The notes under the pieces are model-generated. The model was not told the DNA's origin and made no database searches. It saw only the letters and a list, made by a program, of their open reading frames with translations. Both the position numbers and the translations under genes were made by a program. From a virus, in IMG/VR virus record IMGVR_UViG_3300032223_001420, positions 22,491 through 86,490 of that record: a stretch of DNA of 64,000 bases. The stretch is one strand, 5' to 3'. Below are positions 1 to 64,000 of the stretch, piece by piece (within the stretch, counting starts at the first letter, position 1; each line of letters opens with the position of its first letter).

Positions 1-1155
1 ACCTTCTTTTTCGTCTTTTTCTTTTCTCTTTTCTGCTGTAGGTTTTTTCTCTGGTGGTTCTGGTATAGGTGCTTTCGTACCATCTGATGCGGGTACTTGT
101 CTTACATCTACTTTAGGTTTTACTTCTTCTTTTTTAGGTACAGGAGTTGGTGCCTCTTCTTTCTTTGGCTCCTCTTTTACTTCTTCTTTTTTACCAAATA
201 CTCTACTAAGAAAAGGTTTTTTCTTTTCTTTTTCAGCCGCTTCTGCAACTTTCTTTTTTCTTTCTGCTTCTTTTTTGTCTTCTTCGGCTTTCAATAACTT
301 AGATTTTTCTTCGAAAAGTTTATTTCTTTTATCCGACAGGTCTTTGTCTTGTTTATCTAAGTCATCATATTGCTTTTTTAATTCTTCGGAACGTTTAACT
401 AACTGCTCATTTACACTGCGTCTTTCAATAAGTTTATCAACATCAACACCAAGAATATCTTTTGCAACATATCTTCCAATAACTTGCAACTTAGGCGCCA
501 ACCATTCTACAGCACTTTTAATAAAGCCGCCAATACCTTTTACAATTTCTTTATAAACCGAACCTACTTGTCCAAGCGCACTATCAACTTGCTTTTCACT
601 AATCAAACCAAAACTGATGAAGTTTAAATATTTTTTGAATGCTGTTTTGAATAAATCTAACCAATCCACATCTTTGAAAAAGGTGGTTACACCGTCGGCT
701 ATGTAAGAAATTCCTTCAGATATTATGTTGGTAATTTTCTCAATATAAGGCGAAATGATTTCCGTAATTTTATAAATTACATATCCAACAGAAAGCAACG
801 TGGTAATGAATAGACCTTGTAATACTTTTACAAAGAAATCTAGTATGCCAGCCAGAAAAGTTCGTTTCTTTTCTTTTCCATATTTTTTAACTTTGATGGT
901 TGCTACTTTTATTTCTTTAGATTCTGATAGAGATTTCGTAATATCCGAAATCTGACTTCCAGTTGCCGGTTCAATATTGTGTAATTTTACATAGTTACCA
1001 AATGCATTGTTTAATGCTTTAAGTTCTTTAGCGATTGTTGGAAACAGTAAAGTATTCTTGGCGATGATACGCAACGAAGACACTGCATCTTTTGTGTCTC
1101 TGTCTTTTTGTACCTTACTATCAGGATTTTTTTTGTTAAATAATTTTTCTAACAT
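1..1155 (-). CDS. Tape-measure/gp29-like paralogue 3 (C-terminus runs off the window)
   Basis: Not in the ORF track. Manual translation from ATG at 1155 (TAATG overlap with the upstream stop) gives MLEKLFNKKNPDSK...SLRIIAKNTLLFPTIAKEL...FFVKVLQGLFITTLLSVGYVIY (hydrophobic)...KYLNFISFGLISEKQ...then a K/E-rich coiled coil, open to position 1. Shares motifs with the two upstream ORFs. Confidence 0.7.
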   Translation of the reverse strand, partial: MLEKLFNKKNPDSKVQKDRDTKDAVSSLRIIAKNTLLFPTIAKELKALNNAFGNYVKLHNIEPATGSQISDITKSLSESKEIKVATIKVKKYGKEKKRTFLAGILDFFVKVLQGLFITTLLSVGYVIYKITEIISPYIEKITNIISEGISYIADGVTTFFKDVDWLDLFKTAFKKYLNFISFGLISEKQVDSALGQVGSVYKEIVKGIGGFIKSAVEWLAPKLQVIGRYVAKDILGVDVDKLIERRSVNEQLVKRSEELKKQYDDLDKQDKDLSDKRNKLFEEKSKLLKAEEDKKEAERKKKVAEAAEKEKKKPFLSRVFGKKEEVKEEPKKEEAPTPVPKKEEVKPKVDVRQVPASDGTKAPIPEPPEKKPTAEKRKEKDEKEG

Positions 1156-3245
1156 TATGCCGTTACTCTATTTGCCATCGCTGTTCCTGGATCAGTTTTT
1201 GGTTTTTCCAATGAAGCAGTTTGAGTGTCTACTTTTTTATTGTTATTAACCCTAGCTACATTCACTACATTAGCATCTTTAGGCTTCAATTGTTCTCTTT
1301 GTGCTTGAGCAACTTGCGTAGATTCATCTTGTAAAAATTTACCGGCGGCAGCAACTTTAGTTGAGCCTGTTACTGAAGCAAGTGCTGCCGAACCTTCTTT
1401 GTCACTAGCAGCACCAGCACGAATCAAACTTAATGTTATTGGACCACGACTCTTGACTTGTTTATACCAAGCACTATTTCTAAATTCATCTGCGGCACCT
1501 TTAAAGTTTCCTTCACCTAATAGTGCTGCCGCCTTTTTAAATTTCGTATACCAATAGCCACCCATGTTATATGTCAAATCAACCAATCCAGCTTTACCAG
1601 CTTCATTAGCCTTGTCCCAACCAGGTGCTTTTTCTGCTAGTTTCAAATGTTCGGCAAAATCTTTTTCAAACAATATACGAATTTCTTGATTACTGAATTC
1701 TCTGTCATATTCTTTAGGTAATTTTTTACCATCACCAATCAAATGCCCAACACCAACAGTCCATAATCCACGAGAATCTTTGTATGGTTTATTTTTCCAT
1801 CCCTCATTTGCAATAACCATTTGTTTGATGTTTTCATACTTACCACTTGTTGGAGATGGAGTTGCCGCTACCGGTGCAACCGCAGGCGCTGGTGTTACTG
1901 CTGGTGCGGTTGCGGGTTTAGTTATTTTCGGTTCAGCTTTTGGTGGTGTGGTTTTCTGCTCAACGGGAATACTTCCACCTTCTCTTGTTCGTTTTGTTTC
2001 CGCTTCAAGTTCAGTCTTTTCTTTTTCCTGTTTTGCCTTTTCGACTTTTGCTGCCTCTAAATTAGCTTTTTCGGGACCCTCAGCCATTGACTTAATATCA
2101 TATTCGAGTGTGGCTATTTCTATTTCAAGTTGACGAATATGAATTTTTTTCTGTTCGATTTTTTCGTCCATTTGTTGAAAATACTCAGCATATTTCTCAC
2201 GTTGTTTTGCTTCTTCTTCCATTCTTTTGGCATTCATTTGCTCGAATGAAGATTTAAAATCTGATGGAGTAGATTCGTTAGTAAATAAAGAGGTAACTTT
2301 TTTGTATATAAAGATGGCAAATTTACTAATTTTTTCTTCAATAAATTGGATTGATTTGTCTATTACATTCAAAGAAAACTTAAAGAAATTATTATACCAT
2401 TTACCAAAAAAATCATAGATATCAGACGAATTTTCTTTACCCAATATACCAAAGCTGAATTCATCCATCAGACCAACAATAAAAGTTTTAAAAAAATCTC
2501 CACCTTTTTGATACTCCGCCCATGCGTCTTTTAGTGGGTCCCAGACCATTAATACGACTGTTACTGCGGCCGCAATCAATGCTGCAAATGGACCAGAAAA
2601 CGCTACGGAAGCGGCAAACGCAGTGCCAAATCTAACGGCCAATTTTTGTAAACCTTTTGTGAAAAATCGTTTTAATGCATTCGAAAATACTTTAACTACA
2701 GGTTTTATAATTTTACTGGCGTTTTTTCTAAACCAATCCATGAACATCTTTTTGACGTTCAGTTTACCCATTATACTTTTTAGACTTGATAATAGTTTTC
2801 TTTTGAATTTCATAAACTTACGAATCCACGTAAGTTTTTTCAACTTCTTCAATGCTGCTGCGGCAAGTTTTCGTTCTAACGGTCTTTCTACTCTATAATT
2901 GATATATTTTTCCATCAACGATTTTACCCAACCTTTATTACTATGGGTTCCATCTTGTGATGCTTTGGATATTTTTGAACCTAGATATTTTTCACGAAGA
3001 ACATTGAATTTTTTAGAACGCTCGTCATCTTTCAAAAAGTGTGCATCTGGAGTACCTTTAACTTTGATACCCTCTATGGCCAACCAACGTGAAAAATTTA
3101 AACGAATGAGTTTGAGGTCGTTTGCCATTTTACCAATGGCAAGATAATTAATCGCTGTCTTTTTTAGGGTGCTGACTACAGGAGATGGTGATGATTTATT
3201 AAGATCACCCTTGTCTATTGTAAGACCAAGAAGATCAGATAGCAT
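1155..3245 (-). CDS. Tape-measure/gp29-like protein with C-proximal GH24 (T4-type) lysozyme domain
   Basis: 696 aa with a hydrophobic segment, coiled coil and Pro/Ala linker, followed by ANEGWKNKPYKDSRGLWTVGVGHLI (E-x8-D-x5-T catalytic pattern) and DLTYNMG...SAWYKQVKSRG, typical of phage lysozymes. Confidence 0.8.
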   Translation of the reverse strand: MLSDLLGLTIDKGDLNKSSPSPVVSTLKKTAINYLAIGKMANDLKLIRLNFSRWLAIEGIKVKGTPDAHFLKDDERSKKFNVLREKYLGSKISKASQDGTHSNKGWVKSLMEKYINYRVERPLERKLAAAALKKLKKLTWIRKFMKFKRKLLSSLKSIMGKLNVKKMFMDWFRKNASKIIKPVVKVFSNALKRFFTKGLQKLAVRFGTAFAASVAFSGPFAALIAAAVTVVLMVWDPLKDAWAEYQKGGDFFKTFIVGLMDEFSFGILGKENSSDIYDFFGKWYNNFFKFSLNVIDKSIQFIEEKISKFAIFIYKKVTSLFTNESTPSDFKSSFEQMNAKRMEEEAKQREKYAEYFQQMDEKIEQKKIHIRQLEIEIATLEYDIKSMAEGPEKANLEAAKVEKAKQEKEKTELEAETKRTREGGSIPVEQKTTPPKAEPKITKPATAPAVTPAPAVAPVAATPSPTSGKYENIKQMVIANEGWKNKPYKDSRGLWTVGVGHLIGDGKKLPKEYDREFSNQEIRILFEKDFAEHLKLAEKAPGWDKANEAGKAGLVDLTYNMGGYWYTKFKKAAALLGEGNFKGAADEFRNSAWYKQVKSRGPITLSLIRAGAASDKEGSAALASVTGSTKVAAAGKFLQDESTQVAQAQREQLKPKDANVVNVARVNNNKKVDTQTASLEKPKTDPGTAMANRVTA

Positions 3246-3247
3246 AG

Positions 3248-4933
3248 TTAAGCAGCAGCCGTTCTATTTGAATAATAACTATCAATAAAACTAGTATTAA
3301 ATGCATCGGCTGTTTGTTTTGATTTGTTACTGGTCGTACCCATATTATTATTGACGGTACCAGCATCAACAACAATACCAGCATCAGCAGCCGCATCCAT
3401 TCTCTGTCCTTCAGCAACATCAGATGATGCTTGTGATAGTGATGCTCCAGAAGTTTTTGGTGTTGCTGCTGTTTCTGCTGAAGGTGAAGCGGCTGCACTT
3501 ATTGAAGATGCCGGTGGTGTTCCACCTCCAGCAGTTGCCGCAGGAGGTGTTGCTGTTTGTGTAGTTGGAGCAACTGCTGTAGGTGTTGCTGCTGCTTTCA
3601 GTGCTGCTAGAATTTTATCAGGATTGCCCCCTTCGTCCGCAATATCTTGCCGAACGGCTTCTACTGAAACTGGATAATTTGTTTTTACTCTTGAAAAACC
3701 CGTTGGCGATTTTGGGTCAACTTGTACACCAACTTTTTTTCTTAAAAATTCTACAGCAGATTCTTTACTTGTTTCCGCTTTGGTTGCTAAAGATTCTTTT
3801 GATGCGGAACCTTTTGCTCCTTTATCGGGAGTTGGGCTTGTTGCCATACCACCAGACACAACAACACCTTGCTGATCGGTGACAATTTCTCCTTGTGCAG
3901 TTTTTGCTTTACCTAAATCTTCTTTAGGTGGAGCAATTGGTGTCGCACCACCAGTTGGTGCTGGAGCAACTTCATCCGCAGTTTTCTTAAATGGTCTAAA
4001 TCCAGGTACCTGAACATCAGAAAACCCCCAACCAATTTTCTTTAATAAGTCACCGACAATAGGAAGATCATTAATCTTAGATAATGGAATCGTAAATGGG
4101 TCCCACCCAATATTATCTTTTAACCATCCTACAATTTTTTGAAATGTTTCACCAATAACATCAATCATTGGAGAAATATATTCTGATAAATCATCTAATG
4201 ATTTGCGTAGTTCTTTTTCACCAAATAATCCAGCAGTAATAAAATCTAAAAATTTACCAACACCTTTAATCAGCGTCTCTTTAACGATATCCGTTTCGGT
4301 AATTGCTTTCCAGCCTTCTTCAATAGATTTGAATAGGTCTTCAATTAATGGCAATGGATTTAATTTCTCTGCAATACCACTTATAATCTTACCCAAATCA
4401 AATGCGGAAGAAAATGCTAAGGCCAAACCTAAAAAGAGAGTTGCTAATACCTTTTTCAATAAATCCCAAAGATAACCAACAACACCTTCTTCACCACCAG
4501 TGTCTTCTTTTTCTTTTTTAGGTTTACCTTCTTTGTCTACCTGCTTTGGAGCAGTTTCTTTCTTACGGGCTTCTTCAAGTTCTGCTTCTCGTTTGTCTTC
4601 GGTTTTAAAAAACTTATCCGCTTTGGTAATCGCTTCGGCGTTTTTAAACTTGACTAGCTTGACAATATTTTGACGCAACACATTCATATCTCTTGCCATA
4701 CCAGGCAGAGCAAGAGAGTTTTTCGCAATGATGTTTAGAAAAGGTATAACATCTGCGCTGATTGAACCTTCAGTCTCACCGCCAGCTTTAGTTGGAGACT
4801 TCTCATCCTTTTTTTTCTGAAATAACGAACCAAATGAAAAACTAGCCCCTTTGTTACCAAGAGACTCTTTCATCATACGAAAATTTTCGTACCCTAACTT
4901 CTTAGCCAGTTCTTCTAAATTTTTATCTGCCAT
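3248..4933 (-). CDS. Tape-measure/gp29-like baseplate hub protein
   Basis: 561 aa, helical, with a hydrophobic stretch KKVLATLFLGLALAFSSAF, an Ala/Thr/Pro-rich C-terminal part and a VNNN motif; located downstream of gp26/gp51-like genes. Confidence 0.6.
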   Translation of the reverse strand: MADKNLEELAKKLGYENFRMMKESLGNKGASFSFGSLFQKKKDEKSPTKAGGETEGSISADVIPFLNIIAKNSLALPGMARDMNVLRQNIVKLVKFKNAEAITKADKFFKTEDKREAELEEARKKETAPKQVDKEGKPKKEKEDTGGEEGVVGYLWDLLKKVLATLFLGLALAFSSAFDLGKIISGIAEKLNPLPLIEDLFKSIEEGWKAITETDIVKETLIKGVGKFLDFITAGLFGEKELRKSLDDLSEYISPMIDVIGETFQKIVGWLKDNIGWDPFTIPLSKINDLPIVGDLLKKIGWGFSDVQVPGFRPFKKTADEVAPAPTGGATPIAPPKEDLGKAKTAQGEIVTDQQGVVVSGGMATSPTPDKGAKGSASKESLATKAETSKESAVEFLRKKVGVQVDPKSPTGFSRVKTNYPVSVEAVRQDIADEGGNPDKILAALKAAATPTAVAPTTQTATPPAATAGGGTPPASSISAAASPSAETAATPKTSGASLSQASSDVAEGQRMDAAADAGIVVDAGTVNNNMGTTSNKSKQTADAFNTSFIDSYYSNRTAAA

Positions 4934-5073
4934 TACTTCCTAGCCTGTTTTTGTGCATTAATACGTTCTTTTTCTTCTTCCAGATACTTAATCAAAAGAC
5001 TAATGTATATGTTTCTTTCCCAAGGTATCATATCTTCAAGTTCAGTCAAACTATATTTGTGATGCTGCATCAT
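4933..5073 (-). CDS. Small gp51-like baseplate hub assembly ORF (46 aa from ATG; probably also the -1 frameshift extension of gp26)
   Basis: Manual translation MMQHHKYSLTELEDMIPWERNIYISLLIKYLEEEKERINAQKQARK*, a motif typical of T4-like aquatic phages. The frame stays open upstream to the gp26 slippery site. Confidence 0.75.
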   Translation of the reverse strand: MMQHHKYSLTELEDMIPWERNIYISLLIKYLEEEKERINAQKQARK

Positions 5074-5120
5074 TGCAAAGTTTGTCTGATAGTAATTACC
5101 TAGTGTATCATGACGAAATA

Positions 5121-5852
5121 TTAAGCGAAAAAATTTTGTAAGCCTTTGATGACCATTTCTTCCTCATAGCCACATTTAGGGCAATGAAAGTGAACATCTT
5201 TTTTAATCTCAGGCATTGTGTCAAAAAACACACGAATTTTTTCTAAATCTTTTTGCTGCATAGAATCCACGAAGTCTTCAAGTTCTTTACGTGAGGTATC
5301 TTTGGCATAATAAATTTGTTCATCATCATATAAGAAATCGATACAGTCAATAAGAATATTGACCATGATATCATTTTCATCCATCTGTTCATACTTCTGA
5401 ACCATCTCAAACGTTGGATATTTTAGACTGATGCCGATTTTATCATTCAACATAAACTTAGATTCATGCTCGGTGTGTTTTGTTGGTTCTATTTGTAATA
5501 GGTTTACATCAAACTCAACGGAGCCGTTACAAACGGTATCTTCACCCTTATCGTTTTTTATTGAATTGTTGCATTTATATTTTAGGTTAACGACTTCTTC
5601 TACCGATCTTGCACGAAGATTCATAAACAGATATTCAAGATCAAATGTTGGCAAACTATCAACATCTATCTCATCCAAGATACAGTTTTTTAAAACTTGC
5701 TTAATTGTTGTGATCGTTTCTTTTGAATCTTCTGATTCGGCTGCCATTAAAAACAACTTTTGTTCTTTGACTAAGAATGGACGAATTCTAACATCCTGTC
5801 CTGTTGAAATCAATTTAACATTGTAAATAGGCACATCAAGTTTTGGTAACAT
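5121..5852 (-). CDS. gp26: Baseplate hub assembly protein gp26-like
   Basis: MLPKLDVPIY...RPFLVKEQK...LPTFDLEYLFMNLRARSVEE, CPKC motif, ends GLQNFFA. Confidence 0.85.
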   Translation of the reverse strand: MLPKLDVPIYNVKLISTGQDVRIRPFLVKEQKLFLMAAESEDSKETITTIKQVLKNCILDEIDVDSLPTFDLEYLFMNLRARSVEEVVNLKYKCNNSIKNDKGEDTVCNGSVEFDVNLLQIEPTKHTEHESKFMLNDKIGISLKYPTFEMVQKYEQMDENDIMVNILIDCIDFLYDDEQIYYAKDTSRKELEDFVDSMQQKDLEKIRVFFDTMPEIKKDVHFHCPKCGYEEEMVIKGLQNFFA

Positions 5853-5869
5853 AGTTTCCTCTCAAGTAA

Positions 5870-6610
5870 TTAAAATATACTTCTTCCAAGCACACCTAAT
5901 CCAGTTGCTCCAAGCGTTGTTAGTGTTTGACCAACATCCCAATTACCTTCATAAATTGGTCGATAACGTTGATAAGCAAACTGTATTGACAAACGATGAA
6001 ACCCATCATCTTGCCAGCTTAGTGTTTGTGGAGAAATTCCAATTGGAAAAGCATCAACTAAATCTACCGCAAATATCTGACGAACCACATCATCATATTG
6101 TATAATACGAATATTTGTCATGTATCTTGATGCTTCGCTTTTTGGAAAACGAGCGTTGTTTGTATCAGACGGTATAATTGCTTCCATCCAACGATCAAAC
6201 AATTTGCGCTCGTAAAAATCATTTGTACAGATAAACGTCAGTGTTGTATCTGTGTATTGCATACGATATGGAATCTTATAACTTGGTCCATATATTCTTG
6301 CATCGGCTGTTTCTAATGTACGACCTGGCAATTCTGCTGCTTCACATTGTAACGCTAAGTATCGTGATATCGATGGGTTAGCCGACTTCATTGGTCCATC
6401 TTGATCTTGTGTTCCTAATGCAGAATTAATAGCATCCGAAACATCTGAAAAAATAGAATTAGGAAAATTCAATATTTTCTCGATAACTGAGTTACCTACC
6501 GCTTGTCCAATATAAGGTGGTATGGGTAATATCACTTCAAATCGTGATGGTTTGGCTGGACCGCCTTTACCGTTTATATTTGATAGAAATAGATTAGGTG
6601 AAAACGACAT
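5870..6610 (-). CDS. Tail tube-like / baseplate tail tube initiator (gp54-like)
   Basis: GPAKPSRFEV, CEAAELPGR, FDRWMEAI, LVDAFPIGI, RLSIQFAY: gp19-fold motifs. Confidence 0.75.
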   Translation of the reverse strand: MSFSPNLFLSNINGKGGPAKPSRFEVILPIPPYIGQAVGNSVIEKILNFPNSIFSDVSDAINSALGTQDQDGPMKSANPSISRYLALQCEAAELPGRTLETADARIYGPSYKIPYRMQYTDTTLTFICTNDFYERKLFDRWMEAIIPSDTNNARFPKSEASRYMTNIRIIQYDDVVRQIFAVDLVDAFPIGISPQTLSWQDDGFHRLSIQFAYQRYRPIYEGNWDVGQTLTTLGATGLGVLGRSIF

Positions 6611-7194
6611 TAAAATTTATCCTCTGATTCTGACCATACTTTGTTTTTACTTGCTTTAGCAAACGACTCTACAGGCAACATGACGGCGATGTCCCATTCA
6701 TCTGCTGTAATCTCTAAAAACCTAGACTGCACATGACTAAACAAGTATCGTTTGATACAAGGTTTAGCCTGATATATTTTCGATGCTTTTGCTAGGTAAT
6801 CATAACTTATTCTGAGTCTAGTTTTCTCATCGTAGTTATGGTCAGTTAATAAGGTACTCAATTTATCTAAAAGAAGTACACGTTGCTTTGGGCTAATGTA
6901 ATGTAAATTGAGCCCTAAAAAGCCGTCTGGGTATTGTTCTATTGGAATCACCAATGGGAACTTATCGTAGTATGGCAACGTATCCTTCGTTTTTGGATCA
7001 TAAAAATAAAAGTACATTCTACCAATAATGGACTTTTCTCTGAGTCTTTGCTTGTCACGCATCAAATCACCTTTGGTAGGTTTCAATGCAGAGATTTTAG
7101 CTTTTAACCAAGTACGTGAGTCACGTGTACGAGGTTCTAATCCTTTTTTAGCAAGAGATTCTTTGATTCTGTCTATGAGTGTTTTGGTAGCCAT
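6610..7194 (-). CDS. gp2: DNA end protector protein
   Basis: GRMYFYFYDPKTKDTLPYYDKFPLV...GFLGLNLHY...IKRYL. Confidence 0.9.
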   Translation of the reverse strand: MATKTLIDRIKESLAKKGLEPRTRDSRTWLKAKISALKPTKGDLMRDKQRLREKSIIGRMYFYFYDPKTKDTLPYYDKFPLVIPIEQYPDGFLGLNLHYISPKQRVLLLDKLSTLLTDHNYDEKTRLRISYDYLAKASKIYQAKPCIKRYLFSHVQSRFLEITADEWDIAVMLPVESFAKASKNKVWSESEDKF

Positions 7195-7198
7195 CTAG

Positions 7199-7205
7199 TA
7201 TTTAT
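7199..7205 (-). promoter_or_regulatory. T4-type late promoter (ATAAATA) for gp2
   Basis: tatttat on the + strand, 4 nt before the gp2 ATG. Confidence 0.65.
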
Positions 7206-7206
7206 C

Positions 7207-7653
7207 TCAAATGCCTAGATGTTTTTCCGTGATGACTTGAAATTCCCAGCCGTGGTCTTTGCAGAATTCTGTTGCTGCTTTCCACTTTGATTGGTTGATG
7301 ATGTACGTAGCCGACTCTTGCAGGTATCGTTTAGTCTTGCGTTTTTGAGTTGGTGGTTTAGTTTGAGCATCTGGCTTAACTTCAATGATATAAGTTTTTA
7401 TTGTACCGTCTCTGCGGCGTATTTTGGCTACAAAGTCGGGAAAGTACCGATGTTTCTTATTATCGATTGGATTCCAGTAAGGTATGACCAGTTCTTCCGA
7501 ACCCCACCATATAACGTCAGGATGCTCATCTAAATATTTCATCACCTTTAACTCCCAGGACGAACGATAGATGATGTTTGTCGCATCCCCTTTATATTTT
7601 TGTGGGTTTTTCGAAACGAAGATTCCTTTGTAAGTTTTTCCTGAATATGACAT
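7207..7653 (-). CDS. gp4: Head completion nuclease
   Basis: NPQKYKGD...YRSSWE...WGSEE...HRYFPDF...IEVKP...NQSKWKAA (PD-(D/E)xK). Confidence 0.92.
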   Translation of the reverse strand: MSYSGKTYKGIFVSKNPQKYKGDATNIIYRSSWELKVMKYLDEHPDVIWWGSEELVIPYWNPIDNKKHRYFPDFVAKIRRRDGTIKTYIIEVKPDAQTKPPTQKRKTKRYLQESATYIINQSKWKAATEFCKDHGWEFQVITEKHLGI

Positions 7654-7658
7654 AAATA
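7652..7658 (+). promoter_or_regulatory. Late promoter (ATAAATA) for the gp48 baseplate operon
   Basis: Motif overlaps the gp4 start codon in the divergent junction. Confidence 0.6.
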
Positions 7659-7686
7659 CTATCTAGTCAATCATTTTAGGACAAAT

Positions 7687-8868
7687 ATGGCACTTTTCGG
7701 TCTTTCAGATATTACCATTTCCCAAGAAAAGAAAACAAGGGGTCCTCTTGCTCCACTTTTTACTGATGAATATGGCACATCAAATACGTTCAGATACCCA
7801 CTTGATATTGGTAACTATGACAAAGCGCACTACATGGTTATTCATATTTTTCAACAAAATAAATCAGTTATTAAAGGTATAGAAAGAAACAATAATCTAC
7901 CTACTGGTATTGATATTCAAACCAAGATGAATAACCTGGCAGCTACAACCGCTCAGAATTTCAAACAACAATTTTCAAGCGTCATCAATAATAAAATTGA
8001 CGGTGCATTTAATTCAATTAATAATGCAGTTGGAGGGCGATTAAACTTTTTTAAAGCGTCTGGACCATCATTCGATTCAGCAGCAAAGGCACAATCTACG
8101 AGTAACAAATCTTATATTGACAGTGTGGCAAATATTCAAAATGAATCACTTTTCAAAAATCAAACAACACGGACCAAAGATTCGATTGTTTTGTATATGC
8201 CAGACACAGTACAATTTTCAAGTACGCAAGGATATGAAAATTTAGACTTAGGTGGATTGGCTGGACAAGCAGGAAAAATTGGTGCGAGTATATTAAAAGG
8301 TGAAGAAGTAAATGTTGGTGGTGCAGTTGTAGCCGCTGCGGTAAACGCTGGTATAAAAAAATTAGGTGAACTTTCTAATTCGGGAGATGCAGCAAAGGCT
8401 GCCGCTTTTTTGGCTACAGGTGGTATTGTTAACCCACAATTAGAACTTCTCTATACTGCTCCGAATTTTCGCTCATTCAATTATGAATTTATGTTCTACC
8501 CAAGAAGTGAACAAGAAGCATTAGAGGTGCAGAACATTATCGAACGATTGCGTTTTCATCAAGCTCCAGAATTGGATAAAAGTACAGCAAATGTTTTATT
8601 GATTCCACCATCAGAATTTGAAATTATGTTTTTCTATAATGGTAGAAAAAACCCGAATATTCCAAATATGACACGTTGTGTTTTGGAGTCGATTGATGTC
8701 AACTATGCGCCAAACGGATGGTCTGCTTATGAGATGCCAGGCGAAAGTAGCCCAGCAATAGGTAGAACTGGTATGCCCACAGCAATTCAATTGACACTGG
8801 GATTTAAAGAAACCCAATTCTTAACAAAACGTGATTTCAGAACTTTTGCTTCGGACAATAAGAAATAA
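7687..8868 (+). CDS. gp48: Baseplate tail tube cap
   Basis: FRYPLD, LYMPD, NPQLELLY...FRSFNYEFMFYPRS, CVLESIDVNYAPNG, LGFKET. Confidence 0.85.
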   Translation: MALFGLSDITISQEKKTRGPLAPLFTDEYGTSNTFRYPLDIGNYDKAHYMVIHIFQQNKSVIKGIERNNNLPTGIDIQTKMNNLAATTAQNFKQQFSSVINNKIDGAFNSINNAVGGRLNFFKASGPSFDSAAKAQSTSNKSYIDSVANIQNESLFKNQTTRTKDSIVLYMPDTVQFSSTQGYENLDLGGLAGQAGKIGASILKGEEVNVGGAVVAAAVNAGIKKLGELSNSGDAAKAAAFLATGGIVNPQLELLYTAPNFRSFNYEFMFYPRSEQEALEVQNIIERLRFHQAPELDKSTANVLLIPPSEFEIMFFYNGRKNPNIPNMTRCVLESIDVNYAPNGWSAYEMPGESSPAIGRTGMPTAIQLTLGFKETQFLTKRDFRTFASDNKK

Positions 8869-8870
8869 AA

Positions 8871-9542
8871 ATGGCAAATTATTTTAACTTTTTTCCAACA
8901 ACATATTATACCAGTTCGAATACAACTTCCGATTTAGATACTGTTACGAATATTATTGCACGATTTGCTTTTGAGAATTCGACTAAAAATAATAGCAATA
9001 TTTTTTATCCTTATGAAATACAAGATGGCGATACACCAGAAATTATAGCATCTAAGTATTATGGCTCACCAGAGAGACATTGGATTGTTTTGTTGTACAA
9101 TGATATTATCGATCCACAATATGATTGGCCATTAGACCAAAGAACAATTATTAAATACATCGATAAGAAATATTCCGCACCCGAATATGCAGATACGGCA
9201 AATACAAATGTATCTGGTTTAAGTTGGTCTATGAACGTAAATAATGTATACGCATACACTAAAACAATATCTAGAGTTGGTACAACTGATGCTTCACCAG
9301 TCACTATTACTGAAACAATTCGAGTTGATGCGAGTACGTATGCAAATGTGATTACTTCAACAAATAATTATACTTTGAAAAGTGGTACAAAAGTTGCCGA
9401 AACAACCACAAAACAAAAACAAACCTATTATGATTATGAAATTCAGACCAACGATACAAAACGAAAAATCAAATTACTAAGACCAGAATATGTAACCGAA
9501 AAGGGTTTAATTGGCGAATTTAAGAAAGTAATTAGTTCATGA
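8871..9542 (+). CDS. gp53: Baseplate wedge subunit (LysM-like)
   Basis: YEIQDGDTPEIIASKYYG...HWIVLLYNDIIDPQYDWP...KRKIKLLRPEY. Confidence 0.9.
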   Translation: MANYFNFFPTTYYTSSNTTSDLDTVTNIIARFAFENSTKNNSNIFYPYEIQDGDTPEIIASKYYGSPERHWIVLLYNDIIDPQYDWPLDQRTIIKYIDKKYSAPEYADTANTNVSGLSWSMNVNNVYAYTKTISRVGTTDASPVTITETIRVDASTYANVITSTNNYTLKSGTKVAETTTKQKQTYYDYEIQTNDTKRKIKLLRPEYVTEKGLIGEFKKVISS

Positions 9543-10882
9543 GTTTAGAGATTACCAATTCATCGAAGTTTGAAGTTAATGAACTTACGGTTATTACAAA
9601 GGGTGGTAAGGTTGACATTTCTCGTATATACGAAGAGATAAATCTTTTTGATTCTTTGTTTGTGCCGGTCATGAATGGTATTATTGTTATTAATGATGCC
9701 ATTGGCTTATCCAACAAATTATTATTTGATGGTTCCGAATCTTTATTGATCAATATTACCAAAACATCAAGTTCGAGTGTTTTGAATTTTAAAAAAGCAT
9801 TTAGAATTTTTAAACAAAGTGACCGTAAAAATACCAACCAAAACAGCGAAACATATTCTTTACATTTTGTTTCTGATGAGTTGATGTTTTCGGATCAACA
9901 ATTAGTATCGCAATCCTATAAAGGAACATATACCGATATTGTAAAGAAGATTTTAGTTGGCTATTTAAAAGTTCCAAATAATAAATTTAATGGTGTGATA
10001 GAAAACACAACTGGATTGCGTGATATTGTTATACCAAATTTAAGACCTTTAGATGCTATTGAGTGGTGCGCTAAAAGATCGATTGATGAAAAACGTTCAC
10101 CAAATTATGTTTTCTTTGAAAATAGTTTGGGATATAACTTTGTTTCGCTTTCGACTTTGTTGTCACAAAAAGAATTGTTTGAGATTAGATTCCGAGCAAA
10201 AAATTTAGAAGAAACGAATGTGGTTGATGATTTGTTTAGCCCTAAACACTATGAAATGATCAATCAAGTAGACAAAATTAAAGCTACCCGTGATGGTATA
10301 AATGCTGGTACATTTATTGGTTTCGATCCAATGACTCGTAAAATTGCATCACGAAAAATTACTTATGAAGATCATTATTCGGCTATGAAACACGGTAACG
10401 ATAGCCCAAATTATTCGGCTTCCGTTAATCGTGCAGGTGATGATTCATCTCAAGCATACGATTCAAAGAAAACATTAAGTTCATTTGGAACATTTCGTAA
10501 AGATAGTGCATATATTAAAAAATATGATCCTTCGTCATTATCAAAGTTAGAAGCGCAAGAAGATTTTATTTTTCAGCGTAAAGCCATCTTTTCTAATTTG
10601 ATGAATAAACGCATGAAGTTAGTTATGCCAGGAAACTTTCAATTGACTTCTGGTTTTAATTTGAATGTTCGTGTACCAAATTTTGCTCTGAGAGATAGTA
10701 AAGAAGAAAATGATGACCGTTCTTTAAGTGGTCGTTATTTGATTATTGCTACAAGACATATTATTGGCTTTCAAAAACATGAAACAGTTTTAGAATTGGC
10801 GACAACATCTAATGAATTACCATTTATAACATCTGCCACAAACCAGCAGTCAAAAGAAATAGAGAATTATGGAACAATCTGA
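9539..10882 (+). CDS. Baseplate hub protein (gp27/gpD-like)
   Basis: Lies between gp53 and gp5; IPNLRPLDAI, YVFFENSLGYNFVSL, LSGRYLIIATRH motifs. Confidence 0.7.
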   Translation: MSLEITNSSKFEVNELTVITKGGKVDISRIYEEINLFDSLFVPVMNGIIVINDAIGLSNKLLFDGSESLLINITKTSSSSVLNFKKAFRIFKQSDRKNTNQNSETYSLHFVSDELMFSDQQLVSQSYKGTYTDIVKKILVGYLKVPNNKFNGVIENTTGLRDIVIPNLRPLDAIEWCAKRSIDEKRSPNYVFFENSLGYNFVSLSTLLSQKELFEIRFRAKNLEETNVVDDLFSPKHYEMINQVDKIKATRDGINAGTFIGFDPMTRKIASRKITYEDHYSAMKHGNDSPNYSASVNRAGDDSSQAYDSKKTLSSFGTFRKDSAYIKKYDPSSLSKLEAQEDFIFQRKAIFSNLMNKRMKLVMPGNFQLTSGFNLNVRVPNFALRDSKEENDDRSLSGRYLIIATRHIIGFQKHETVLELATTSNELPFITSATNQQSKEIENYGTI

Positions 10883-11738
10883 AGATAATAAAAATTTTGC
10901 TGGTAAGAACGGGTTTACTTGGTGGGTTGGTGTTGTTGAAAAAATCAATGATCCACTCAAACTAGGTCGTTGCCGTGTTCGTTGCGCTGGCTGGCATACA
11001 GATAATAAATCAATATTGCCCTCAGATTCGTTGCCATGGGCACAGCCGGCTATGCCAACAAATAATACAAGTACCTATCCACCACGTGAAGGAGATATGG
11101 TATTTGGATTTTTCACCGATGGAGATAATGCACAAGACCCAATAATTCTTGGTGTACTTCCTGGCATACCCCTCACCGCTGGAAATTATCAACAAGGATT
11201 TAATGATGCACGAACAAGTGCAGAACTTGCTGCTGCACCAGTTAAACCCGAAGATTCTGCTACAAATTATCCACGCAAGTTGGATGAGCCGACAACATCA
11301 CGTTTAGCAAGAAATGATACTGATTATCCATCAGCAATTAATGTAGCAAAGAAAGCGAAAAAAGCAAGTAAGGTAGAACCAGATTCGTATTATGCAGCCA
11401 AGTATCCTTACAACAATGTTTATGAATCTGAATCAGGACATGCATTTGAATTTGATGACACCAAAGATGCCGAACGAATTCATTTATATCATCGTTCAGG
11501 TTCTTATGTTGAATATGGTCCATTAGGTGATCGGTCAGAAAGAATACAAAGAAACAAGTTTGAGGTCGTTGTCGGTAGCGAACAAGTGTATGTTAAGGGT
11601 GATGTTACCATTTATGTTGATGGTAATGTAAAGATGACTGTTGGTGGTAACTATCAAGCAGATATTGGTGGTACATGTAAGATAACATCAGGTGGTAATA
11701 TGACACTCAAAGCACCACGTATAGATTTGAATCCATAA
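10869..11738 (+). CDS. gp5: Baseplate central spike gp5 (OB fold + beta-helix, no lysozyme domain)
   Basis: WWVGVVE..DPLKLGRCRVR, LPWAQP, YPYNNVYESESGH, ERIHLYHRSG, C-terminal VxG repeats; only 289 aa. Confidence 0.88.
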   Translation: MEQSEDNKNFAGKNGFTWWVGVVEKINDPLKLGRCRVRCAGWHTDNKSILPSDSLPWAQPAMPTNNTSTYPPREGDMVFGFFTDGDNAQDPIILGVLPGIPLTAGNYQQGFNDARTSAELAAAPVKPEDSATNYPRKLDEPTTSRLARNDTDYPSAINVAKKAKKASKVEPDSYYAAKYPYNNVYESESGHAFEFDDTKDAERIHLYHRSGSYVEYGPLGDRSERIQRNKFEVVVGSEQVYVKGDVTIYVDGNVKMTVGGNYQADIGGTCKITSGGNMTLKAPRIDLNP

Positions 11739-12043
11739 TGCCAGCAGTTTCTAGAAAAGATGGAACCGATACAATAACAACAGGTCATGGTTGTGATGCT
11801 ACAACTGTGACCGATCAAGGTTCATCTACAGTTTTTGTCAATAGTATTGGTGCAGTTCGTGCTGGAGATTTATGTAAAGTGCATTTAATTCTTGTGGGTG
11901 ATTCTTGTGTACCACATACGGTGCCATTAACTTCATATTCTGGTAGTGTTTTTGTAAATGGAAAAGGTGTTGGAAGAAAAGGTGATTCTTATTCCGGAGA
12001 AGTTTTAACATCCGGTTCAGGTAATGTTTTCGCTGGAGGCTGA
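11738..12043 (+). CDS. PAAR spike-tip protein (gp5.4-like)
   Basis: MPAVSRKDG..GH.C...GSSTVFVN...VGRKGD...GSGNVFAGG. Confidence 0.88.
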   Translation: MPAVSRKDGTDTITTGHGCDATTVTDQGSSTVFVNSIGAVRAGDLCKVHLILVGDSCVPHTVPLTSYSGSVFVNGKGVGRKGDSYSGEVLTSGSGNVFAGG

Positions 12044-12050
12044 ATAAATA
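12044..12050 (+). promoter_or_regulatory. Late promoter (ATAAATA) for gp25
   Basis: 4 nt before the gp25 ATG. Confidence 0.6.
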
Positions 12051-12054
12051 AACG

Positions 12055-12477
12055 ATGTCAACAAAAATAACATCAACCGACCCATCTATAGCTTCCGAGA
12101 GAAGTTATATAGATTTAGATTTGAACTTTACAGCACATCCTGTAAAGAAAGATATTAATGTGCATTATAATGAAAAAGCGGTCATCAATTCTGTAAAGAA
12201 TTTAGTATCGACAAATTTTTATGAACGACCATTTCAGCCAGAATTGGGTTCGAATATTCGTCGTTTGCTTTTTGAACCGATTGATTCTATTGTTGCCGCT
12301 TCTTTGGAAAGACAACTTCAAGAAACGATTGAAAACTTTGAGCCGAGAGTTTCAATAGATTCGATTACTGCATATGCTGCACCGGATGAAAATGGATATA
12401 GTGTTAGTTTAACTTTTTTTATTCAGAACTCACCTAATCCAATAACAATTAACTTCTTTTTAGAGCGTATAAGATAA
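12055..12477 (+). CDS. gp25: Baseplate wedge subunit
   Basis: YIDLDLNF..HP...SVKNLV.T..YERPFQPELGS...FEPRV. Confidence 0.92.
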   Translation: MSTKITSTDPSIASERSYIDLDLNFTAHPVKKDINVHYNEKAVINSVKNLVSTNFYERPFQPELGSNIRRLLFEPIDSIVAASLERQLQETIENFEPRVSIDSITAYAAPDENGYSVSLTFFIQNSPNPITINFFLERIR

Positions 12478-12478
12478 A

Positions 12479-14539
12479 ATGACAGAACGTCTAAGAGTAA
12501 CCGAACTTGATTTTGATACAATCAAGCAGAATTTAAAAACATATTTACAAGCACAAAACAAGTTTACCGACTATGATTTCGATGGTTCTGGTCTGTCTAT
12601 TTTGCTTGATATTCTGGCATACAATACTCACTATAATGCGTATTACCTGAATATGGTTGCAAACGAATCATTTTTAGATACTGCTCTTTTACGTGATTCG
12701 GTTATTTCTCATGCTAAAGTTTTGGGCTACGTTCCATATTCGACTAAAGCGCCGATTGCTAATATTAACTTTACTGTACAAACCACTTCAAATTCAGCAG
12801 CAACAATTACTGTCCCTAAAGGATTTCGTTTTTTATCAAATGAGATTGATGGTGTAAGTTATGGTTTTGTCACACTACAAGAGAATAAAGTTACCAAAGC
12901 AAACACCGACTTTGTTTTTGAAAACCTAGAATTGTATGAGGGACAGTTAGTAACATATTCATATACGTATGATACGACATCCAATCCCAAACAAATATTT
13001 ACAATTCCTGATGAAAACGTTGACACAACAACGATTACGGTAGTCGTTCAGCCTTCTACATCTTGTACCGCTTCTGAAGTATATACATTCGCTCCAGATG
13101 CATCGGAAACGAATACAAACTCTTCTGTGTTTTATCTACAAGAAAATAAGAGCAAAAAATACGACATTTATTTTGGTAACGATGTTATCGGTAAAAGTTT
13201 AACTAATGGTTCGATTGTTTCAATTTCATACTTGATTACAAATGGAAGTGCTGCAAATAAAGCAGCTAATTTTGTAGCCGCAGGTGGGGGATTAACTGAT
13301 TCGTTAGGTAATAATCAAACAAACTTTATAATCGATTTGGTCAACGAAGCATCTGGTGGTGCTGAACGAGAGTCGGTCGATGAAATTAAATTTTCTGCTC
13401 CTTTACAATTTACCACGCAGAATCGATTAGTGACAATCAAAGACTATGAGTCTTTCATTATTAAAAATTATCCTTCGGTAGATTCGGTATCGGTATGGGG
13501 TGGTGAAGATGAAGCTCCTCCTGTTTTTGGAACAGTATTTCTTTCTCTAAAACCTCGTCAAAACTATTATCTGTCAAACGTTGAAAAGCAAAGAATTATC
13601 GATGAGATTATAAAACCAAAAGCAGTTGTTGCTGTTCAAACGATCATACGTGATCCAGAATATTTGTATTTGTTAATTTCACCAAACGTAACGTATGATC
13701 CCAAGAAAACAATTTTAACGCCAGAACAATTGAAGACATCAATTAGAACGGCTGTTGTAAACTATAAAAATACTTACTTGGATAAGTTTAATTCGAGATT
13801 TATTCTGTCTAAACTTCAACAAGATATTGCTTCAGTTGATTTGAACTCAATCATTGGTTCAAAAGTGGTGGTTCGTCTGCAAAAAAGATTTGAGCCAACA
13901 CTAGGTATTGGTCAATCATATACTCTCTATTTTAATGCTGCGTTATATCGTGGTACGATTTCTGATAAATTGACATCTACATATTTTAAAACATATGATA
14001 GTTTGGGTATTGAAAGAGAAGTTCAGTTTGAAGAAATTCCACAATCATACTCAGGTATTTCATCTATTTCGATTATCAATCCTGGTTCAGGATATACTTC
14101 TGCACCGAATGTAACTATTTCTGGTGACGGAACTGGAGCGACTGCTGTGGCTACCGTGGTCAATGGAGTAATCTCAAACATAACTGTTGTTAATAGAGGC
14201 ATCGATTATACACGTGCAGTTATTACTATTGATGGTGGTAACGGTTATGGTGCATCAGCCGCAGCCGAAGTTGATGCTAAGATCGGTACAATACGAACTG
14301 TATATTATGATACTCTATCACAAAAACAAGTTGTTGATGAATCCGCTGGTACAATCAATTATGATACCGGTGAAGTTGTGATTAACAATATTCTCATTAA
14401 CTCAGTCACTTCGGCCGATGGTTATATTAGACTTTCAATTGAGGCTGATAAAGGTATAATAGATACAGTAAAAAATACAATTATAACTATTGATGAACAA
14501 GACCCAATTTCGATTAGCACAACACTAGAAACTGTATAA
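12479..14539 (+). CDS. gp6: Baseplate wedge subunit
   Basis: ELDFDTIKQNL...FTDYDFDGSGLSILLDILAYNTHY...GGAERES...QNRLVTIKDY. Confidence 0.93.
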   Translation: MTERLRVTELDFDTIKQNLKTYLQAQNKFTDYDFDGSGLSILLDILAYNTHYNAYYLNMVANESFLDTALLRDSVISHAKVLGYVPYSTKAPIANINFTVQTTSNSAATITVPKGFRFLSNEIDGVSYGFVTLQENKVTKANTDFVFENLELYEGQLVTYSYTYDTTSNPKQIFTIPDENVDTTTITVVVQPSTSCTASEVYTFAPDASETNTNSSVFYLQENKSKKYDIYFGNDVIGKSLTNGSIVSISYLITNGSAANKAANFVAAGGGLTDSLGNNQTNFIIDLVNEASGGAERESVDEIKFSAPLQFTTQNRLVTIKDYESFIIKNYPSVDSVSVWGGEDEAPPVFGTVFLSLKPRQNYYLSNVEKQRIIDEIIKPKAVVAVQTIIRDPEYLYLLISPNVTYDPKKTILTPEQLKTSIRTAVVNYKNTYLDKFNSRFILSKLQQDIASVDLNSIIGSKVVVRLQKRFEPTLGIGQSYTLYFNAALYRGTISDKLTSTYFKTYDSLGIEREVQFEEIPQSYSGISSISIINPGSGYTSAPNVTISGDGTGATAVATVVNGVISNITVVNRGIDYTRAVITIDGGNGYGASAAAEVDAKIGTIRTVYYDTLSQKQVVDESAGTINYDTGEVVINNILINSVTSADGYIRLSIEADKGIIDTVKNTIITIDEQDPISISTTLETV

Positions 14540-17500
14540 TGTCAGCAAATACCGATCTAAAAACTTCCGTTCTTGTTAGCCAAGAAGTCCCTGAATTTAT
14601 TCGGGATGAGTATCCCACGTTTATTGCTTTCTTAGAAGCGTATTATCAATTCTTAGAAGAAAAACAAGGAACCGAGAATAATGATTTAATTACTCAGTCT
14701 AAAAAATTAAGAACGATTCGTGATGTTGATGAGTCAATAGATGAGTTTGAAACAAATTTTTATAATACTTACGCTACACTTTTACCTTTAGAAGTTCAGT
14801 CTGATAAAGCACTTCTGTTTAAACAATTAGTACCTTTGTATAAAACAAAGGGTAGCGATGCATCATTTAAACTGTTGTTTAGATTAGTATTCGGCGAAGA
14901 TATCGATGTTATTCTTCCTAAAAATAATGTTCTAAAGTCTTCATCGAGTAAATGGCAGATTGATAATAAACTTCGTGTCAACTCACAGATATCATCACGT
15001 TATGTAGCTGATGGCTCAACCAAAACTTTTGTTCTTGCACAGATTTCTGGTAAAGAAGATATTAAAGTTTATTTGGGCGACACTTTACAAACTACAGGCT
15101 ATAGTGTTCGCAAAGAATATCGTAAATTAATTTTTGACGTTGCACCAGCAAATAATACAGTCGTTACTGTTACCTACACATCTTTTAATACCGATCTGTT
15201 AAAGAACCGACAGGTTACTGGATTAACATCGGGTGCTACCGCAATCATCGAGTCAGCAACTCGAAGAATTATTACAGACTCATTGAATGTTGGTTTGCCA
15301 ATTGAATTGTTAATTGATTCCGCAAATTTAACAGGTACGTTTTTAAATGGTGAGAATGTATCTATACCGATTGTTGATGTAAATGGAATATTGATTGACA
15401 TTCGTGCTTCAACATTCTCTGTTGTTAAAGCAATCAATTTAACCAGTTTGGGTGCAAATTATAATGTTGGTGACCCAGTTTATGTTACTGGTGGTAATGC
15501 AACATCGAATGCTATTGGTACAATCGAATCAATTTATCAAGGTATCGTTCAACAAATTTTAGTATCACATGGCGGTGCTATTTTTGGTCAAGATTCTCCA
15601 ATTACCGTTCTTGGCAACACAAGTGCATATGGTTTGGAAGTGGTTGTCGATCAAATTGATTTGAGTGGAACGAATTCTGCGAATAGTCTTGTAGTATCCG
15701 ATACACTGGTTGGACCGTATCAAAATGTTTACATTAACAATGCAAACTATGCTTGTACAACCGGCATTTCGACTACTGGTATTTTAAGTCCAAATTTAAC
15801 AACTAGAATCGCTGATGTTTTAACTTATACATCAATACAAGCTGGACCGATTGCAAACGTCAAAGTTTTGCAGACATCAATGCCTTTAACTGTCAATCCA
15901 GTTTTTGATTCGTTTGGTGTTGCGTATGGCACAGATGCATCTATAATTACTAGCGTTACAGCAAACGCCGGTTCTGTAGGTGTAAACAGTTATGTTATTT
16001 TTAGTGGAGGCGCAACTTCTAACAGCGCAGCGAATGCAAGAATATATGTCAATTCCGCTGGTTATGTTGTCAACGTAAATCTTAATTATGGTGGTTTTTA
16101 TGTTGGAAACGTTTCTACTGCAACTGCTAATCAAGGTAACATAGCACTTTCTGTTTCATCAGTTAGACTTTCGCAAAGAACTCCAAAAAGTTTAAGATCG
16201 ATTGGAAGATTTAAAATTAATGATGGTGGTTCCAATTATAGACCATTTGATGAGATTGTATTTGGTGGAAACCCATTAGGAACTTATGGTAACTATGCCG
16301 AAGCTGTAGTCAGTGAAGTATACGCTGCAAATGGTGCGATTAGAAAAATTGCTCTTGCTAATACTTCGATTCCTGGAACGGTAACAATTTTTTCTGGTGG
16401 CACAATTATAAACGGTACCGGTACTAATTTTAACCGTGATTTAGTTGTTGGTGACTTGATTGATGTTAATGGTGAATCAAGAATCGTTGCTACAATTTCA
16501 CCAGGTGGTCTTCAAGCATCTGTACAAAGCGGAACGCCTTTCACGAATTCTGCTACAGGTAAAAAAATTCGAGTTGCAAATCGTTATCCATTAGGTGGCT
16601 TTGGTTATACACAGAATAATTTTCCAACAGTAACAGTTTCATCTGCAACGGGTGCTGGCGCAAATATTGCAATCGATTCTCTTGTTTCAGATGGCGATAG
16701 ATTCATAGCTACTGGAACTGGAACGCAAGGTTCAATTCTTTCTCTTAAAATTCTTGATCCGGGTGCAGGATATCAATATATTCCTTCGGTTGAAATTAGA
16801 AGCGCAACCGGTACTGGTGCAGTAGCAAATGCAACTATTGAGCGTTCTTACGTAACAGCACCTGGTCGTTGGACAACTTCAGATTCTATTCTTTCTACTA
16901 CTGAACGTAAACTTGCTGGTCGAGATTATTACGTTGATTACTCATATATCATCTCTTCTAGAGTTGAATTTTACAAATATAAAACATTATTAAAAGAATT
17001 ATTGCATCCAGTTGGTTTTGTAAAATATGCTGAATACAAAGCTGAGTCGGTTATTGACCTGTATGACATTGGTGTAGTTGTACCGAATCCTTTTGGTGAT
17101 GAGCAATTCTTAACGATTTCTGGTCGTGTAAATGTTGGTAATGGAAGTATCGTTGTCAGTGGTTCACACGATCAAACAAAGTTTAATATCGCAAATAGTA
17201 GAGCATCAGGTATTTTATCATTAGGTATAAATGATGCATCTTATATTTCAGTTAATGGTGAAATTCGCAGAGTCAATTCTATTATTAGTAATACTACTCT
17301 TTTGACTTCCGCCAAAATAAATGATATCAAAATTGCAAACGTTGGATCAGGCTATTCTAATGGATATGTTGTATTCACTGGCGGTGGTGGTCGATTAACT
17401 GGAACAACTTTAACTTATCCAGGCTCAGGATATTCTAACGGCACATTGTTATTTACTGGTGCCGATGAAGCTATTCCTGCTTATGCTACTGTTGAAGTTT

Positions 17501-20070
17501 ATGCATCTAATGGTTCAATTCGTAATGTTAATTTTTTAAGCGGTGGTTTATATTCACAGCAACCAATAGCATCTTTTGATTCGACTAATGATCCACATCG
17601 AGTTCTTTATGCAAACACAATAACGGTTACTAATCCTGGTGCTGGTTATACAAATGGCTTCTTTGATTTTTCTGATGCGGGCACGACAGGCAGAACTGCT
17701 AACATAGAATACACGGTATATACTTCAAATGGTGGTATTAACGTTCAGTCTATTAAAGTTAATGACTCTGGTTTATACGAAGGTTTTGTTACTGTTACAC
17801 CAAATTCAAAACCAAACACCACGGTTACGTATGTGAATATTGCAAATGCTGGTATCGCACATGCAAATGGTACACTTTTGTTTAATGACAAAGGCGTTAT
17901 AAGCGTAACTGCAAATGCTGGTTCAGTAGTTCAATCTGGTAGTGGTCCTGGCGCAACACCAGTAAACACATTTATTACATTCTCTGGTGGTGGGTTAAGT
18001 AACACTATAGCAAATGCTAGAATTTATGTTAATAGTGCTGGTTATATTGTAAACGTAACAATGTGGGGAACAAGTGATTCGACTGGTGCTTTAGTACCAC
18101 AAACTGGTAATGGAATATATTTTAGCACACCAACGGCGACAGTTAATTCTGTAATCGATGGATTGTCTTATTCGAACGCAGTCTTTACTGTAACATCATC
18201 AACACTTTATACGAATAGACCCGCTTCTGGAACTGCTGAAGTTTATTCGAGTAATGGATCGCTTCGTAGTGTTACAGTTACCGATAGTGGTTTGTATTCA
18301 GCGAATTCTTATTCAGTTAGTTCGCTTGGATGGCCATCAACGCCAACCAGTGCTGTAAATTTAAGTTATGTTATATTCACTGGCGGAACTGCACCAAATA
18401 CAAGAAACATTGCAGCGAATGCACAAATTTATGTAAACCTTGCTGGTTATATTGTAAATGTAAAAGTCACTTCTACTGGTTTATATACAAATAATACAAT
18501 TACCGCTTTAACATCTACTGGTGATGTGCTTACCGTAAATCCAGTTCAGTTTCCACAAGCAATATTAAATACCGCACCACTTTCCATCAATTCGATTTCG
18601 GCAAATGCTATAACATATTATGGTAGAGCGCATCAGAATGGTTATATTAGATTTACTGGTGGCGATCCAATTGTTAATGCCAATGTGACGTATACGGTAG
18701 ATGCGAATGGTGCAATAAATGCTGCGTCATTTACGATTGTTAATTCTGGATTGTATCGTTCAGCACCAACTGTTTCGGTTGATAATAATGCTGTTTCAAT
18801 TACTGAAGCATATCCAACTTCTATTGGTTCTGGTTATTCAGATGGATATTTAATTGTGATGGGTGGTGCACCATTAGTCAATTCTTCATCTATAACAATA
18901 GATACACGACCAATTACCAATGCGAATATTCGTTTAGTTACCGATTCAACTACGGGTGCTATTGTCAGAAGTATCATAAATAATATCGGATTGTATGCTA
19001 ATTCTGGTAATATTACAGTTGATACTGCTGTTCAAAATGTTTATCCAAACGTAGTTACTGTCGCAAGTATAACTGCAAATGCTGGCGCAGTTGGTACGAA
19101 TAGTTATGTTGTATTCTATGGCGGTGGTTGGGGTAATACTGCGGCGAATGCTAGAGTGTTTGTTAATACTGCTGGTTACATTCAAAACGTTGTTATTAAT
19201 TATCCAGGTTCATATTGGGGTCTTCCAGTAGCGAATGCAAATACTACGGTGTTTGGTGGATCAGCATATAGCAATGCTAACTTTACAGTATCAATGAACG
19301 CCAACCCATCAGTTGCCGTGAATAGTTGGGTAACGTTTATTGGTGGTGGTCCTTTAGCTTTAGCGAATACTGCAAATGCTAGAATTTATGTTGATAGCAG
19401 AGGATATATTGAAAATGTAGTTGTATCGAATGCCGGCATTTATATGGCTGCTCCGATTGCAACAACAAATTCTGTGATTGATTTGTTGTCTTACAGTAAC
19501 GCAACATTTACGATTCAGATGGGTCCGACCATCATTTATGCAGCAAATGGTTATACACAGAATGGTTCTGGTGCTAAGTTTAGATTATCGTACAATTCAA
19601 ATACGTCAAATATTGCGAATCTGATTGTAACGACAAATGCGAATACTTTATATACTGCAATTCTGAATGTAGCATCGTATAGTAACTCAACGACAAATGC
19701 ATCATTTACTGTTGCGGCAGTTTCCAACTCTCAGACAAACGCTGTAATATCAGTTTCTTTTGTTGGACAAAACACTGCTGCAAATGCTAATGTTGAAGTA
19801 TATTCTGATACTGGTGCAATTCGCAGAATTACAATTAATAATTCTGGAGAATATTATTATGCTCCAACGATAACACCAAACAGTTCAGGCATAGGTGGAG
19901 TATTAACTTTATCAAGTAATAGTATAGGTAATTTTACGCAAACAGCAAACTTGCAGACGATGATCATTTATCAATCGCCTTCAATTATTCTTGGTGAGAA
20001 TTATTATCAACTTACGACAGATGATGATTTGCAGACATTATCAATCGATAGTGAAGAAGAAATACATTGA
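14539..20070 (+). CDS. gp7: Baseplate wedge initiator gp7-like, greatly expanded with beta-repeat domains
   Basis: QEVPEFIRDEYPTFIAFLEAYY, YKTKGS..SFKLLFR, DYSYIISS...LLHPVGF; 1843 aa with many GSGY-type repeats; lies between gp6 and gp8. Confidence 0.75.
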   Translation: MSANTDLKTSVLVSQEVPEFIRDEYPTFIAFLEAYYQFLEEKQGTENNDLITQSKKLRTIRDVDESIDEFETNFYNTYATLLPLEVQSDKALLFKQLVPLYKTKGSDASFKLLFRLVFGEDIDVILPKNNVLKSSSSKWQIDNKLRVNSQISSRYVADGSTKTFVLAQISGKEDIKVYLGDTLQTTGYSVRKEYRKLIFDVAPANNTVVTVTYTSFNTDLLKNRQVTGLTSGATAIIESATRRIITDSLNVGLPIELLIDSANLTGTFLNGENVSIPIVDVNGILIDIRASTFSVVKAINLTSLGANYNVGDPVYVTGGNATSNAIGTIESIYQGIVQQILVSHGGAIFGQDSPITVLGNTSAYGLEVVVDQIDLSGTNSANSLVVSDTLVGPYQNVYINNANYACTTGISTTGILSPNLTTRIADVLTYTSIQAGPIANVKVLQTSMPLTVNPVFDSFGVAYGTDASIITSVTANAGSVGVNSYVIFSGGATSNSAANARIYVNSAGYVVNVNLNYGGFYVGNVSTATANQGNIALSVSSVRLSQRTPKSLRSIGRFKINDGGSNYRPFDEIVFGGNPLGTYGNYAEAVVSEVYAANGAIRKIALANTSIPGTVTIFSGGTIINGTGTNFNRDLVVGDLIDVNGESRIVATISPGGLQASVQSGTPFTNSATGKKIRVANRYPLGGFGYTQNNFPTVTVSSATGAGANIAIDSLVSDGDRFIATGTGTQGSILSLKILDPGAGYQYIPSVEIRSATGTGAVANATIERSYVTAPGRWTTSDSILSTTERKLAGRDYYVDYSYIISSRVEFYKYKTLLKELLHPVGFVKYAEYKAESVIDLYDIGVVVPNPFGDEQFLTISGRVNVGNGSIVVSGSHDQTKFNIANSRASGILSLGINDASYISVNGEIRRVNSIISNTTLLTSAKINDIKIANVGSGYSNGYVVFTGGGGRLTGTTLTYPGSGYSNGTLLFTGADEAIPAYATVEVYASNGSIRNVNFLSGGLYSQQPIASFDSTNDPHRVLYANTITVTNPGAGYTNGFFDFSDAGTTGRTANIEYTVYTSNGGINVQSIKVNDSGLYEGFVTVTPNSKPNTTVTYVNIANAGIAHANGTLLFNDKGVISVTANAGSVVQSGSGPGATPVNTFITFSGGGLSNTIANARIYVNSAGYIVNVTMWGTSDSTGALVPQTGNGIYFSTPTATVNSVIDGLSYSNAVFTVTSSTLYTNRPASGTAEVYSSNGSLRSVTVTDSGLYSANSYSVSSLGWPSTPTSAVNLSYVIFTGGTAPNTRNIAANAQIYVNLAGYIVNVKVTSTGLYTNNTITALTSTGDVLTVNPVQFPQAILNTAPLSINSISANAITYYGRAHQNGYIRFTGGDPIVNANVTYTVDANGAINAASFTIVNSGLYRSAPTVSVDNNAVSITEAYPTSIGSGYSDGYLIVMGGAPLVNSSSITIDTRPITNANIRLVTDSTTGAIVRSIINNIGLYANSGNITVDTAVQNVYPNVVTVASITANAGAVGTNSYVVFYGGGWGNTAANARVFVNTAGYIQNVVINYPGSYWGLPVANANTTVFGGSAYSNANFTVSMNANPSVAVNSWVTFIGGGPLALANTANARIYVDSRGYIENVVVSNAGIYMAAPIATTNSVIDLLSYSNATFTIQMGPTIIYAANGYTQNGSGAKFRLSYNSNTSNIANLIVTTNANTLYTAILNVASYSNSTTNASFTVAAVSNSQTNAVISVSFVGQNTAANANVEVYSDTGAIRRITINNSGEYYYAPTITPNSSGIGGVLTLSSNSIGNFTQTANLQTMIIYQSPSIILGENYYQLTTDDDLQTLSIDSEEEIH

Positions 20071-20097
20071 TTTTAGTATAAAAATTTAGGACAAAAA

Positions 20098-20781
20098 ATG
20101 GCACGAATTAAAATATCGGATTTACCATCACTTACAGATTCAGGAGTAGACCAAACGCAAGTGTATTTGGTTGCTAGTGATTTTACTGGAACAACTCCAG
20201 TAACTAAAAAAATGTCACTTAGTACCATCGATGCATCTGTCAGCAAAAGTGATGCCAATGCAAATTCTGCTGGTGCTTATGCCAATGGCGCATTTGCTAC
20301 TGCTAATGTGGCGGGTACTTATGCAAATGGCGCTTTTATTCAAGCAAACGCTGCATTCTTGGTAGCAAACAATACACCGTTTGCATATAATCATGCTAAT
20401 GCTGCATTCGTTCAAGCCAATTCGGCATATAATAATGGTGTTCAAGGAATCAGTGATGCTGCGGTAGCTTCAAGTTTAGCCATATCAGCTTTTGCAAAAG
20501 CGAATTCTGGTGCGATTGCTGCAAATACTCCTAGCCTTACAGCAAATATAGCATATTCAACTTCAATTGGCGCATATGCAAATGCCAATTCCTCTTTCAC
20601 ACAAGCCAATGGAGCATTCATTCGAGCAAATGCTGCATCAATTACAGCAAATAATGCTAATGTATTTTCAGCGATTGTTGTGTCAGATTGGAATATATCA
20701 CCTCCCATAACGGTAAATGATGCTATTAATCGTCTTGCAAATTTAGTTTTTGCATTGAACAGTAATCTTCCAATACCATAA
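20098..20781 (+). CDS. Short fibre-like structural protein with A(F/Y)xxAN heptads
   Basis: N-terminal MARIKISDLP, repeated ANGAF/ANAAF heptads. Confidence 0.55.
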   Translation: MARIKISDLPSLTDSGVDQTQVYLVASDFTGTTPVTKKMSLSTIDASVSKSDANANSAGAYANGAFATANVAGTYANGAFIQANAAFLVANNTPFAYNHANAAFVQANSAYNNGVQGISDAAVASSLAISAFAKANSGAIAANTPSLTANIAYSTSIGAYANANSSFTQANGAFIRANAASITANNANVFSAIVVSDWNISPPITVNDAINRLANLVFALNSNLPIP

Positions 20782-20787
20782 TAAATA
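20781..20787 (+). promoter_or_regulatory. Late promoter (ATAAATA) for gp8
   Basis: 6 nt before the ATG at 20794. Confidence 0.6.
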
Positions 20788-20793
20788 TACATT

Positions 20794-22377
20794 ATGTCAT
20801 CACAAACATCAAAACAAATATCTTACGTTGTTGCACAACAATTTAAAGAAGGCTTCTATGAGCCTTCCCCAACTCTTGGTTATGTATTTGTAGGTAATCA
20901 CACTGCGTATCCTGACGAGACTACTCCAACAACAACTGGCGATACTATTTCCGATGAAAAGGCGACTTGGAATAACATGTATGCCGCTAAACGAGTTACG
21001 GGAAATGACGTTGAACTTGTTATACCGAAAGTTATTTGGACATCAAATACAAAATATAAGCAATATGATGATAAAGTTGCAGTCAGGGATTTAATAGAAC
21101 CTGATATTACTGGAAACGTAAAGCCATTTTATGTTTATACGTCACAGCGAAATGTTTATAAGTGCTTATCAAATAATGCTTCAGCTAATTCTACAGTAGA
21201 ACCATTTGGTGATTATACGTCATCCAATGGTAACATCGCAACTTCTGATGGTTATCTTTGGAAATACATGTATAGTGTCAAACCATCAAACAGATTCATA
21301 TCAGATACATGGATTCCAGTACCAGATTCGACAGCATTATTGGATTATTCTGTTAGCCCAATTGGTGTCGTTGATGGTGAATTGGCATCAATTACAGTTA
21401 CAAACAAAGGTTCTGGATATTATGAAAATAAAATACGAGTTCTTCCAACATTTGCTGCTGGCTGTACAACATTAGTTTTAGCCAACACAACAAACGTAGC
21501 AGCGAACATGTATGTTTCAGGAACTGGACTTGCCCCACAGACATATATTTTACAGAAACAAACTTATGTTGGAAATGGCGTTAGTGCAATCGACCTTTCC
21601 ACCGCAGCAATTTCATCAGGTGGCGGCAACACAGAAGCAACTCAATTAACATTAACCACAAGAGTTTATGTTGATGGAGATGGGACAAGCGTAATTGCTA
21701 TTCCAACTGTTAGTTCTGGTGATCCAGCTAATGCGAACATTTCAAAAGTAACTGTTTCAACTATTGGTACGGGCTATTCACGTGCAAATGCATACGTTTA
21801 TGGAACAGGAACCGGAGCATCCTTACGTGTAGTTTTAGACCCAAAATATGGTCATGCACATAATCCAGCTTTAGAATTGGGTTCTAATAGTGTTATGATC
21901 ACAGTTAGAATGGGTGAAATCGAAACAACCGAAGGTGGAGTCATTCCAGCAAACACAACATTTAGGCAATATGGTTTGTTTGTGGACCCTCATAAATACG
22001 GAGACTCGAATGTAGTTTCACCGGCAAATGCGGCTTCGGTGGTTACACAAGCAACTCTATTAAACTTAGTTACTGGTCCGGCTTATTATCAAGACGAATT
22101 TGTTTATCAAGGTGTATCTCCAAGCACTGCAACCGCATATGGTTATGCATTGGATCAACCATCAGCAACTAAAATTCGATTAACAAATGTTGTTGGTAAT
22201 TTTATTGTTGGTGCACCTTTGATTGGCGCAAATTCTGGCTCAAGTAGATTGGTAATTAATACCACTCCGCCAGATTTTCAGCCATACAGTGGAACAATAT
22301 TGCATACAGAAAACGTTACCAAAGTGACCAGATCAGATGGTCAAGCAGAAAATATCAAACTTATTGTAAGATTATAA
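20794..22377 (+). CDS. gp8: Baseplate wedge subunit
   Basis: WNNMYAAKRV, FYVYTSQRNVYKCLSNN, DGYLWKYMY, FRQYGL, ENIKLIV. Confidence 0.88.
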   Translation: MSSQTSKQISYVVAQQFKEGFYEPSPTLGYVFVGNHTAYPDETTPTTTGDTISDEKATWNNMYAAKRVTGNDVELVIPKVIWTSNTKYKQYDDKVAVRDLIEPDITGNVKPFYVYTSQRNVYKCLSNNASANSTVEPFGDYTSSNGNIATSDGYLWKYMYSVKPSNRFISDTWIPVPDSTALLDYSVSPIGVVDGELASITVTNKGSGYYENKIRVLPTFAAGCTTLVLANTTNVAANMYVSGTGLAPQTYILQKQTYVGNGVSAIDLSTAAISSGGGNTEATQLTLTTRVYVDGDGTSVIAIPTVSSGDPANANISKVTVSTIGTGYSRANAYVYGTGTGASLRVVLDPKYGHAHNPALELGSNSVMITVRMGEIETTEGGVIPANTTFRQYGLFVDPHKYGDSNVVSPANAASVVTQATLLNLVTGPAYYQDEFVYQGVSPSTATAYGYALDQPSATKIRLTNVVGNFIVGAPLIGANSGSSRLVINTTPPDFQPYSGTILHTENVTKVTRSDGQAENIKLIVRL

Positions 22378-22388
22378 AAGGTTAATAA

Positions 22389-25300
22389 ATGGCAATAACT
22401 ACAAATTTTAATGTTGATCCATACTATGATGATTTTGATGAAGATAAGAACTATCACCGTATTTTATTTAAACCAGGATACGCTGTTCAATCACGTGAAT
22501 TAACCCAAGCACAATCAATATTACAAGACCAAATCAAGAAGTTTGGTAATCATATGTTTAAGACTGGTTCAGTTGTTACTGACGGTCAAGTTACTATTCA
22601 GAATACTGCATATTTGAATATCGCATCAACTTATTCAAACAATTCTATTTTGTATTCAAACTATGCGAATCAAGTAATTTTTAATTCAGCAAATACAAAA
22701 CGTGCGTATGTTTTGGCTTCGTATGATGCCAGCCAAACAAATAAAGAGCCAATTACTTTTGTCATCAACCAACTATATGGTGATGCTTTTGTTCCAGGCG
22801 AAACTATATTTACTTCTAATACTACATCTAATTCAGTTACCTATTATGCAAATGTAGCAGACACATACGTAAATACAGCATCGTATACAGTAAGTCCAGT
22901 AGGCAACAATCAAACGTTTTCTATTAATGAAGGTGTATTTTATTACGAAGGTTACTTTGTAAAATCTAACGCACAATCTATAGCGATTGATAAGTATAGC
23001 CGCATAGGTAACGCAATTATTGGTTTTGAAGTTTCTGAATCTATCGTGAATTATACTTCAGATACTACATTACTTGATCCTGCACAAAGTTCATCCAACT
23101 ATCAAGCACCTGGTGCTGACAGATTTAAAATTAGTTTAGCTCTTGCTAATCGCCCAATTACCAGTACCGACTTAACACGTTTTATTGAATTAGCTCAAGT
23201 TGCTGGTGGTGTACCACAAAAAGTAGTTCAGACTCCAATTTATGCTGCGATTGGTGATGAGATGGCTCGTCGCACGTTTGACGAATCTGGTGATTACATA
23301 GTTAAAGATTTTGAATTATCTATTACTGATAGTAGCGCAAATTCTGCATATGCAAACGTTGCTCTTGCTCCAGGTAAAGCATACATTAAAGGTTATGAAT
23401 TTGGAACGATTGCTCCAACTATTTTAACTATTCCAAAACCAAGAACAACTGCAACGATTTCTCAACAACATATTAATTCTGATTTTGGTTACTACATTTA
23501 CGCTAATAGTCTCTTTGGTAACTTTGGTACTAACCAATATGCTAACGTAAACATTCTAAATGTAGACGCACAAACAGCTTCTGGACTTGTTATTTCTGGA
23601 ACATCAACTGCAAACGTATCGAATCTCTCAAATACACTTATTGCAAATGCTAAAGTTAAATTGATGTCATTCTATTCTGTTGGTAACTCCAGCGGTTCGG
23701 TTGTCGATAGTAATACTTACATTTACAAAGTATTTTTAACTGACGTAAATACCAAAACAATTTTTAATACAACAACTGGTGCTGGCTATAATGTTAATAC
23801 TGGTAGTACCGTAGCACCATACTCGAATATTGGTTTGCCGAGTGGTTTCCCACAAAACACAAACATCTATGTTGGTGCTACAGTTAGAATGACTGCGGGT
23901 GGTCGTGTTCTCGATGGTAATCGTATCGTTGTTGGCTACGATGCTGCAACAAGAAACATTACTGTTGATCGCCCATATACTGGACCAGTTACAACCAGTT
24001 CACAGTTTATGCTTGATGCTGATTATAGATTGGGTGAATCTTTAGTTGTATTGAACACTGCTGGATTTGTAATTGCTTCGGCAAACGTTCATCCATCATC
24101 AAAAGATTTGACGAATAAACTTCCTGGTGTTACACCAGATAACTATTGGCAACCAGTCGTTATTCAAGAGGCTGTGAGTGAACCTTTGTTGTTAAAAGTT
24201 GGACAGAATTTTGTAGCCGATAATACTATTTCTAATTTCTCGTATAGTTATAAACGTCTCTATCAAGGTATTTCGTTTACGTCTGGTGTATCTTCGCCTT
24301 TATCAATTGCTACTGGTGAAAGTTTACAAGGCGCAACAACAAACGCATCTAGACAACAATATTATACAATTATTCCAACAACCACAACTGGTGGATTTAC
24401 AACTGGTTATTCATTGAATTCTGCTGCGTTTACTGTAGATACTCAATCACGTACTTTAACAGTTTCGAGTGCATATGGAACACCATCATTCTCTGCAAAC
24501 GTATATGCTACAATCAACTCAGTAAACCCAACATCAAAAACTAAAACATATATCAAGGCAAATACAACATTAGTTGCTGCTGCTGGTGGTTCTGCTAATG
24601 ATATTTTTGCAAATGCTACAGTTTTCGTTTCATCGTTAGATGGTCAAACACAAATTGCAAGTAGTTTGATTACCAAAACACCTGGTATACCACAATATCT
24701 TTATGTGACCGATGTTGATTCGATTGCCTCGATTTATGATTTTAATGGTACAGCAATTACACTGACATCATATAATGCACTTGATAAATCAGAAACTTCA
24801 TCTGCTAACGTAACTTCACGTTATACATTATACACCGGTCAAAGAGATTCTTACTATGATTGGAGTGCGATTGTATTGAAGCCTGGACAATTGCCTCCAG
24901 TTGGACCTTTGTTAGTTCGTTATAATCGTTTCAAATCTACTGGCGCAGGTTTCTTCAACGTAGATTCATATACACGTTTAGGTTCACAAACCAATGGTGG
25001 TAGTGGTGTCGATTATGGACAAATTCCTATTTTCAGATCAGAAGATGGTTTCTTATACAAGTTATCAGACTACCTAGACTTTAGACCAGTTCGTAAAGAT
25101 GCAACTGGTCCCGCAACAGCAAATGCATTTGTTTTGGATAACGAAGAAGGTGGAGTTGGTTCGAAAATTAGTGAACCAGGAATGGATATTGTAACAAACT
25201 ATTCTTACTACCTAAATCGTATTGACCGAATTGTTCTTTACAAAGATCGTTCGTTCAAAGTTCTTCAAGGCACACCAGCAGTTAATGCGGTCGTACCAGA

Positions 25301-28300
25301 TGAGCCAGATGGCGCTATGACTTTGTATATTCTTGCATATACACCGTATCTGACTTATCCAAGTTCAACACAGATTCAGCGTTTTGGTAACAAACGTTAC
25401 ACAATGAAAGACATTGGTAACCTAGAACGCCGAATTCAAAACTTGGAATACTATACAGCATTAACTCTTGCTGAACTTGCTACGCTTCAGAAAAATGATA
25501 GCACCATTTTGGATGATAAAGGTCTTTCACGTCCAAAGAATGGTGTTTTAGTTGAATCATTTATTGATAGAAATAGTGCCGATATTACTGCTGTTGATTT
25601 TAGTGCAGCGATTGATATTGCTAGAAAACGTATGTTGAATACATCCAATACTTATTATTGGGATTTGTTCTCTAACAACAGTACATCAAATTACAACATT
25701 CAAGTTAATGGACCAGTTCTAACTTTAGGTTCTACTAATGTAGCATGTATTGTTCAGAATAAAGCATCAAGAACTTTAAATATTAATCCGTTTAATATTG
25801 TTAATTACATCGGTACAATTCGTTTAGACCCAGCATCAGATATTTGGCAATCAACAAACAGAATGGAATCACAAATTGTTGACTTGACTGGTGGTCAAGC
25901 AGCACGTGATGCATATGCTTCGATGACAAATACTGTTTGGGGACCTGAAGAATATTCAACTGGTGTTTCGGATCAAGTTCTTTCTGAATCAACTAAACAA
26001 ACAATAACGAATAAGAAAAATACGAGTACCAAATCAGGAATTAATAAAAGTGGTCAAAAATTAGATGTTATTGGTGATGTCAATACAATTAAAACCCAAC
26101 AGGTTTTAGAAACAACAACCGTAACAGCAACTAAAAATGGTGTGTTGAATCAAATTGTTCCTGTTGAATTGACTAAATCATTAGGTGATCGTGTGGTTAA
26201 CGTTACCATGGTTACTTACATGAGACAGTTAAATGTTCTTGTTGTTGGTACTAAATTTAGACCAATGCAAACTTTGTATTCGTTCTTCGATAATGTAAAC
26301 GTATCCGATAAAGTTGCAAGAACAAATCGCTTCACATTTGTGAATAACAATTTAAAATATCAAACTGCCATTGGTAACGCTGAAGCGGTTGACATTAAAG
26401 ATGCAACAACTGGCGCCACAATGGGTATTGGTGGTATTGTTTTAACTTCAAATAACAAAGGTTATATTGTAAGTATAACACCAACTCCAGCATATGGCAC
26501 ATGGGCAAATGCAACAGGTGGCATCAATATTGTTGGTCGTAAGAGTGGTCAAACAAATAAAGTTACTTCTTGGAATCATTATTCTGGTACCGCAAGTAGC
26601 GCAACAGCTTCGACAATCGTTCTCAGTTATCATGCAGGTGGTTCAGCTGGAACGACTGATTATGCTGGTCAAACAATTTATATCATGGGCGGTACTGGCA
26701 AGGGACAATCAGCAATTATTTCTGCATATGATCCAACGACACGTACTGCAACAATCAACGGAACTTGGACAGTAACTCCAGACACAACATCAGCTTATAG
26801 TATTGGTCGTTTGGGAACTGATGAATCGGGAGGTACTTCGGGTGTATTCTTTATTCCTGATGCTACATTTAGAACTGGTGAAAAGTTATTCCGTTTAATC
26901 GATAATGAGTTTGGCAACATCGAACAATCGAAAACAAACGGTGACGCAAGTTTCTATGCACAAGGTCAAGTTAATACTGTTCAAGAAACGTCAATTTCTG
27001 TTCTTGTACCGAACGTTGTCAAACAAAGTGTTACAGATAGTCACGTTGTATCATCAAAATCTTCGGTTAAGAGTGTTCAATCTATTGATACACAGAAAAA
27101 CGTTGTTGTTGGTTACTACGACCCACTTGCACAAACATTTTTGATTAATCCAAATCAATATCCACAAGGTATTGTAATTGATAGCATTCGTGTTTGTTTC
27201 AAAACAAAAGATATCAACGTACCTGTAACTTTACAACTTCGACCAGTTACAAATGGTTATCCGTCTTCTTCTGTGATATACCCGTATGCTGAAAAGACAT
27301 TAACACCAGATCAGGTAACTACATGTGAAATACCTGATGTTACAGATGCTACAAAATACACCGAATTTAAATTTGATGTTCCTGTACTACTGTTACCCGG
27401 TGAACATTCGTTTGTTCTTATTTCAAATAGTACAGGATATGAAGCATTTGTTGGTGAACATAATGCTACTGATTTACGAACAAGCGTTAAGATTGCTGAT
27501 CAGCCATATAGTGGTGTTCTATTCTTATCACAAAATGGTTCGACATGGGACCCAGATGATGAAAAAGATTTGATGTTCAGTATTCAACGAAGAGTATTCT
27601 CAACCGATCCAGGTTATGCATATTTTGAAACTGATATGACATCAAGCGCAGCATCAGCCGCAAATACTGTTTTTGATGCTATGCAACTCACATCAACTGA
27701 TGCAGTTATTGCAAATACAAATATTAACTACGAATTCAGTACGAGAATGGTATCTGGTGGGCAACATGCTTACTTACCAGTTGTTCCAAACTATAACTAT
27801 ATGATGACTGATGGATATGATAGACGAGTTTTAGATTGGACAACAGGAAATACAACATTTACAGTTCGTACAACATTACAAACATCGAATCCTGATGTTA
27901 CACCAATGTTAGATATTACTCGTCTAAATCTGATTACGATTGAAAACAAGATTAATAATCTACCATTAAGAAACAATGACTTTGCAATTACCAGTTCTGG
28001 TTCTGGCTATACTGTTACATCTGGTTCGGGTGTTCCAGCATACTTAGTTATTACTGGAGGTGGTGGTAGTGGTGCTAACGCATATGCAAACGTCACCGGT
28101 TCAGGCACAATCGATAGAATCGTTGTTGTAAATGGTGGTACAGGTTACTATTCATCACCAACAATTACTTTAACTGGTAATGGTACTGTTACATATAACG
28201 GCGAAGATAAATCGGCGGGTGGCAATTCATTGGTTCGTTACATGACCAAAAAGGTTCAATTGTCAACAGGTTTCAATGCTGGCGATCTTCGTGTTTATAT

Positions 28301-28655
28301 GGATGCATATAAACCATCTGGTGCGGGCATTCTTGTTTACTACAAATTGTTATCGTTATCTGACCCAGAACCATTTGAGGTAAATACATGGCAGTTGATG
28401 ACACAATTAGGTAATCTGAGTTTTGTTTCTGATGCTTTAGATACATTTACTGAATTAACATTCGCACCAGGAACATTTGGTAGTGGTTTGGCTGCAAATA
28501 AAACATCATATACTAAGAATGGAACTTCCTATAATGACTTTATGACATTTGCAATCAAGATTGTTATGTATGGTTCAAGTACCGTAGATATTCCTAAGGT
28601 TAGAAATCTGCGTGTAATTGCGTTGCCACCAACAGCAATACCACAGTCTTCATAA
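22389..28655 (+). CDS. Large virion structural protein (VrlC/DUF4815-like)
   Basis: NFNVDPYYDDFD...ILFKPGYAVQSRELTQ, APGADRF, ARRTFDESGDY, RYTMKDIG.LE.RI..LEYYT, DPLAQTF. Confidence 0.85.
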   Translation: MAITTNFNVDPYYDDFDEDKNYHRILFKPGYAVQSRELTQAQSILQDQIKKFGNHMFKTGSVVTDGQVTIQNTAYLNIASTYSNNSILYSNYANQVIFNSANTKRAYVLASYDASQTNKEPITFVINQLYGDAFVPGETIFTSNTTSNSVTYYANVADTYVNTASYTVSPVGNNQTFSINEGVFYYEGYFVKSNAQSIAIDKYSRIGNAIIGFEVSESIVNYTSDTTLLDPAQSSSNYQAPGADRFKISLALANRPITSTDLTRFIELAQVAGGVPQKVVQTPIYAAIGDEMARRTFDESGDYIVKDFELSITDSSANSAYANVALAPGKAYIKGYEFGTIAPTILTIPKPRTTATISQQHINSDFGYYIYANSLFGNFGTNQYANVNILNVDAQTASGLVISGTSTANVSNLSNTLIANAKVKLMSFYSVGNSSGSVVDSNTYIYKVFLTDVNTKTIFNTTTGAGYNVNTGSTVAPYSNIGLPSGFPQNTNIYVGATVRMTAGGRVLDGNRIVVGYDAATRNITVDRPYTGPVTTSSQFMLDADYRLGESLVVLNTAGFVIASANVHPSSKDLTNKLPGVTPDNYWQPVVIQEAVSEPLLLKVGQNFVADNTISNFSYSYKRLYQGISFTSGVSSPLSIATGESLQGATTNASRQQYYTIIPTTTTGGFTTGYSLNSAAFTVDTQSRTLTVSSAYGTPSFSANVYATINSVNPTSKTKTYIKANTTLVAAAGGSANDIFANATVFVSSLDGQTQIASSLITKTPGIPQYLYVTDVDSIASIYDFNGTAITLTSYNALDKSETSSANVTSRYTLYTGQRDSYYDWSAIVLKPGQLPPVGPLLVRYNRFKSTGAGFFNVDSYTRLGSQTNGGSGVDYGQIPIFRSEDGFLYKLSDYLDFRPVRKDATGPATANAFVLDNEEGGVGSKISEPGMDIVTNYSYYLNRIDRIVLYKDRSFKVLQGTPAVNAVVPDEPDGAMTLYILAYTPYLTYPSSTQIQRFGNKRYTMKDIGNLERRIQNLEYYTALTLAELATLQKNDSTILDDKGLSRPKNGVLVESFIDRNSADITAVDFSAAIDIARKRMLNTSNTYYWDLFSNNSTSNYNIQVNGPVLTLGSTNVACIVQNKASRTLNINPFNIVNYIGTIRLDPASDIWQSTNRMESQIVDLTGGQAARDAYASMTNTVWGPEEYSTGVSDQVLSESTKQTITNKKNTSTKSGINKSGQKLDVIGDVNTIKTQQVLETTTVTATKNGVLNQIVPVELTKSLGDRVVNVTMVTYMRQLNVLVVGTKFRPMQTLYSFFDNVNVSDKVARTNRFTFVNNNLKYQTAIGNAEAVDIKDATTGATMGIGGIVLTSNNKGYIVSITPTPAYGTWANATGGINIVGRKSGQTNKVTSWNHYSGTASSATASTIVLSYHAGGSAGTTDYAGQTIYIMGGTGKGQSAIISAYDPTTRTATINGTWTVTPDTTSAYSIGRLGTDESGGTSGVFFIPDATFRTGEKLFRLIDNEFGNIEQSKTNGDASFYAQGQVNTVQETSISVLVPNVVKQSVTDSHVVSSKSSVKSVQSIDTQKNVVVGYYDPLAQTFLINPNQYPQGIVIDSIRVCFKTKDINVPVTLQLRPVTNGYPSSSVIYPYAEKTLTPDQVTTCEIPDVTDATKYTEFKFDVPVLLLPGEHSFVLISNSTGYEAFVGEHNATDLRTSVKIADQPYSGVLFLSQNGSTWDPDDEKDLMFSIQRRVFSTDPGYAYFETDMTSSAASAANTVFDAMQLTSTDAVIANTNINYEFSTRMVSGGQHAYLPVVPNYNYMMTDGYDRRVLDWTTGNTTFTVRTTLQTSNPDVTPMLDITRLNLITIENKINNLPLRNNDFAITSSGSGYTVTSGSGVPAYLVITGGGGSGANAYANVTGSGTIDRIVVVNGGTGYYSSPTITLTGNGTVTYNGEDKSAGGNSLVRYMTKKVQLSTGFNAGDLRVYMDAYKPSGAGILVYYKLLSLSDPEPFEVNTWQLMTQLGNLSFVSDALDTFTELTFAPGTFGSGLAANKTSYTKNGTSYNDFMTFAIKIVMYGSSTVDIPKVRNLRVIALPPTAIPQSS

Positions 28656-28663
28656 GGATAATT

Positions 28664-28900
28664 ATGTTTGTTCAAATTAAAGATAAAGAGTATCTCATTC
28701 GTGACTTGAACAGTGGTGCGATATTAAATACTGATGAAGAAGAGTTGAAGGCATATTATGCACGTAGAGAACTTGCTCTAAAAGAGCATGAAGAAAAAGA
28801 AGTATTAACAAATAAAGTAAATAAACTAGAAGAGGATATCACGGACATCAAAGGGATGCTCCGTGAACTCGTACAGATGAGAATTCCAAATGGCAATTAA
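28664..28900 (+). CDS. Conserved small coiled-coil protein following the VrlC-like gene
   Basis: LIRDLNSGAILNTD motif plus C-terminal coiled coil; AGGA RBS. Confidence 0.65.
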   Translation: MFVQIKDKEYLIRDLNSGAILNTDEEELKAYYARRELALKEHEEKEVLTNKVNKLEEDITDIKGMLRELVQMRIPNGN

Positions 28901-29468
28901 TCAATTATCTACAGCAAACTCGTTTTCGGAATGGTTAACCACAACTGGTTATTTGGTTAATGCTACGAATGCACTTACCGATAACGTAGGCGGTTCTGGA
29001 TTTCTTGCCAATACGTCACTGTTTATTCAAGGTACCGATGCATCGTTGAATGTAAGAACTCTTGCAAACATCAATACATTACAAGCAAATACAGGTAATA
29101 TTGCTAATGTATTTTTTGCAGGCAGCAACATTTACGTTCCTAAAAATATAACTGTAAATGGAAACATCACAAGAGCCAACATTACAAGTAATTTGTCGGT
29201 TGGTGGTGATGCATTCATTTCTGGTAATCTTGTAGTTTCTGGTAATCTAACTTTAGATACTATTGGGTTTCAAGACTTACTTGTTTCCGGTTCTGCGAAT
29301 GTAGTTAATACGCTTTTTGTTTCAAGTAATTCAACATTTGTAAATGCGGTTTCCGCACAACATATATCACTAACAGGATCGTTTACTGGTCCACCAAATA
29401 CGGCTATTTACCAAGCGATTGCTACAGTAGATGCAGGCGCAATTGCATATGCTATTGCTTTAGGTTAA
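28890..29468 (+). CDS. Fibre-base/linker structural protein with hydrophobic C-terminus
   Basis: N-terminal NSFSEW...N motif, GNL beta repeats, ends AIAYAIALG. Confidence 0.55.
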   Translation: MAINQLSTANSFSEWLTTTGYLVNATNALTDNVGGSGFLANTSLFIQGTDASLNVRTLANINTLQANTGNIANVFFAGSNIYVPKNITVNGNITRANITSNLSVGGDAFISGNLVVSGNLTLDTIGFQDLLVSGSANVVNTLFVSSNSTFVNAVSAQHISLTGSFTGPPNTAIYQAIATVDAGAIAYAIALG

Positions 29469-29475
29469 ATAAATA
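29469..29475 (+). promoter_or_regulatory. Late promoter (ATAAATA)
   Basis: Upstream of the 29499 ORF, followed by a GAGG RBS. Confidence 0.6.
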
Positions 29476-29498
29476 CATCATAAAATTAGAGGATTTTA

Positions 29499-29825
29499 AT
29501 GGCTAACTCGTTTAAAAATAGTTTTGTAAATGCAGTGGGTGGAACAAAAACTGCTGTATATACTGCTGGCGCTGGCATACAAGCTACAGTTATCGGCATG
29601 AGTATATCAAATTTAATCAGCACTCCAATCTCAGTAAACGTTATTGTTACGTCTTCGGGAACAGATTATTACATGATTAAGAATGCTACGATATCTCCAG
29701 GTGGTGCATTAGTTCCAATTGGCGGTGACCAAAAATTAGTAATCAAAGCAACCGACTCAATTTCCGTAAATAGTTCAGTAGCATCTTCTGCTGACGTTAT
29801 TCTTTCAATTTTGGAGATTAGTTAA
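29499..29825 (+). CDS. Small beta-rich adaptor-like virion protein A1
   Basis: 108 aa, MANSFKN...VYT...ISN...KLVI...ends LSILEIS. Confidence 0.6.
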   Translation: MANSFKNSFVNAVGGTKTAVYTAGAGIQATVIGMSISNLISTPISVNVIVTSSGTDYYMIKNATISPGGALVPIGGDQKLVIKATDSISVNSSVASSADVILSILEIS

Positions 29826-30283
29826 TGGCTTATATTGGTAACGCACCAGAATTAACCACTTATGTAATTTCCACTGACAAGTTCAATGGAACAGGTGCTT
29901 GTACACAATTCACATTAGCAAGAAATATCAGTGACGCAAATGCTTTAAGTGTTATTGTTAATGGTATTCAACAAACACCAATTCAATCATATACAGTTAC
30001 TAATGGTGTGCTAACTTTTGACGAAGCACCTTCATCAGGTACGACAAATATCACAGTCAACTATCTTGCATCAAGTGTAATCACATATGCAAATCTTGGA
30101 CCAGGACAAATTTCTGCTGGTGCAGTAACATCAACATCATTAGCAACCAATTCAGTTACTACTGATAAAATTGTTGCTCTTGCGGTTACTGGAGATAAAC
30201 TTGCTAATAATTCGGTTTCTGGAAATAACATAGTATCACCAGCAGACATCTTTGATGATGCTTTCTTATTCGGCGGAATGTAA
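29825..30283 (+). CDS. Fibre linker protein L1
   Basis: MAYIGNAP, NGIQQ.P..Y......LTF.EAP domain, VTxxKL repeats, ends AFLFGGM. Confidence 0.6.
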   Translation: MAYIGNAPELTTYVISTDKFNGTGACTQFTLARNISDANALSVIVNGIQQTPIQSYTVTNGVLTFDEAPSSGTTNITVNYLASSVITYANLGPGQISAGAVTSTSLATNSVTTDKIVALAVTGDKLANNSVSGNNIVSPADIFDDAFLFGGM

Positions 30284-30299
30284 AAAGGAAAAATAACAA

Positions 30300-30638
30300 A
30301 TGGCAAGAGCATATAAAATACTTGGTCAGAAGAATCCATCAGCAAATGTCTTAACGACATTATATACTGTACCGTCAAGTAACTCTGCAATCATATCTTC
30401 ATTAGTAATTGCAAATCTAAACGAAACTGATGGTACAGGAAACGCATTCACTATAGCAGTAAATGTTGGTGGTGTTGCAATATCAAATACAAATTACTTA
30501 GCGTATAAAGTTAATTGCCCAACAAAAGATACAATTACTTTAACTTTAGGTATTACTTTAAATGCAGGTTCAATCGTTTCTGTTAATGCAAATGGTTCAC
30601 TTATAGCATTCTCCGCATTCGGCACTGAAATTTATTAA
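30300..30638 (+). CDS. Small adaptor-like virion protein A2
   Basis: 112 aa, MARAYKILGQ..P...TTLYTVP...LGITL...FSAFGTEIY. Confidence 0.6.
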   Translation: MARAYKILGQKNPSANVLTTLYTVPSSNSAIISSLVIANLNETDGTGNAFTIAVNVGGVAISNTNYLAYKVNCPTKDTITLTLGITLNAGSIVSVNANGSLIAFSAFGTEIY

Positions 30639-30648
30639 TGGAGTTTAA

Positions 30649-33243
30649 ATGAGTCTTCGTAGACTTGCTGTAAATCCTCTTTCGTCACAGAGACTTACTG
30701 CTGCTAGAATTATCAATAACCTTTTATCTTTACAAAGATTATCGGTACCGGTACCATCGAGCATTGGTAGCATTTTTCAAGTAATTCAAATTTTTAATGG
30801 GACATCTACATGGTCTGTTCCATCTGGAACAACTTTAGTTGACTATCTAATTGTTGCAGGTGGTGGTTCTGGTGGTTATCAAACTGGCGGTGGAGGTGGT
30901 GCTGGTGGATTATTAACCGGAACAAATTTATCTGTAACTCCTGGACAAACTTTTACACTTGCGGTAGGTGGCGGTGGTGCCGAAACAACATCACCTTTAA
31001 GTAGAGGATCAAACGGATCGAATTCTGGAATTTATAGTTCATCACCATCACCATTTCCTGCTTTATGGTCTATTGGTGGTGGCGGTGGTGGTTATATAGC
31101 TAATGCTTATGGTGGAGGTTCCGGTGGTGGCGGCGGTGGAGACGGTCCAGGACCAACAAATGCAGGAGCACCGGGTACACCGGGACAAGGTTTTGGTGGA
31201 GGTGCTGGAGCATTTTTATCAGCATCTCCAGGCATTCCAGGTAATCCAGGTTATCGTTTTGCTGGCGGTGGCGGTGGTGGCGCAGGTACTGCGGGTTTTG
31301 ATGGATCAGTACCTGCTCCAGCACCATTAGTAGTTACTGGGGGTAATGGTGGTATAGGAATTTTTTCAACCATCTCTGGTTCAAATACAGGTTATGCTGG
31401 TGGTGGCGGTGGAGCTGCTATGCTTACGTTACCGGGCAATCAACAAACAGCAGGATATGGAGCGATCACTACTGGTGGTGCTAACGGTTCCATTTATGGT
31501 GCAAATGCAAATGCAGGAATTTCTGGAACAGGTGGCGGTGGAGGTGGTGCCTCAAATCCTGGTGCTGGCCCAGGATATGTTGGAGGTGGTAATAGCGGTG
31601 GATCGGGTGTCATCATTCTTCGTTATAGTGCATATCAAGCTGGCGCTTATATATTTTCGAATACGGGACAGCTTGTAATTCCTCAAGGTGTAACAGCAAT
31701 CGATTATCTTGTTGTTGCTGGCGGTGGCGGTGGTGCATCTTCTGGAATTGGCGCTGGTGGAGGTGCTGGTGGATTATTAACTGGTTCTGGTTATCCAGTA
31801 ATACCAGGACAACTTTATACAATTCAAGTTGGTTCTGGAGGAAATGCTGGATATCCAATAGGTAGCCAAGGATCAAATTCTGGCATATGGAATACATCAT
31901 CGGGAACCAATATATGGACTAATGGTGGTGGTTATGGTGCAGCGGCAAATCCAAGTCCAGGAACTGGAAATGGTGGGGGATCAGGTGGTTCTGGTGGTGG
32001 TGCCGCTGGTGGTGCTGTACCTGTTGCTATTTATCCGGGCGGCGCAGGTACTCCGGGTCAGGGAAATAATGGTGGTAACGCAGGATTTCTTGCTGCTGGG
32101 GGCGGCGGCGGAGCAGGCAGTGTTGGTGTTGTTGGTTCTTCTGGCACAACTGGCAATGGAGGTCTTGGTATTTTCTCCAGTATAAGTGGAGCCAATACAG
32201 CATACGCTGGCGGTGGTGGCTCAATAGGCGGTCCAGGTCCATCTATCAGTTATGGTGGAGGAGGCAACTCTAGAGGACCTGGTTATTATGGTTCAACAAG
32301 TTCTTTAATAGCACCTTATGGTGCATTTATAGGTACGCCTTTTGGTGCGGGTAGTGGCAACACTGGTGAAAGTGGAGTTTCAGGAACGGGCAGTGGTGGT
32401 GGAGGTGCAACTCCTCTGGCTGGTTCAGGTGGTTCGGGTATAGTAATCATTAAACCTTCTTCAATTCAAACTGGATATGCGACATGGACTTCTTCGAGCA
32501 TATGGACACCACCTGCCGGTGTTAGTTTGATTTCATATCTAATTGTTGCAGGTGGAGGTGGTGGGGGTCTAGCATCACCAAATGCTGGCGCTGGCGGCGG
32601 AGGTGGTGCTGGTGGCCTCAGAGCCGGATCAGGATTCCCTGTAACACCTACAGTGCCAATCACCGTAACAGTTGGTGCTGGCGGTGCTAGTCAAACAAAC
32701 GGTTCAAATTCTGGAATTTATGGAACATCTCCATTTCCTGCTATTTGGTCTACTGGTGGTGGACGAGGTGGCAACGATGATGGTGCCACATTTGCTGGTG
32801 GTCCAGGTGGTTCTGGTGGTGGAGCAGCATGTTCTGGGTTTGGCACTCCAACAAGTAGAATTGGTGGGCAAGGTAATTTAGGAGCATATACTCCAGCCGA
32901 AGGAACAGGTGGTGGTTCTGGAACAAGTAATCCAGGTGCTGCTGGTGGTGGTGGAGGTGCTTCTGCGAACGGTATAAGTGGAACACCTTCTGCTGGCGGT
33001 AATGGGGGAGTTGGAATTTTCTCAACCATATCTGGCTCAAATACTGGATATTCTGGTGGAGGTGGTGGTGGTACAAATGCACCAATAACTATAGGCTATG
33101 GTGCATTTACAAGTGGCGGTGCGAATGGAGTAACTTCGGGTACTGGTTCAAGTGCAGTATCTTATCAAGGCGGTGGTGGCGGTGGAGGTGCTACTGGTGG
33201 TGGTTCTGGTGGTTCCGGAGTTGTTGTTTTGAGATGGGTATAA
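30649..33243 (+). CDS. Glycine-rich putative adhesin/receptor-binding protein 1 (three tandem Gly-rich domains)
   Basis: Three repeats of (I/V)(D/S)YL(I/V)VAGGG ... GGSG(V/I)(V/I)(I/V). Confidence 0.7.
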   Translation: MSLRRLAVNPLSSQRLTAARIINNLLSLQRLSVPVPSSIGSIFQVIQIFNGTSTWSVPSGTTLVDYLIVAGGGSGGYQTGGGGGAGGLLTGTNLSVTPGQTFTLAVGGGGAETTSPLSRGSNGSNSGIYSSSPSPFPALWSIGGGGGGYIANAYGGGSGGGGGGDGPGPTNAGAPGTPGQGFGGGAGAFLSASPGIPGNPGYRFAGGGGGGAGTAGFDGSVPAPAPLVVTGGNGGIGIFSTISGSNTGYAGGGGGAAMLTLPGNQQTAGYGAITTGGANGSIYGANANAGISGTGGGGGGASNPGAGPGYVGGGNSGGSGVIILRYSAYQAGAYIFSNTGQLVIPQGVTAIDYLVVAGGGGGASSGIGAGGGAGGLLTGSGYPVIPGQLYTIQVGSGGNAGYPIGSQGSNSGIWNTSSGTNIWTNGGGYGAAANPSPGTGNGGGSGGSGGGAAGGAVPVAIYPGGAGTPGQGNNGGNAGFLAAGGGGGAGSVGVVGSSGTTGNGGLGIFSSISGANTAYAGGGGSIGGPGPSISYGGGGNSRGPGYYGSTSSLIAPYGAFIGTPFGAGSGNTGESGVSGTGSGGGGATPLAGSGGSGIVIIKPSSIQTGYATWTSSSIWTPPAGVSLISYLIVAGGGGGGLASPNAGAGGGGGAGGLRAGSGFPVTPTVPITVTVGAGGASQTNGSNSGIYGTSPFPAIWSTGGGRGGNDDGATFAGGPGGSGGGAACSGFGTPTSRIGGQGNLGAYTPAEGTGGGSGTSNPGAAGGGGGASANGISGTPSAGGNGGVGIFSTISGSNTGYSGGGGGGTNAPITIGYGAFTSGGANGVTSGTGSSAVSYQGGGGGGGATGGGSGGSGVVVLRWV

Positions 33244-33246
33244 ATA
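33239..33246 (+). promoter_or_regulatory. T4 late promoter TATAAATA
   Basis: Exact T4 late consensus upstream of the 33281 ORF. Confidence 0.7.
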
Positions 33247-33280
33247 ATGATTAGCAATTTTACTTTATAGGAGTGATTGA

Positions 33281-33694
33281 ATGAATAACAAAGAAATTGA
33301 ATATGCACATTACTTAATTGGTAACGATAATAAATTAGTTTGTGGTATCGACACAGCAATTAAAGCACTACGCCCAACCGCACGTTATGATATGGCAGCA
33401 TCAGGTGGGCATTTTACTTTTACTCGTTGGGAAGATGAAGCTGATACAAAAGCACCAACTAAAGCGGAGATTATGGCAGAGTTGGAATATCAGAATAAGT
33501 TTATTGAACACAATCAGTATTTTTTAGATCGTGCTGCAAACTATCCCGATATTACTGTTCTAGTAAATTTACTTTGGGAAGCAATGGATAATAGTGAGAT
33601 ACCAGGCAAAGGAACAAAGTTTTATAATGCAATCAAAGAAGTGAATGAGAAGTTTCCTAAACCAGAAGGTGATGCTCCAGTAAGACCAACATAA
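33281..33694 (+). CDS. XkdW-like / tail fibre assembly protein
   Basis: AIKALRPTA...W...PTKAEI...Y..DR...YP.I..L..LW pattern; follows an adhesin gene. Confidence 0.5.
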   Translation: MNNKEIEYAHYLIGNDNKLVCGIDTAIKALRPTARYDMAASGGHFTFTRWEDEADTKAPTKAEIMAELEYQNKFIEHNQYFLDRAANYPDITVLVNLLWEAMDNSEIPGKGTKFYNAIKEVNEKFPKPEGDAPVRPT

Positions 33695-33706
33695 CGAAAG
33701 AGTTAA

Positions 33707-34099
33707 ATGAGTTACATAGGAAACCAAGTCAAGTCAGTACCATACATCACTGATGTTTTTAGTGGAGCAGGTGGCACATCGTTTGGACCACTTACGATTG
33801 TACCAGCCAGCCCCGCTTCAGTTATGATATTTGTTGGTGGTGTATATCAACGACCAACATTAGATTATACACTGAGTGTTGACTATGTAAACTTTGTATC
33901 CGCACCAACATCAGGAACAAACAATATTGTCATTCATCATATTGGATATGGTTACATGTCAACCCAAGTTCCTGCTGATGGAACAGTAACCGCACCAAAA
34001 TTAGGTGTACAGTCGATCTATTCAAACAATTTTTCAACACAAGCAAATTCAACAATCACAGGAAAATCAGTAGCGATGGCTATTGTATTCGGAGGATAA
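33707..34099 (+). CDS. Fibre linker protein L2 (paralogue of L1)
   Basis: MSYIGNQ, GGVYQRP..DY, F.SAP.SGT.NI, ends AMAIVFGG. Confidence 0.6.
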   Translation: MSYIGNQVKSVPYITDVFSGAGGTSFGPLTIVPASPASVMIFVGGVYQRPTLDYTLSVDYVNFVSAPTSGTNNIVIHHIGYGYMSTQVPADGTVTAPKLGVQSIYSNNFSTQANSTITGKSVAMAIVFGG

Positions 34100-34104
34100 A
34101 ATAA

Positions 34105-34500
34105 ATGGCAGCACCAAATATCGTCGCAGTTTCAACCATTAATGGTAAATCAAATGTTGCCAACGTAACCACAGTTACTTCGAACGTTGTTGTGAATGCA
34201 ATAGGATCAGGTAAAGTATTTAAGATTAATACGATCTATATTTCTAATGTTGATGGTACAAATTCTGGTAATATTACTGTTGGTCTTTATAAAGCAGGTA
34301 ACACTGGTTCACAAAGGTCTGCTGACGGCACACTTTCAAATACAGTATTTTCACTTGCTAACGTAGTTACTGTTCCTGCTAAATCAACACTTGATCTTCT
34401 AAGTAAAACTCTTTATTTGGAAGAAGGAGATGTAATTACTGTCAAAGGCGATTCAAATAATCGTATGCATATGATTACATCATTCGAGGAACTAAGCTAA
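34105..34500 (+). CDS. Small adaptor-like virion protein A3
   Basis: 131 aa, MAAPNIV...KINTIYISNVDG...TVPAKSTL...YLEEGD...SFEELS. Confidence 0.6.
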   Translation: MAAPNIVAVSTINGKSNVANVTTVTSNVVVNAIGSGKVFKINTIYISNVDGTNSGNITVGLYKAGNTGSQRSADGTLSNTVFSLANVVTVPAKSTLDLLSKTLYLEEGDVITVKGDSNNRMHMITSFEELS

Positions 34501-34501
34501 G

Positions 34502-37018
34502 ATGCCACTTGGTTTAAATGGTGGTATAATTGGTGTATTAAATTCATCCACAAAAGCTGGCGGGGCATCTGGTCTTTGGTCGCACAGTGAAGTTGGTATC
34601 AATAGATTACAAGGATTGTGGCCAGACCCAACCAGTGTAGTTCGCACATTTACATCATCGACTACGTGGACCGCTCCAGGTGCAGTAACGATTGATTATT
34701 TCGTTGTTGCTGGTGGTGGCGGTGGAGCATCTGGCGCAGCAGGACCAGGTAATGCTGGCGGTGGTGGAGGTGGCGGTGCTGGTGGTTATCTCTCGGGCAC
34801 TGGGTTACCAATATCATCCGGACAAACATATACGATTGCAGTTGGTTCGGGTGGTGCAGGAGGAACAGCACCACCCGCCAATTTTAGTAACTATGGAAGT
34901 AACGGAACAAACTCTGGTATATTTGTTACATCATCTGGTGCAAATTTAATTCCTTCTTGGGCATATGGTGGTGGCGGTGGTGCTGGTGGAGATGCAACAC
35001 CCACAAGCATTGGTTATTCTGGTGGTTCAGGTGGTGGTGGAAATTCTAACGGTCCAGCCGCAGGTAAAGGAATTTATCCTGGCTCGGCTTTCATAGATGC
35101 TCCTAGACAAGGTTATGATGGAGGTACTGGTAGTACCGCAGGAGGCGCAGGTGGTGGTGCGGGTGCAGCCGCACTTTCTCCAGGTGGCGGAAATTTTACA
35201 ACTATTCCTGGTGGTTTGGGAGTATATAACTCACTCGTTGGTTCAAACACGTATTATGCTGTTGGTGGTGACGGTGGTCGAAATGATTTCCCTTCACCCA
35301 CTTTAACAGGTGCGACCGCTGCCAGTTCGACTGGTTCTGGTGGAGGTGGAGGAGGACAAGGAGGTGGCGGTGCATATTTAGGTGGTGCTGGTGGTTCGGG
35401 TATTATCGTACTCAAATATTCTTTGAACCCCACACTAAATTCCACTCCAATGGTTTTTTCAAATACAAGTCAACTTGTTATTCCAGATGGCGTAACATCT
35501 ATAGATTATTTAATTGTTGCTGGTGGTGGAGGCGCTGATTCTGGTGGCGGTGGTGGCGGTGGTTTAATAACAGGAACAGGTTTTCCTGTAACCCCAAATC
35601 AATCATATACTGTCGTTGTAGGTGCCGGAGGAGCAGGCGGTCGTAATGGTGGTGGATCAGGACCTTTATCCACTGCTGGTGGTAATTCAAGTTTTTCATC
35701 ACTGTGGACACATGGTGGAGGTAGAGGAGGTTCTAGTAATTCACCAAACTATCTAGGCGGTGTTGGTGGTTCTGGTGGTGGTTCGGGTCAAGCACTTTCT
35801 CCACCATCTGGTGGTGGAACATTTAATGGTGGAGCAGCGAATTCTGTAGTAGTCCAAGGCTATGCTGGTGGTCAAGGTGGAACTGATAACGGTTCATATC
35901 GTTATTCTGGTGGAGGTGGCGGGGCGGGTGCTGTTGGTGGCAATGGCACATCAACTGGTGGTGGAGTTGGTGGAAATGGTGGAGCAGGATTATTATCATC
36001 TTTATCTGGTACACCAACGTATTATGCTGGCGGAGGTGGTGGAAAAGGTGATTCTCCAACTGGTCAATCAACAGGCGGCACAGGTGGCGGTGGTGCTGGT
36101 GCATTAGGACCTACTGGAAATGGAAGTAGTGGTACTGCTTCAACCGGTGGCGGTGCGGGCGGTCAAAATTCAGGCAGTGCATATGGTGGTAATGGTGGTT
36201 CTGGTGTTGTTGTTATTAGATTTTCTGGCACGAAGCCTAATGTTTTTTCTGTATTTACTAGCACATCTTCGTGGACTGTACCAACAGGAATTACAGGAAT
36301 AAGTTATATGATTGTTGGTGGTGGCGGTGGTGGAGGTGCAGGATTTTCTGGAGGTGGTGGCGGTGGCGGTGGATTCCGTACAGGAACATTTTTAGTAACT
36401 CCAGGTTCAACATATACAGTTACAGTTGGCGCTGGTGGTGCAATTAATTCAGGTAATGGTTCCAATTCAGGAATCAGTGGTACTACAGGGTCCGTTTGGG
36501 CTGCTGGTGGGGGCGGTGGAGGTGGAACCGGTTCTGGTGCTCCTTCATTAGGATATGGTCAATCTGGTGGCTCTGGTGGCGGTAACGGAAGTAAAAATCC
36601 AGATGGTACTACAGTCGGGCAAGGAAACTCACCATATACAACACCGGTACAAGGATACAATGGTAACACAGGTGGAACTCCAGGTGGTGTTGATTGGGGT
36701 GGTGGCGGTGGTGGTGCAGGTGGAGCCGGTGGCGGTGGCGGATACAACGGTGTCGGTCAAGGCGGTTTAAGTGTATTTTCTTCATTCTCTGGATCAAATA
36801 CTTCATACGGTGGCGGTGGTGGTGCAGGAACAGCAAACGTTCCAGGTGGTTATGGAAATGGTGGCGGTGGTTCACAAGCTGCACCAATAGGAGATTTATC
36901 TGGTGGTAGTACAGGTTCTCCAGGAATAACAAATTCTGGTGGTGGCGGTGGCGGGCAACCTCAAGCACCCAATATTGGTGCTGGTGGTTCTGGAATCGTT
37001 ATCATCAAAGGATTATAA
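34502..37018 (+). CDS. Glycine-rich putative adhesin 2 (three Gly-rich domains)
   Basis: NGGIIG...GLWS...WP N-terminus; three IDY/ISY..V.GGG ... GGSG(I/V)(I/V) units. Confidence 0.7.
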   Translation: MPLGLNGGIIGVLNSSTKAGGASGLWSHSEVGINRLQGLWPDPTSVVRTFTSSTTWTAPGAVTIDYFVVAGGGGGASGAAGPGNAGGGGGGGAGGYLSGTGLPISSGQTYTIAVGSGGAGGTAPPANFSNYGSNGTNSGIFVTSSGANLIPSWAYGGGGGAGGDATPTSIGYSGGSGGGGNSNGPAAGKGIYPGSAFIDAPRQGYDGGTGSTAGGAGGGAGAAALSPGGGNFTTIPGGLGVYNSLVGSNTYYAVGGDGGRNDFPSPTLTGATAASSTGSGGGGGGQGGGGAYLGGAGGSGIIVLKYSLNPTLNSTPMVFSNTSQLVIPDGVTSIDYLIVAGGGGADSGGGGGGGLITGTGFPVTPNQSYTVVVGAGGAGGRNGGGSGPLSTAGGNSSFSSLWTHGGGRGGSSNSPNYLGGVGGSGGGSGQALSPPSGGGTFNGGAANSVVVQGYAGGQGGTDNGSYRYSGGGGGAGAVGGNGTSTGGGVGGNGGAGLLSSLSGTPTYYAGGGGGKGDSPTGQSTGGTGGGGAGALGPTGNGSSGTASTGGGAGGQNSGSAYGGNGGSGVVVIRFSGTKPNVFSVFTSTSSWTVPTGITGISYMIVGGGGGGGAGFSGGGGGGGGFRTGTFLVTPGSTYTVTVGAGGAINSGNGSNSGISGTTGSVWAAGGGGGGGTGSGAPSLGYGQSGGSGGGNGSKNPDGTTVGQGNSPYTTPVQGYNGNTGGTPGGVDWGGGGGGAGGAGGGGGYNGVGQGGLSVFSSFSGSNTSYGGGGGAGTANVPGGYGNGGGGSQAAPIGDLSGGSTGSPGITNSGGGGGGQPQAPNIGAGGSGIVIIKGL

Positions 37019-39454
37019 ATGGCTAAAAGATTCAATGGTGGTTTAATTGGCACACCAAACTTAACAACAATCACTAGAGCTACTGGTATTTGGTCACTTG
37101 GTGATGTACGAAATAGTATTTTAACGAATTCATGGCCACAAGCAACTCCAGTCGTATATACATTTTTATCATCAACTACATTTCAGATACCTGCGGATGT
37201 AGGTGCTATAGACTATTTTATAGTTGCAGGTGGTGGTGCGGGTGGTGGGCAAGGTAATGGTATTGGTGGTGGCGGTGGTGGAGGTGGAGGTTATCTAACA
37301 GGTTTAGCTGTACCAGTTATTTCTGGTGCAACATATACTATCGCTGTCGGTTCTGGTGGTACAGGAACAAGCGCCCAAACACAAGGTGCCAATGGAGGTA
37401 ACTCTGGCATATTTAATACAAGTTCTGGTACAACAGTAACACCGTGGGCAATTGGCGGTGGTGGAGGCGGTGGTGGTAATGGTGCCGCATCAAGTAATGG
37501 TTATGCTGGTGGTTCTGGTGGTGCTGCAAGTAATGGTAATGCTGGCGCAGGAACACCAGGTCAAGGTAATAACGGAGGTTCAGGAAATAATAGTGGAGCA
37601 CCAAACTATCGACTATCTGGTGGTGGCGGTGCAGGAGCTATTGGGCAAGATGGTAATTTTGGTGGTGCTGGCGGCGCAGGAATTTATTCATCGTTCTCTG
37701 GTGCTAACGTAGCATACGCTGGAGGTGGTGGCGGTGGAGGTAATGGGGGTTCTGCTGCTGCTATCGCAATTGGTGGCGGTGGTATAGGTGGCGGTGGAAG
37801 TGCAAATACAAACACCGGTGGTGGTGGCGGTGGCGCACAAAATGGCGGTACCAGTGGCAATGGTGGTTCGGGTATCGTTATGATTAGATGCTATCAATAT
37901 ACCACTGATGCTCTTATATTTAATAACACAACTCAATTTACAATACCTTCTGGCATAACAGCAATCGATTATCTTGTTGTTGCTGGCGGTGGCGGTGGTG
38001 GTGCACAATATGGAGGCGGTGGTGGCGGTGGAGGTGGTTATGTAGTTGGAAGCGCATTTCCGGTTTCTGGTACATTAAACATTGTTGTTGGTGCTGGCGG
38101 CACTGGAGGTGGAGCTGAACCAAATAGCGCACAAGGAACAAGAGGAGGTAACTCTTCAATAGCTGCAATTTCTTCGAATACCGCAATACTTGCTGTTGGT
38201 GGTGGATATGGGGGTCAAGGTGGCGCATATATTGCAGCCGGTGGCTCAGGTGGTTCTGGTGGAGGTGGAGGTGGTTTTGCTGGTGGTACAACAGCGATAG
38301 GTGGTATTGGATTTTTAGGTCAAGGAAATAATGGTGGTAGTGGTTATGGAACTGCAAATTATGGCTCCGGTGGAGGTGGGGGTGCCGGTCAAGTAGGAAC
38401 ATCTGCAGTAACAAATGCCCCAACATATAGTTCAGGAAAAGGTGGCGATGGACTATCATCATCATTATCTGGAACACCCACATATTATTCTGGAGGTGGT
38501 GGCGGTGGAGGTAATGGTGGTTCGGCAGCAGGTGGCTTAGGTGGTGGTGGAACTGGAGGTTCTTCTAGTAATCCCACAACACCCGCTCCTGGTTATTTTG
38601 GAACAACTGGTACACCAAATACTGGTGGCGGTGCTGGTGGTTCTGGAGGCAATTTGGGTGGTGTGAATGGTGGTTCGGGAATCGTAATCATTCGACCTTC
38701 ATATTATCAGTCACAATATAAAACTGCTGTATTTACTACAACCACATCATGGGTTGCAACAACTTCATTAGTTGATTATCTTGTCGTTGCAGGCGGTGGT
38801 GGTGGCAATGAAGGCGGCGGCGGTGCAGGAGGTTTCTTAACTGGCACTGGAATGTCATTAACGCCAGGTCAATCGTACTCAGTTATAGTTGGTGCTGGTG
38901 GTAGTGGTGGATCAGGAAGTTCGGTACTAGCAACAAACGGAGCAAACTCTTCATTTAATGGTATCAATTCTATTGGTGGTGGTTATGGTGGCGGTGGTAC
39001 CAATGGTGGAGCTAATAATGGTGGTTCAGGTGGCGGTGCATCAGCATCAACACAAGGTGGTCCATATGCTGGAGGAATTGGAATACTAGGTCAAGGTCTT
39101 GGTGGTGGCGGTGGTATAAGTGTTTCTGGTGTAGGTAACTTTACTGGTGGTGGAGGTGGTGCTGGTGCTAACGGAGAACCAGGTATTGGTAGCACTAGAT
39201 CAGGTAATGGTGGTATAGGTTTATCATCTTCTATATCTGGTATGCCAACTTATTACGCCGGCGGTGGTGGTGCTTGGGGTTCTCCTGGTACATTAACAAC
39301 ATCAGGAGGTATAGGTGGTGGCGGCAGCGGCACTACCGTAAGAGGAGATTATACTAACGCAGGAACGCCAGGAACTGGTAGTGGTGGTGGCGGTAATCCA
39401 AATCCTGTTGGCGGCAATGGTGGTTCGGGTATAGTAATTCTCAGATGGACATAA
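37019..39454 (+). CDS. Glycine-rich putative adhesin 3 (three Gly-rich domains)
   Basis: NGGLIG...GIWS...WP N-terminus; three DY(F/L)(I/V)VAGGG ... GGSGIV units. Confidence 0.7.
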   Translation: MAKRFNGGLIGTPNLTTITRATGIWSLGDVRNSILTNSWPQATPVVYTFLSSTTFQIPADVGAIDYFIVAGGGAGGGQGNGIGGGGGGGGGYLTGLAVPVISGATYTIAVGSGGTGTSAQTQGANGGNSGIFNTSSGTTVTPWAIGGGGGGGGNGAASSNGYAGGSGGAASNGNAGAGTPGQGNNGGSGNNSGAPNYRLSGGGGAGAIGQDGNFGGAGGAGIYSSFSGANVAYAGGGGGGGNGGSAAAIAIGGGGIGGGGSANTNTGGGGGGAQNGGTSGNGGSGIVMIRCYQYTTDALIFNNTTQFTIPSGITAIDYLVVAGGGGGGAQYGGGGGGGGGYVVGSAFPVSGTLNIVVGAGGTGGGAEPNSAQGTRGGNSSIAAISSNTAILAVGGGYGGQGGAYIAAGGSGGSGGGGGGFAGGTTAIGGIGFLGQGNNGGSGYGTANYGSGGGGGAGQVGTSAVTNAPTYSSGKGGDGLSSSLSGTPTYYSGGGGGGGNGGSAAGGLGGGGTGGSSSNPTTPAPGYFGTTGTPNTGGGAGGSGGNLGGVNGGSGIVIIRPSYYQSQYKTAVFTTTTSWVATTSLVDYLVVAGGGGGNEGGGGAGGFLTGTGMSLTPGQSYSVIVGAGGSGGSGSSVLATNGANSSFNGINSIGGGYGGGGTNGGANNGGSGGGASASTQGGPYAGGIGILGQGLGGGGGISVSGVGNFTGGGGGAGANGEPGIGSTRSGNGGIGLSSSISGMPTYYAGGGGAWGSPGTLTTSGGIGGGGSGTTVRGDYTNAGTPGTGSGGGGNPNPVGGNGGSGIVILRWT

Positions 39455-39457
39455 ATA
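39451..39457 (+). promoter_or_regulatory. Late promoter (ATAAATA)
   Basis: At the stop of adhesin 3, upstream of the 39505 ORF. Confidence 0.5.
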
Positions 39458-39504
39458 AATAACTAAATAGATTGAAATAGTTTTTAACAAAGGGAGTTTT
39501 TTAG

Positions 39505-39888
39505 ATGGCACATTTTGCACAACTTGATGATAATAATATTGTTACTCAGGTCATTGTTGTAGGTAACAATGAATTACTTGACGCCAATGGTCAAGAACGT
39601 GAAGAGCTTGGAGTGGCTTTTTGTCAACGACTATTTGGTGGTAATTGGAAACAAACATCATACAATCATAATTTGCGTTTTAGATATGCTGGTATTGGCT
39701 ATCATTACAACGCTGATCTTGATGCGTTTGTTCCACCAAAACCATTCCCATCATGGGTACTCGATAATACGACAGCGAATTGGAAAGCGCCAGTAGACTT
39801 GCCTTCTGATGCTGGTACAGGTGAACCACCTAAAACTTATCATTGGGATGAAGCAACAACTTCATGGGTTGCAGATACAACAACATAA
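39505..39888 (+). CDS. Adhesin-associated small protein (possible chaperone or tip cap)
   Basis: MAHFAQLD.NNIVTQVIVV...WKQTSYN...YAGIGY.Y....DAF..PKPFPSW...W.AP...Y.WDE..W, a motif that typically follows Gly-rich fibre genes in aquatic phages. Confidence 0.6.
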   Translation: MAHFAQLDDNNIVTQVIVVGNNELLDANGQEREELGVAFCQRLFGGNWKQTSYNHNLRFRYAGIGYHYNADLDAFVPPKPFPSWVLDNTTANWKAPVDLPSDAGTGEPPKTYHWDEATTSWVADTTT

Positions 39889-39903
39889 GTTATTATCATT
39901 CAA

Positions 39904-39934
39904 AATAAACCCTGCTTCGGCAGGGTTTTTTATT
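39904..39934 (+). terminator. Rho-independent terminator with C(UUCG)G loop
   Basis: aataaaccctgc-ttcg-gcagggttttttatt. Confidence 0.85.
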
Positions 39935-39979
39935 AGGCAATTCTGGAATGACTAAATAAACGATTAGAAGGAGAATACA

Positions 39980-40315
39980 TTGGCTGCTTTTGTTGAGCTT
40001 ACAATCGAACAAGGTGCAAACTTAACATCATATGTCACAGTAAGTGATGATTATGGTGTAGGAATAAATTTGCAGACCTATTCAGCCACATCGATGCTTC
40101 GTAAATCTTATTATTCTACAACAGCCGTGCCAATAACTGCAACTGTTACTGGTATTGCTAATGGTGAAATAACACTTTCCATGACCGCAGCAAACACGGC
40201 TAATCTTACTCCAGGACGCTATGTGTATGATTTATTGGTTACTGATTCGACAGACAATAAAGTCACAAGAGTAATAGAAGGAACAGCAGTGATTCTTCCA
40301 TCGGCTACGAGGTAA
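39980..40315 (+). CDS. Structural protein, BppU-N/Ig-like
   Basis: TTG start with GGAG RBS; ELTIEQGA...GRYVYD...RVIEG; preceded by ACTAAATA at 39951. Confidence 0.6.
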   Translation: MAAFVELTIEQGANLTSYVTVSDDYGVGINLQTYSATSMLRKSYYSTTAVPITATVTGIANGEITLSMTAANTANLTPGRYVYDLLVTDSTDNKVTRVIEGTAVILPSATR

Positions 40316-40318
40316 GAT

Positions 40319-40540
40319 ATGGGCACAATTACAATTTTTCAACCAAATAGAACCACAATAACATCACCCAATTTTAAACCAACACCTAATGTTGCGTTTG
40401 CGGGTTTGAATGATGTTAATACAATTGGTTTACAGAATGGATATACACTCATTTATAGTGCAGCAAACAGCAAGTATGAAATGAAAGCTGCACAAGAACT
40501 CACATCGTCGATTACATCAATCGATGGTGGAACTTTCTAA
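40319..40540 (+). CDS. Small fibre connector protein
   Basis: 73 aa; LNDV...NG..L.Y.....KY motif; ends IDGGTF. Confidence 0.55.
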   Translation: MGTITIFQPNRTTITSPNFKPTPNVAFAGLNDVNTIGLQNGYTLIYSAANSKYEMKAAQELTSSITSIDGGTF

Positions 40541-40548
40541 GAATCTAA

Positions 40549-43500
40549 ATGTCTAATACAGCTATTCAAATAAAACGCTCGACGGTTACCAGTGCGCCAA
40601 CTAAGCTGAATATTGGTGAGCTTGGCTATTCTTATACGAGTAATACTCTTTTTATTGGTAGTCGAGATGGTCAAGGATCATTAGCCGTTGGTGGTAATGC
40701 ATTTATTGGCATGTATCAAACGATGTATGATCGTTCGAACACTGCTTACACCACAGCGATTCAAGCATCAATTGATGTTGGCGCAGGATTTAGTCAAGCG
40801 AATGGTGCTTACAATCAAGCCAATGCTGCTTATATTTCACAAAACACTACTGGTGTTGTTGCGAACTCTGCTGGCATTTATGCCAATGGTGCATTTGGAG
40901 CAGCCAATGCTGCTGGTTCTTATGCCAATGGTGCATTTATTAAAGCCAATTCTGCTTATCTGTCACAGAATGTAACTGGCTCATATGCAAACTCTGCTTA
41001 TGCGAATGCTAATGCGGCATTCTCTCAAGCTAACTCAGCGTTTGCAAATGCGAATGCTTCTTTTGCACAAGCGAATGCTTCGTTCATTCAAGCTAACGGT
41101 GCATTCATACAAGCGAACGCTGCTTATATTTCACAAAATACAACCGGCGCTGTTGCAAATTCTGCTGCAATATATGCTAATGGCGCATTCGTTACCGCTA
41201 ATGCTGCTGGCGTTTATGCCAATGGCGCATTTGCTGCCGCTAACGTAGCTGGTACATATGCTAACGGTGCTTATGGTTTTGCGAATTCAGCTTCGTCGTA
41301 TGCCAATGGTGCTTTTATTACAGCTAATGCAGCATCTTATTACGCAAACATCCCATCGTATGGTGCGAACTCAGCTTCGGCATATGCTAATGGTGCATTT
41401 GCAGCCGCTAACGTATCGGGCATTTATGCGAATGGTGCTTATGGATTTGCAAACTCTGCTTCAGCATACGCCAATGGTGCTTTCGCTGCTGCAAACGTTG
41501 CTGGCATATACGCTAATGGTGCATATGGATTTGCCAACTCTGCTTCAGCGTATGCTAACGGAGCATTTGCTGCTGCAAACTCCTCACTAGGGACTAACCT
41601 AGTTCAGAATACAAACATCACATCGGCTGCATCTTATGCCAATGGTGCGTTTATACAAGCTAATGCAGCCTATATCAGTCAAAATACAACTGGTATAATT
41701 GCCAATGGTGCATTCACACGTGCTAACAATTCACTGGATGCAAACAATGGTGGCATCGTAACTGGTAATGTGACGTTTACGAAAAACGTAGTTATCGGTG
41801 GAGATACTACTGTTTCTGGTAATCTATATGTTATGGGTAATACATTCAGCGTTAATGCTGGTGCTATTATCGCAAATGATTCTTTAATCATTCTTGGTTT
41901 AGGTAACTATACATCTGACGTAGTAGATATTGGATTTGCAGGTCACTATAATGCTGGCGTAAATGCACATTCAGGTTTGTTCCGTGATGCTACTCTCAAA
42001 GAATGGTATCTGTTTAAAGGTTATACACCAGATGTAAATGCAGTAAACAATATTGATACTACTGATCCATCATTTAAAGTTGATACATTAAATGCAAATC
42101 TGAAGTCTACTTTTGTTCAAGTTAAAAATATTGATTTGTTACCATATATTAATGCTGCGTTTGATTCTGCTAACGTCAGCACCGGTGTAGATTTAACACA
42201 AAATAATAGTATCACTGCTGTATTCACTTTAGCTAATGGTACAGCGATTGCTGCAAACACACCAAGTTACACTGCAAACTCTGCTGCAATCTATGCGAAT
42301 GGTGCATTTAACGCAGCAAATGTTTCTGGTATATACGCCAACGGTGCGTTTGGTACTGCAAATGCTGCGGGTTCTTATGCCAATGGTGCATTCATCACCG
42401 CTAATGCTGCATCATATTATGCAAACATACCGTCATACGGAGCAAACTCTGCTTCATCGTATGCTAACGGTGCTTTCATCAAAGCTAATGCAGCATACAT
42501 CAGTCAAAACACTACAGGTATCGTTGCTAACAATGCTCTTGATCGTTCTATCTCTGGAGCATCATATGCCAATGGCGCATTCGTTCAAGCTAATGCAGCA
42601 TATCAATCACAAAACGTAACTGGTTCATACGCAAATACAGCATATGCTCAAGCTAATGCTGCATACATCAGCCAGAACACTACAGGTATTATAGCGAATG
42701 GTGCATACAATCAAGCCAACGCTGCATACATCAGTCAAAATACAACTGGTATAATTGCTAATGGTGCTTACAATCAAGCCAATGCTGCTTATCTGTCGCA
42801 AAACGTTAGTGGTGCTTATGCAAACTCTGCTTATGCAAATGCCAATGCTGCGTTTGCCCAAGCTAATGCTGCGTTCATTCGTGCGAATAATTCATTAGAC
42901 GCAAACAATGGTGGTGTAGTTACGGGTAACGTAACATTTACACAAAACGTAGTTGTTGGTGGTGATGCAACTGTCACAGGTAACCTATCAGTTCTTGGTG
43001 CTTTAACTTATGTAAACACAACACAACTGTTAGTTAAAGACAATGTTATCACGTTGAATGCTGCGATCAATCAAACATCAGCTCCAATCTTCAATGCTGG
43101 TTTTGAAATTGCACGTGGTTCTTCTGCTAATGTTTATTTGATTTGGAATGAAACAACTCAGAACTGGACACTTACAAGAAACGGTACAGCATATTATAAC
43201 ATAGCATCCGATGCTGCGGAGTCATATGCTAACGCTGCATTTGCTCAAGCCAATGGTGCTTTTAATCAAGCGAATGCTGCTTATCTGTCACAGAACGTAA
43301 GCGGTTCTTATGCTAATAGTGCATACGCAAATGCTAATGCTGCTTTTGCACAAGCCAATGCTGCTTATGCTTATGCTAATGCATCGATTGCGACAATCGC
43401 TTCCGTTGGTTGGGACTTGGATGATGTATCTAGATTAACTGATGGATTCTTAACTGTATTCCCATTACAATATAGTTTGCAAAATGTTTCGGTATCTGGA

Positions 43501-43749
43501 CCAAATAGTCTTTGGGTTTCGGTTAGTGGAAATACTCAAAGATCGTTTGCAAATACATATGACACAACATTTATGAGTCATTTATTATCAGCAAATAAAG
43601 GATACAAATTAACATCCGATGGTCGCATTCAATTCGTAATACCACCAAGAAATGCTTCGGATGTTCTGATTAGGGTAGTCACAGGTTCGGCAAATACAAC
43701 TGCTAGAGTATACCCATTCAAACCCACTGATATTCTCATGGGTTACTAA
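40549..43749 (+). CDS. Long coiled-coil fibre with Ala-Asn heptad repeats
   Basis: Mtd-N-like IQIKRS...L.IGELGY...LFIG N-terminus; dozens of A(F/Y)xxAN(G/S/A) heptads; two GNVTF..GNL beta domains; ends ILMGY. Confidence 0.7.
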   Translation: MSNTAIQIKRSTVTSAPTKLNIGELGYSYTSNTLFIGSRDGQGSLAVGGNAFIGMYQTMYDRSNTAYTTAIQASIDVGAGFSQANGAYNQANAAYISQNTTGVVANSAGIYANGAFGAANAAGSYANGAFIKANSAYLSQNVTGSYANSAYANANAAFSQANSAFANANASFAQANASFIQANGAFIQANAAYISQNTTGAVANSAAIYANGAFVTANAAGVYANGAFAAANVAGTYANGAYGFANSASSYANGAFITANAASYYANIPSYGANSASAYANGAFAAANVSGIYANGAYGFANSASAYANGAFAAANVAGIYANGAYGFANSASAYANGAFAAANSSLGTNLVQNTNITSAASYANGAFIQANAAYISQNTTGIIANGAFTRANNSLDANNGGIVTGNVTFTKNVVIGGDTTVSGNLYVMGNTFSVNAGAIIANDSLIILGLGNYTSDVVDIGFAGHYNAGVNAHSGLFRDATLKEWYLFKGYTPDVNAVNNIDTTDPSFKVDTLNANLKSTFVQVKNIDLLPYINAAFDSANVSTGVDLTQNNSITAVFTLANGTAIAANTPSYTANSAAIYANGAFNAANVSGIYANGAFGTANAAGSYANGAFITANAASYYANIPSYGANSASSYANGAFIKANAAYISQNTTGIVANNALDRSISGASYANGAFVQANAAYQSQNVTGSYANTAYAQANAAYISQNTTGIIANGAYNQANAAYISQNTTGIIANGAYNQANAAYLSQNVSGAYANSAYANANAAFAQANAAFIRANNSLDANNGGVVTGNVTFTQNVVVGGDATVTGNLSVLGALTYVNTTQLLVKDNVITLNAAINQTSAPIFNAGFEIARGSSANVYLIWNETTQNWTLTRNGTAYYNIASDAAESYANAAFAQANGAFNQANAAYLSQNVSGSYANSAYANANAAFAQANAAYAYANASIATIASVGWDLDDVSRLTDGFLTVFPLQYSLQNVSVSGPNSLWVSVSGNTQRSFANTYDTTFMSHLLSANKGYKLTSDGRIQFVIPPRNASDVLIRVVTGSANTTARVYPFKPTDILMGY

Positions 43750-43799
43750 ATAGTATAGAATTTTAAAAACAAACACTTACTCAATTTATTGGAGTTAAA

Positions 43800-46700
43800 A
43801 TGGCTAGAAAAGTCTTGCAAGATGCATACTACACGTTTGCAAATACTGCACAACAAATTATATTTAATCAGGGCATTCCACGTGAAAAATTTGTCCTGAT
43901 TACAAACGTCAGTACCAATCAGGTATTGTACAACTTTTCCGACCCATTATTGGGTATGACTGCACACAGCATATCGACTAATGGAGTATCTGGTCAAGTA
44001 TCTACTACAGTCACATTGGCATATAATACTGGTGCTATGCCAAACACCAGCAAGATTCAAGTTGTCATCGATGAGTATGAAGAGAAATTTACTCCATCCG
44101 AAGTTAATCTTGATCCGGTCAATAAATTCCGCACATCAACACCACAAGCGTTGATCGATACTGACTTTGAATACGGTTCACAATCAACCAAGTGGGAAAC
44201 AGTTGGTTTGGTTAATAATAAACCCACAGCATACGCCAACACTGGTGCTAACAACAGCAATACAAATGCTGGTTGGGGACCAATGATCATCTCTGATATT
44301 ATTGCTGTTGCGAACTCACCAACAATTAACGTTGTTACTTTAACTCCCCCTCCAGTAAACTCAGTTGTTGTTATTACAGATACAAACTGGGCACCTGCTG
44401 AAGGTACATTTATCGTTGAATCGGTTGCCACTGGTGCAATCTCACGTTTCACTTATACAGCAAAACAACGTTATTCAAGTAATACTAATGCTGCTAACGT
44501 TTCAATTTTCGTTCCAAACGTAACACAAATTGCAAATGGTAACTTCTATAACAATAATAAAATAGCGATTGCAAATGCGGTTAATTTCACAGGTGGTGCG
44601 TTAGGGCAAGGCAATAATTACATCACAACATTCCAACCACACGGCTTTACAATTGGTAATCAAATTATCATCCAAGGTGTAGGTTCATCGAATGCTGTAG
44701 CAGTAGTTAATGGTACATTCTTAGTCACTCAAGTTATTTCTAACACAGTATTCCGTATCGATTCTAACGTTGCTCATGGCTCGTCAACTGGTTTGGCTGT
44801 ATTCCCTAACCAATCGTATGTGTATCCAGCCACACGTGCAACTGTTTTACATCGTGCATATGATGGTGGTGTTGAATTCTCAACATCTGCTGAAAGTCAT
44901 AACAACCAAATCATTCGTCAAACTCGTCGTTACTTCCGTTACCAATCTGGTAAAGGTATTCAAGTATCAACTGGTACGTTGTTGAAGCCAAGTTTCCGTG
45001 TTGACGGCTTGACCAGTTCAGGCACTTTAGTTACCGTTAAAACTAAAGAACCACATTTCGTTTCACCTAACGTAGCTATCACACTTAGTGGTGAAGTTGG
45101 TACAGGATACAATGGTAACTTCCTTGTAAATCAAGTTGTTGATCCTTATACTTTCACTTATATTGCTAACTCTGTTCCAACAAATGCTGTTGCACTTGGT
45201 AACTATCGTTTATCAGCAAATACTTGGTATGGCGCAGCAAGTCGTATGGGATTGTTTGATGACCAAAATGGTATGTTCTTTGAGTTTGATGGGCAAGTAT
45301 TCTCTGCGGTAAGACGCAATTCTGTTTATCAAATTGCTGGTTACTCTTCAGCAAATAACAATAACACAACAATCAGTGGCGTTGTTGTTAATGGTATTAC
45401 TACATCATATAGCAAACAACTTACCGTTGGTGATAACATCGTTATCAAAGGTATGACTTATCGTGTTGAACATATTCGTAATGATCAAACAATGGATGTT
45501 CAACCAGCATATCGTGGTGAAGCAAATACATTACAAACTGTAGTTAGTAAGACAATCGATTTCAAAGTTCCACAGTCACAATGGAATATTGATCGTTGCG
45601 ATGGCACAGGTCCATCAGGATTCAACTTAGACCTAACTAAGATGCAAATGTTCTATATCGACTATTCTTGGTATGGTGCAGGTTTTGTTCGTTGGGGCGT
45701 TCGTGGTCCAGATGGTAATGTTATCTACATTCACAAAATGATCAATAACAACGTGAACTATGAAGCTCATATGCGTTCTGGCAACTTACCAGCACGTTAT
45801 GAAACGAATACATTCTCGAAGAAAACTAAACTCGGTTCAACACTCGGTGCTACCGATGCGACTATGAACGTTTCGGATGCTTCAGCATTCCCAACAACTG
45901 GTACAGTTTGGGTTAATGGTGGCGGTCTGTCAGAATATATTAACTACAATGGTATTTCAAATAACTTCCCAACAGGTTACACATTAAACAATCTGGTTCG
46001 TGGTCAGTTTGGTAATACAATTAACGTTACAATGACCACATCAAATTCAACACTGAATCTTGTAACTGGTTCATCGACAATCAATATTCAGCCTGGTATG
46101 TACGTTCAAAGTGCAAACATTCCACAAGCTGCTGTTATTACTAAAATTAATCCAAACGTATCGATTGAGATTAGCCAATCACCAACAATCGCTGGTGTTG
46201 GTCCTGTAACGTTTATCCCAATGGGTAACTTAGCACAAACATTCCCAGTGACTACAACAAATGCAATCGCTGTTGACTTACATGCGCCTGGTTATTCACC
46301 ACGTATCTCTCATTGGGGCACATCCGTAATTATGGATGGTCGTTACGATGACGATAAATCGTTGGTGTTTACACAAGGTATGACAGTACAAGCAAACGTT
46401 AATCCTGGACAAGCTCTTGCGTTACAAAGTTTCCGTATCGCTCCTTCTGTAAGTAATGGTACTTCTGGTGCAACATTAGGTGTGAGAGAAATTACTAATC
46501 GTATGCAGATGGTTTTGCGTACTCTTGATATGCTCTCTGGTGGTACATTCCTCGTGAAAATTGTTCTAAACTCTGCATTAAGTAACAATACTCCAATATG
46601 GTCATCTGTTGGTGGTTCGAGTTTAGCACAGTATATTAACCACACAGTTACTCCTGTTCCACAAGTAGCAAATGGAACTTTTGCATTTGGTGGTGAAACA

Positions 46701-46934
46701 TTGTTCTCTGGATTTACTAACGCATCTGGTGGTGGTTCTAACTTCACAACAACGACATTAGATTTGCCACTTGTTCGTGATATTGGCAACTCTATTATTG
46801 GTGGTGGTCAGTTGAGTCCACAAATTGGTTTCTTCCCAGATGGACCAGATATGGTTACGATTGTTGCTCAGAACATTGGTGTTTCTGCTGCTAACATCTT
46901 TACTCGTTTATCTTGGACAGAAGCACAAGCATAA
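43800..46934 (+). CDS. Large virion structural protein (fibre/decoration)
   Basis: LITNV..NQVLYNFSDP, DPVNKFRTS.PQALIDTDFEYG.Q.TKWE, RQTRRYFRYQSGKG, SHWGTSVIMDG.YDDDKS; preceded by ACTAAATA at 43745. Confidence 0.7.
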   Translation: MARKVLQDAYYTFANTAQQIIFNQGIPREKFVLITNVSTNQVLYNFSDPLLGMTAHSISTNGVSGQVSTTVTLAYNTGAMPNTSKIQVVIDEYEEKFTPSEVNLDPVNKFRTSTPQALIDTDFEYGSQSTKWETVGLVNNKPTAYANTGANNSNTNAGWGPMIISDIIAVANSPTINVVTLTPPPVNSVVVITDTNWAPAEGTFIVESVATGAISRFTYTAKQRYSSNTNAANVSIFVPNVTQIANGNFYNNNKIAIANAVNFTGGALGQGNNYITTFQPHGFTIGNQIIIQGVGSSNAVAVVNGTFLVTQVISNTVFRIDSNVAHGSSTGLAVFPNQSYVYPATRATVLHRAYDGGVEFSTSAESHNNQIIRQTRRYFRYQSGKGIQVSTGTLLKPSFRVDGLTSSGTLVTVKTKEPHFVSPNVAITLSGEVGTGYNGNFLVNQVVDPYTFTYIANSVPTNAVALGNYRLSANTWYGAASRMGLFDDQNGMFFEFDGQVFSAVRRNSVYQIAGYSSANNNNTTISGVVVNGITTSYSKQLTVGDNIVIKGMTYRVEHIRNDQTMDVQPAYRGEANTLQTVVSKTIDFKVPQSQWNIDRCDGTGPSGFNLDLTKMQMFYIDYSWYGAGFVRWGVRGPDGNVIYIHKMINNNVNYEAHMRSGNLPARYETNTFSKKTKLGSTLGATDATMNVSDASAFPTTGTVWVNGGGLSEYINYNGISNNFPTGYTLNNLVRGQFGNTINVTMTTSNSTLNLVTGSSTINIQPGMYVQSANIPQAAVITKINPNVSIEISQSPTIAGVGPVTFIPMGNLAQTFPVTTTNAIAVDLHAPGYSPRISHWGTSVIMDGRYDDDKSLVFTQGMTVQANVNPGQALALQSFRIAPSVSNGTSGATLGVREITNRMQMVLRTLDMLSGGTFLVKIVLNSALSNNTPIWSSVGGSSLAQYINHTVTPVPQVANGTFAFGGETLFSGFTNASGGGSNFTTTTLDLPLVRDIGNSIIGGGQLSPQIGFFPDGPDMVTIVAQNIGVSAANIFTRLSWTEAQA

Positions 46935-46937
46935 CAA

Positions 46938-47891
46938 ATGGCACATCCTACTACAAGAGCCCAGTTTAAAACTTACTGTTTACGTAAGCTGGGCTTTCCC
47001 GTTATCGAAATTAATGTAGACGATGACCAGGTAGAAGACCGTATTGATGAAGCACTTTCATTTTGGGGTGACTATCATTATGACGGTACAGAGAAAATTT
47101 TTATGAAACACTGTATCACAGCCGAGGACATAAATCGACAATGGATTTATTGTCCCGATGCTGTGCAGTTTGTTACCGGTATTATGCCATTTGATCAGTC
47201 GAATGCATCAATCAATATGTTCGACTTGCGTTATCAGTTGCGTTTGCATGATTTGTATGACTTTACATCTGTATCGTATGTGTCATATGAAATCACTATG
47301 CAACATTTACGCACATTGAATTTATTGTTTTCTGGCACTCCACAGTTTAGATTTAATCGTCATCAAAACAAAGTGTTCTTAGACATCGATTGGACACGTG
47401 ATGTTCAACCAGGTGACTATGTTATTGTCGAATGTTATCGTACTTTACAACCCGACACGGTTACTTTAACTGGTACTGCATCTTGCGCTCCAGGATCAAA
47501 TACCGTTACAGGTGTAGGTACAGTATTTGATCAGGAAGTTTTGCCATTCGATTTTATTAATATTGGTGGTGAAACAAAACAAATAGGTAATGTTAATTCA
47601 CCTACTAGTTTAACTTTGATAGGACCACCAACACAAACACACACGAATGCAACTGTTACTGTTGATGGTGTCTCTGGTGTTTGGAACGATAGGTTCTTGA
47701 AAAAGTATGGTACCGCATTAATTAAACGTCAATGGGGTGCTAATCTTAAAAAGTTTGCTGGTATTCAAATGCCAGGTGGTGTCACATTAAATGGTCAACA
47801 AATTTACGATGAAGCGATACAAGAAATAAAAGATATGGAAGATGAAATGTATCAAATGGGTTCATTGCCTTCTGAGATATTCGTGGGCTAA
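46938..47891 (+). CDS. gp13: Neck protein
   Basis: YCLRKLGFPVIEINVDDDQVEDRIDEAL...KRQWGANLKKF...PGGVTLNG. Confidence 0.92.
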   Translation: MAHPTTRAQFKTYCLRKLGFPVIEINVDDDQVEDRIDEALSFWGDYHYDGTEKIFMKHCITAEDINRQWIYCPDAVQFVTGIMPFDQSNASINMFDLRYQLRLHDLYDFTSVSYVSYEITMQHLRTLNLLFSGTPQFRFNRHQNKVFLDIDWTRDVQPGDYVIVECYRTLQPDTVTLTGTASCAPGSNTVTGVGTVFDQEVLPFDFINIGGETKQIGNVNSPTSLTLIGPPTQTHTNATVTVDGVSGVWNDRFLKKYGTALIKRQWGANLKKFAGIQMPGGVTLNGQQIYDEAIQEIKDMEDEMYQMGSLPSEIFVG

Positions 47892-47893
47892 AT

Positions 47894-48784
47894 GTGGCAA
47901 CTAATTTTTACTTTCAGAATTTTCCTGCGAACCAGATAACCTCCGAGCAACTGCTCGTAGAGGACCTGGTAATTGAAGCATTAAAAATTTATGGCATGGA
48001 TGTTTATTACTTGCCAAGAACTACACGTGATCAAGTAGATTATCTTTTTGGTGAAGACCCACTCAAAGAATATCGTACTGCTCATCCGATTGAAATGTAT
48101 CTTGAAAACGTTACAGGTATGGATGGTGAGCAAGACTTCATTTCCAAGTTTGGTTTAGAGATTCGAGATGAAGCCACTTTCTTAGTTTCACGTTTACGTT
48201 TCCAATATACCGTTGATGGATATGTTCGCCCACGTGAAGGTGATTTAGTTTTTGTTCCTCTGCTCAATAACTTCTTCGAGATTACATTCGTAGAACACGA
48301 AAACCAACAGACCATGTTTTATACATTAGGTCGTGGTCGTGGTGGTAATGTCTACGTGTATGCTCTTAAAATGAAACAGTATGTATTCTCTAACGAGATT
48401 ATTGAAACTGGCGTTCCTATGATTGATGACCAGATTATTGATTACTATCCAAAAACAAGAGTTTATCTTAATAATGGCAGTGGCAACTACAATCAAGATG
48501 AAGTTGTATATCAAGGTTCAAGTTTAACTACCGCAACAGCACAAGCACTTGTTCATGGTAGTGTAACCGGTCAATATGTTGATGTCTATCGTGTTCAAGG
48601 TGATTTATCTACATCAGCCAATTTAGTTGGTGCAACAACTGGAACACAATGGAGAATTAACCTCGTTTCAGATTCGGTAATAGCGAATAATATATTTGAA
48701 GATATTAATGATAACGCACGAATTCAAGCTAGTTCGGATGGAATCATTGACTTTACGGAACAGAATCCGTTTGGAGAACCGTAA
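47894..48784 (+). CDS. gp14: Neck protein
   Basis: GTG start; EQLLVEDLVIE..KIYGMDVYYLPR, SKFGLEIRDE, RPREGDL, DFTEQNPFG. Confidence 0.92.
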   Translation: MATNFYFQNFPANQITSEQLLVEDLVIEALKIYGMDVYYLPRTTRDQVDYLFGEDPLKEYRTAHPIEMYLENVTGMDGEQDFISKFGLEIRDEATFLVSRLRFQYTVDGYVRPREGDLVFVPLLNNFFEITFVEHENQQTMFYTLGRGRGGNVYVYALKMKQYVFSNEIIETGVPMIDDQIIDYYPKTRVYLNNGSGNYNQDEVVYQGSSLTTATAQALVHGSVTGQYVDVYRVQGDLSTSANLVGATTGTQWRINLVSDSVIANNIFEDINDNARIQASSDGIIDFTEQNPFGEP

Positions 48785-49785
48785 TGTTAGGTAATGCTCA
48801 GTTTTATCATCGCACCATTCGTAAGATGGTCGTTATATTTGGAACACTCTTTAATGATTTAGAGATTGTTCGCTACACTCAAGCTGGTGTACCAAAAGAA
48901 AAATGGAAAATTCCATTGTCTTTTGCACCCAAAGAAAGATTTTTAACAGCAATCACATCTGATCCGAATCTTATTAAGTCGGTTAATTCTGTAGTTCCAC
49001 GCATGTCATTTAATCTTGACAGTTTGGATTATGATGTTAATCGTAAACAAGTATCAACACTTCGCAACTTTTCTCAAAAAGATGCCAGTTCTGTAAACGC
49101 ACAGTTTGTTCCTATACCTTACAACTATCAGTTTTCGTTGTCGATCTATGTTCGCAACATGGAAGACGGAACACAAATACTAGAACAGATTTTACCATTC
49201 TTCACACCAGACTTTAATGTTACGGTAGATTTTATTCCTGAAATGGACCAAAAATATAATGTACCTATTATATTGAATTCGGTTTCATCAACAGTCGAAT
49301 TTGAAGGTGCTGAGAATGAAGGTTCGACACGATTGATAATGTGGGATTTATCATTTACAGCTAAAGGCTTTATATGGCCACCTGTCAAATCTGGTAAACT
49401 TATTAAGTCGGCTAATACAAATATATTAAATGATCAAACTGTACAAGCATTACAAAAAGTTTATGTTGACTTTCCAAATGGTTTTGGTGTTTACAATCAA
49501 GGTGAAATCGTTCGAGTAAATGGAAGTGACTTATCAGGTACAGTTGATTATTTCAGCAATACATCGAGCGGCGTATTAGTTATTACCAATGCCAACAAGA
49601 CCATAAAAGTTGGTGATAATATTGTAGGAGATTACTCTGGTGCATCATACAATGTACTTGTTACTGATGTGAATTCGTTGAATGTCGTACAAGTTGTAAC
49701 ACAGACTAATCCAACATCTGCTTCACCTGTTGACTTATATGGTTTCACTGAAACAATTTTAGAATATCCTAATACTTTACCATGA
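48784..49785 (+). CDS. gp15: Tail sheath stabiliser/terminator
   Basis: FYHRTIRK...FGTLFNDL, PRMSF, QILEQILPFF.P, LSFTAKG. Confidence 0.92.
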   Translation: MLGNAQFYHRTIRKMVVIFGTLFNDLEIVRYTQAGVPKEKWKIPLSFAPKERFLTAITSDPNLIKSVNSVVPRMSFNLDSLDYDVNRKQVSTLRNFSQKDASSVNAQFVPIPYNYQFSLSIYVRNMEDGTQILEQILPFFTPDFNVTVDFIPEMDQKYNVPIILNSVSSTVEFEGAENEGSTRLIMWDLSFTAKGFIWPPVKSGKLIKSANTNILNDQTVQALQKVYVDFPNGFGVYNQGEIVRVNGSDLSGTVDYFSNTSSGVLVITNANKTIKVGDNIVGDYSGASYNVLVTDVNSLNVVQVVTQTNPTSASPVDLYGFTETILEYPNTLP

Positions 49786-50189
49786 AAAAATTAAATGAAA
49801 ATTTCTCGGATATCTTTGATATAGAACCGATTGAAGTAGAAAAGAAAATAGAAAAACAACCATTGGCGGTTGTTGAGACTGGTGATGCTGTAATTAATGA
49901 TACCGAATTTGCTCGTAACAATATTAAACAATTGATTGATACCGGCAATAAGTCATTAGAGCAATTAGCTCTTATAGCAGATCAATCTGAACATCCACGT
50001 GCATTTGAAGTTTTAGCTGGTCTGATGAAGAACTTAGCTGATATGAATAAAGATTTATTAGAACTTCAAAAGCGCAAACGAGACTTGGCACCAAAAGAAA
50101 CAGCACCAGCAAATGGAGTGAGCATAGATAAAGCAGTGTTTGTTGGTAATACCGCCGAATTGGTAAAAATGCTTAAATCAAATAAATAG
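49782..50189 (+). CDS. gp16: Terminase small subunit
   Basis: D.EFAR.N, SEHPRAFEV, VFVGNTAEL. Confidence 0.88.
   Translation: MKKLNENFSDIFDIEPIEVEKKIEKQPLAVVETGDAVINDTEFARNNIKQLIDTGNKSLEQLALIADQSEHPRAFEVLAGLMKNLADMNKDLLELQKRKRDLAPKETAPANGVSIDKAVFVGNTAELVKMLKSNK
50182..50188 (+). promoter_or_regulatory. Late promoter (ATAAATA) upstream of dps
   Basis: aataaatagg at the gp16 stop, 8 nt before the dps ATG. Confidence 0.5.
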
Positions 50190-50196
50190 GAACACT

Positions 50197-50631
50197 ATGG
50201 AAAAACTTATCTCTCAACTCAAAACAATTCTTGGTACAAACTTTGCTTTGTATATTAAAATACATGGTTACCATTGGAACATCGAAGGTTCTAATTTTCC
50301 ACAGTATCATGAATTCTTAAATGATTTCTATGAGCAAGTGTGGGCACAGACTGATGACATCGCAGAAAAACTTCGTGCATTAGGTTCATACGCTCCAGGT
50401 TCACTTGCTCGTATGTTAGAACTAGCAGACATTCAAGAAGCATCTTCTATACCAGATGCAATGGCTATGATGCGTGATTTAGAAACCGACAATGAACGTT
50501 ACATCATTCATCTTCGTGCTGGTATCATTGCCGCTGATGCTGCTGGTGAACCTGCTGTTGGTAATTTTTTACAAGATTTGTTAGGCGCACATCAGAAAAA
50601 AGGTTGGATGTTAAAAAGCATCATAAAATAA
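50197..50631 (+). CDS. dps: Dps (DNA-binding ferritin-like protein)
   Basis: HGYHWNIEG.NF..YH...D.IAE.LR.LG ferroxidase signature; H.K..WML C-terminus. Confidence 0.9.
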   Translation: MEKLISQLKTILGTNFALYIKIHGYHWNIEGSNFPQYHEFLNDFYEQVWAQTDDIAEKLRALGSYAPGSLARMLELADIQEASSIPDAMAMMRDLETDNERYIIHLRAGIIAADAAGEPAVGNFLQDLLGAHQKKGWMLKSIIK

Positions 50632-50634
50632 ATT

Positions 50635-52266
50635 ATGGATGACGGATATTTAGGAAATTCTAGGCTCAAAAGAACTGGAACTGAACTATCCTACACGCAA
50701 GAACAAGTAGAAGAAATATTAAAGTGTACTGAAGACCCAGTATACTTTATTAAAAACTACGTCAAGATTGTCAACGTTGACCGTGGTCTTATCCCATTTG
50801 ACATGTGGGATTTTCAAGAAGACATGGTTCGTACCTTTCATGAAAATCGATTTACGATTGCAAAGATGCCCCGACAGGTTGGTAAAACAACTACCACTGT
50901 CGGGTATATGCTTTGGGCAGCAATCTTCAATGAAGAATACATGATTGGTATCCTTGCTAACAAAGGGCAGTTAGCACGTGATATTCTAAGTCGTATTCAA
51001 AAAGCATACGAATATCTACCACAATGGTTGCAACAAGGTATCATGACTTGGAACAAAGGCTCTCTTGAATTGGAGAATGGTTCTAAGATATTTGCTTACG
51101 CAACATCAGCAGCAGGTGTTCGTGGTGGTACATATAACTTGATCTTCTTGGACGAATTTGCGTTCGTTCCACACAACATGGCAGTTGAGTTCTTCACATC
51201 AACATATCCTGTTATCTCTTCTGGTCAAACATCTAAAGTAATTATCGTTTCAACTCCTAATGGATTGAATCTATTCTATAAGATGTGGACCGATGCAATC
51301 GAAGGGCGTTCGACATATAAGACTGTAGAGATTCATTGGTCACAAGTTCCTGGTCGTGATGCAAAGTGGAAAGAAGAAACGATACGGAACACATCTGAAG
51401 AACAGTTCCGACAAGAATTTGAAACTGAGTTTATTGGTTCTTCAGCCACGCTCATTTCTGGTGCAAAACTTCGTTCACTTGCATTCCATGATCCGATTGC
51501 GATGGAAGAAAACTTTAACGTTTATGAGCAACCGATGCCTAGACGATTATATATTGCTACAGTAGATTGCTCAGAAGGTGTAAATCTAGACTATTCTACT
51601 ATCAATGTAATCGATGCTACACAAGCACCATATCGGCAAGTTGCACGATACCGAAATAACAAGTTACCTTTATTGTTCTTTCCAACAGTCATCTATTCGA
51701 TTGCTAAACGTTATAACGAAGCATTCGTATTGGTAGAAACGAATAACGTAGGGCAGCAAGTAGTAGATATTCTACACTATGACCTAGAATATGAAAACAT
51801 TTATAAGACTGAGCAGCATCATATCAAAGGGCAGTCCATCTCATCAGGATTTAAAAGATCAACTTCGTTTGGTATTAAGACAACCAAGTCCGTCAAAAAG
51901 ATTGGTTGTGCCAACTTAAAGACTCTGGTGGAGAATGACAAGTTAATTATCAACGATTTTGACACAATTAACGAGATGAATACCTTTGTTCGAGTTCGGG
52001 ATTCATACGCAGCAGAAGAAGGCAGCAACGACGATATCGTTATGGGATTGGTTTTATTTGCTTGGTTGACAGCACAGACGTTCTTTAAAGACTCCACGAA
52101 CATCGATATTCGCAAAATGATGCTGGAAGAACAGAATATGTTGATTGACGAATCTATGACACCGTTTGGCTTCATAGAAGACGGATTAAGAGAAGAAGTT
52201 GAGGATGATGGCGATGACCGTTGGCATTTTGCTGAAAAGCGTGGGTTCCCAATGTCAAGATTGTAA
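50635..52266 (+). CDS. gp17: Terminase large subunit
   Basis: PRQVGKTT Walker A, IFLDEFAF Walker B, STPNG, VD..EG, DD.VM nuclease residues. Confidence 0.96.
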   Translation: MDDGYLGNSRLKRTGTELSYTQEQVEEILKCTEDPVYFIKNYVKIVNVDRGLIPFDMWDFQEDMVRTFHENRFTIAKMPRQVGKTTTTVGYMLWAAIFNEEYMIGILANKGQLARDILSRIQKAYEYLPQWLQQGIMTWNKGSLELENGSKIFAYATSAAGVRGGTYNLIFLDEFAFVPHNMAVEFFTSTYPVISSGQTSKVIIVSTPNGLNLFYKMWTDAIEGRSTYKTVEIHWSQVPGRDAKWKEETIRNTSEEQFRQEFETEFIGSSATLISGAKLRSLAFHDPIAMEENFNVYEQPMPRRLYIATVDCSEGVNLDYSTINVIDATQAPYRQVARYRNNKLPLLFFPTVIYSIAKRYNEAFVLVETNNVGQQVVDILHYDLEYENIYKTEQHHIKGQSISSGFKRSTSFGIKTTKSVKKIGCANLKTLVENDKLIINDFDTINEMNTFVRVRDSYAAEEGSNDDIVMGLVLFAWLTAQTFFKDSTNIDIRKMMLEEQNMLIDESMTPFGFIEDGLREEVEDDGDDRWHFAEKRGFPMSRL

Positions 52267-52320
52267 AAAACTAAATACAGTATCAAAGACAATTGACCCA
52301 ACAATTAAAGGAGAAATCCA

Positions 52321-54018
52321 ATGGCATTTCAATTATCAGCTGGAGTAAATGTATCAGAAATCGATCTGACTACAGTTATTCCTTCCGTGGCCACATCTAT
52401 TGGCGCTTTCGTAGGACCTTTTGCTTGGGGACCAGCTAGTGAAATCACAACTATTTCCGATGAAGTTCGTTTAGTAGACGCATTCGGTAAACCAGACTCA
52501 ACAAATTATGAATATTGGTTCTCAGCAGCAAACTTTCTTGCATACGGAAACAACTTAAAAGTAGTTCGTGCAATCAATACTTCAACATCCAAAAACGCTA
52601 CAGCAAATGGACAAGGCGCATTAATCAAGAATACCGATGACTGGAATTCAAACTGGTCATCTTTATCCGATGGTTCTTACAACGGTTTTGCTGCTCGTTA
52701 TCCTGGTGCATTAGGAAACTCTATCATCGTTTCTATGGCAGACTCGTTGGGATGGAGTAGCTGGGCATACAAATCACAATTTACTGCACAACCAAATACA
52801 TCTTCTTATGTGTTCAACAGAAGCGGTTTGACTTCTAACGATGAAGTTCACGTTGTTGTTGTTGACGCTAACGGTTCATTCTCTGGTACTGCTGGTACAG
52901 TTCTTGAGAAATATGCATTCGTATCTAAAGCATCCGATGCAAAAGACGATTCAGGAAATGCAAATTACTACAAAAACGTTATTGCTTCAAAATCAAAATA
53001 CGTTCATTGGGTAGCACATCCACCTACTGGTAGTTTGAGTGCTGGTACCGCATGGGGTACAGCAGCAAATGCTTCAGTCTATAAATCTCTTACATCAGCT
53101 ACAACTTATCAGTTTTCTGGTGGTGTTGATGGCTCAATCAGCACATCACAAATTACTACTGGTTGGGATAAGTTCAACAATGCAGAAGCAGTTGATGTGT
53201 CGTTGCTAGTAACAGGTTCTGGTGATGCTACTGTCGCTGGTTATGTTATCAGCAATATCGCAGAATCACGTAAAGATTGCGTAGCATTTATTTCGCCAAC
53301 CGCAGCAAGTGTCGTAAACAATCCAGGTAATGAAGCATCATCAGCAGTTACTTTCCGTAACGGTTTGACTTCATCTTCATATGCTGTAATCGATTCTGGT
53401 TACAAATACCAGTATGACAAATATGCAGACTTGTATCGTTGGATTCCTCTGAATGGTGACATTGCAGGTCTGTGCGTTCGTACCGACAATGAGCGTGATC
53501 CTTGGTTCTCACCTGGCGGTTTGAATCGTGGTGTAATTAAAAACGTAGTTAAACTTGCATGGAACCCAAACAAAACTGATCGTGATACTCTGTATGTTGC
53601 AGGTATTAATCCAGTCGTTTCATTCCCTGGTCAAGGAACAGTTCTATTTGGCGACAAAACAATGTTAGCTAAACCAAGCGCATTTGATCGCATTAATGTT
53701 CGTCGTTTGTTTATTGTACTTGAAAAAGCAATTAGCCGTGCAGCACGTTTTTCATTGTTTGAATTTAATGATCAATTCACACGTGCCCAGTTTGTTTCAA
53801 TTGTAGAGCCATTCCTGCGTGATGTTCAAGGTCGTCGTGGTATCACTGACTTCCGTGTAGTCTGCGATGATACAAACAATACAAGTCAAGTAATTGATTC
53901 GAATCAGTTTGTTGGTGACATTTATATTAAACCCGCACGTTCAATCAACTTCATCCAGTTGAACTTTGTCGCTGTTCGTTCAGGCGTATCGTTCAATGAA
54001 GTTGTAGGATCGTTCTAA
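52321..54018 (+). CDS. gp18: Tail sheath protein
   Basis: GVNVSEIDLT, PWFSPGG.NRG, FDRINVRRLF, KPARSINFI.LNF; preceded by ACTAAATA at 52270. Confidence 0.96.
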   Translation: MAFQLSAGVNVSEIDLTTVIPSVATSIGAFVGPFAWGPASEITTISDEVRLVDAFGKPDSTNYEYWFSAANFLAYGNNLKVVRAINTSTSKNATANGQGALIKNTDDWNSNWSSLSDGSYNGFAARYPGALGNSIIVSMADSLGWSSWAYKSQFTAQPNTSSYVFNRSGLTSNDEVHVVVVDANGSFSGTAGTVLEKYAFVSKASDAKDDSGNANYYKNVIASKSKYVHWVAHPPTGSLSAGTAWGTAANASVYKSLTSATTYQFSGGVDGSISTSQITTGWDKFNNAEAVDVSLLVTGSGDATVAGYVISNIAESRKDCVAFISPTAASVVNNPGNEASSAVTFRNGLTSSSYAVIDSGYKYQYDKYADLYRWIPLNGDIAGLCVRTDNERDPWFSPGGLNRGVIKNVVKLAWNPNKTDRDTLYVAGINPVVSFPGQGTVLFGDKTMLAKPSAFDRINVRRLFIVLEKAISRAARFSLFEFNDQFTRAQFVSIVEPFLRDVQGRRGITDFRVVCDDTNNTSQVIDSNQFVGDIYIKPARSINFIQLNFVAVRSGVSFNEVVGSF

Positions 54019-54042
54019 ATAAAGAGAAACAGGAGAAAATAA

Positions 54043-54588
54043 ATGGCATTTAATGTAAATCAGTTCCGTTCACAGTTACAAGGTGACGGTGCCCGCCCAA
54101 ATCTATTTGAGGTAAGTATGCCGTTTCCTGCGTTCTCATTACCAGGAAACGCACAAACTAAATTAACGTTTATGTGTAAGACTGCTCAACTGCCAGGCTC
54201 AACAGTTAATGTTGTGCCTATGCAGTATTTTGGACGTGAATTAAAGTTTGCGGGTAATCGTACTTTTGCTGACTGGACAATTACAGTTATCAATGATGAA
54301 GACTTTGTAATTCGTAATGCATTTGAACGTTGGTTAAGTGGCATCAATAGTCACAATCTAAACCTTCGTAATCCAATTGCTGCAACACCATCAAGTTATA
54401 CTGTAGATGGACAAGTTACACAATTTGGTAAAGCAGGCAACACATTGAAGCAATATAAGTTTGTTGGTTTGTTCCCAACAGATGTAACTCCAATCGACGT
54501 TGATTGGGGTTCAAATGACGCAATTGAAGAATTTTCTGTTACGTTCTCCTACCAGTGGTGGGAAGCAGCCGCAACAGGCGTGATCTAA
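54043..54588 (+). CDS. gp19: Tail tube protein
   Basis: GARPNLFEV, AGNRTFADWTITVINDEDF..R..FE.W, IEEFSVTF.Y. Confidence 0.95.
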   Translation: MAFNVNQFRSQLQGDGARPNLFEVSMPFPAFSLPGNAQTKLTFMCKTAQLPGSTVNVVPMQYFGRELKFAGNRTFADWTITVINDEDFVIRNAFERWLSGINSHNLNLRNPIAATPSSYTVDGQVTQFGKAGNTLKQYKFVGLFPTDVTPIDVDWGSNDAIEEFSVTFSYQWWEAAATGVI

Positions 54589-54613
54589 GGGTTGGGGATT
54601 TTCCCCAACTTTT
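54588..54613 (+). terminator. Rho-independent terminator after gp19
   Basis: gttgggga-ttt-tccccaac followed by tttt. Confidence 0.7.
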
Positions 54614-54633
54614 ATCTTTAGGATGAAAGATTA

Positions 54634-56304
54634 ATGGCAATAAAACTATTCGGCTTTACCCTAGGCTCAAAGGATGTCGTTCAGAAAGAAAATCCTGAAC
54701 AATCATCCTTTGCTTTGCCTACGGCTGCAATCGATGACGGTGCAGTTACCGTCACACAAAATGCTTATTATGGAACCTACGTTGACTTAGAAGGTTCAGT
54801 GCGTAATGAGATAGAACTAATCACTCGTTATCGTGAAATGTCTAATCACCCAGAATTAGATATGGCAATCGATGAGATTGTCAACGAAGCGATCTCTCAC
54901 GATGAAGCAGGTAAAGTTTGTGATATCGTAATGGATAATCTCAACCAACCCGAATCAATCAAAAAGAAAATAAACGAAGAGTTTCAAACTGTCTTAAAGA
55001 TGTTGAACTTTTCAAATCTTGCGGATGACTTATTCAAACGTTGGTACATTGATGGACGATTATTCTATCATGTTATAGTCAACGATAAGAATCCAAAAGA
55101 AGGTATTCAAGAACTAAGATACATTGATCCACGTAAGATTCGTAAAGTCCGTGAGATCAAAAAAGATCGTGATCCAAAAACAGGCGCACAGATTATTGTA
55201 TCTACCGCAGAGTATTATGTCTACAATGATAAAGGGCAGACTACTCAAACATTCACATCAAATGTAGGTCAAGGCATTCGTATTGCACCAGATTCAATTA
55301 TCAACGTAAACTCTGGTTTGATGGATGCAAAGAATACGTTTGTTATTTCATATCTACACAAGGCAATCAAACCACTCAACCAACTTAGAATGATTGAGGA
55401 TGCGATTGTTATCTATCGTATTAGTCGTGCACCAGAACGCCGTATATTCTACATCGACGTTGGTAACTTACCACGTGGTAAAGCAGAACAATACTTGCGT
55501 GATGTTATGGTCAAGTATCGTAACAAAATGGTCTACGATGCTAACACTGGTGAACTTCGTGATGAACGTAAGCACATGTCGATGCTGGAAGATTTTTGGT
55601 TGCCCCGCCGTGAAGGTGGTAAAGGTACAGAGATTACGACACTACCAGCAGGCCAGAACTTAGGTGAATTAGAAGATGTTAAATACTTCCAAAAGAAACT
55701 ATTACAGTGCTTGAATGTACCCTATTCAAGACTTGAAGAAAATGGTGGTGGCTTTGCTGGTATGGGTCGTTCACAAGAAGTTACCCGTGACGAACTAAAG
55801 TTTGCAAAGTTTGTTTCTAGACTTCGTAATAAATTTACACAGTTATTTGATCATGCTTTAAAAACACAATTAGTCCTTAAAGGTATTTGTACATCGGACG
55901 AGTGGGAAGATTTCAAAGAAGATATTTACTATGACTTCCAAAAAGACAATAACTTTACTGAACTTCGTGCCGCAGAGTTGTTGCAGAATCGTTTGCAGAT
56001 GTTGCAATTAGTTGATCCATATATTGGTCGTTACTTCTCTAATCATTACATCAAGAACAAGATTCTGATGATGACTGATGAAGAGATTGAAAAGATGGAT
56101 GAACAGATCGCAGAAGAAAAAGAAACATTACCTGATGATATGCAGGGACCAATAGTGAATGCACCACAAGGCGGTGCTGATGCAAATGAGTACCCACCAG
56201 AAGATAATACTGCCGAAAATAGTGATCAAGAAGAATCGCAAACGCCAGCTCTTGATGATGAGGTAAACAAAACTGTTGCTAACATAAATACTAAACGCAA
56301 ATAG
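54634..56304 (+). CDS. gp20: Portal vertex protein
   Basis: YRISRAPERRIFYIDVGNLP..KAEQY, EDFWLPRREGGKGTEITTLP. Confidence 0.97.
   Translation: MAIKLFGFTLGSKDVVQKENPEQSSFALPTAAIDDGAVTVTQNAYYGTYVDLEGSVRNEIELITRYREMSNHPELDMAIDEIVNEAISHDEAGKVCDIVMDNLNQPESIKKKINEEFQTVLKMLNFSNLADDLFKRWYIDGRLFYHVIVNDKNPKEGIQELRYIDPRKIRKVREIKKDRDPKTGAQIIVSTAEYYVYNDKGQTTQTFTSNVGQGIRIAPDSIINVNSGLMDAKNTFVISYLHKAIKPLNQLRMIEDAIVIYRISRAPERRIFYIDVGNLPRGKAEQYLRDVMVKYRNKMVYDANTGELRDERKHMSMLEDFWLPRREGGKGTEITTLPAGQNLGELEDVKYFQKKLLQCLNVPYSRLEENGGGFAGMGRSQEVTRDELKFAKFVSRLRNKFTQLFDHALKTQLVLKGICTSDEWEDFKEDIYYDFQKDNNFTELRAAELLQNRLQMLQLVDPYIGRYFSNHYIKNKILMMTDEEIEKMDEQIAEEKETLPDDMQGPIVNAPQGGADANEYPPEDNTAENSDQEESQTPALDDEVNKTVANINTKRK
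56284..56290 (+). promoter_or_regulatory. Late promoter (ATAAATA) for the prohead core genes
   Basis: Within the gp20 3' end, followed by a GGAG RBS. Confidence 0.55.
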
Positions 56305-56312
56305 GAGTCGTT

Positions 56313-56522
56313 ATGGATATTCAAGATATAATTAACAGTATCGCAGCAGGTGAAAACGCTGCTGCAAAACAAGGACTAGAAGATGTCTTATCAGCGAAAG
56401 CGTTCGATGCGCTCCAAGGTCGCAAACAAGAAATCGCTTCTACTTTATATGCTGGGCAAGAAGAGCAACCAGAAGAAGTTACAAGCGACGAAGAAGCTGA
56501 AGAAGAAATAGCAGAAGAATGA
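56313..56522 (+). CDS. Prohead core protein gp67-like
   Basis: Small and acidic, directly after the portal; L..KA...L..RK.EIA..L. Confidence 0.7.
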   Translation: MDIQDIINSIAAGENAAAKQGLEDVLSAKAFDALQGRKQEIASTLYAGQEEQPEEVTSDEEAEEEIAEE

Positions 56523-57196
56523 AATCGTTACTAGACTTTAAAACTATCACTGAAGAAGAGAAGAAAGACTATTCAAAGTTTGATGCTCTTGTTCGTGCAG
56601 GTTTAGCAAACAAAGCACAGGTACAGCGTATTCATAAAATACTGGATAAGATGGGTGAAGAAAAACCCAATTTTAATCCCGCTGACCGTGCCATAATGCA
56701 GAACTTGTTTAATCGTATGGTAGATTTAATTTCTAATAATAAACAGATTAATACCAAAGCAAAACAAGTTGTTCGTGAAGATTTAAATGAATCAACAAGT
56801 TCACCATTAGTACCAGTACCACCAATCATTTTAGTAATCAAACGCAAAGCGGTAAGATTATATCCAGATGGTACTCGCATTGCTTTGTATTACAGCGATA
56901 AAATGAATAGGTACTTCAGTGTGCCATTTGGAACACCAGTCGCAGATATATCTGGTGTACAAGCAGAAAGTTTTATTAACGAATTAAAATCGACAAGTAA
57001 ACTTACTGAAGATACTACTTTAGAACTACGTGATGGTAGCCAAGTAGAAATGGACGCCGTAATGGCTGAACACATCATTTATGCTTATGATGAATTACAA
57101 GAAGAGAACAAAGAAAAGTTTATAGACCTATTAACAAGTTCAGCAGAGAATTTTGACAAAGCATATGAGTTTTGTAGATCACATTATTCAGTCTAG
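56519..57196 (+). CDS. Putative prohead core/internal head protein
   Basis: In the head cluster; N-terminus MKSLLDFKTITEE resembles the T4 capsid-targeting sequence. Confidence 0.5.
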   Translation: MKSLLDFKTITEEEKKDYSKFDALVRAGLANKAQVQRIHKILDKMGEEKPNFNPADRAIMQNLFNRMVDLISNNKQINTKAKQVVREDLNESTSSPLVPVPPIILVIKRKAVRLYPDGTRIALYYSDKMNRYFSVPFGTPVADISGVQAESFINELKSTSKLTEDTTLELRDGSQVEMDAVMAEHIIYAYDELQEENKEKFIDLLTSSAENFDKAYEFCRSHYSV

Positions 57197-57614
57197 ACTG
57201 GAAGAAGCCCGTGAGGCTTTGTTTGCACGTTTAGATGAAATAGTTTCTGAGAAATTAGAAGCAGCAAAAGCATTTGTGGTTGATGCAATGTTTGAAGAAG
57301 TTGAATGGGAAGATTTGGATGAAGCAACAAATAATCCAAACGTTGTTAAGATGGGTCGTGTATTAAAAGTTCGTAAACGTATTCGTCGCAACACCAAAGG
57401 TAGAATCATAGTACAACGTAATGTTCGCAAATCGGGCATTAAAGGTTACAAGCTGTCAGGTAATACAGTTCGTAAAATACCTGCGACAGTAAGAATATCA
57501 AAAGCACGAAAACTAAAACGTTCGTGGAAAACAACAAGAAGAGCAAAACTCAAACGTACATTGATAAAAAGAAAGATGTCGATGAAACGAAGAGTATCTA
57601 TAGGACTAAAGTAA
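57165..57614 (+). CDS. Prohead core protein gp68-like
   Basis: Likely ATG at 57165; acidic N-half and strongly basic C-half ending RKMSMKRRVSIGLK, as in T4 gp68. Confidence 0.7.
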   Translation: MSFVDHIIQSRLEEAREALFARLDEIVSEKLEAAKAFVVDAMFEEVEWEDLDEATNNPNVVKMGRVLKVRKRIRRNTKGRIIVQRNVRKSGIKGYKLSGNTVRKIPATVRISKARKLKRSWKTTRRAKLKRTLIKRKMSMKRRVSIGLK

Positions 57615-57615
57615 A

Positions 57616-57969
57616 ATGCCAATAGCAATTAACAATACGGTTAGAAACACATCTATTATTAGGGTTGTTGATCCTGGTACATACTACGTTAATGTTTCTG
57701 ATTTAAGTGCAAACTCAAGCCTTGAGACTGTAAACTCTTTTGATATCAAGAGAGTTTATTGGTCAACAAATGGAAATATTAACCTTGTTCGCAACGGTAA
57801 TATTATTTTCTCAGTTCATAATGCAGGTGAATTCCGCCTAGATGATTTGGGTTACACATTTGCAAATAACAATACTCAAAATGCAGTTATAACTATTGTT
57901 ACTGGCGGCACTCTTATTATGGAATTGAGTAAAGAAGCAGTATATTCATCTGATCCATACGCAAGGTAA
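57616..57969 (+). CDS. Hypothetical head-associated protein
   Basis: 117 aa beta-rich ORF between the gp68-like gene and gp21. Confidence 0.5.
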   Translation: MPIAINNTVRNTSIIRVVDPGTYYVNVSDLSANSSLETVNSFDIKRVYWSTNGNINLVRNGNIIFSVHNAGEFRLDDLGYTFANNNTQNAVITIVTGGTLIMELSKEAVYSSDPYAR

Positions 57970-57972
57970 ACC

Positions 57973-58623
57973 ATGAAACTAATTAAAGAACATATAGAAG
58001 AGGTTAGATACCTCACAGAAACCACTGAGAGTGGTAAAAAGAACATGTACATCGAAGGTCGTTTTCTGGTTGGCGATGAAGTCAATCGTAATAACCGTAT
58101 GTACAAAATGGATACGCTTCGTCAAGAAGTTGCACGTTACACTAAAGAGTATATCGATTATAATCGTGCCCTTGGTGAACTAGGACATCCAGATACTCCA
58201 TCGCTGAATCTAGAGCGTGTGTCACACAAGATTGTAAGTCTAGTAGAAGATGGTAATACATTCCGTGGTAAAGCACTTGTATTGGATACACCATATGGAC
58301 AGATCGTCAAGAATTTTATTGATTCAGATATTAACCTTGGTGTATCTAGTCGTGCTATGGGTTCTGTTGTAATGACCAAAGAAGGTTACAATCTGGTACA
58401 AGATGATTTGCGTCTTGCTACAGCAGCCGACATCGTTGCTGACCCATCTGCTCCTGGTGCTTTCGTTCAGGGTATTATGGAAAATAAAGAATGGTTGTTT
58501 GTCGAAGGACGTTTTGTTGAGGTGGATTACGACAACGCTAAGAGACAAATTCGTGCTGCATCGTCCCGTCAGATAGAGGACGTTGCGCTCAAACTGTTTG
58601 AAAATTACCTATCTAAACTTTAA
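57973..58623 (+). CDS. gp21: Prohead protease
   Basis: NRNNRMY, ALGELGHP, GVSSRAMGS, DIVADPSAPGAFV. Confidence 0.96.
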   Translation: MKLIKEHIEEVRYLTETTESGKKNMYIEGRFLVGDEVNRNNRMYKMDTLRQEVARYTKEYIDYNRALGELGHPDTPSLNLERVSHKIVSLVEDGNTFRGKALVLDTPYGQIVKNFIDSDINLGVSSRAMGSVVMTKEGYNLVQDDLRLATAADIVADPSAPGAFVQGIMENKEWLFVEGRFVEVDYDNAKRQIRAASSRQIEDVALKLFENYLSKL

Positions 58624-58627
58624 AATT

Positions 58628-58635
58628 TATAAATA
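58628..58635 (+). promoter_or_regulatory. T4 late promoter TATAAATA for gp22-gp23
   Basis: Exact consensus, followed by AAGGAG RBS. Confidence 0.8.
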
Positions 58636-58657
58636 AGAAATCATAAGGAGATATCCA

Positions 58658-59743
58658 ATGGCAACAACTAAACTACTGGAAGCCGCTGCGGAAATTCTTG
58701 CTGGAAGCAAGAAGTCTGCTCCTGGTATGCCAATGCAAAAACCTGAAGGCGCTAAGATTCACGATGCTGGTGGACCTACACCTCAGAATTACAAGTACGA
58801 TGATGATTCTGCTAAAGTCAATCCATCTGATGGTTCACCAGGCAATGCAGCAGCCCCAACAAATAAACCTTCAGCCGCAACTTCCGATACTCAATTGGGT
58901 AATGGTAAGCTGAAACTAGGTACTGGTAAAGCTACTATGGAACAGACCGAAGAAGATGAAGATGTTATGGCTGAAGAACAAGTCGAAGAGGCTTGGAAAT
59001 CAATGAAGAAAAAGATGAAAGAAGATGTCGATGCTTTGTTTGCAGAAGATGCTAATATCTCTGAAGACTTTAAAACAAAAGCAGCGACCATTTTTGAAGC
59101 ACGTGTTTTAGACCGTGTTACACAAATTCAAGAAGAACTTGAAAGTGAATACGCTTCGGTTCTTGAAGAAGCTGTTGAACAAATCAAATCCGATTTAACA
59201 GAGAAGGTAGATGACTACCTGAACTACGTAGTAGAACAGTGGATGGACGAAAACCAAATCGCTATTGAGAGTGGTCTGCGTTCTGAAATCACAGAAGATT
59301 TTATCGCTGGTTTGCGTAATCTGTTTGCAGAAAATTATATCAATGTTCCAGAAGACAAAGTTGACCTAGTTGAAGAGTTGGCTTCTAAAGTAGAAGAACT
59401 CGAAATTAAGTTGAACGAAGAAATCGAAACAAATATTGAATATAAAAAGGCTTTAACAGAAGCAATTAAAGAACAACTGACCGTAGAAGTATGTGAAGGT
59501 TTGACCGCAACTCAAGTTGAAAAGATTAAATCACTCGCAGAGAGTGTTGACTTCTCCACAGAGGAAGAGTTCAAAGAGAAACTTGAAACGTTGCGTGAAA
59601 ACTATTTCCCATCTGGCGTAAAGAAAGCCAATGTTGCACAACTTCACGAACACGTTGAAGATACCGACGGACAAAAGAAGCCAGTAAGTGCTGATCCTTT
59701 TATTGCCGCAGTATCACAAGCGATTTCGAAAACAAGAATTTAA
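58658..59743 (+). CDS. gp22: Prohead scaffold protein
   Basis: FKTKAATIFEA, KVDDYLNYVVEQW, LRENYF; acidic coiled coil. Confidence 0.93.
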   Translation: MATTKLLEAAAEILAGSKKSAPGMPMQKPEGAKIHDAGGPTPQNYKYDDDSAKVNPSDGSPGNAAAPTNKPSAATSDTQLGNGKLKLGTGKATMEQTEEDEDVMAEEQVEEAWKSMKKKMKEDVDALFAEDANISEDFKTKAATIFEARVLDRVTQIQEELESEYASVLEEAVEQIKSDLTEKVDDYLNYVVEQWMDENQIAIESGLRSEITEDFIAGLRNLFAENYINVPEDKVDLVEELASKVEELEIKLNEEIETNIEYKKALTEAIKEQLTVEVCEGLTATQVEKIKSLAESVDFSTEEEFKEKLETLRENYFPSGVKKANVAQLHEHVEDTDGQKKPVSADPFIAAVSQAISKTRI

Positions 59744-59761
59744 TAAAACAAGGAGATACAA

Positions 59762-61105
59762 ATGTATTTGTCTGAACAAAATCAAGAAAAATGGGGTGCA
59801 GTTCTAGATCATCCTGATCTGCCAGCCATTAAAGACCCATATCGTCGTGCTGTTACAACCGTCATTCTAGAGAATCAATTGAATGAAATGCGTAAAGAAG
59901 CAGGCATTCTGCACGAAGCAGGTTCGCCAACTAACTTTGCTGGTACAGGTGGTTTCGGTGGCGGTGCTGCTGCTGCTGGTCCTGTAGCCGGTTTCGACCC
60001 AATTCTTATCAGCTTGGTTCGTCGTTCGTTGCCTAACCTGATCGCTTATGACGTTTGCGGCGTTCAACCAATGACTGGTCCTACTGGTCTGATTTTCGCA
60101 ATGCGTACTAAGTACGACACACAAGGTGGTACTGAAGCATTCTACAACGAAGCTAACACAGCATTCTCTGGTGCTAACGGTGCTATCGTTGCATCAAGCA
60201 TGACTATCGCTGGTAACACAACCGACTATCTGTTTACAGGTAACGCTGCTCCAACTCAAGCAATGACTACTGGTTCTGCTGAAGCCTTGGGCGATGGCGC
60301 TGCTGGTAACACCTTCCAACAGATGGCATTCTCGATTGAGAAAGTTACTGTTACAGCACGTACACGTGCATTGAAAGCAGAATACTCGATGGAATTGGCA
60401 CAAGACTTGAAAGCAGTTCATGGTCTTGACGCTGAAACTGAATTGGCAAACATCTTGTCTGCTGAGATTCTTGCTGAAATCAACCGTGAAGTTATTCGTA
60501 CAATCTACAAAGTAGCTAAGCCTGGCGCACAAGCTGGTACAACTACTGCTGGTACTTTCAACCTTGATACTGACTCGAATGGTCGTTGGATGGTTGAAAA
60601 GATCAAAGGTCTTGCATTCCAAATCGAGCGTGAAGCTAACCAAATCGCTAAATTGACTCGTCGTGGTAAAGGTAATATCATGCTTTGCTCTTCAGATGTT
60701 GCATCTGCATTGGCAATGGCTGGTATCCTTGACTATCAATCAGCCCTGCAAGGTCAAGTTAATCTGACAGTTGATGACACTGGCAATACATTTGCTGGTA
60801 CAATCTTCGGTCGTATCAAAGTTTACATCGATCCATACTTCCCAACTGGCTCAACTTCTGAGTTCGCTGTTGTTGGTTACAAAGGTACAAATGCATATGA
60901 CGCAGGTATTTTCTACTGCCCATACGTTCCTCTGCAAATGGTTCGTGCTGTTGATACTGGTACTTTCCAACCTAAGATCGGCTTCAAGACACGTTTCGGT
61001 CTAGTTGGTAACCCATTCGCAAACGGCACTACTGCTGATCTTGGCTCACTGAATACACAAGCTAATAACTACTATCGTGGATTCCGTATCGCTAACATCA
61101 TGTAA
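59762..61105 (+). CDS. gp23: Major capsid protein
   Basis: GVQPMTGPTGLIFAMR, RALKAEYSMELAQDLKAVHGLDAETEL, FYCPYVPL, FQPKIGFKTR. Confidence 0.98.
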   Translation: MYLSEQNQEKWGAVLDHPDLPAIKDPYRRAVTTVILENQLNEMRKEAGILHEAGSPTNFAGTGGFGGGAAAAGPVAGFDPILISLVRRSLPNLIAYDVCGVQPMTGPTGLIFAMRTKYDTQGGTEAFYNEANTAFSGANGAIVASSMTIAGNTTDYLFTGNAAPTQAMTTGSAEALGDGAAGNTFQQMAFSIEKVTVTARTRALKAEYSMELAQDLKAVHGLDAETELANILSAEILAEINREVIRTIYKVAKPGAQAGTTTAGTFNLDTDSNGRWMVEKIKGLAFQIEREANQIAKLTRRGKGNIMLCSSDVASALAMAGILDYQSALQGQVNLTVDDTGNTFAGTIFGRIKVYIDPYFPTGSTSEFAVVGYKGTNAYDAGIFYCPYVPLQMVRAVDTGTFQPKIGFKTRFGLVGNPFANGTTADLGSLNTQANNYYRGFRIANIM

Positions 61106-61131
61106 TTAAAACCACCACTAAGAGTGGGTTT

Positions 61132-61161
61132 AAAGAGAGTCCTTCGGGGCTCTCTTTTTTT
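61132..61161 (+). terminator. Rho-independent terminator after gp23 (C(UUCG)G loop)
   Basis: aaagagagtcc-ttcg-gggctctcttttttt. Confidence 0.85.
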
Positions 61162-61165
61162 ATGC

Positions 61166-61172
61166 ATAAATA
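61166..61172 (+). promoter_or_regulatory. Late promoter (ATAAATA) for gp3
   Basis: 5 nt before the ATG at 61178. Confidence 0.6.
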
Positions 61173-61177
61173 AACGT

Positions 61178-61717
61178 ATGACAATTCTCAACAGAAATCC
61201 ATCCAATCCAAACATGTTGCAACCGAATAAGTTCACGCTGAACTTGTCGAGGGCACCTAATCTGCAATACTTTTGTCAGACAGTAACACTGCCAGGTCTT
61301 TCTACATCCGAGATACCGATCAACAACCCATTCGTTGAACTATATGCTCCAGGTGAGAAAGCAATCTATGACACACTGAATGTCACATTCTTAGTTGATC
61401 AAGAGATGAAAGGTTGGTTAGAAATACATGATTGGCTTCGTGGTATGACATTCCCAACATCGTTTGAAGAGTATGTCAAACTTGGGCAACAAAACAGATT
61501 TACTTCAGCCGCAGCATCGAAGACACCGCAGTATTCTGATGGTTCAGTGACGATTCTTTCTGCTTCAAACAAACCTTATTTTAAAATAAACTTCGTAAAC
61601 TTATTCCCGATTGCTTTGGGTGGGTTTATGATGTCTGCTACAGATACACCAGAGACTATTATTACCTCTGATGCTACATTTAGATTTACCTATTTTAATG
61701 TTGAAAAATTGATATAA
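61178..61717 (+). CDS. gp3: Tail tube terminator / tail completion protein
   Basis: True start likely ATG 61178 (the longer ORF call overlaps the terminator); N.LQPNKF...YFCQTVTLPG...FLVD....W.EI..W...F..LFP..L. Confidence 0.85.
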   Translation: MTILNRNPSNPNMLQPNKFTLNLSRAPNLQYFCQTVTLPGLSTSEIPINNPFVELYAPGEKAIYDTLNVTFLVDQEMKGWLEIHDWLRGMTFPTSFEEYVKLGQQNRFTSAAASKTPQYSDGSVTILSASNKPYFKINFVNLFPIALGGFMMSATDTPETIITSDATFRFTYFNVEKLI

Positions 61718-61729
61718 ATGTGATATACT
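61701..61729 (+). promoter_or_regulatory. Sigma70-type (early/middle) promoter for uvsY
   Basis: TTGAAA-N17-TATACT with extended -10 TGn; followed by AGGAGG RBS. Confidence 0.6.
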
Positions 61730-61747
61730 CCTAACAGGAGGTAAATT

Positions 61748-62182
61748 ATGAGTAAACTTGATGATGTATTAAAGATGTGGGCAGACGATTCAAACATAGA
61801 TCGTACAGAGCCAGGTAAAGCACTAATAGATATTCCCAAACTTCACAGTAAGTATCTTAACATTCTATCACAACATAGACTGTTGGTGAAAGATGCTGAG
61901 TTCAAATATAACCGTATGAAGAAACTCAAGTGGGAATATTACACAGGTAAGTTAGATGATGATGACTTGAAGAAACATGGTTGGGAACCATTTCCATTTA
62001 CACTCAAATCCGACATTACTACATACTTAGATGCAGACGAAGATATCAATAAGTATCTTGCATCTAAAATGCTGCATGAAGAAGTTGTTGAAGTGTGTAA
62101 TGCTATATTAAAAGAACTTAACAATCGTACATGGGAGTTAAGGTCTTTCATCGATTGGGAAAAATTTATTCAAGGTGTATAA
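61748..62182 (+). CDS. uvsY: Recombination mediator
   Basis: W..DS.ID, IPKLHSKYL, KWEYYTGK, YLDADED, I.WEKF..G. Confidence 0.9.
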   Translation: MSKLDDVLKMWADDSNIDRTEPGKALIDIPKLHSKYLNILSQHRLLVKDAEFKYNRMKKLKWEYYTGKLDDDDLKKHGWEPFPFTLKSDITTYLDADEDINKYLASKMLHEEVVEVCNAILKELNNRTWELRSFIDWEKFIQGV

Positions 62183-62610
62183 TGCGAATTGATCCGAGTA
62201 AAGACTTAATACAACATCACAGTAAAGAATACCCAATGGAAGTTGGTGCTCCAGTCTTTGCTCCGGTTGCGGTAAAAGAAGAGAAAGATAAAAGTTTGAA
62301 TGTAGCAAAACTACATGCCAAACAAGAGTATGAACGCATCATGGAACAAGTTGACGTTCTACGCAAACAAGCTGAATCGTTGATGCGTAGATTAGATGTC
62401 ACTCACATTGTTCATGAATCTGATTGCAGTTTCAATCCAGGTTTCAATCAAACATATTACATTTATTTCAGTAACATACGAAATAAGAATGTGGTTATGT
62501 GTACTCATCCAGATCAATGGTGCATAGGTGGTATCCCAGAACATTTAAATTTTATTGTTGCTATTCGAAAGAAAGGTGATAGCACATGGGAAGAAGTTTT
62601 GGATGAATGA
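62182..62610 (+). CDS. DUF2452-like hypothetical protein
   Basis: ATG 62182 (TAATG overlap); YPMEVGAP.F.P...I.EQ...L.KQA...F.P....YY.Y...DSTWE. Confidence 0.55.
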   Translation: MRIDPSKDLIQHHSKEYPMEVGAPVFAPVAVKEEKDKSLNVAKLHAKQEYERIMEQVDVLRKQAESLMRRLDVTHIVHESDCSFNPGFNQTYYIYFSNIRNKNVVMCTHPDQWCIGGIPEHLNFIVAIRKKGDSTWEEVLDE

Positions 62611-64000
62611 TTTAGTTCTCTATAAACAGAATGAAGCATTTATTCGTTTTGCATGTGAGAAAAGTGTTGCTCAAGAGTTAGCAGATTATTTTACGTTTTA
62701 TGTTCCTGGCTATCAATTTATGCCAGCATACAAGAATCGGTTATGGGATGGTAAGATACGATTAGCTGATTTACGTTCGTTCACAATATATCATGGTCTT
62801 GTTCCATACATAGAAAAATTTTGTACCGAAAGAAATTACAAGTTAGAGATTGACACAGTAATCAATTCTACTACAGATTTCTCTCTTATAGAGGCAAAAG
62901 AATTCGTTGATACGTTAAAACTGCCTCATGAAGTTCGTGACTATCAATTAAAAGCATTTGTTCAAGCAATACGAACTAAGCGAATGCTTTTACTATCACC
63001 GACAGCATCAGGTAAATCGTTAATTCAATATCTGATTCTACGATACATTCAAAAACAAAAACACAAAAAAGGTTTGCTGATTGTTCCTACCACATCATTG
63101 GTAGAACAGATGTATAAAGACTTTGCAGATTATGGTTATGATTCAGAGAAATACTGTCATCGTCAATACTCAGGTAAAGACAAAGTAACCGATAAGTTAT
63201 TGACGATTACAACTTGGCAGTCTATCTACAAGAATCCACCAGAATACTTTGAACAGTTTGATTTTGTTCTTGGTGATGAAGCACATCAATTCAAAGCAAA
63301 GTCATTGACAACTATCATGACTGGTCTGACTAAAGCAAAATACAGAATTGGTTGTACAGGTACAATTGATGGTACGAATACACATCGATTAGTATTAGAA
63401 GGTTTGTTTGGACCGCTTTATCAATCTACCACAACTGCTGAACTGATTGAGAAGAAACAATTAGCAGACTTTAAAATTAAAGCGTTGATACTAAAGTATC
63501 CAGAAGACGTTTGTAAGTTAGCACGTGGCTGGGACTATCAAAATGAGATAGAATATATAGTAAAGAACGGCTACCGCAACGACTTTATTCGTAATCTTGT
63601 TTTGTCTTTAGAAGGCAACTCACTTGTATTATTTAACTTGGTAGAAAAACATGGTAAAATACTTCATAAACTTATTGAAGAGGAAGCTGGTAATCGCCAC
63701 GTTTTCTTTGTGTATGGTGGAACTGACGTTGAAGTCCGTGAGCAAGTCCGTGAGATCACAGAAAAACAAAATGATGCAATCATCGTTGCTTCCTATGGTA
63801 CTTTTTCCACTGGTATTAATATACGTAATCTTCATAATGTTGTTTTTGCCTCCCCTTCTAAGTCAAGAGTACGCAATTTACAATCGATAGGTAGAGGATT
63901 AAGAATAGGCGAAAATAAAACTGAAGCTGTTTTATATGACATTGTAGACGATTTTCGTATCGGTAAATTTGCCAATTTCACCTTGAAACATTTTGCCGAA
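62603..64000 (+). CDS. uvsW: UvsW SF2 DNA helicase (partial, runs off the window)
   Basis: Manual translation MNDLVLYKQNEAF...FTFYVPGYQFMPAYKNRLWDGKIRL...RDYQ...SPTASGKS...GDEAH...QSIGRGLR. Confidence 0.95.
   Translation, partial: MNDLVLYKQNEAFIRFACEKSVAQELADYFTFYVPGYQFMPAYKNRLWDGKIRLADLRSFTIYHGLVPYIEKFCTERNYKLEIDTVINSTTDFSLIEAKEFVDTLKLPHEVRDYQLKAFVQAIRTKRMLLLSPTASGKSLIQYLILRYIQKQKHKKGLLIVPTTSLVEQMYKDFADYGYDSEKYCHRQYSGKDKVTDKLLTITTWQSIYKNPPEYFEQFDFVLGDEAHQFKAKSLTTIMTGLTKAKYRIGCTGTIDGTNTHRLVLEGLFGPLYQSTTTAELIEKKQLADFKIKALILKYPEDVCKLARGWDYQNEIEYIVKNGYRNDFIRNLVLSLEGNSLVLFNLVEKHGKILHKLIEEEAGNRHVFFVYGGTDVEVREQVREITEKQNDAIIVASYGTFSTGINIRNLHNVVFASPSKSRVRNLQSIGRGLRIGENKTEAVLYDIVDDFRIGKFANFTLKHFAE

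Follow-up and report, generated by a model that had tools for sequence, protein, structure and literature searches.

The window analyzed here is a 64,000-nucleotide stretch of viral DNA (positions 22,491 to 86,490 of IMG/VR record IMGVR_UViG_3300032223_001420). Within it, a base fiber segment, linkers, small adaptors, large heads, and small closing proteins are encoded one after another on a single strand (Table 1). The list of open reading frames bore out every reading frame, hydrophobic C-terminal tail, and terminal motif described in the original prediction, which was made from the sequence alone. The block probably encodes a modular and branched baseplate fiber of a T4-like marine myovirus.

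Table 1. Genes of the fiber block, with positions in the window
Gene	Assignment	Position	Strand	Features
B	base fiber segment	28890..29468	+	ORF, 192 aa; tail AIAYAIALG at 29439-29465 (IALG class)
Ad1	adaptor 1	29499..29825	+	ORF, 108 aa; C-terminus LEIS
D	linker	29825..30283	+	ORF, 152 aa; N-terminal MAYIGN; Ig-like shaft domain; tail AFLFGGM at 30260-30280
Ad2	adaptor 2	30300..30638	+	ORF, 112 aa; C-terminus TEIY
F	head 1	30649..33243	+	ORF, 864 aa; N-terminal MSLRR; three Gly_rich_2 stretches
G	small protein closing head block 1	33281..33694	+	ORF, 137 aa
H	linker	33707..34099	+	ORF, 130 aa; N-terminal MSYIGN; tail AMAIVFGG at 34073-34096
Ad3	adaptor 3	34105..34500	+	ORF, 131 aa; C-terminus EELS
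J	head 2	34502..37018	+	ORF, 838 aa; NGGIIG at 34517-34534, then GLWS...WP; three Gly_rich_2 stretches
K	head 3	37019..39454	+	ORF, 811 aa; NGGLIG at 37034-37051, then GIWS...WP; three Gly_rich_2 stretches
L	small protein closing head block 2	39505..39888	+	ORF, 127 aa

Heads F, J, and K match Gly_rich_2 (PF21722) with E values of 2.5e-44, 4.7e-53, and 2.9e-60 and bit scores of 152.4, 180.9, and 204.5, respectively, all above the Pfam gathering cut-off of 24.3. Linker D matches phrog_18673 (tail fiber; E 2e-8), and its domain profile finds residues 588-692 of the fiber gp28 of cyanophage P-SCSP1u in the PDB (8i4m_e, E 1e-7). By alignment, D and H have the Ig-like domain in common, and the PDB profile search with this linker domain (D/H) also finds K1 depolymerase. 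A T7 gp17-type N-terminal tail-attachment domain was considered for D and H and rejected, as there was no Pfam match and the PDB search gives an internal shaft domain. Homologues of B in related contigs range from 164 to 672 aa at 49-57% identity and keep the tail; the homologue in locus L194 is 287 aa long, with the ends MAINQ...IALG as in B.

The three adaptors belong to one family. BLAST among them does not show this, but profile comparison does, with hhalign probabilities of 96.8% for Ad1 and Ad2 (E 2.9e-10) and, with intermediate sequences removed, 96.9% for Ad1 and Ad3 (E 1.8e-10), in agreement with the homology on which the original prediction depended. We refer to this family as connectors. 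It is large (8,501 clusters at 50% identity), unnamed, and without a Pfam family, none having been matched. Of 65 members of connector alignment A3, 44 matched phrog_1276 and 19 matched phrog_26609 (E <= 0.001), both PHROGs without known function; of the window's own adaptors, Ad2 (E 1.6e-6, N-terminal part of the PHROG) and Ad3 (E 0.002) matched the former and Ad1 (E 0.0011) the latter. An hmmsearch against PDB sequences gave no significant solved relative of the connectors (best E 0.1, a designed propeller), and no connector model was found in the ESM Atlas. As deposited, GenBank labels on connector homologues include "c1q globular head like" (phage OC p357), "putative lectin" in another record, and "Virion structural protein." A trimeric beta-sandwich of the C1q/TNF-like or another jelly-roll kind is a candidate fold for the connectors.

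Homologues were collected from 46 related viral loci for Ad1 and from 9 for Ad2; for Ad3, 541 of 599 candidate stretches proved to be relatives, and 80 loci were kept. We then asked, for 116 unique homologues on other contigs, which tail class was carried by a gene ending at most 60 nt upstream. The cognate tail lay directly upstream of 96 of the 116, and a tail of a non-cognate class of only one. Class tails occurred on 2 of 1,092 other plus-strand ORFs of at least 60 aa in the same loci, confirming that the adjacency exceeds chance. By family, the IALG class preceded 32 of 37 unique Ad1 homologues, an (F/L)L(F/M)GG(M) tail preceded 7 of 11 for Ad2, and the IVFG class preceded 57 of 68 for Ad3, with four further FIYGV variants. 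These counts are not independent events, since 177 unique adaptors form only 12 single-linkage clusters at 50% identity; the cognate tail was in the majority in only six of the 12, the other six being small divergent groups. A second sample scored with the same regular expressions gave IVFG tails before 52 of 60 Ad3 homologues and IALG before none, and its sole Ad1 had an IALG tail. The motif adjacency thus recurs in other genomes, as had been predicted. Exceptions were Ad3 following a tail-less protein in four close relatives (L060, L064, L068, and L069), Ad2 doing the same in L056 and L064, and Ad2 in L054 and L055, where a G-like gene comes next in place of a head.

The tail-bearing proteins upstream ranged from 42 to 1,310 aa. 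Before the terminal glycine, the tail consensus has large hydrophobic residues at -1, -3, -5, and -7 and alanine at -2, -4, -6, and -8. Among 3,559 pairs of loci with Ad3-type connectors at least 60% identical, 3,001 had no BLAST similarity between the upstream bodies; the 10-residue tails were still at least 70% identical in 2,056 of these. Such retention of tails on unrelated flanking bodies speaks against the idea that the adjacency simply reflects the descent of one old operon in conserved order, with no functional connection among the tail, the small protein, and the next N-terminus. The small number of sequence clusters and the nature of the closest relatives of the block, which are syntenic T4-like contigs, are in favor of that idea. 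However, the three tail classes keep to their own connector family within single genomes, and the triplet of tail, connector, and next N-terminus is found on unrelated backbones, including those of Kyanoviridae, Kleczkowskaviridae, the HMO-2011 type, Llyrvirus, and an actinobacterial phage that carries a tape-measure gene. Already disfavored, simple synteny now seems to us very improbable.

The same gene order was found in ten cultured phages. The connector family occurs in isolates of abundant ocean phage types, namely, HMO-2011, pelagiphages, cyanophages, and roseophages.

On the downstream side, the next protein commonly begins with a short N-terminal peptide, and the bodies behind it are unrelated. 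An xYIGN start followed Ad1 homologues in 25 of 35 cases and NGGIIG in none of the 35, an M(S/T/A)(L/Q/I)(R/N)(R/L) start followed Ad2 homologues in 8 of 11, and the gene after the Ad3 homologue carried NGGIIG and/or GxWSL..WP in 45 of 64 cases. Nine of these 64 began with xYIGN and 11 had neither motif. The original prediction had proposed a code in which each adaptor captures a matching N-terminal motif; the motifs do track the adaptor family, but the association is looser than that and not exclusive. The stop codon of the connector overlapped the start of the next gene in 72 of 114 cases, as Ad1 does with D. In related contigs, connectors were 57-80% identical over their full length and heads 36-47% with partial cover, the exception being one 72% HSP over 24% of J in L069.

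These downstream associations bear on whether the small protein is instead a distal tip, a cap or adhesin like gp38 on gp37 of T2 and S16, with the following genes encoding independent fibers that share the operon. Connectors that have an insertion or are extended at the C-terminus do resemble tip adhesins with an attachment domain, and the deposited lectin and C1q-like labels point the same way. Against this, the connector family is associated with the next N-terminal motif, its gene overlaps the next one from stop to start, and in chains of the L194 type a linker that starts with xYLGN and has an IVFG tail sits between two connectors. We regard a tip role as improbable.

Several loci speak to branching. 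Directly after an Ad1 homologue in L194 comes an H-type linker, which starts with xYLGN and ends in an IVFG-type tail, and a second H-type linker lies further on. This lends outside support to the branch at adaptor 1. Taken as a whole, the interpretation given in the original prediction is supported in part. In RHph_Y65, a second protein with an xYLGN start lies further downstream, after a separately annotated DUF4376 gene. Two heads with a common N-terminal motif behind one adaptor, as for J and K, are also found in HTVC033P, S-SKS1, and YerA41.

A survey of 30 longer connector forms identified natural fusions. In 6 of the 30, a head-like protein has the connector as its N-terminal domain; P0003 and P0030, for example, continue into Peptidase_S74 and Laminin_G_3. 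P0002 joins a fiber directly to the connector, and no tail is present. In a further 13 of the 30, about 250 aa are inserted into a loop of the connector; a connector of this insertion type in L227 still follows an ...AIAMAIVFGG tail. The connector-head fusions and the tail-less fiber-connector fusion suggest that the parts bind each other.

The same fusions weigh against reading the small proteins as non-structural assembly chaperones, of the T4 gp38/gp57A kind for instance, that recognize the upstream tail, help trimerization, and leave, with the downstream genes attaching elsewhere. Chaperone genes classically lie directly behind a fiber gene, as do those for Tfa of Mu and lambda, gp38 of T4, and gp25 of Pam3, and the connector genes lie there too; each connector is, like these chaperones, specific for the C-terminal end of its upstream neighbor. 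Unlike Tfa-type chaperones, the connectors occur fused ahead of heads. Some forms carry large inserted domains, and the YerA41 locus has a separately annotated, conventional tail-fiber assembly gene. Many upstream partners are only 42-90 aa long, too short for fibers that need a chaperone, and translational coupling goes to the downstream gene. Nor did a chaperone family (Tfa/Caudo_TAP, T4 gp38, gp57A, or DUF4376) appear among the Pfam matches of the 65 members at E <= 1, and none was found among their PHROG matches at E <= 0.001 or among the Pfam and PHROG matches of the window's own proteins. Evidence from virions favors the chaperone reading to a degree. In YerA41, late gene g041, a "Virion structural protein," sits just before g042-g045, and Table 3 of that report gives it without the asterisk that marks its four neighbors, so that it is not among the 63 particle proteins detected by LC-MS/MS (PMC7354516). 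By gene order, g041 is probably the connector homologue. Taken together, we consider a purely chaperone role rather unlikely, although it is the alternative to which we give the most weight.

The reading that we favor, with slightly more confidence than doubt, is that connectors are virion components that bind a C-terminal tail resembling a beta strand and also hold the segment that follows, so that the fiber branches. Segments would be joined by connectors of about 110-130 aa, each binding the 8-12 residues at the C-terminal end of the segment before it. The tail may insert as a strand added to a beta sheet, as its two-residue periodicity would allow; the connector would then hold the following segment by its N-terminal peptide. 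Three joints are proposed: B-Ad1-(D and H), D-Ad2-F, and H-Ad3-(J and K). With three connector families and three matching tail classes, these joints should not cross-react. Starting from the observed gene order, connector homology, family-specific tail pairing, recurrence, and fusions, we infer physical binding, strand insertion, retention in the virion, and the stoichiometry, with two heads sharing one connector either at once or in alternation.

A few model phages are known to have multi-part fibers and adaptors. The long tail fiber of T4 consists of gp34-gp35-gp36-gp37, with genes in structural order and gp35 as a small hinge protein. The window block is similar in having serial segments from consecutive genes, a small protein between proximal and distal segments, and a T4-like baseplate-fiber context. 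The analogy is one of gene order only: neither the 65 connector members nor the window proteins gave a PHROG or Pfam match to the gp35 or gp36 families, short terminal peptides mark the joint here, and, unlike in T4, three paralogous, tail-specific versions of the joint occur in one genome and apparently branch. In T2 and S16, gp38 is encoded after the fiber gene, sits on the C-terminal end of gp37, and displays a glycine-rich module for receptor binding; heads F, J, and K are likewise rich in glycine (PF21722). In gp38, the attachment and glycine-rich parts share a single polypeptide, whereas the connector system usually encodes them in separate genes, with fusions only in some relatives. No sequence similarity was found.

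Other phages place several receptor-binding proteins on one attachment point through N-terminal docking, as with the gp37 adaptor of SP6 and K1-5, the CBA120 tailspikes, and gp63.1 and gp66 of G7C. Those receptor-binding proteins carry folded N-terminal domains, whereas here conservation lies in a free-standing connector of ~110 aa and in terminal motifs that are very short. Chaperone-usher pili assemble by donor-strand complementation. By analogy, and judging from periodicity, an alternating-hydrophobic peptide could fill a groove in a beta-sandwich partner; the pilus proteins are unrelated, and the likeness is of mechanism only.

To our knowledge, no general sequence-readable rule is in use for which fiber part docks where. 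If the pairs bind as proposed, a genome sequence would reveal how a fiber is built and where it branches, receptor-binding genes in metagenomes could be matched to their shafts, and exchange at the joints, as natural sites for it, would explain why host-range modules are mosaic. More speculatively, and as a possibility that we hold with less confidence than the joints themselves, many phage lineages may share a small set of orthogonal peptide-in-socket joints, each pairing an 8-12-residue C-terminal beta-strand tail with a dedicated connector of ~110 aa and a brief N-terminal sequence on the part that follows. Such joints would form an assembly code that is portable, letting any shaft couple to any head and several heads hang from one base. 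This would account for branched multi-adhesin fibers and for the mosaic way in which host range has evolved in abundant marine phages.

Finally, the small proteins that close the head blocks match PHROGs of unknown function: phrog_9114, phrog_1787, and phrog_20715 for G, which is 70-92% identical to its homologues in related contigs, and phrog_7759 (E 1.3e-45) for L. The original prediction called both putative chaperones, a role read from gene position. The position beside a Gly-rich gene recurs, with 28 of 35 unique L-like homologues and 8 of 15 unique G-like homologues directly following a Gly-rich protein; G is possibly an assembly factor on this positional basis. In HTVC033P, an L homologue comes after the first Gly-rich head.

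The 64-kb window belongs to an 86.5-kb record rated 48% complete, and PHROG matches (a tail tube cap, a hub/lysozyme, wedge subunits of the gp6, gp7, and gp8 kind, and neck proteins further on) indicate a T4-like myovirus. The fiber block lies between a 2,088-aa DUF4815 protein upstream and the neck genes downstream; in T4, baseplate-attached fibers are encoded at the corresponding place. With short gaps, the block runs B (base segment), Ad1 (first of three small adaptors, or connectors), D (linker), Ad2, F (glycine-rich head), G (small closing protein), H (linker), Ad3, J and K (glycine-rich heads), and L (small closing protein), and the stop of Ad1 overlaps the start of D. The original prediction held that C-terminal tails dock in adaptors that capture the N-terminal motif of the next tier, giving a branched fiber, and ORF calling of the window bore out all of its reading frames, tails, and terminal motifs. 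The G+C rise at 30–40 kb comes from the glycine codons of the three Gly_rich_2 proteins F, J, and K, and the stretch is not foreign DNA. A megablast search with the entire block found no match among phage records.

Coordinates of features in the window and in related viral loci
Feature	Position	Remarks
78-aa coiled-coil-like protein	window 28664-28900	phrog_473 "virion structural protein", E 1.3e-18; end overlaps start of B
Linker D	window 29825-30283	
High-G+C stretch	window 30000-40000	G+C 0.43-0.49 vs ~0.36 in flanks; GC skew 0.17-0.31, G over C
Linker H	window 33707-34099	
111-aa protein	window 39980-40315	phrog_3304 "L-shaped tail fiber protein assembly", E 1.1e-23; weak LtfC-like beta-sandwich match; followed by a 73-aa ORF
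1,066-aa fiber	window 40549-43749	Ala/Asn-rich SYANGAF-type repeats; follows the 73-aa ORF
Tail gene, locus L014	1533-2042	~2 kb of other ORFs between it and its adaptor
Tail gene, locus L088	912-1406	~0.7 kb of other ORFs between it and its adaptor
Insertion-type adaptor, locus L227	3001-4155	

Pairwise BLAST among the three adaptors was not significant (E 0.92, 15, and 0.92), and profiles were therefore needed. Among candidate viral-contig stretches, relatives were confirmed for Ad1 in 46 of 83, for Ad2 in 9 of 33, and for Ad3 in 541 of 599, with 80 Ad3 loci kept. Profile comparison scored 96.8% (E 2.9e-10) for Ad1–Ad2 and 98.6% for Ad1–Ad3, the latter becoming 96.9% (E 1.8e-10) without three intermediate sequences. 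The direct link between Ad2 and Ad3 is weak (23.5%, E 8.7e-4, without those intermediates), and their homology rests on Ad1 as a bridge together with shared phrog_1276. In a 65-sequence adaptor alignment (A3), an Asn and a C-terminal Glu were at least 90% conserved, and members matched phrog_1276 (44/65) or phrog_26609 (19/65), both of unknown function. No Pfam family matched the adaptors among the window proteins and the 65 alignment members, a PDB sequence profile search with the alignment returned no meaningful solved relative, and an ESM Atlas search yielded no model, just unnamed viral clusters. In a full HMMER scan of 1.84 billion representatives, 8,501 proteins passed E ≤ 0.001, and of these 2,435 also passed E ≤ 1e-10; the best 150 of the 8,501 are mostly 100–130 aa long. 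The window's own record has three copies and no more. Single-linkage clustering, a poor measure of the number of independent lineages, reduced 177 adaptor sequences to 12 groups at 50% identity and to 7 at 40%, a caveat being that the sampled sequences are related to one another.

We then examined the gene preceding each adaptor, taken as the nearest plus-strand ORF ending ≤60 nt before it, for 116 unique homologues with the window's own excluded. Each adaptor type was mostly preceded by its cognate tail class. Of the remaining ORFs of ≥60 aa in these loci (n = 1,092), only 2 had such a tail, and both cases were in loci where no tail gene adjoins the adaptor (L014 and L088); the separation of tail from adaptor there may reflect inserted genes. 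The same tail expressions were applied to a second, later sample, which comprised 61 further unique proteins whose loci had been retrieved with a fused form. IVFG preceded 52 of 60 Ad3-type adaptors, the other eight comprising six plain variants and two without a tail, and the sole Ad1-type protein had an IALG tail. Consensus tails were A-(I/L)-A-(L/F)-A-I-A-L-G, T-G-K-A-I-A-M-A-I-V-F-G, and D-I-F-D-D-x-F-L-F-G; in the first two, Ala alternates with large hydrophobic residues. The upstream proteins range from 42 to 1,310 aa, and exceptions to the gene order exist among relatives.

C-terminal tails of the genes preceding 116 adaptor homologues
Adaptor	n	Cognate tail	With cognate tail	Remainder
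Ad1	37	IALG	32	1 IVFG, 1 generic hydrophobic, 2 other, 1 none
Ad2	11	(F/L)L(F/M)GG(M)	7	1 ...LMLMGG variant, 2 other, 1 at locus edge
Ad3	68	IVFG	57	4 ...FIYGV variants, 7 other

The start of the following gene also varied with adaptor type, though more loosely. After Ad1, 25 of 35 genes began with M-x-(Y/F)-(I/L/V)-G and none (0/35) carried NGGIIG, while an MSLRR-type start followed Ad2 in 8 of 11. After Ad3, NGGIIG and/or GxWSL..WP was found in 45 of 64, xYIGN in 9, and neither in 11, with one gene having both and counted twice. The second sample gave 37 of 56 for NGGIIG and/or GxWSL..WP after Ad3; this count is post hoc, as the first N-terminal expression missed GxWSL..WP (leaving 43 of 60 standalone adaptors in that sample as "other") and was widened afterwards. 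Adaptor and next gene overlapped stop to start in 72 of 114 cases.

Behind these shared N-terminal peptides, the bodies are unrelated and include Ig-like shafts, Ala-rich repeats, glycine-rich bodies, LamG-like heads, and propeller-like repeats. In related T4-like contigs, the adaptors matched end to end at 57–80% identity, apart from one partial Ad2, and identity for G and L was 70–92%. The heads differed in length and were 36–47% identical with partial cover, except for a 72% HSP over 24% of J. Among 3,559 pairs of Ad3-type adaptors at least 60% identical, the upstream bodies lacked BLAST similarity in 3,001, and in 2,056 of these the tails were still at least 70% identical. Downstream bodies lacked a BLAST match in 2,840 of 3,220 pairs, a figure that may be too high owing to composition correction of glycine-rich sequences. 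G-like genes followed a glycine-rich head in 8 of 15 cases and L-like genes in 28 of 35; both proteins match only families of unknown function, and "chaperone" is a guess from their position. In L054/L055 and L064, a G-like gene directly follows Ad2 with no head between, which would fit loss of a head gene. Linkers D and H have a shaft domain that resembles an internal domain of the solved fiber gp28 of the cyanopodovirus P-SCSP1u (8i4m_e residues 588–692, E 1e-7), and also matches a K1 capsule depolymerase. A T7 gp17-like docking domain, considered as a candidate for the linkers, was not supported by Pfam or PDB profile searches.

The arrangement was also found in cultured phages, where the small gene directly followed a fiber, baseplate, or short tail-bearing gene in all ten. 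In locus L194, a DUF4815-like C-terminus is followed by a B homologue (287 aa, ...AFAIALG), Ad1, a 131-aa MSYLGN linker (...AIAMAIVFGKK), Ad3, a glycine-rich NGGIIG head, a second linker starting MSYIGN (...AMSIVFGG), a second Ad3-type adaptor, and another head. Here an H-type linker comes directly after Ad1, and one Ad1 is again shared by two xYIGN linkers, which corresponds to the branch originally predicted.

Adaptor genes and their neighbors in ten cultured phages
Phage	Preceding tail	Adaptor (aa)	Next gene
CRP-9	...ALAIALG	110	MPYIGN
HTVC033P	...AIAMAIVFG	120	two glycine-rich heads with NGGIIG
vB_OspM_OC	...ALSIALG	112	MAYLGN tail fiber
RHph_Y65	...AMAIALG (76-aa protein)	110	MSYIGA tail fiber
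DSL-LC04	...AMAMIFGF	125	glycine-rich head
phiPsal1	...LMLMGG (86-aa protein)	111	next annotated gene 199 nt on, no motif
YerA41	...SMAIALG	104	MSYLGR and MGGYLGQ
S-SKS1	...MMGMIF	120	two heads with NGG(T/R)IG
P-SSM2	...EFFVGQI (doubtful variant)	106	MGRFVG (91 aa)
HMO-2011	...AMAIAL	108	MPYIGQ

A search for longer adaptor forms yielded 30 proteins, which were sorted with the family profile. The adaptor was N-terminal in 13, comprising 6 clean head-like fusions, 5 forms retaining the head's start motif, and 2 integrase/transporter chimeras. The five retaining forms may be read-through: in P0005, P0025–P0027, and P0029, adaptor and glycine-rich head share one frame with the internal M-x-NGGIIG start kept, which could reflect read-through, loss of a stop codon, or contigs that use another code. 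HTVC033P has a stop and a 30-nt gap at the same place. Four of the 30 had a C-terminal adaptor: P0002 joins a fiber to the adaptor with the tail absent, P0001 looks like read-through, and P0009 and P0024 carry the adaptor behind other N-terminal extensions. The other 13 had an insertion of ~250 aa in mid-adaptor, and in the one such locus examined (L227) an ...AIAMAIVFGG tail precedes the connector. This subfamily (P0006–P0008, P0010, P0012, P0013, P0015–P0020, P0023; ~380–386 aa) has the insertion in the central connector loop, with repeated DGTK(L/V)Y-like motifs; P0014 has the same kind of repeat domain C-terminal to the connector.

The most economical reading is a joint of three parts, with the connector serving as the next tier's attachment domain in detachable form. 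It is fused to the head in some phages and is encoded separately in most. The periodicity of the tails suggests that the tail would be added to the connector as a beta strand; we infer this strand addition, as well as stoichiometry and virion retention. A caveat comes from the YerA41 report (PMC7354516), in which a late gene, probably the homologue, is not among the 63 proteins marked as found in particles, whereas its four neighbors are. None of the nearest known systems was related in sequence in Pfam and PHROG searches of the window proteins and the 65 alignment members, and no paper on the adaptor family or its motifs was found in the literature searched, supplements and several subscription papers aside. 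Finally, we also note that P0039, P0053, P0077, P0109, P0113, and P0154 (216–237 aa) each have two stretches matching the connector profile, and are apparently tandem double connectors.
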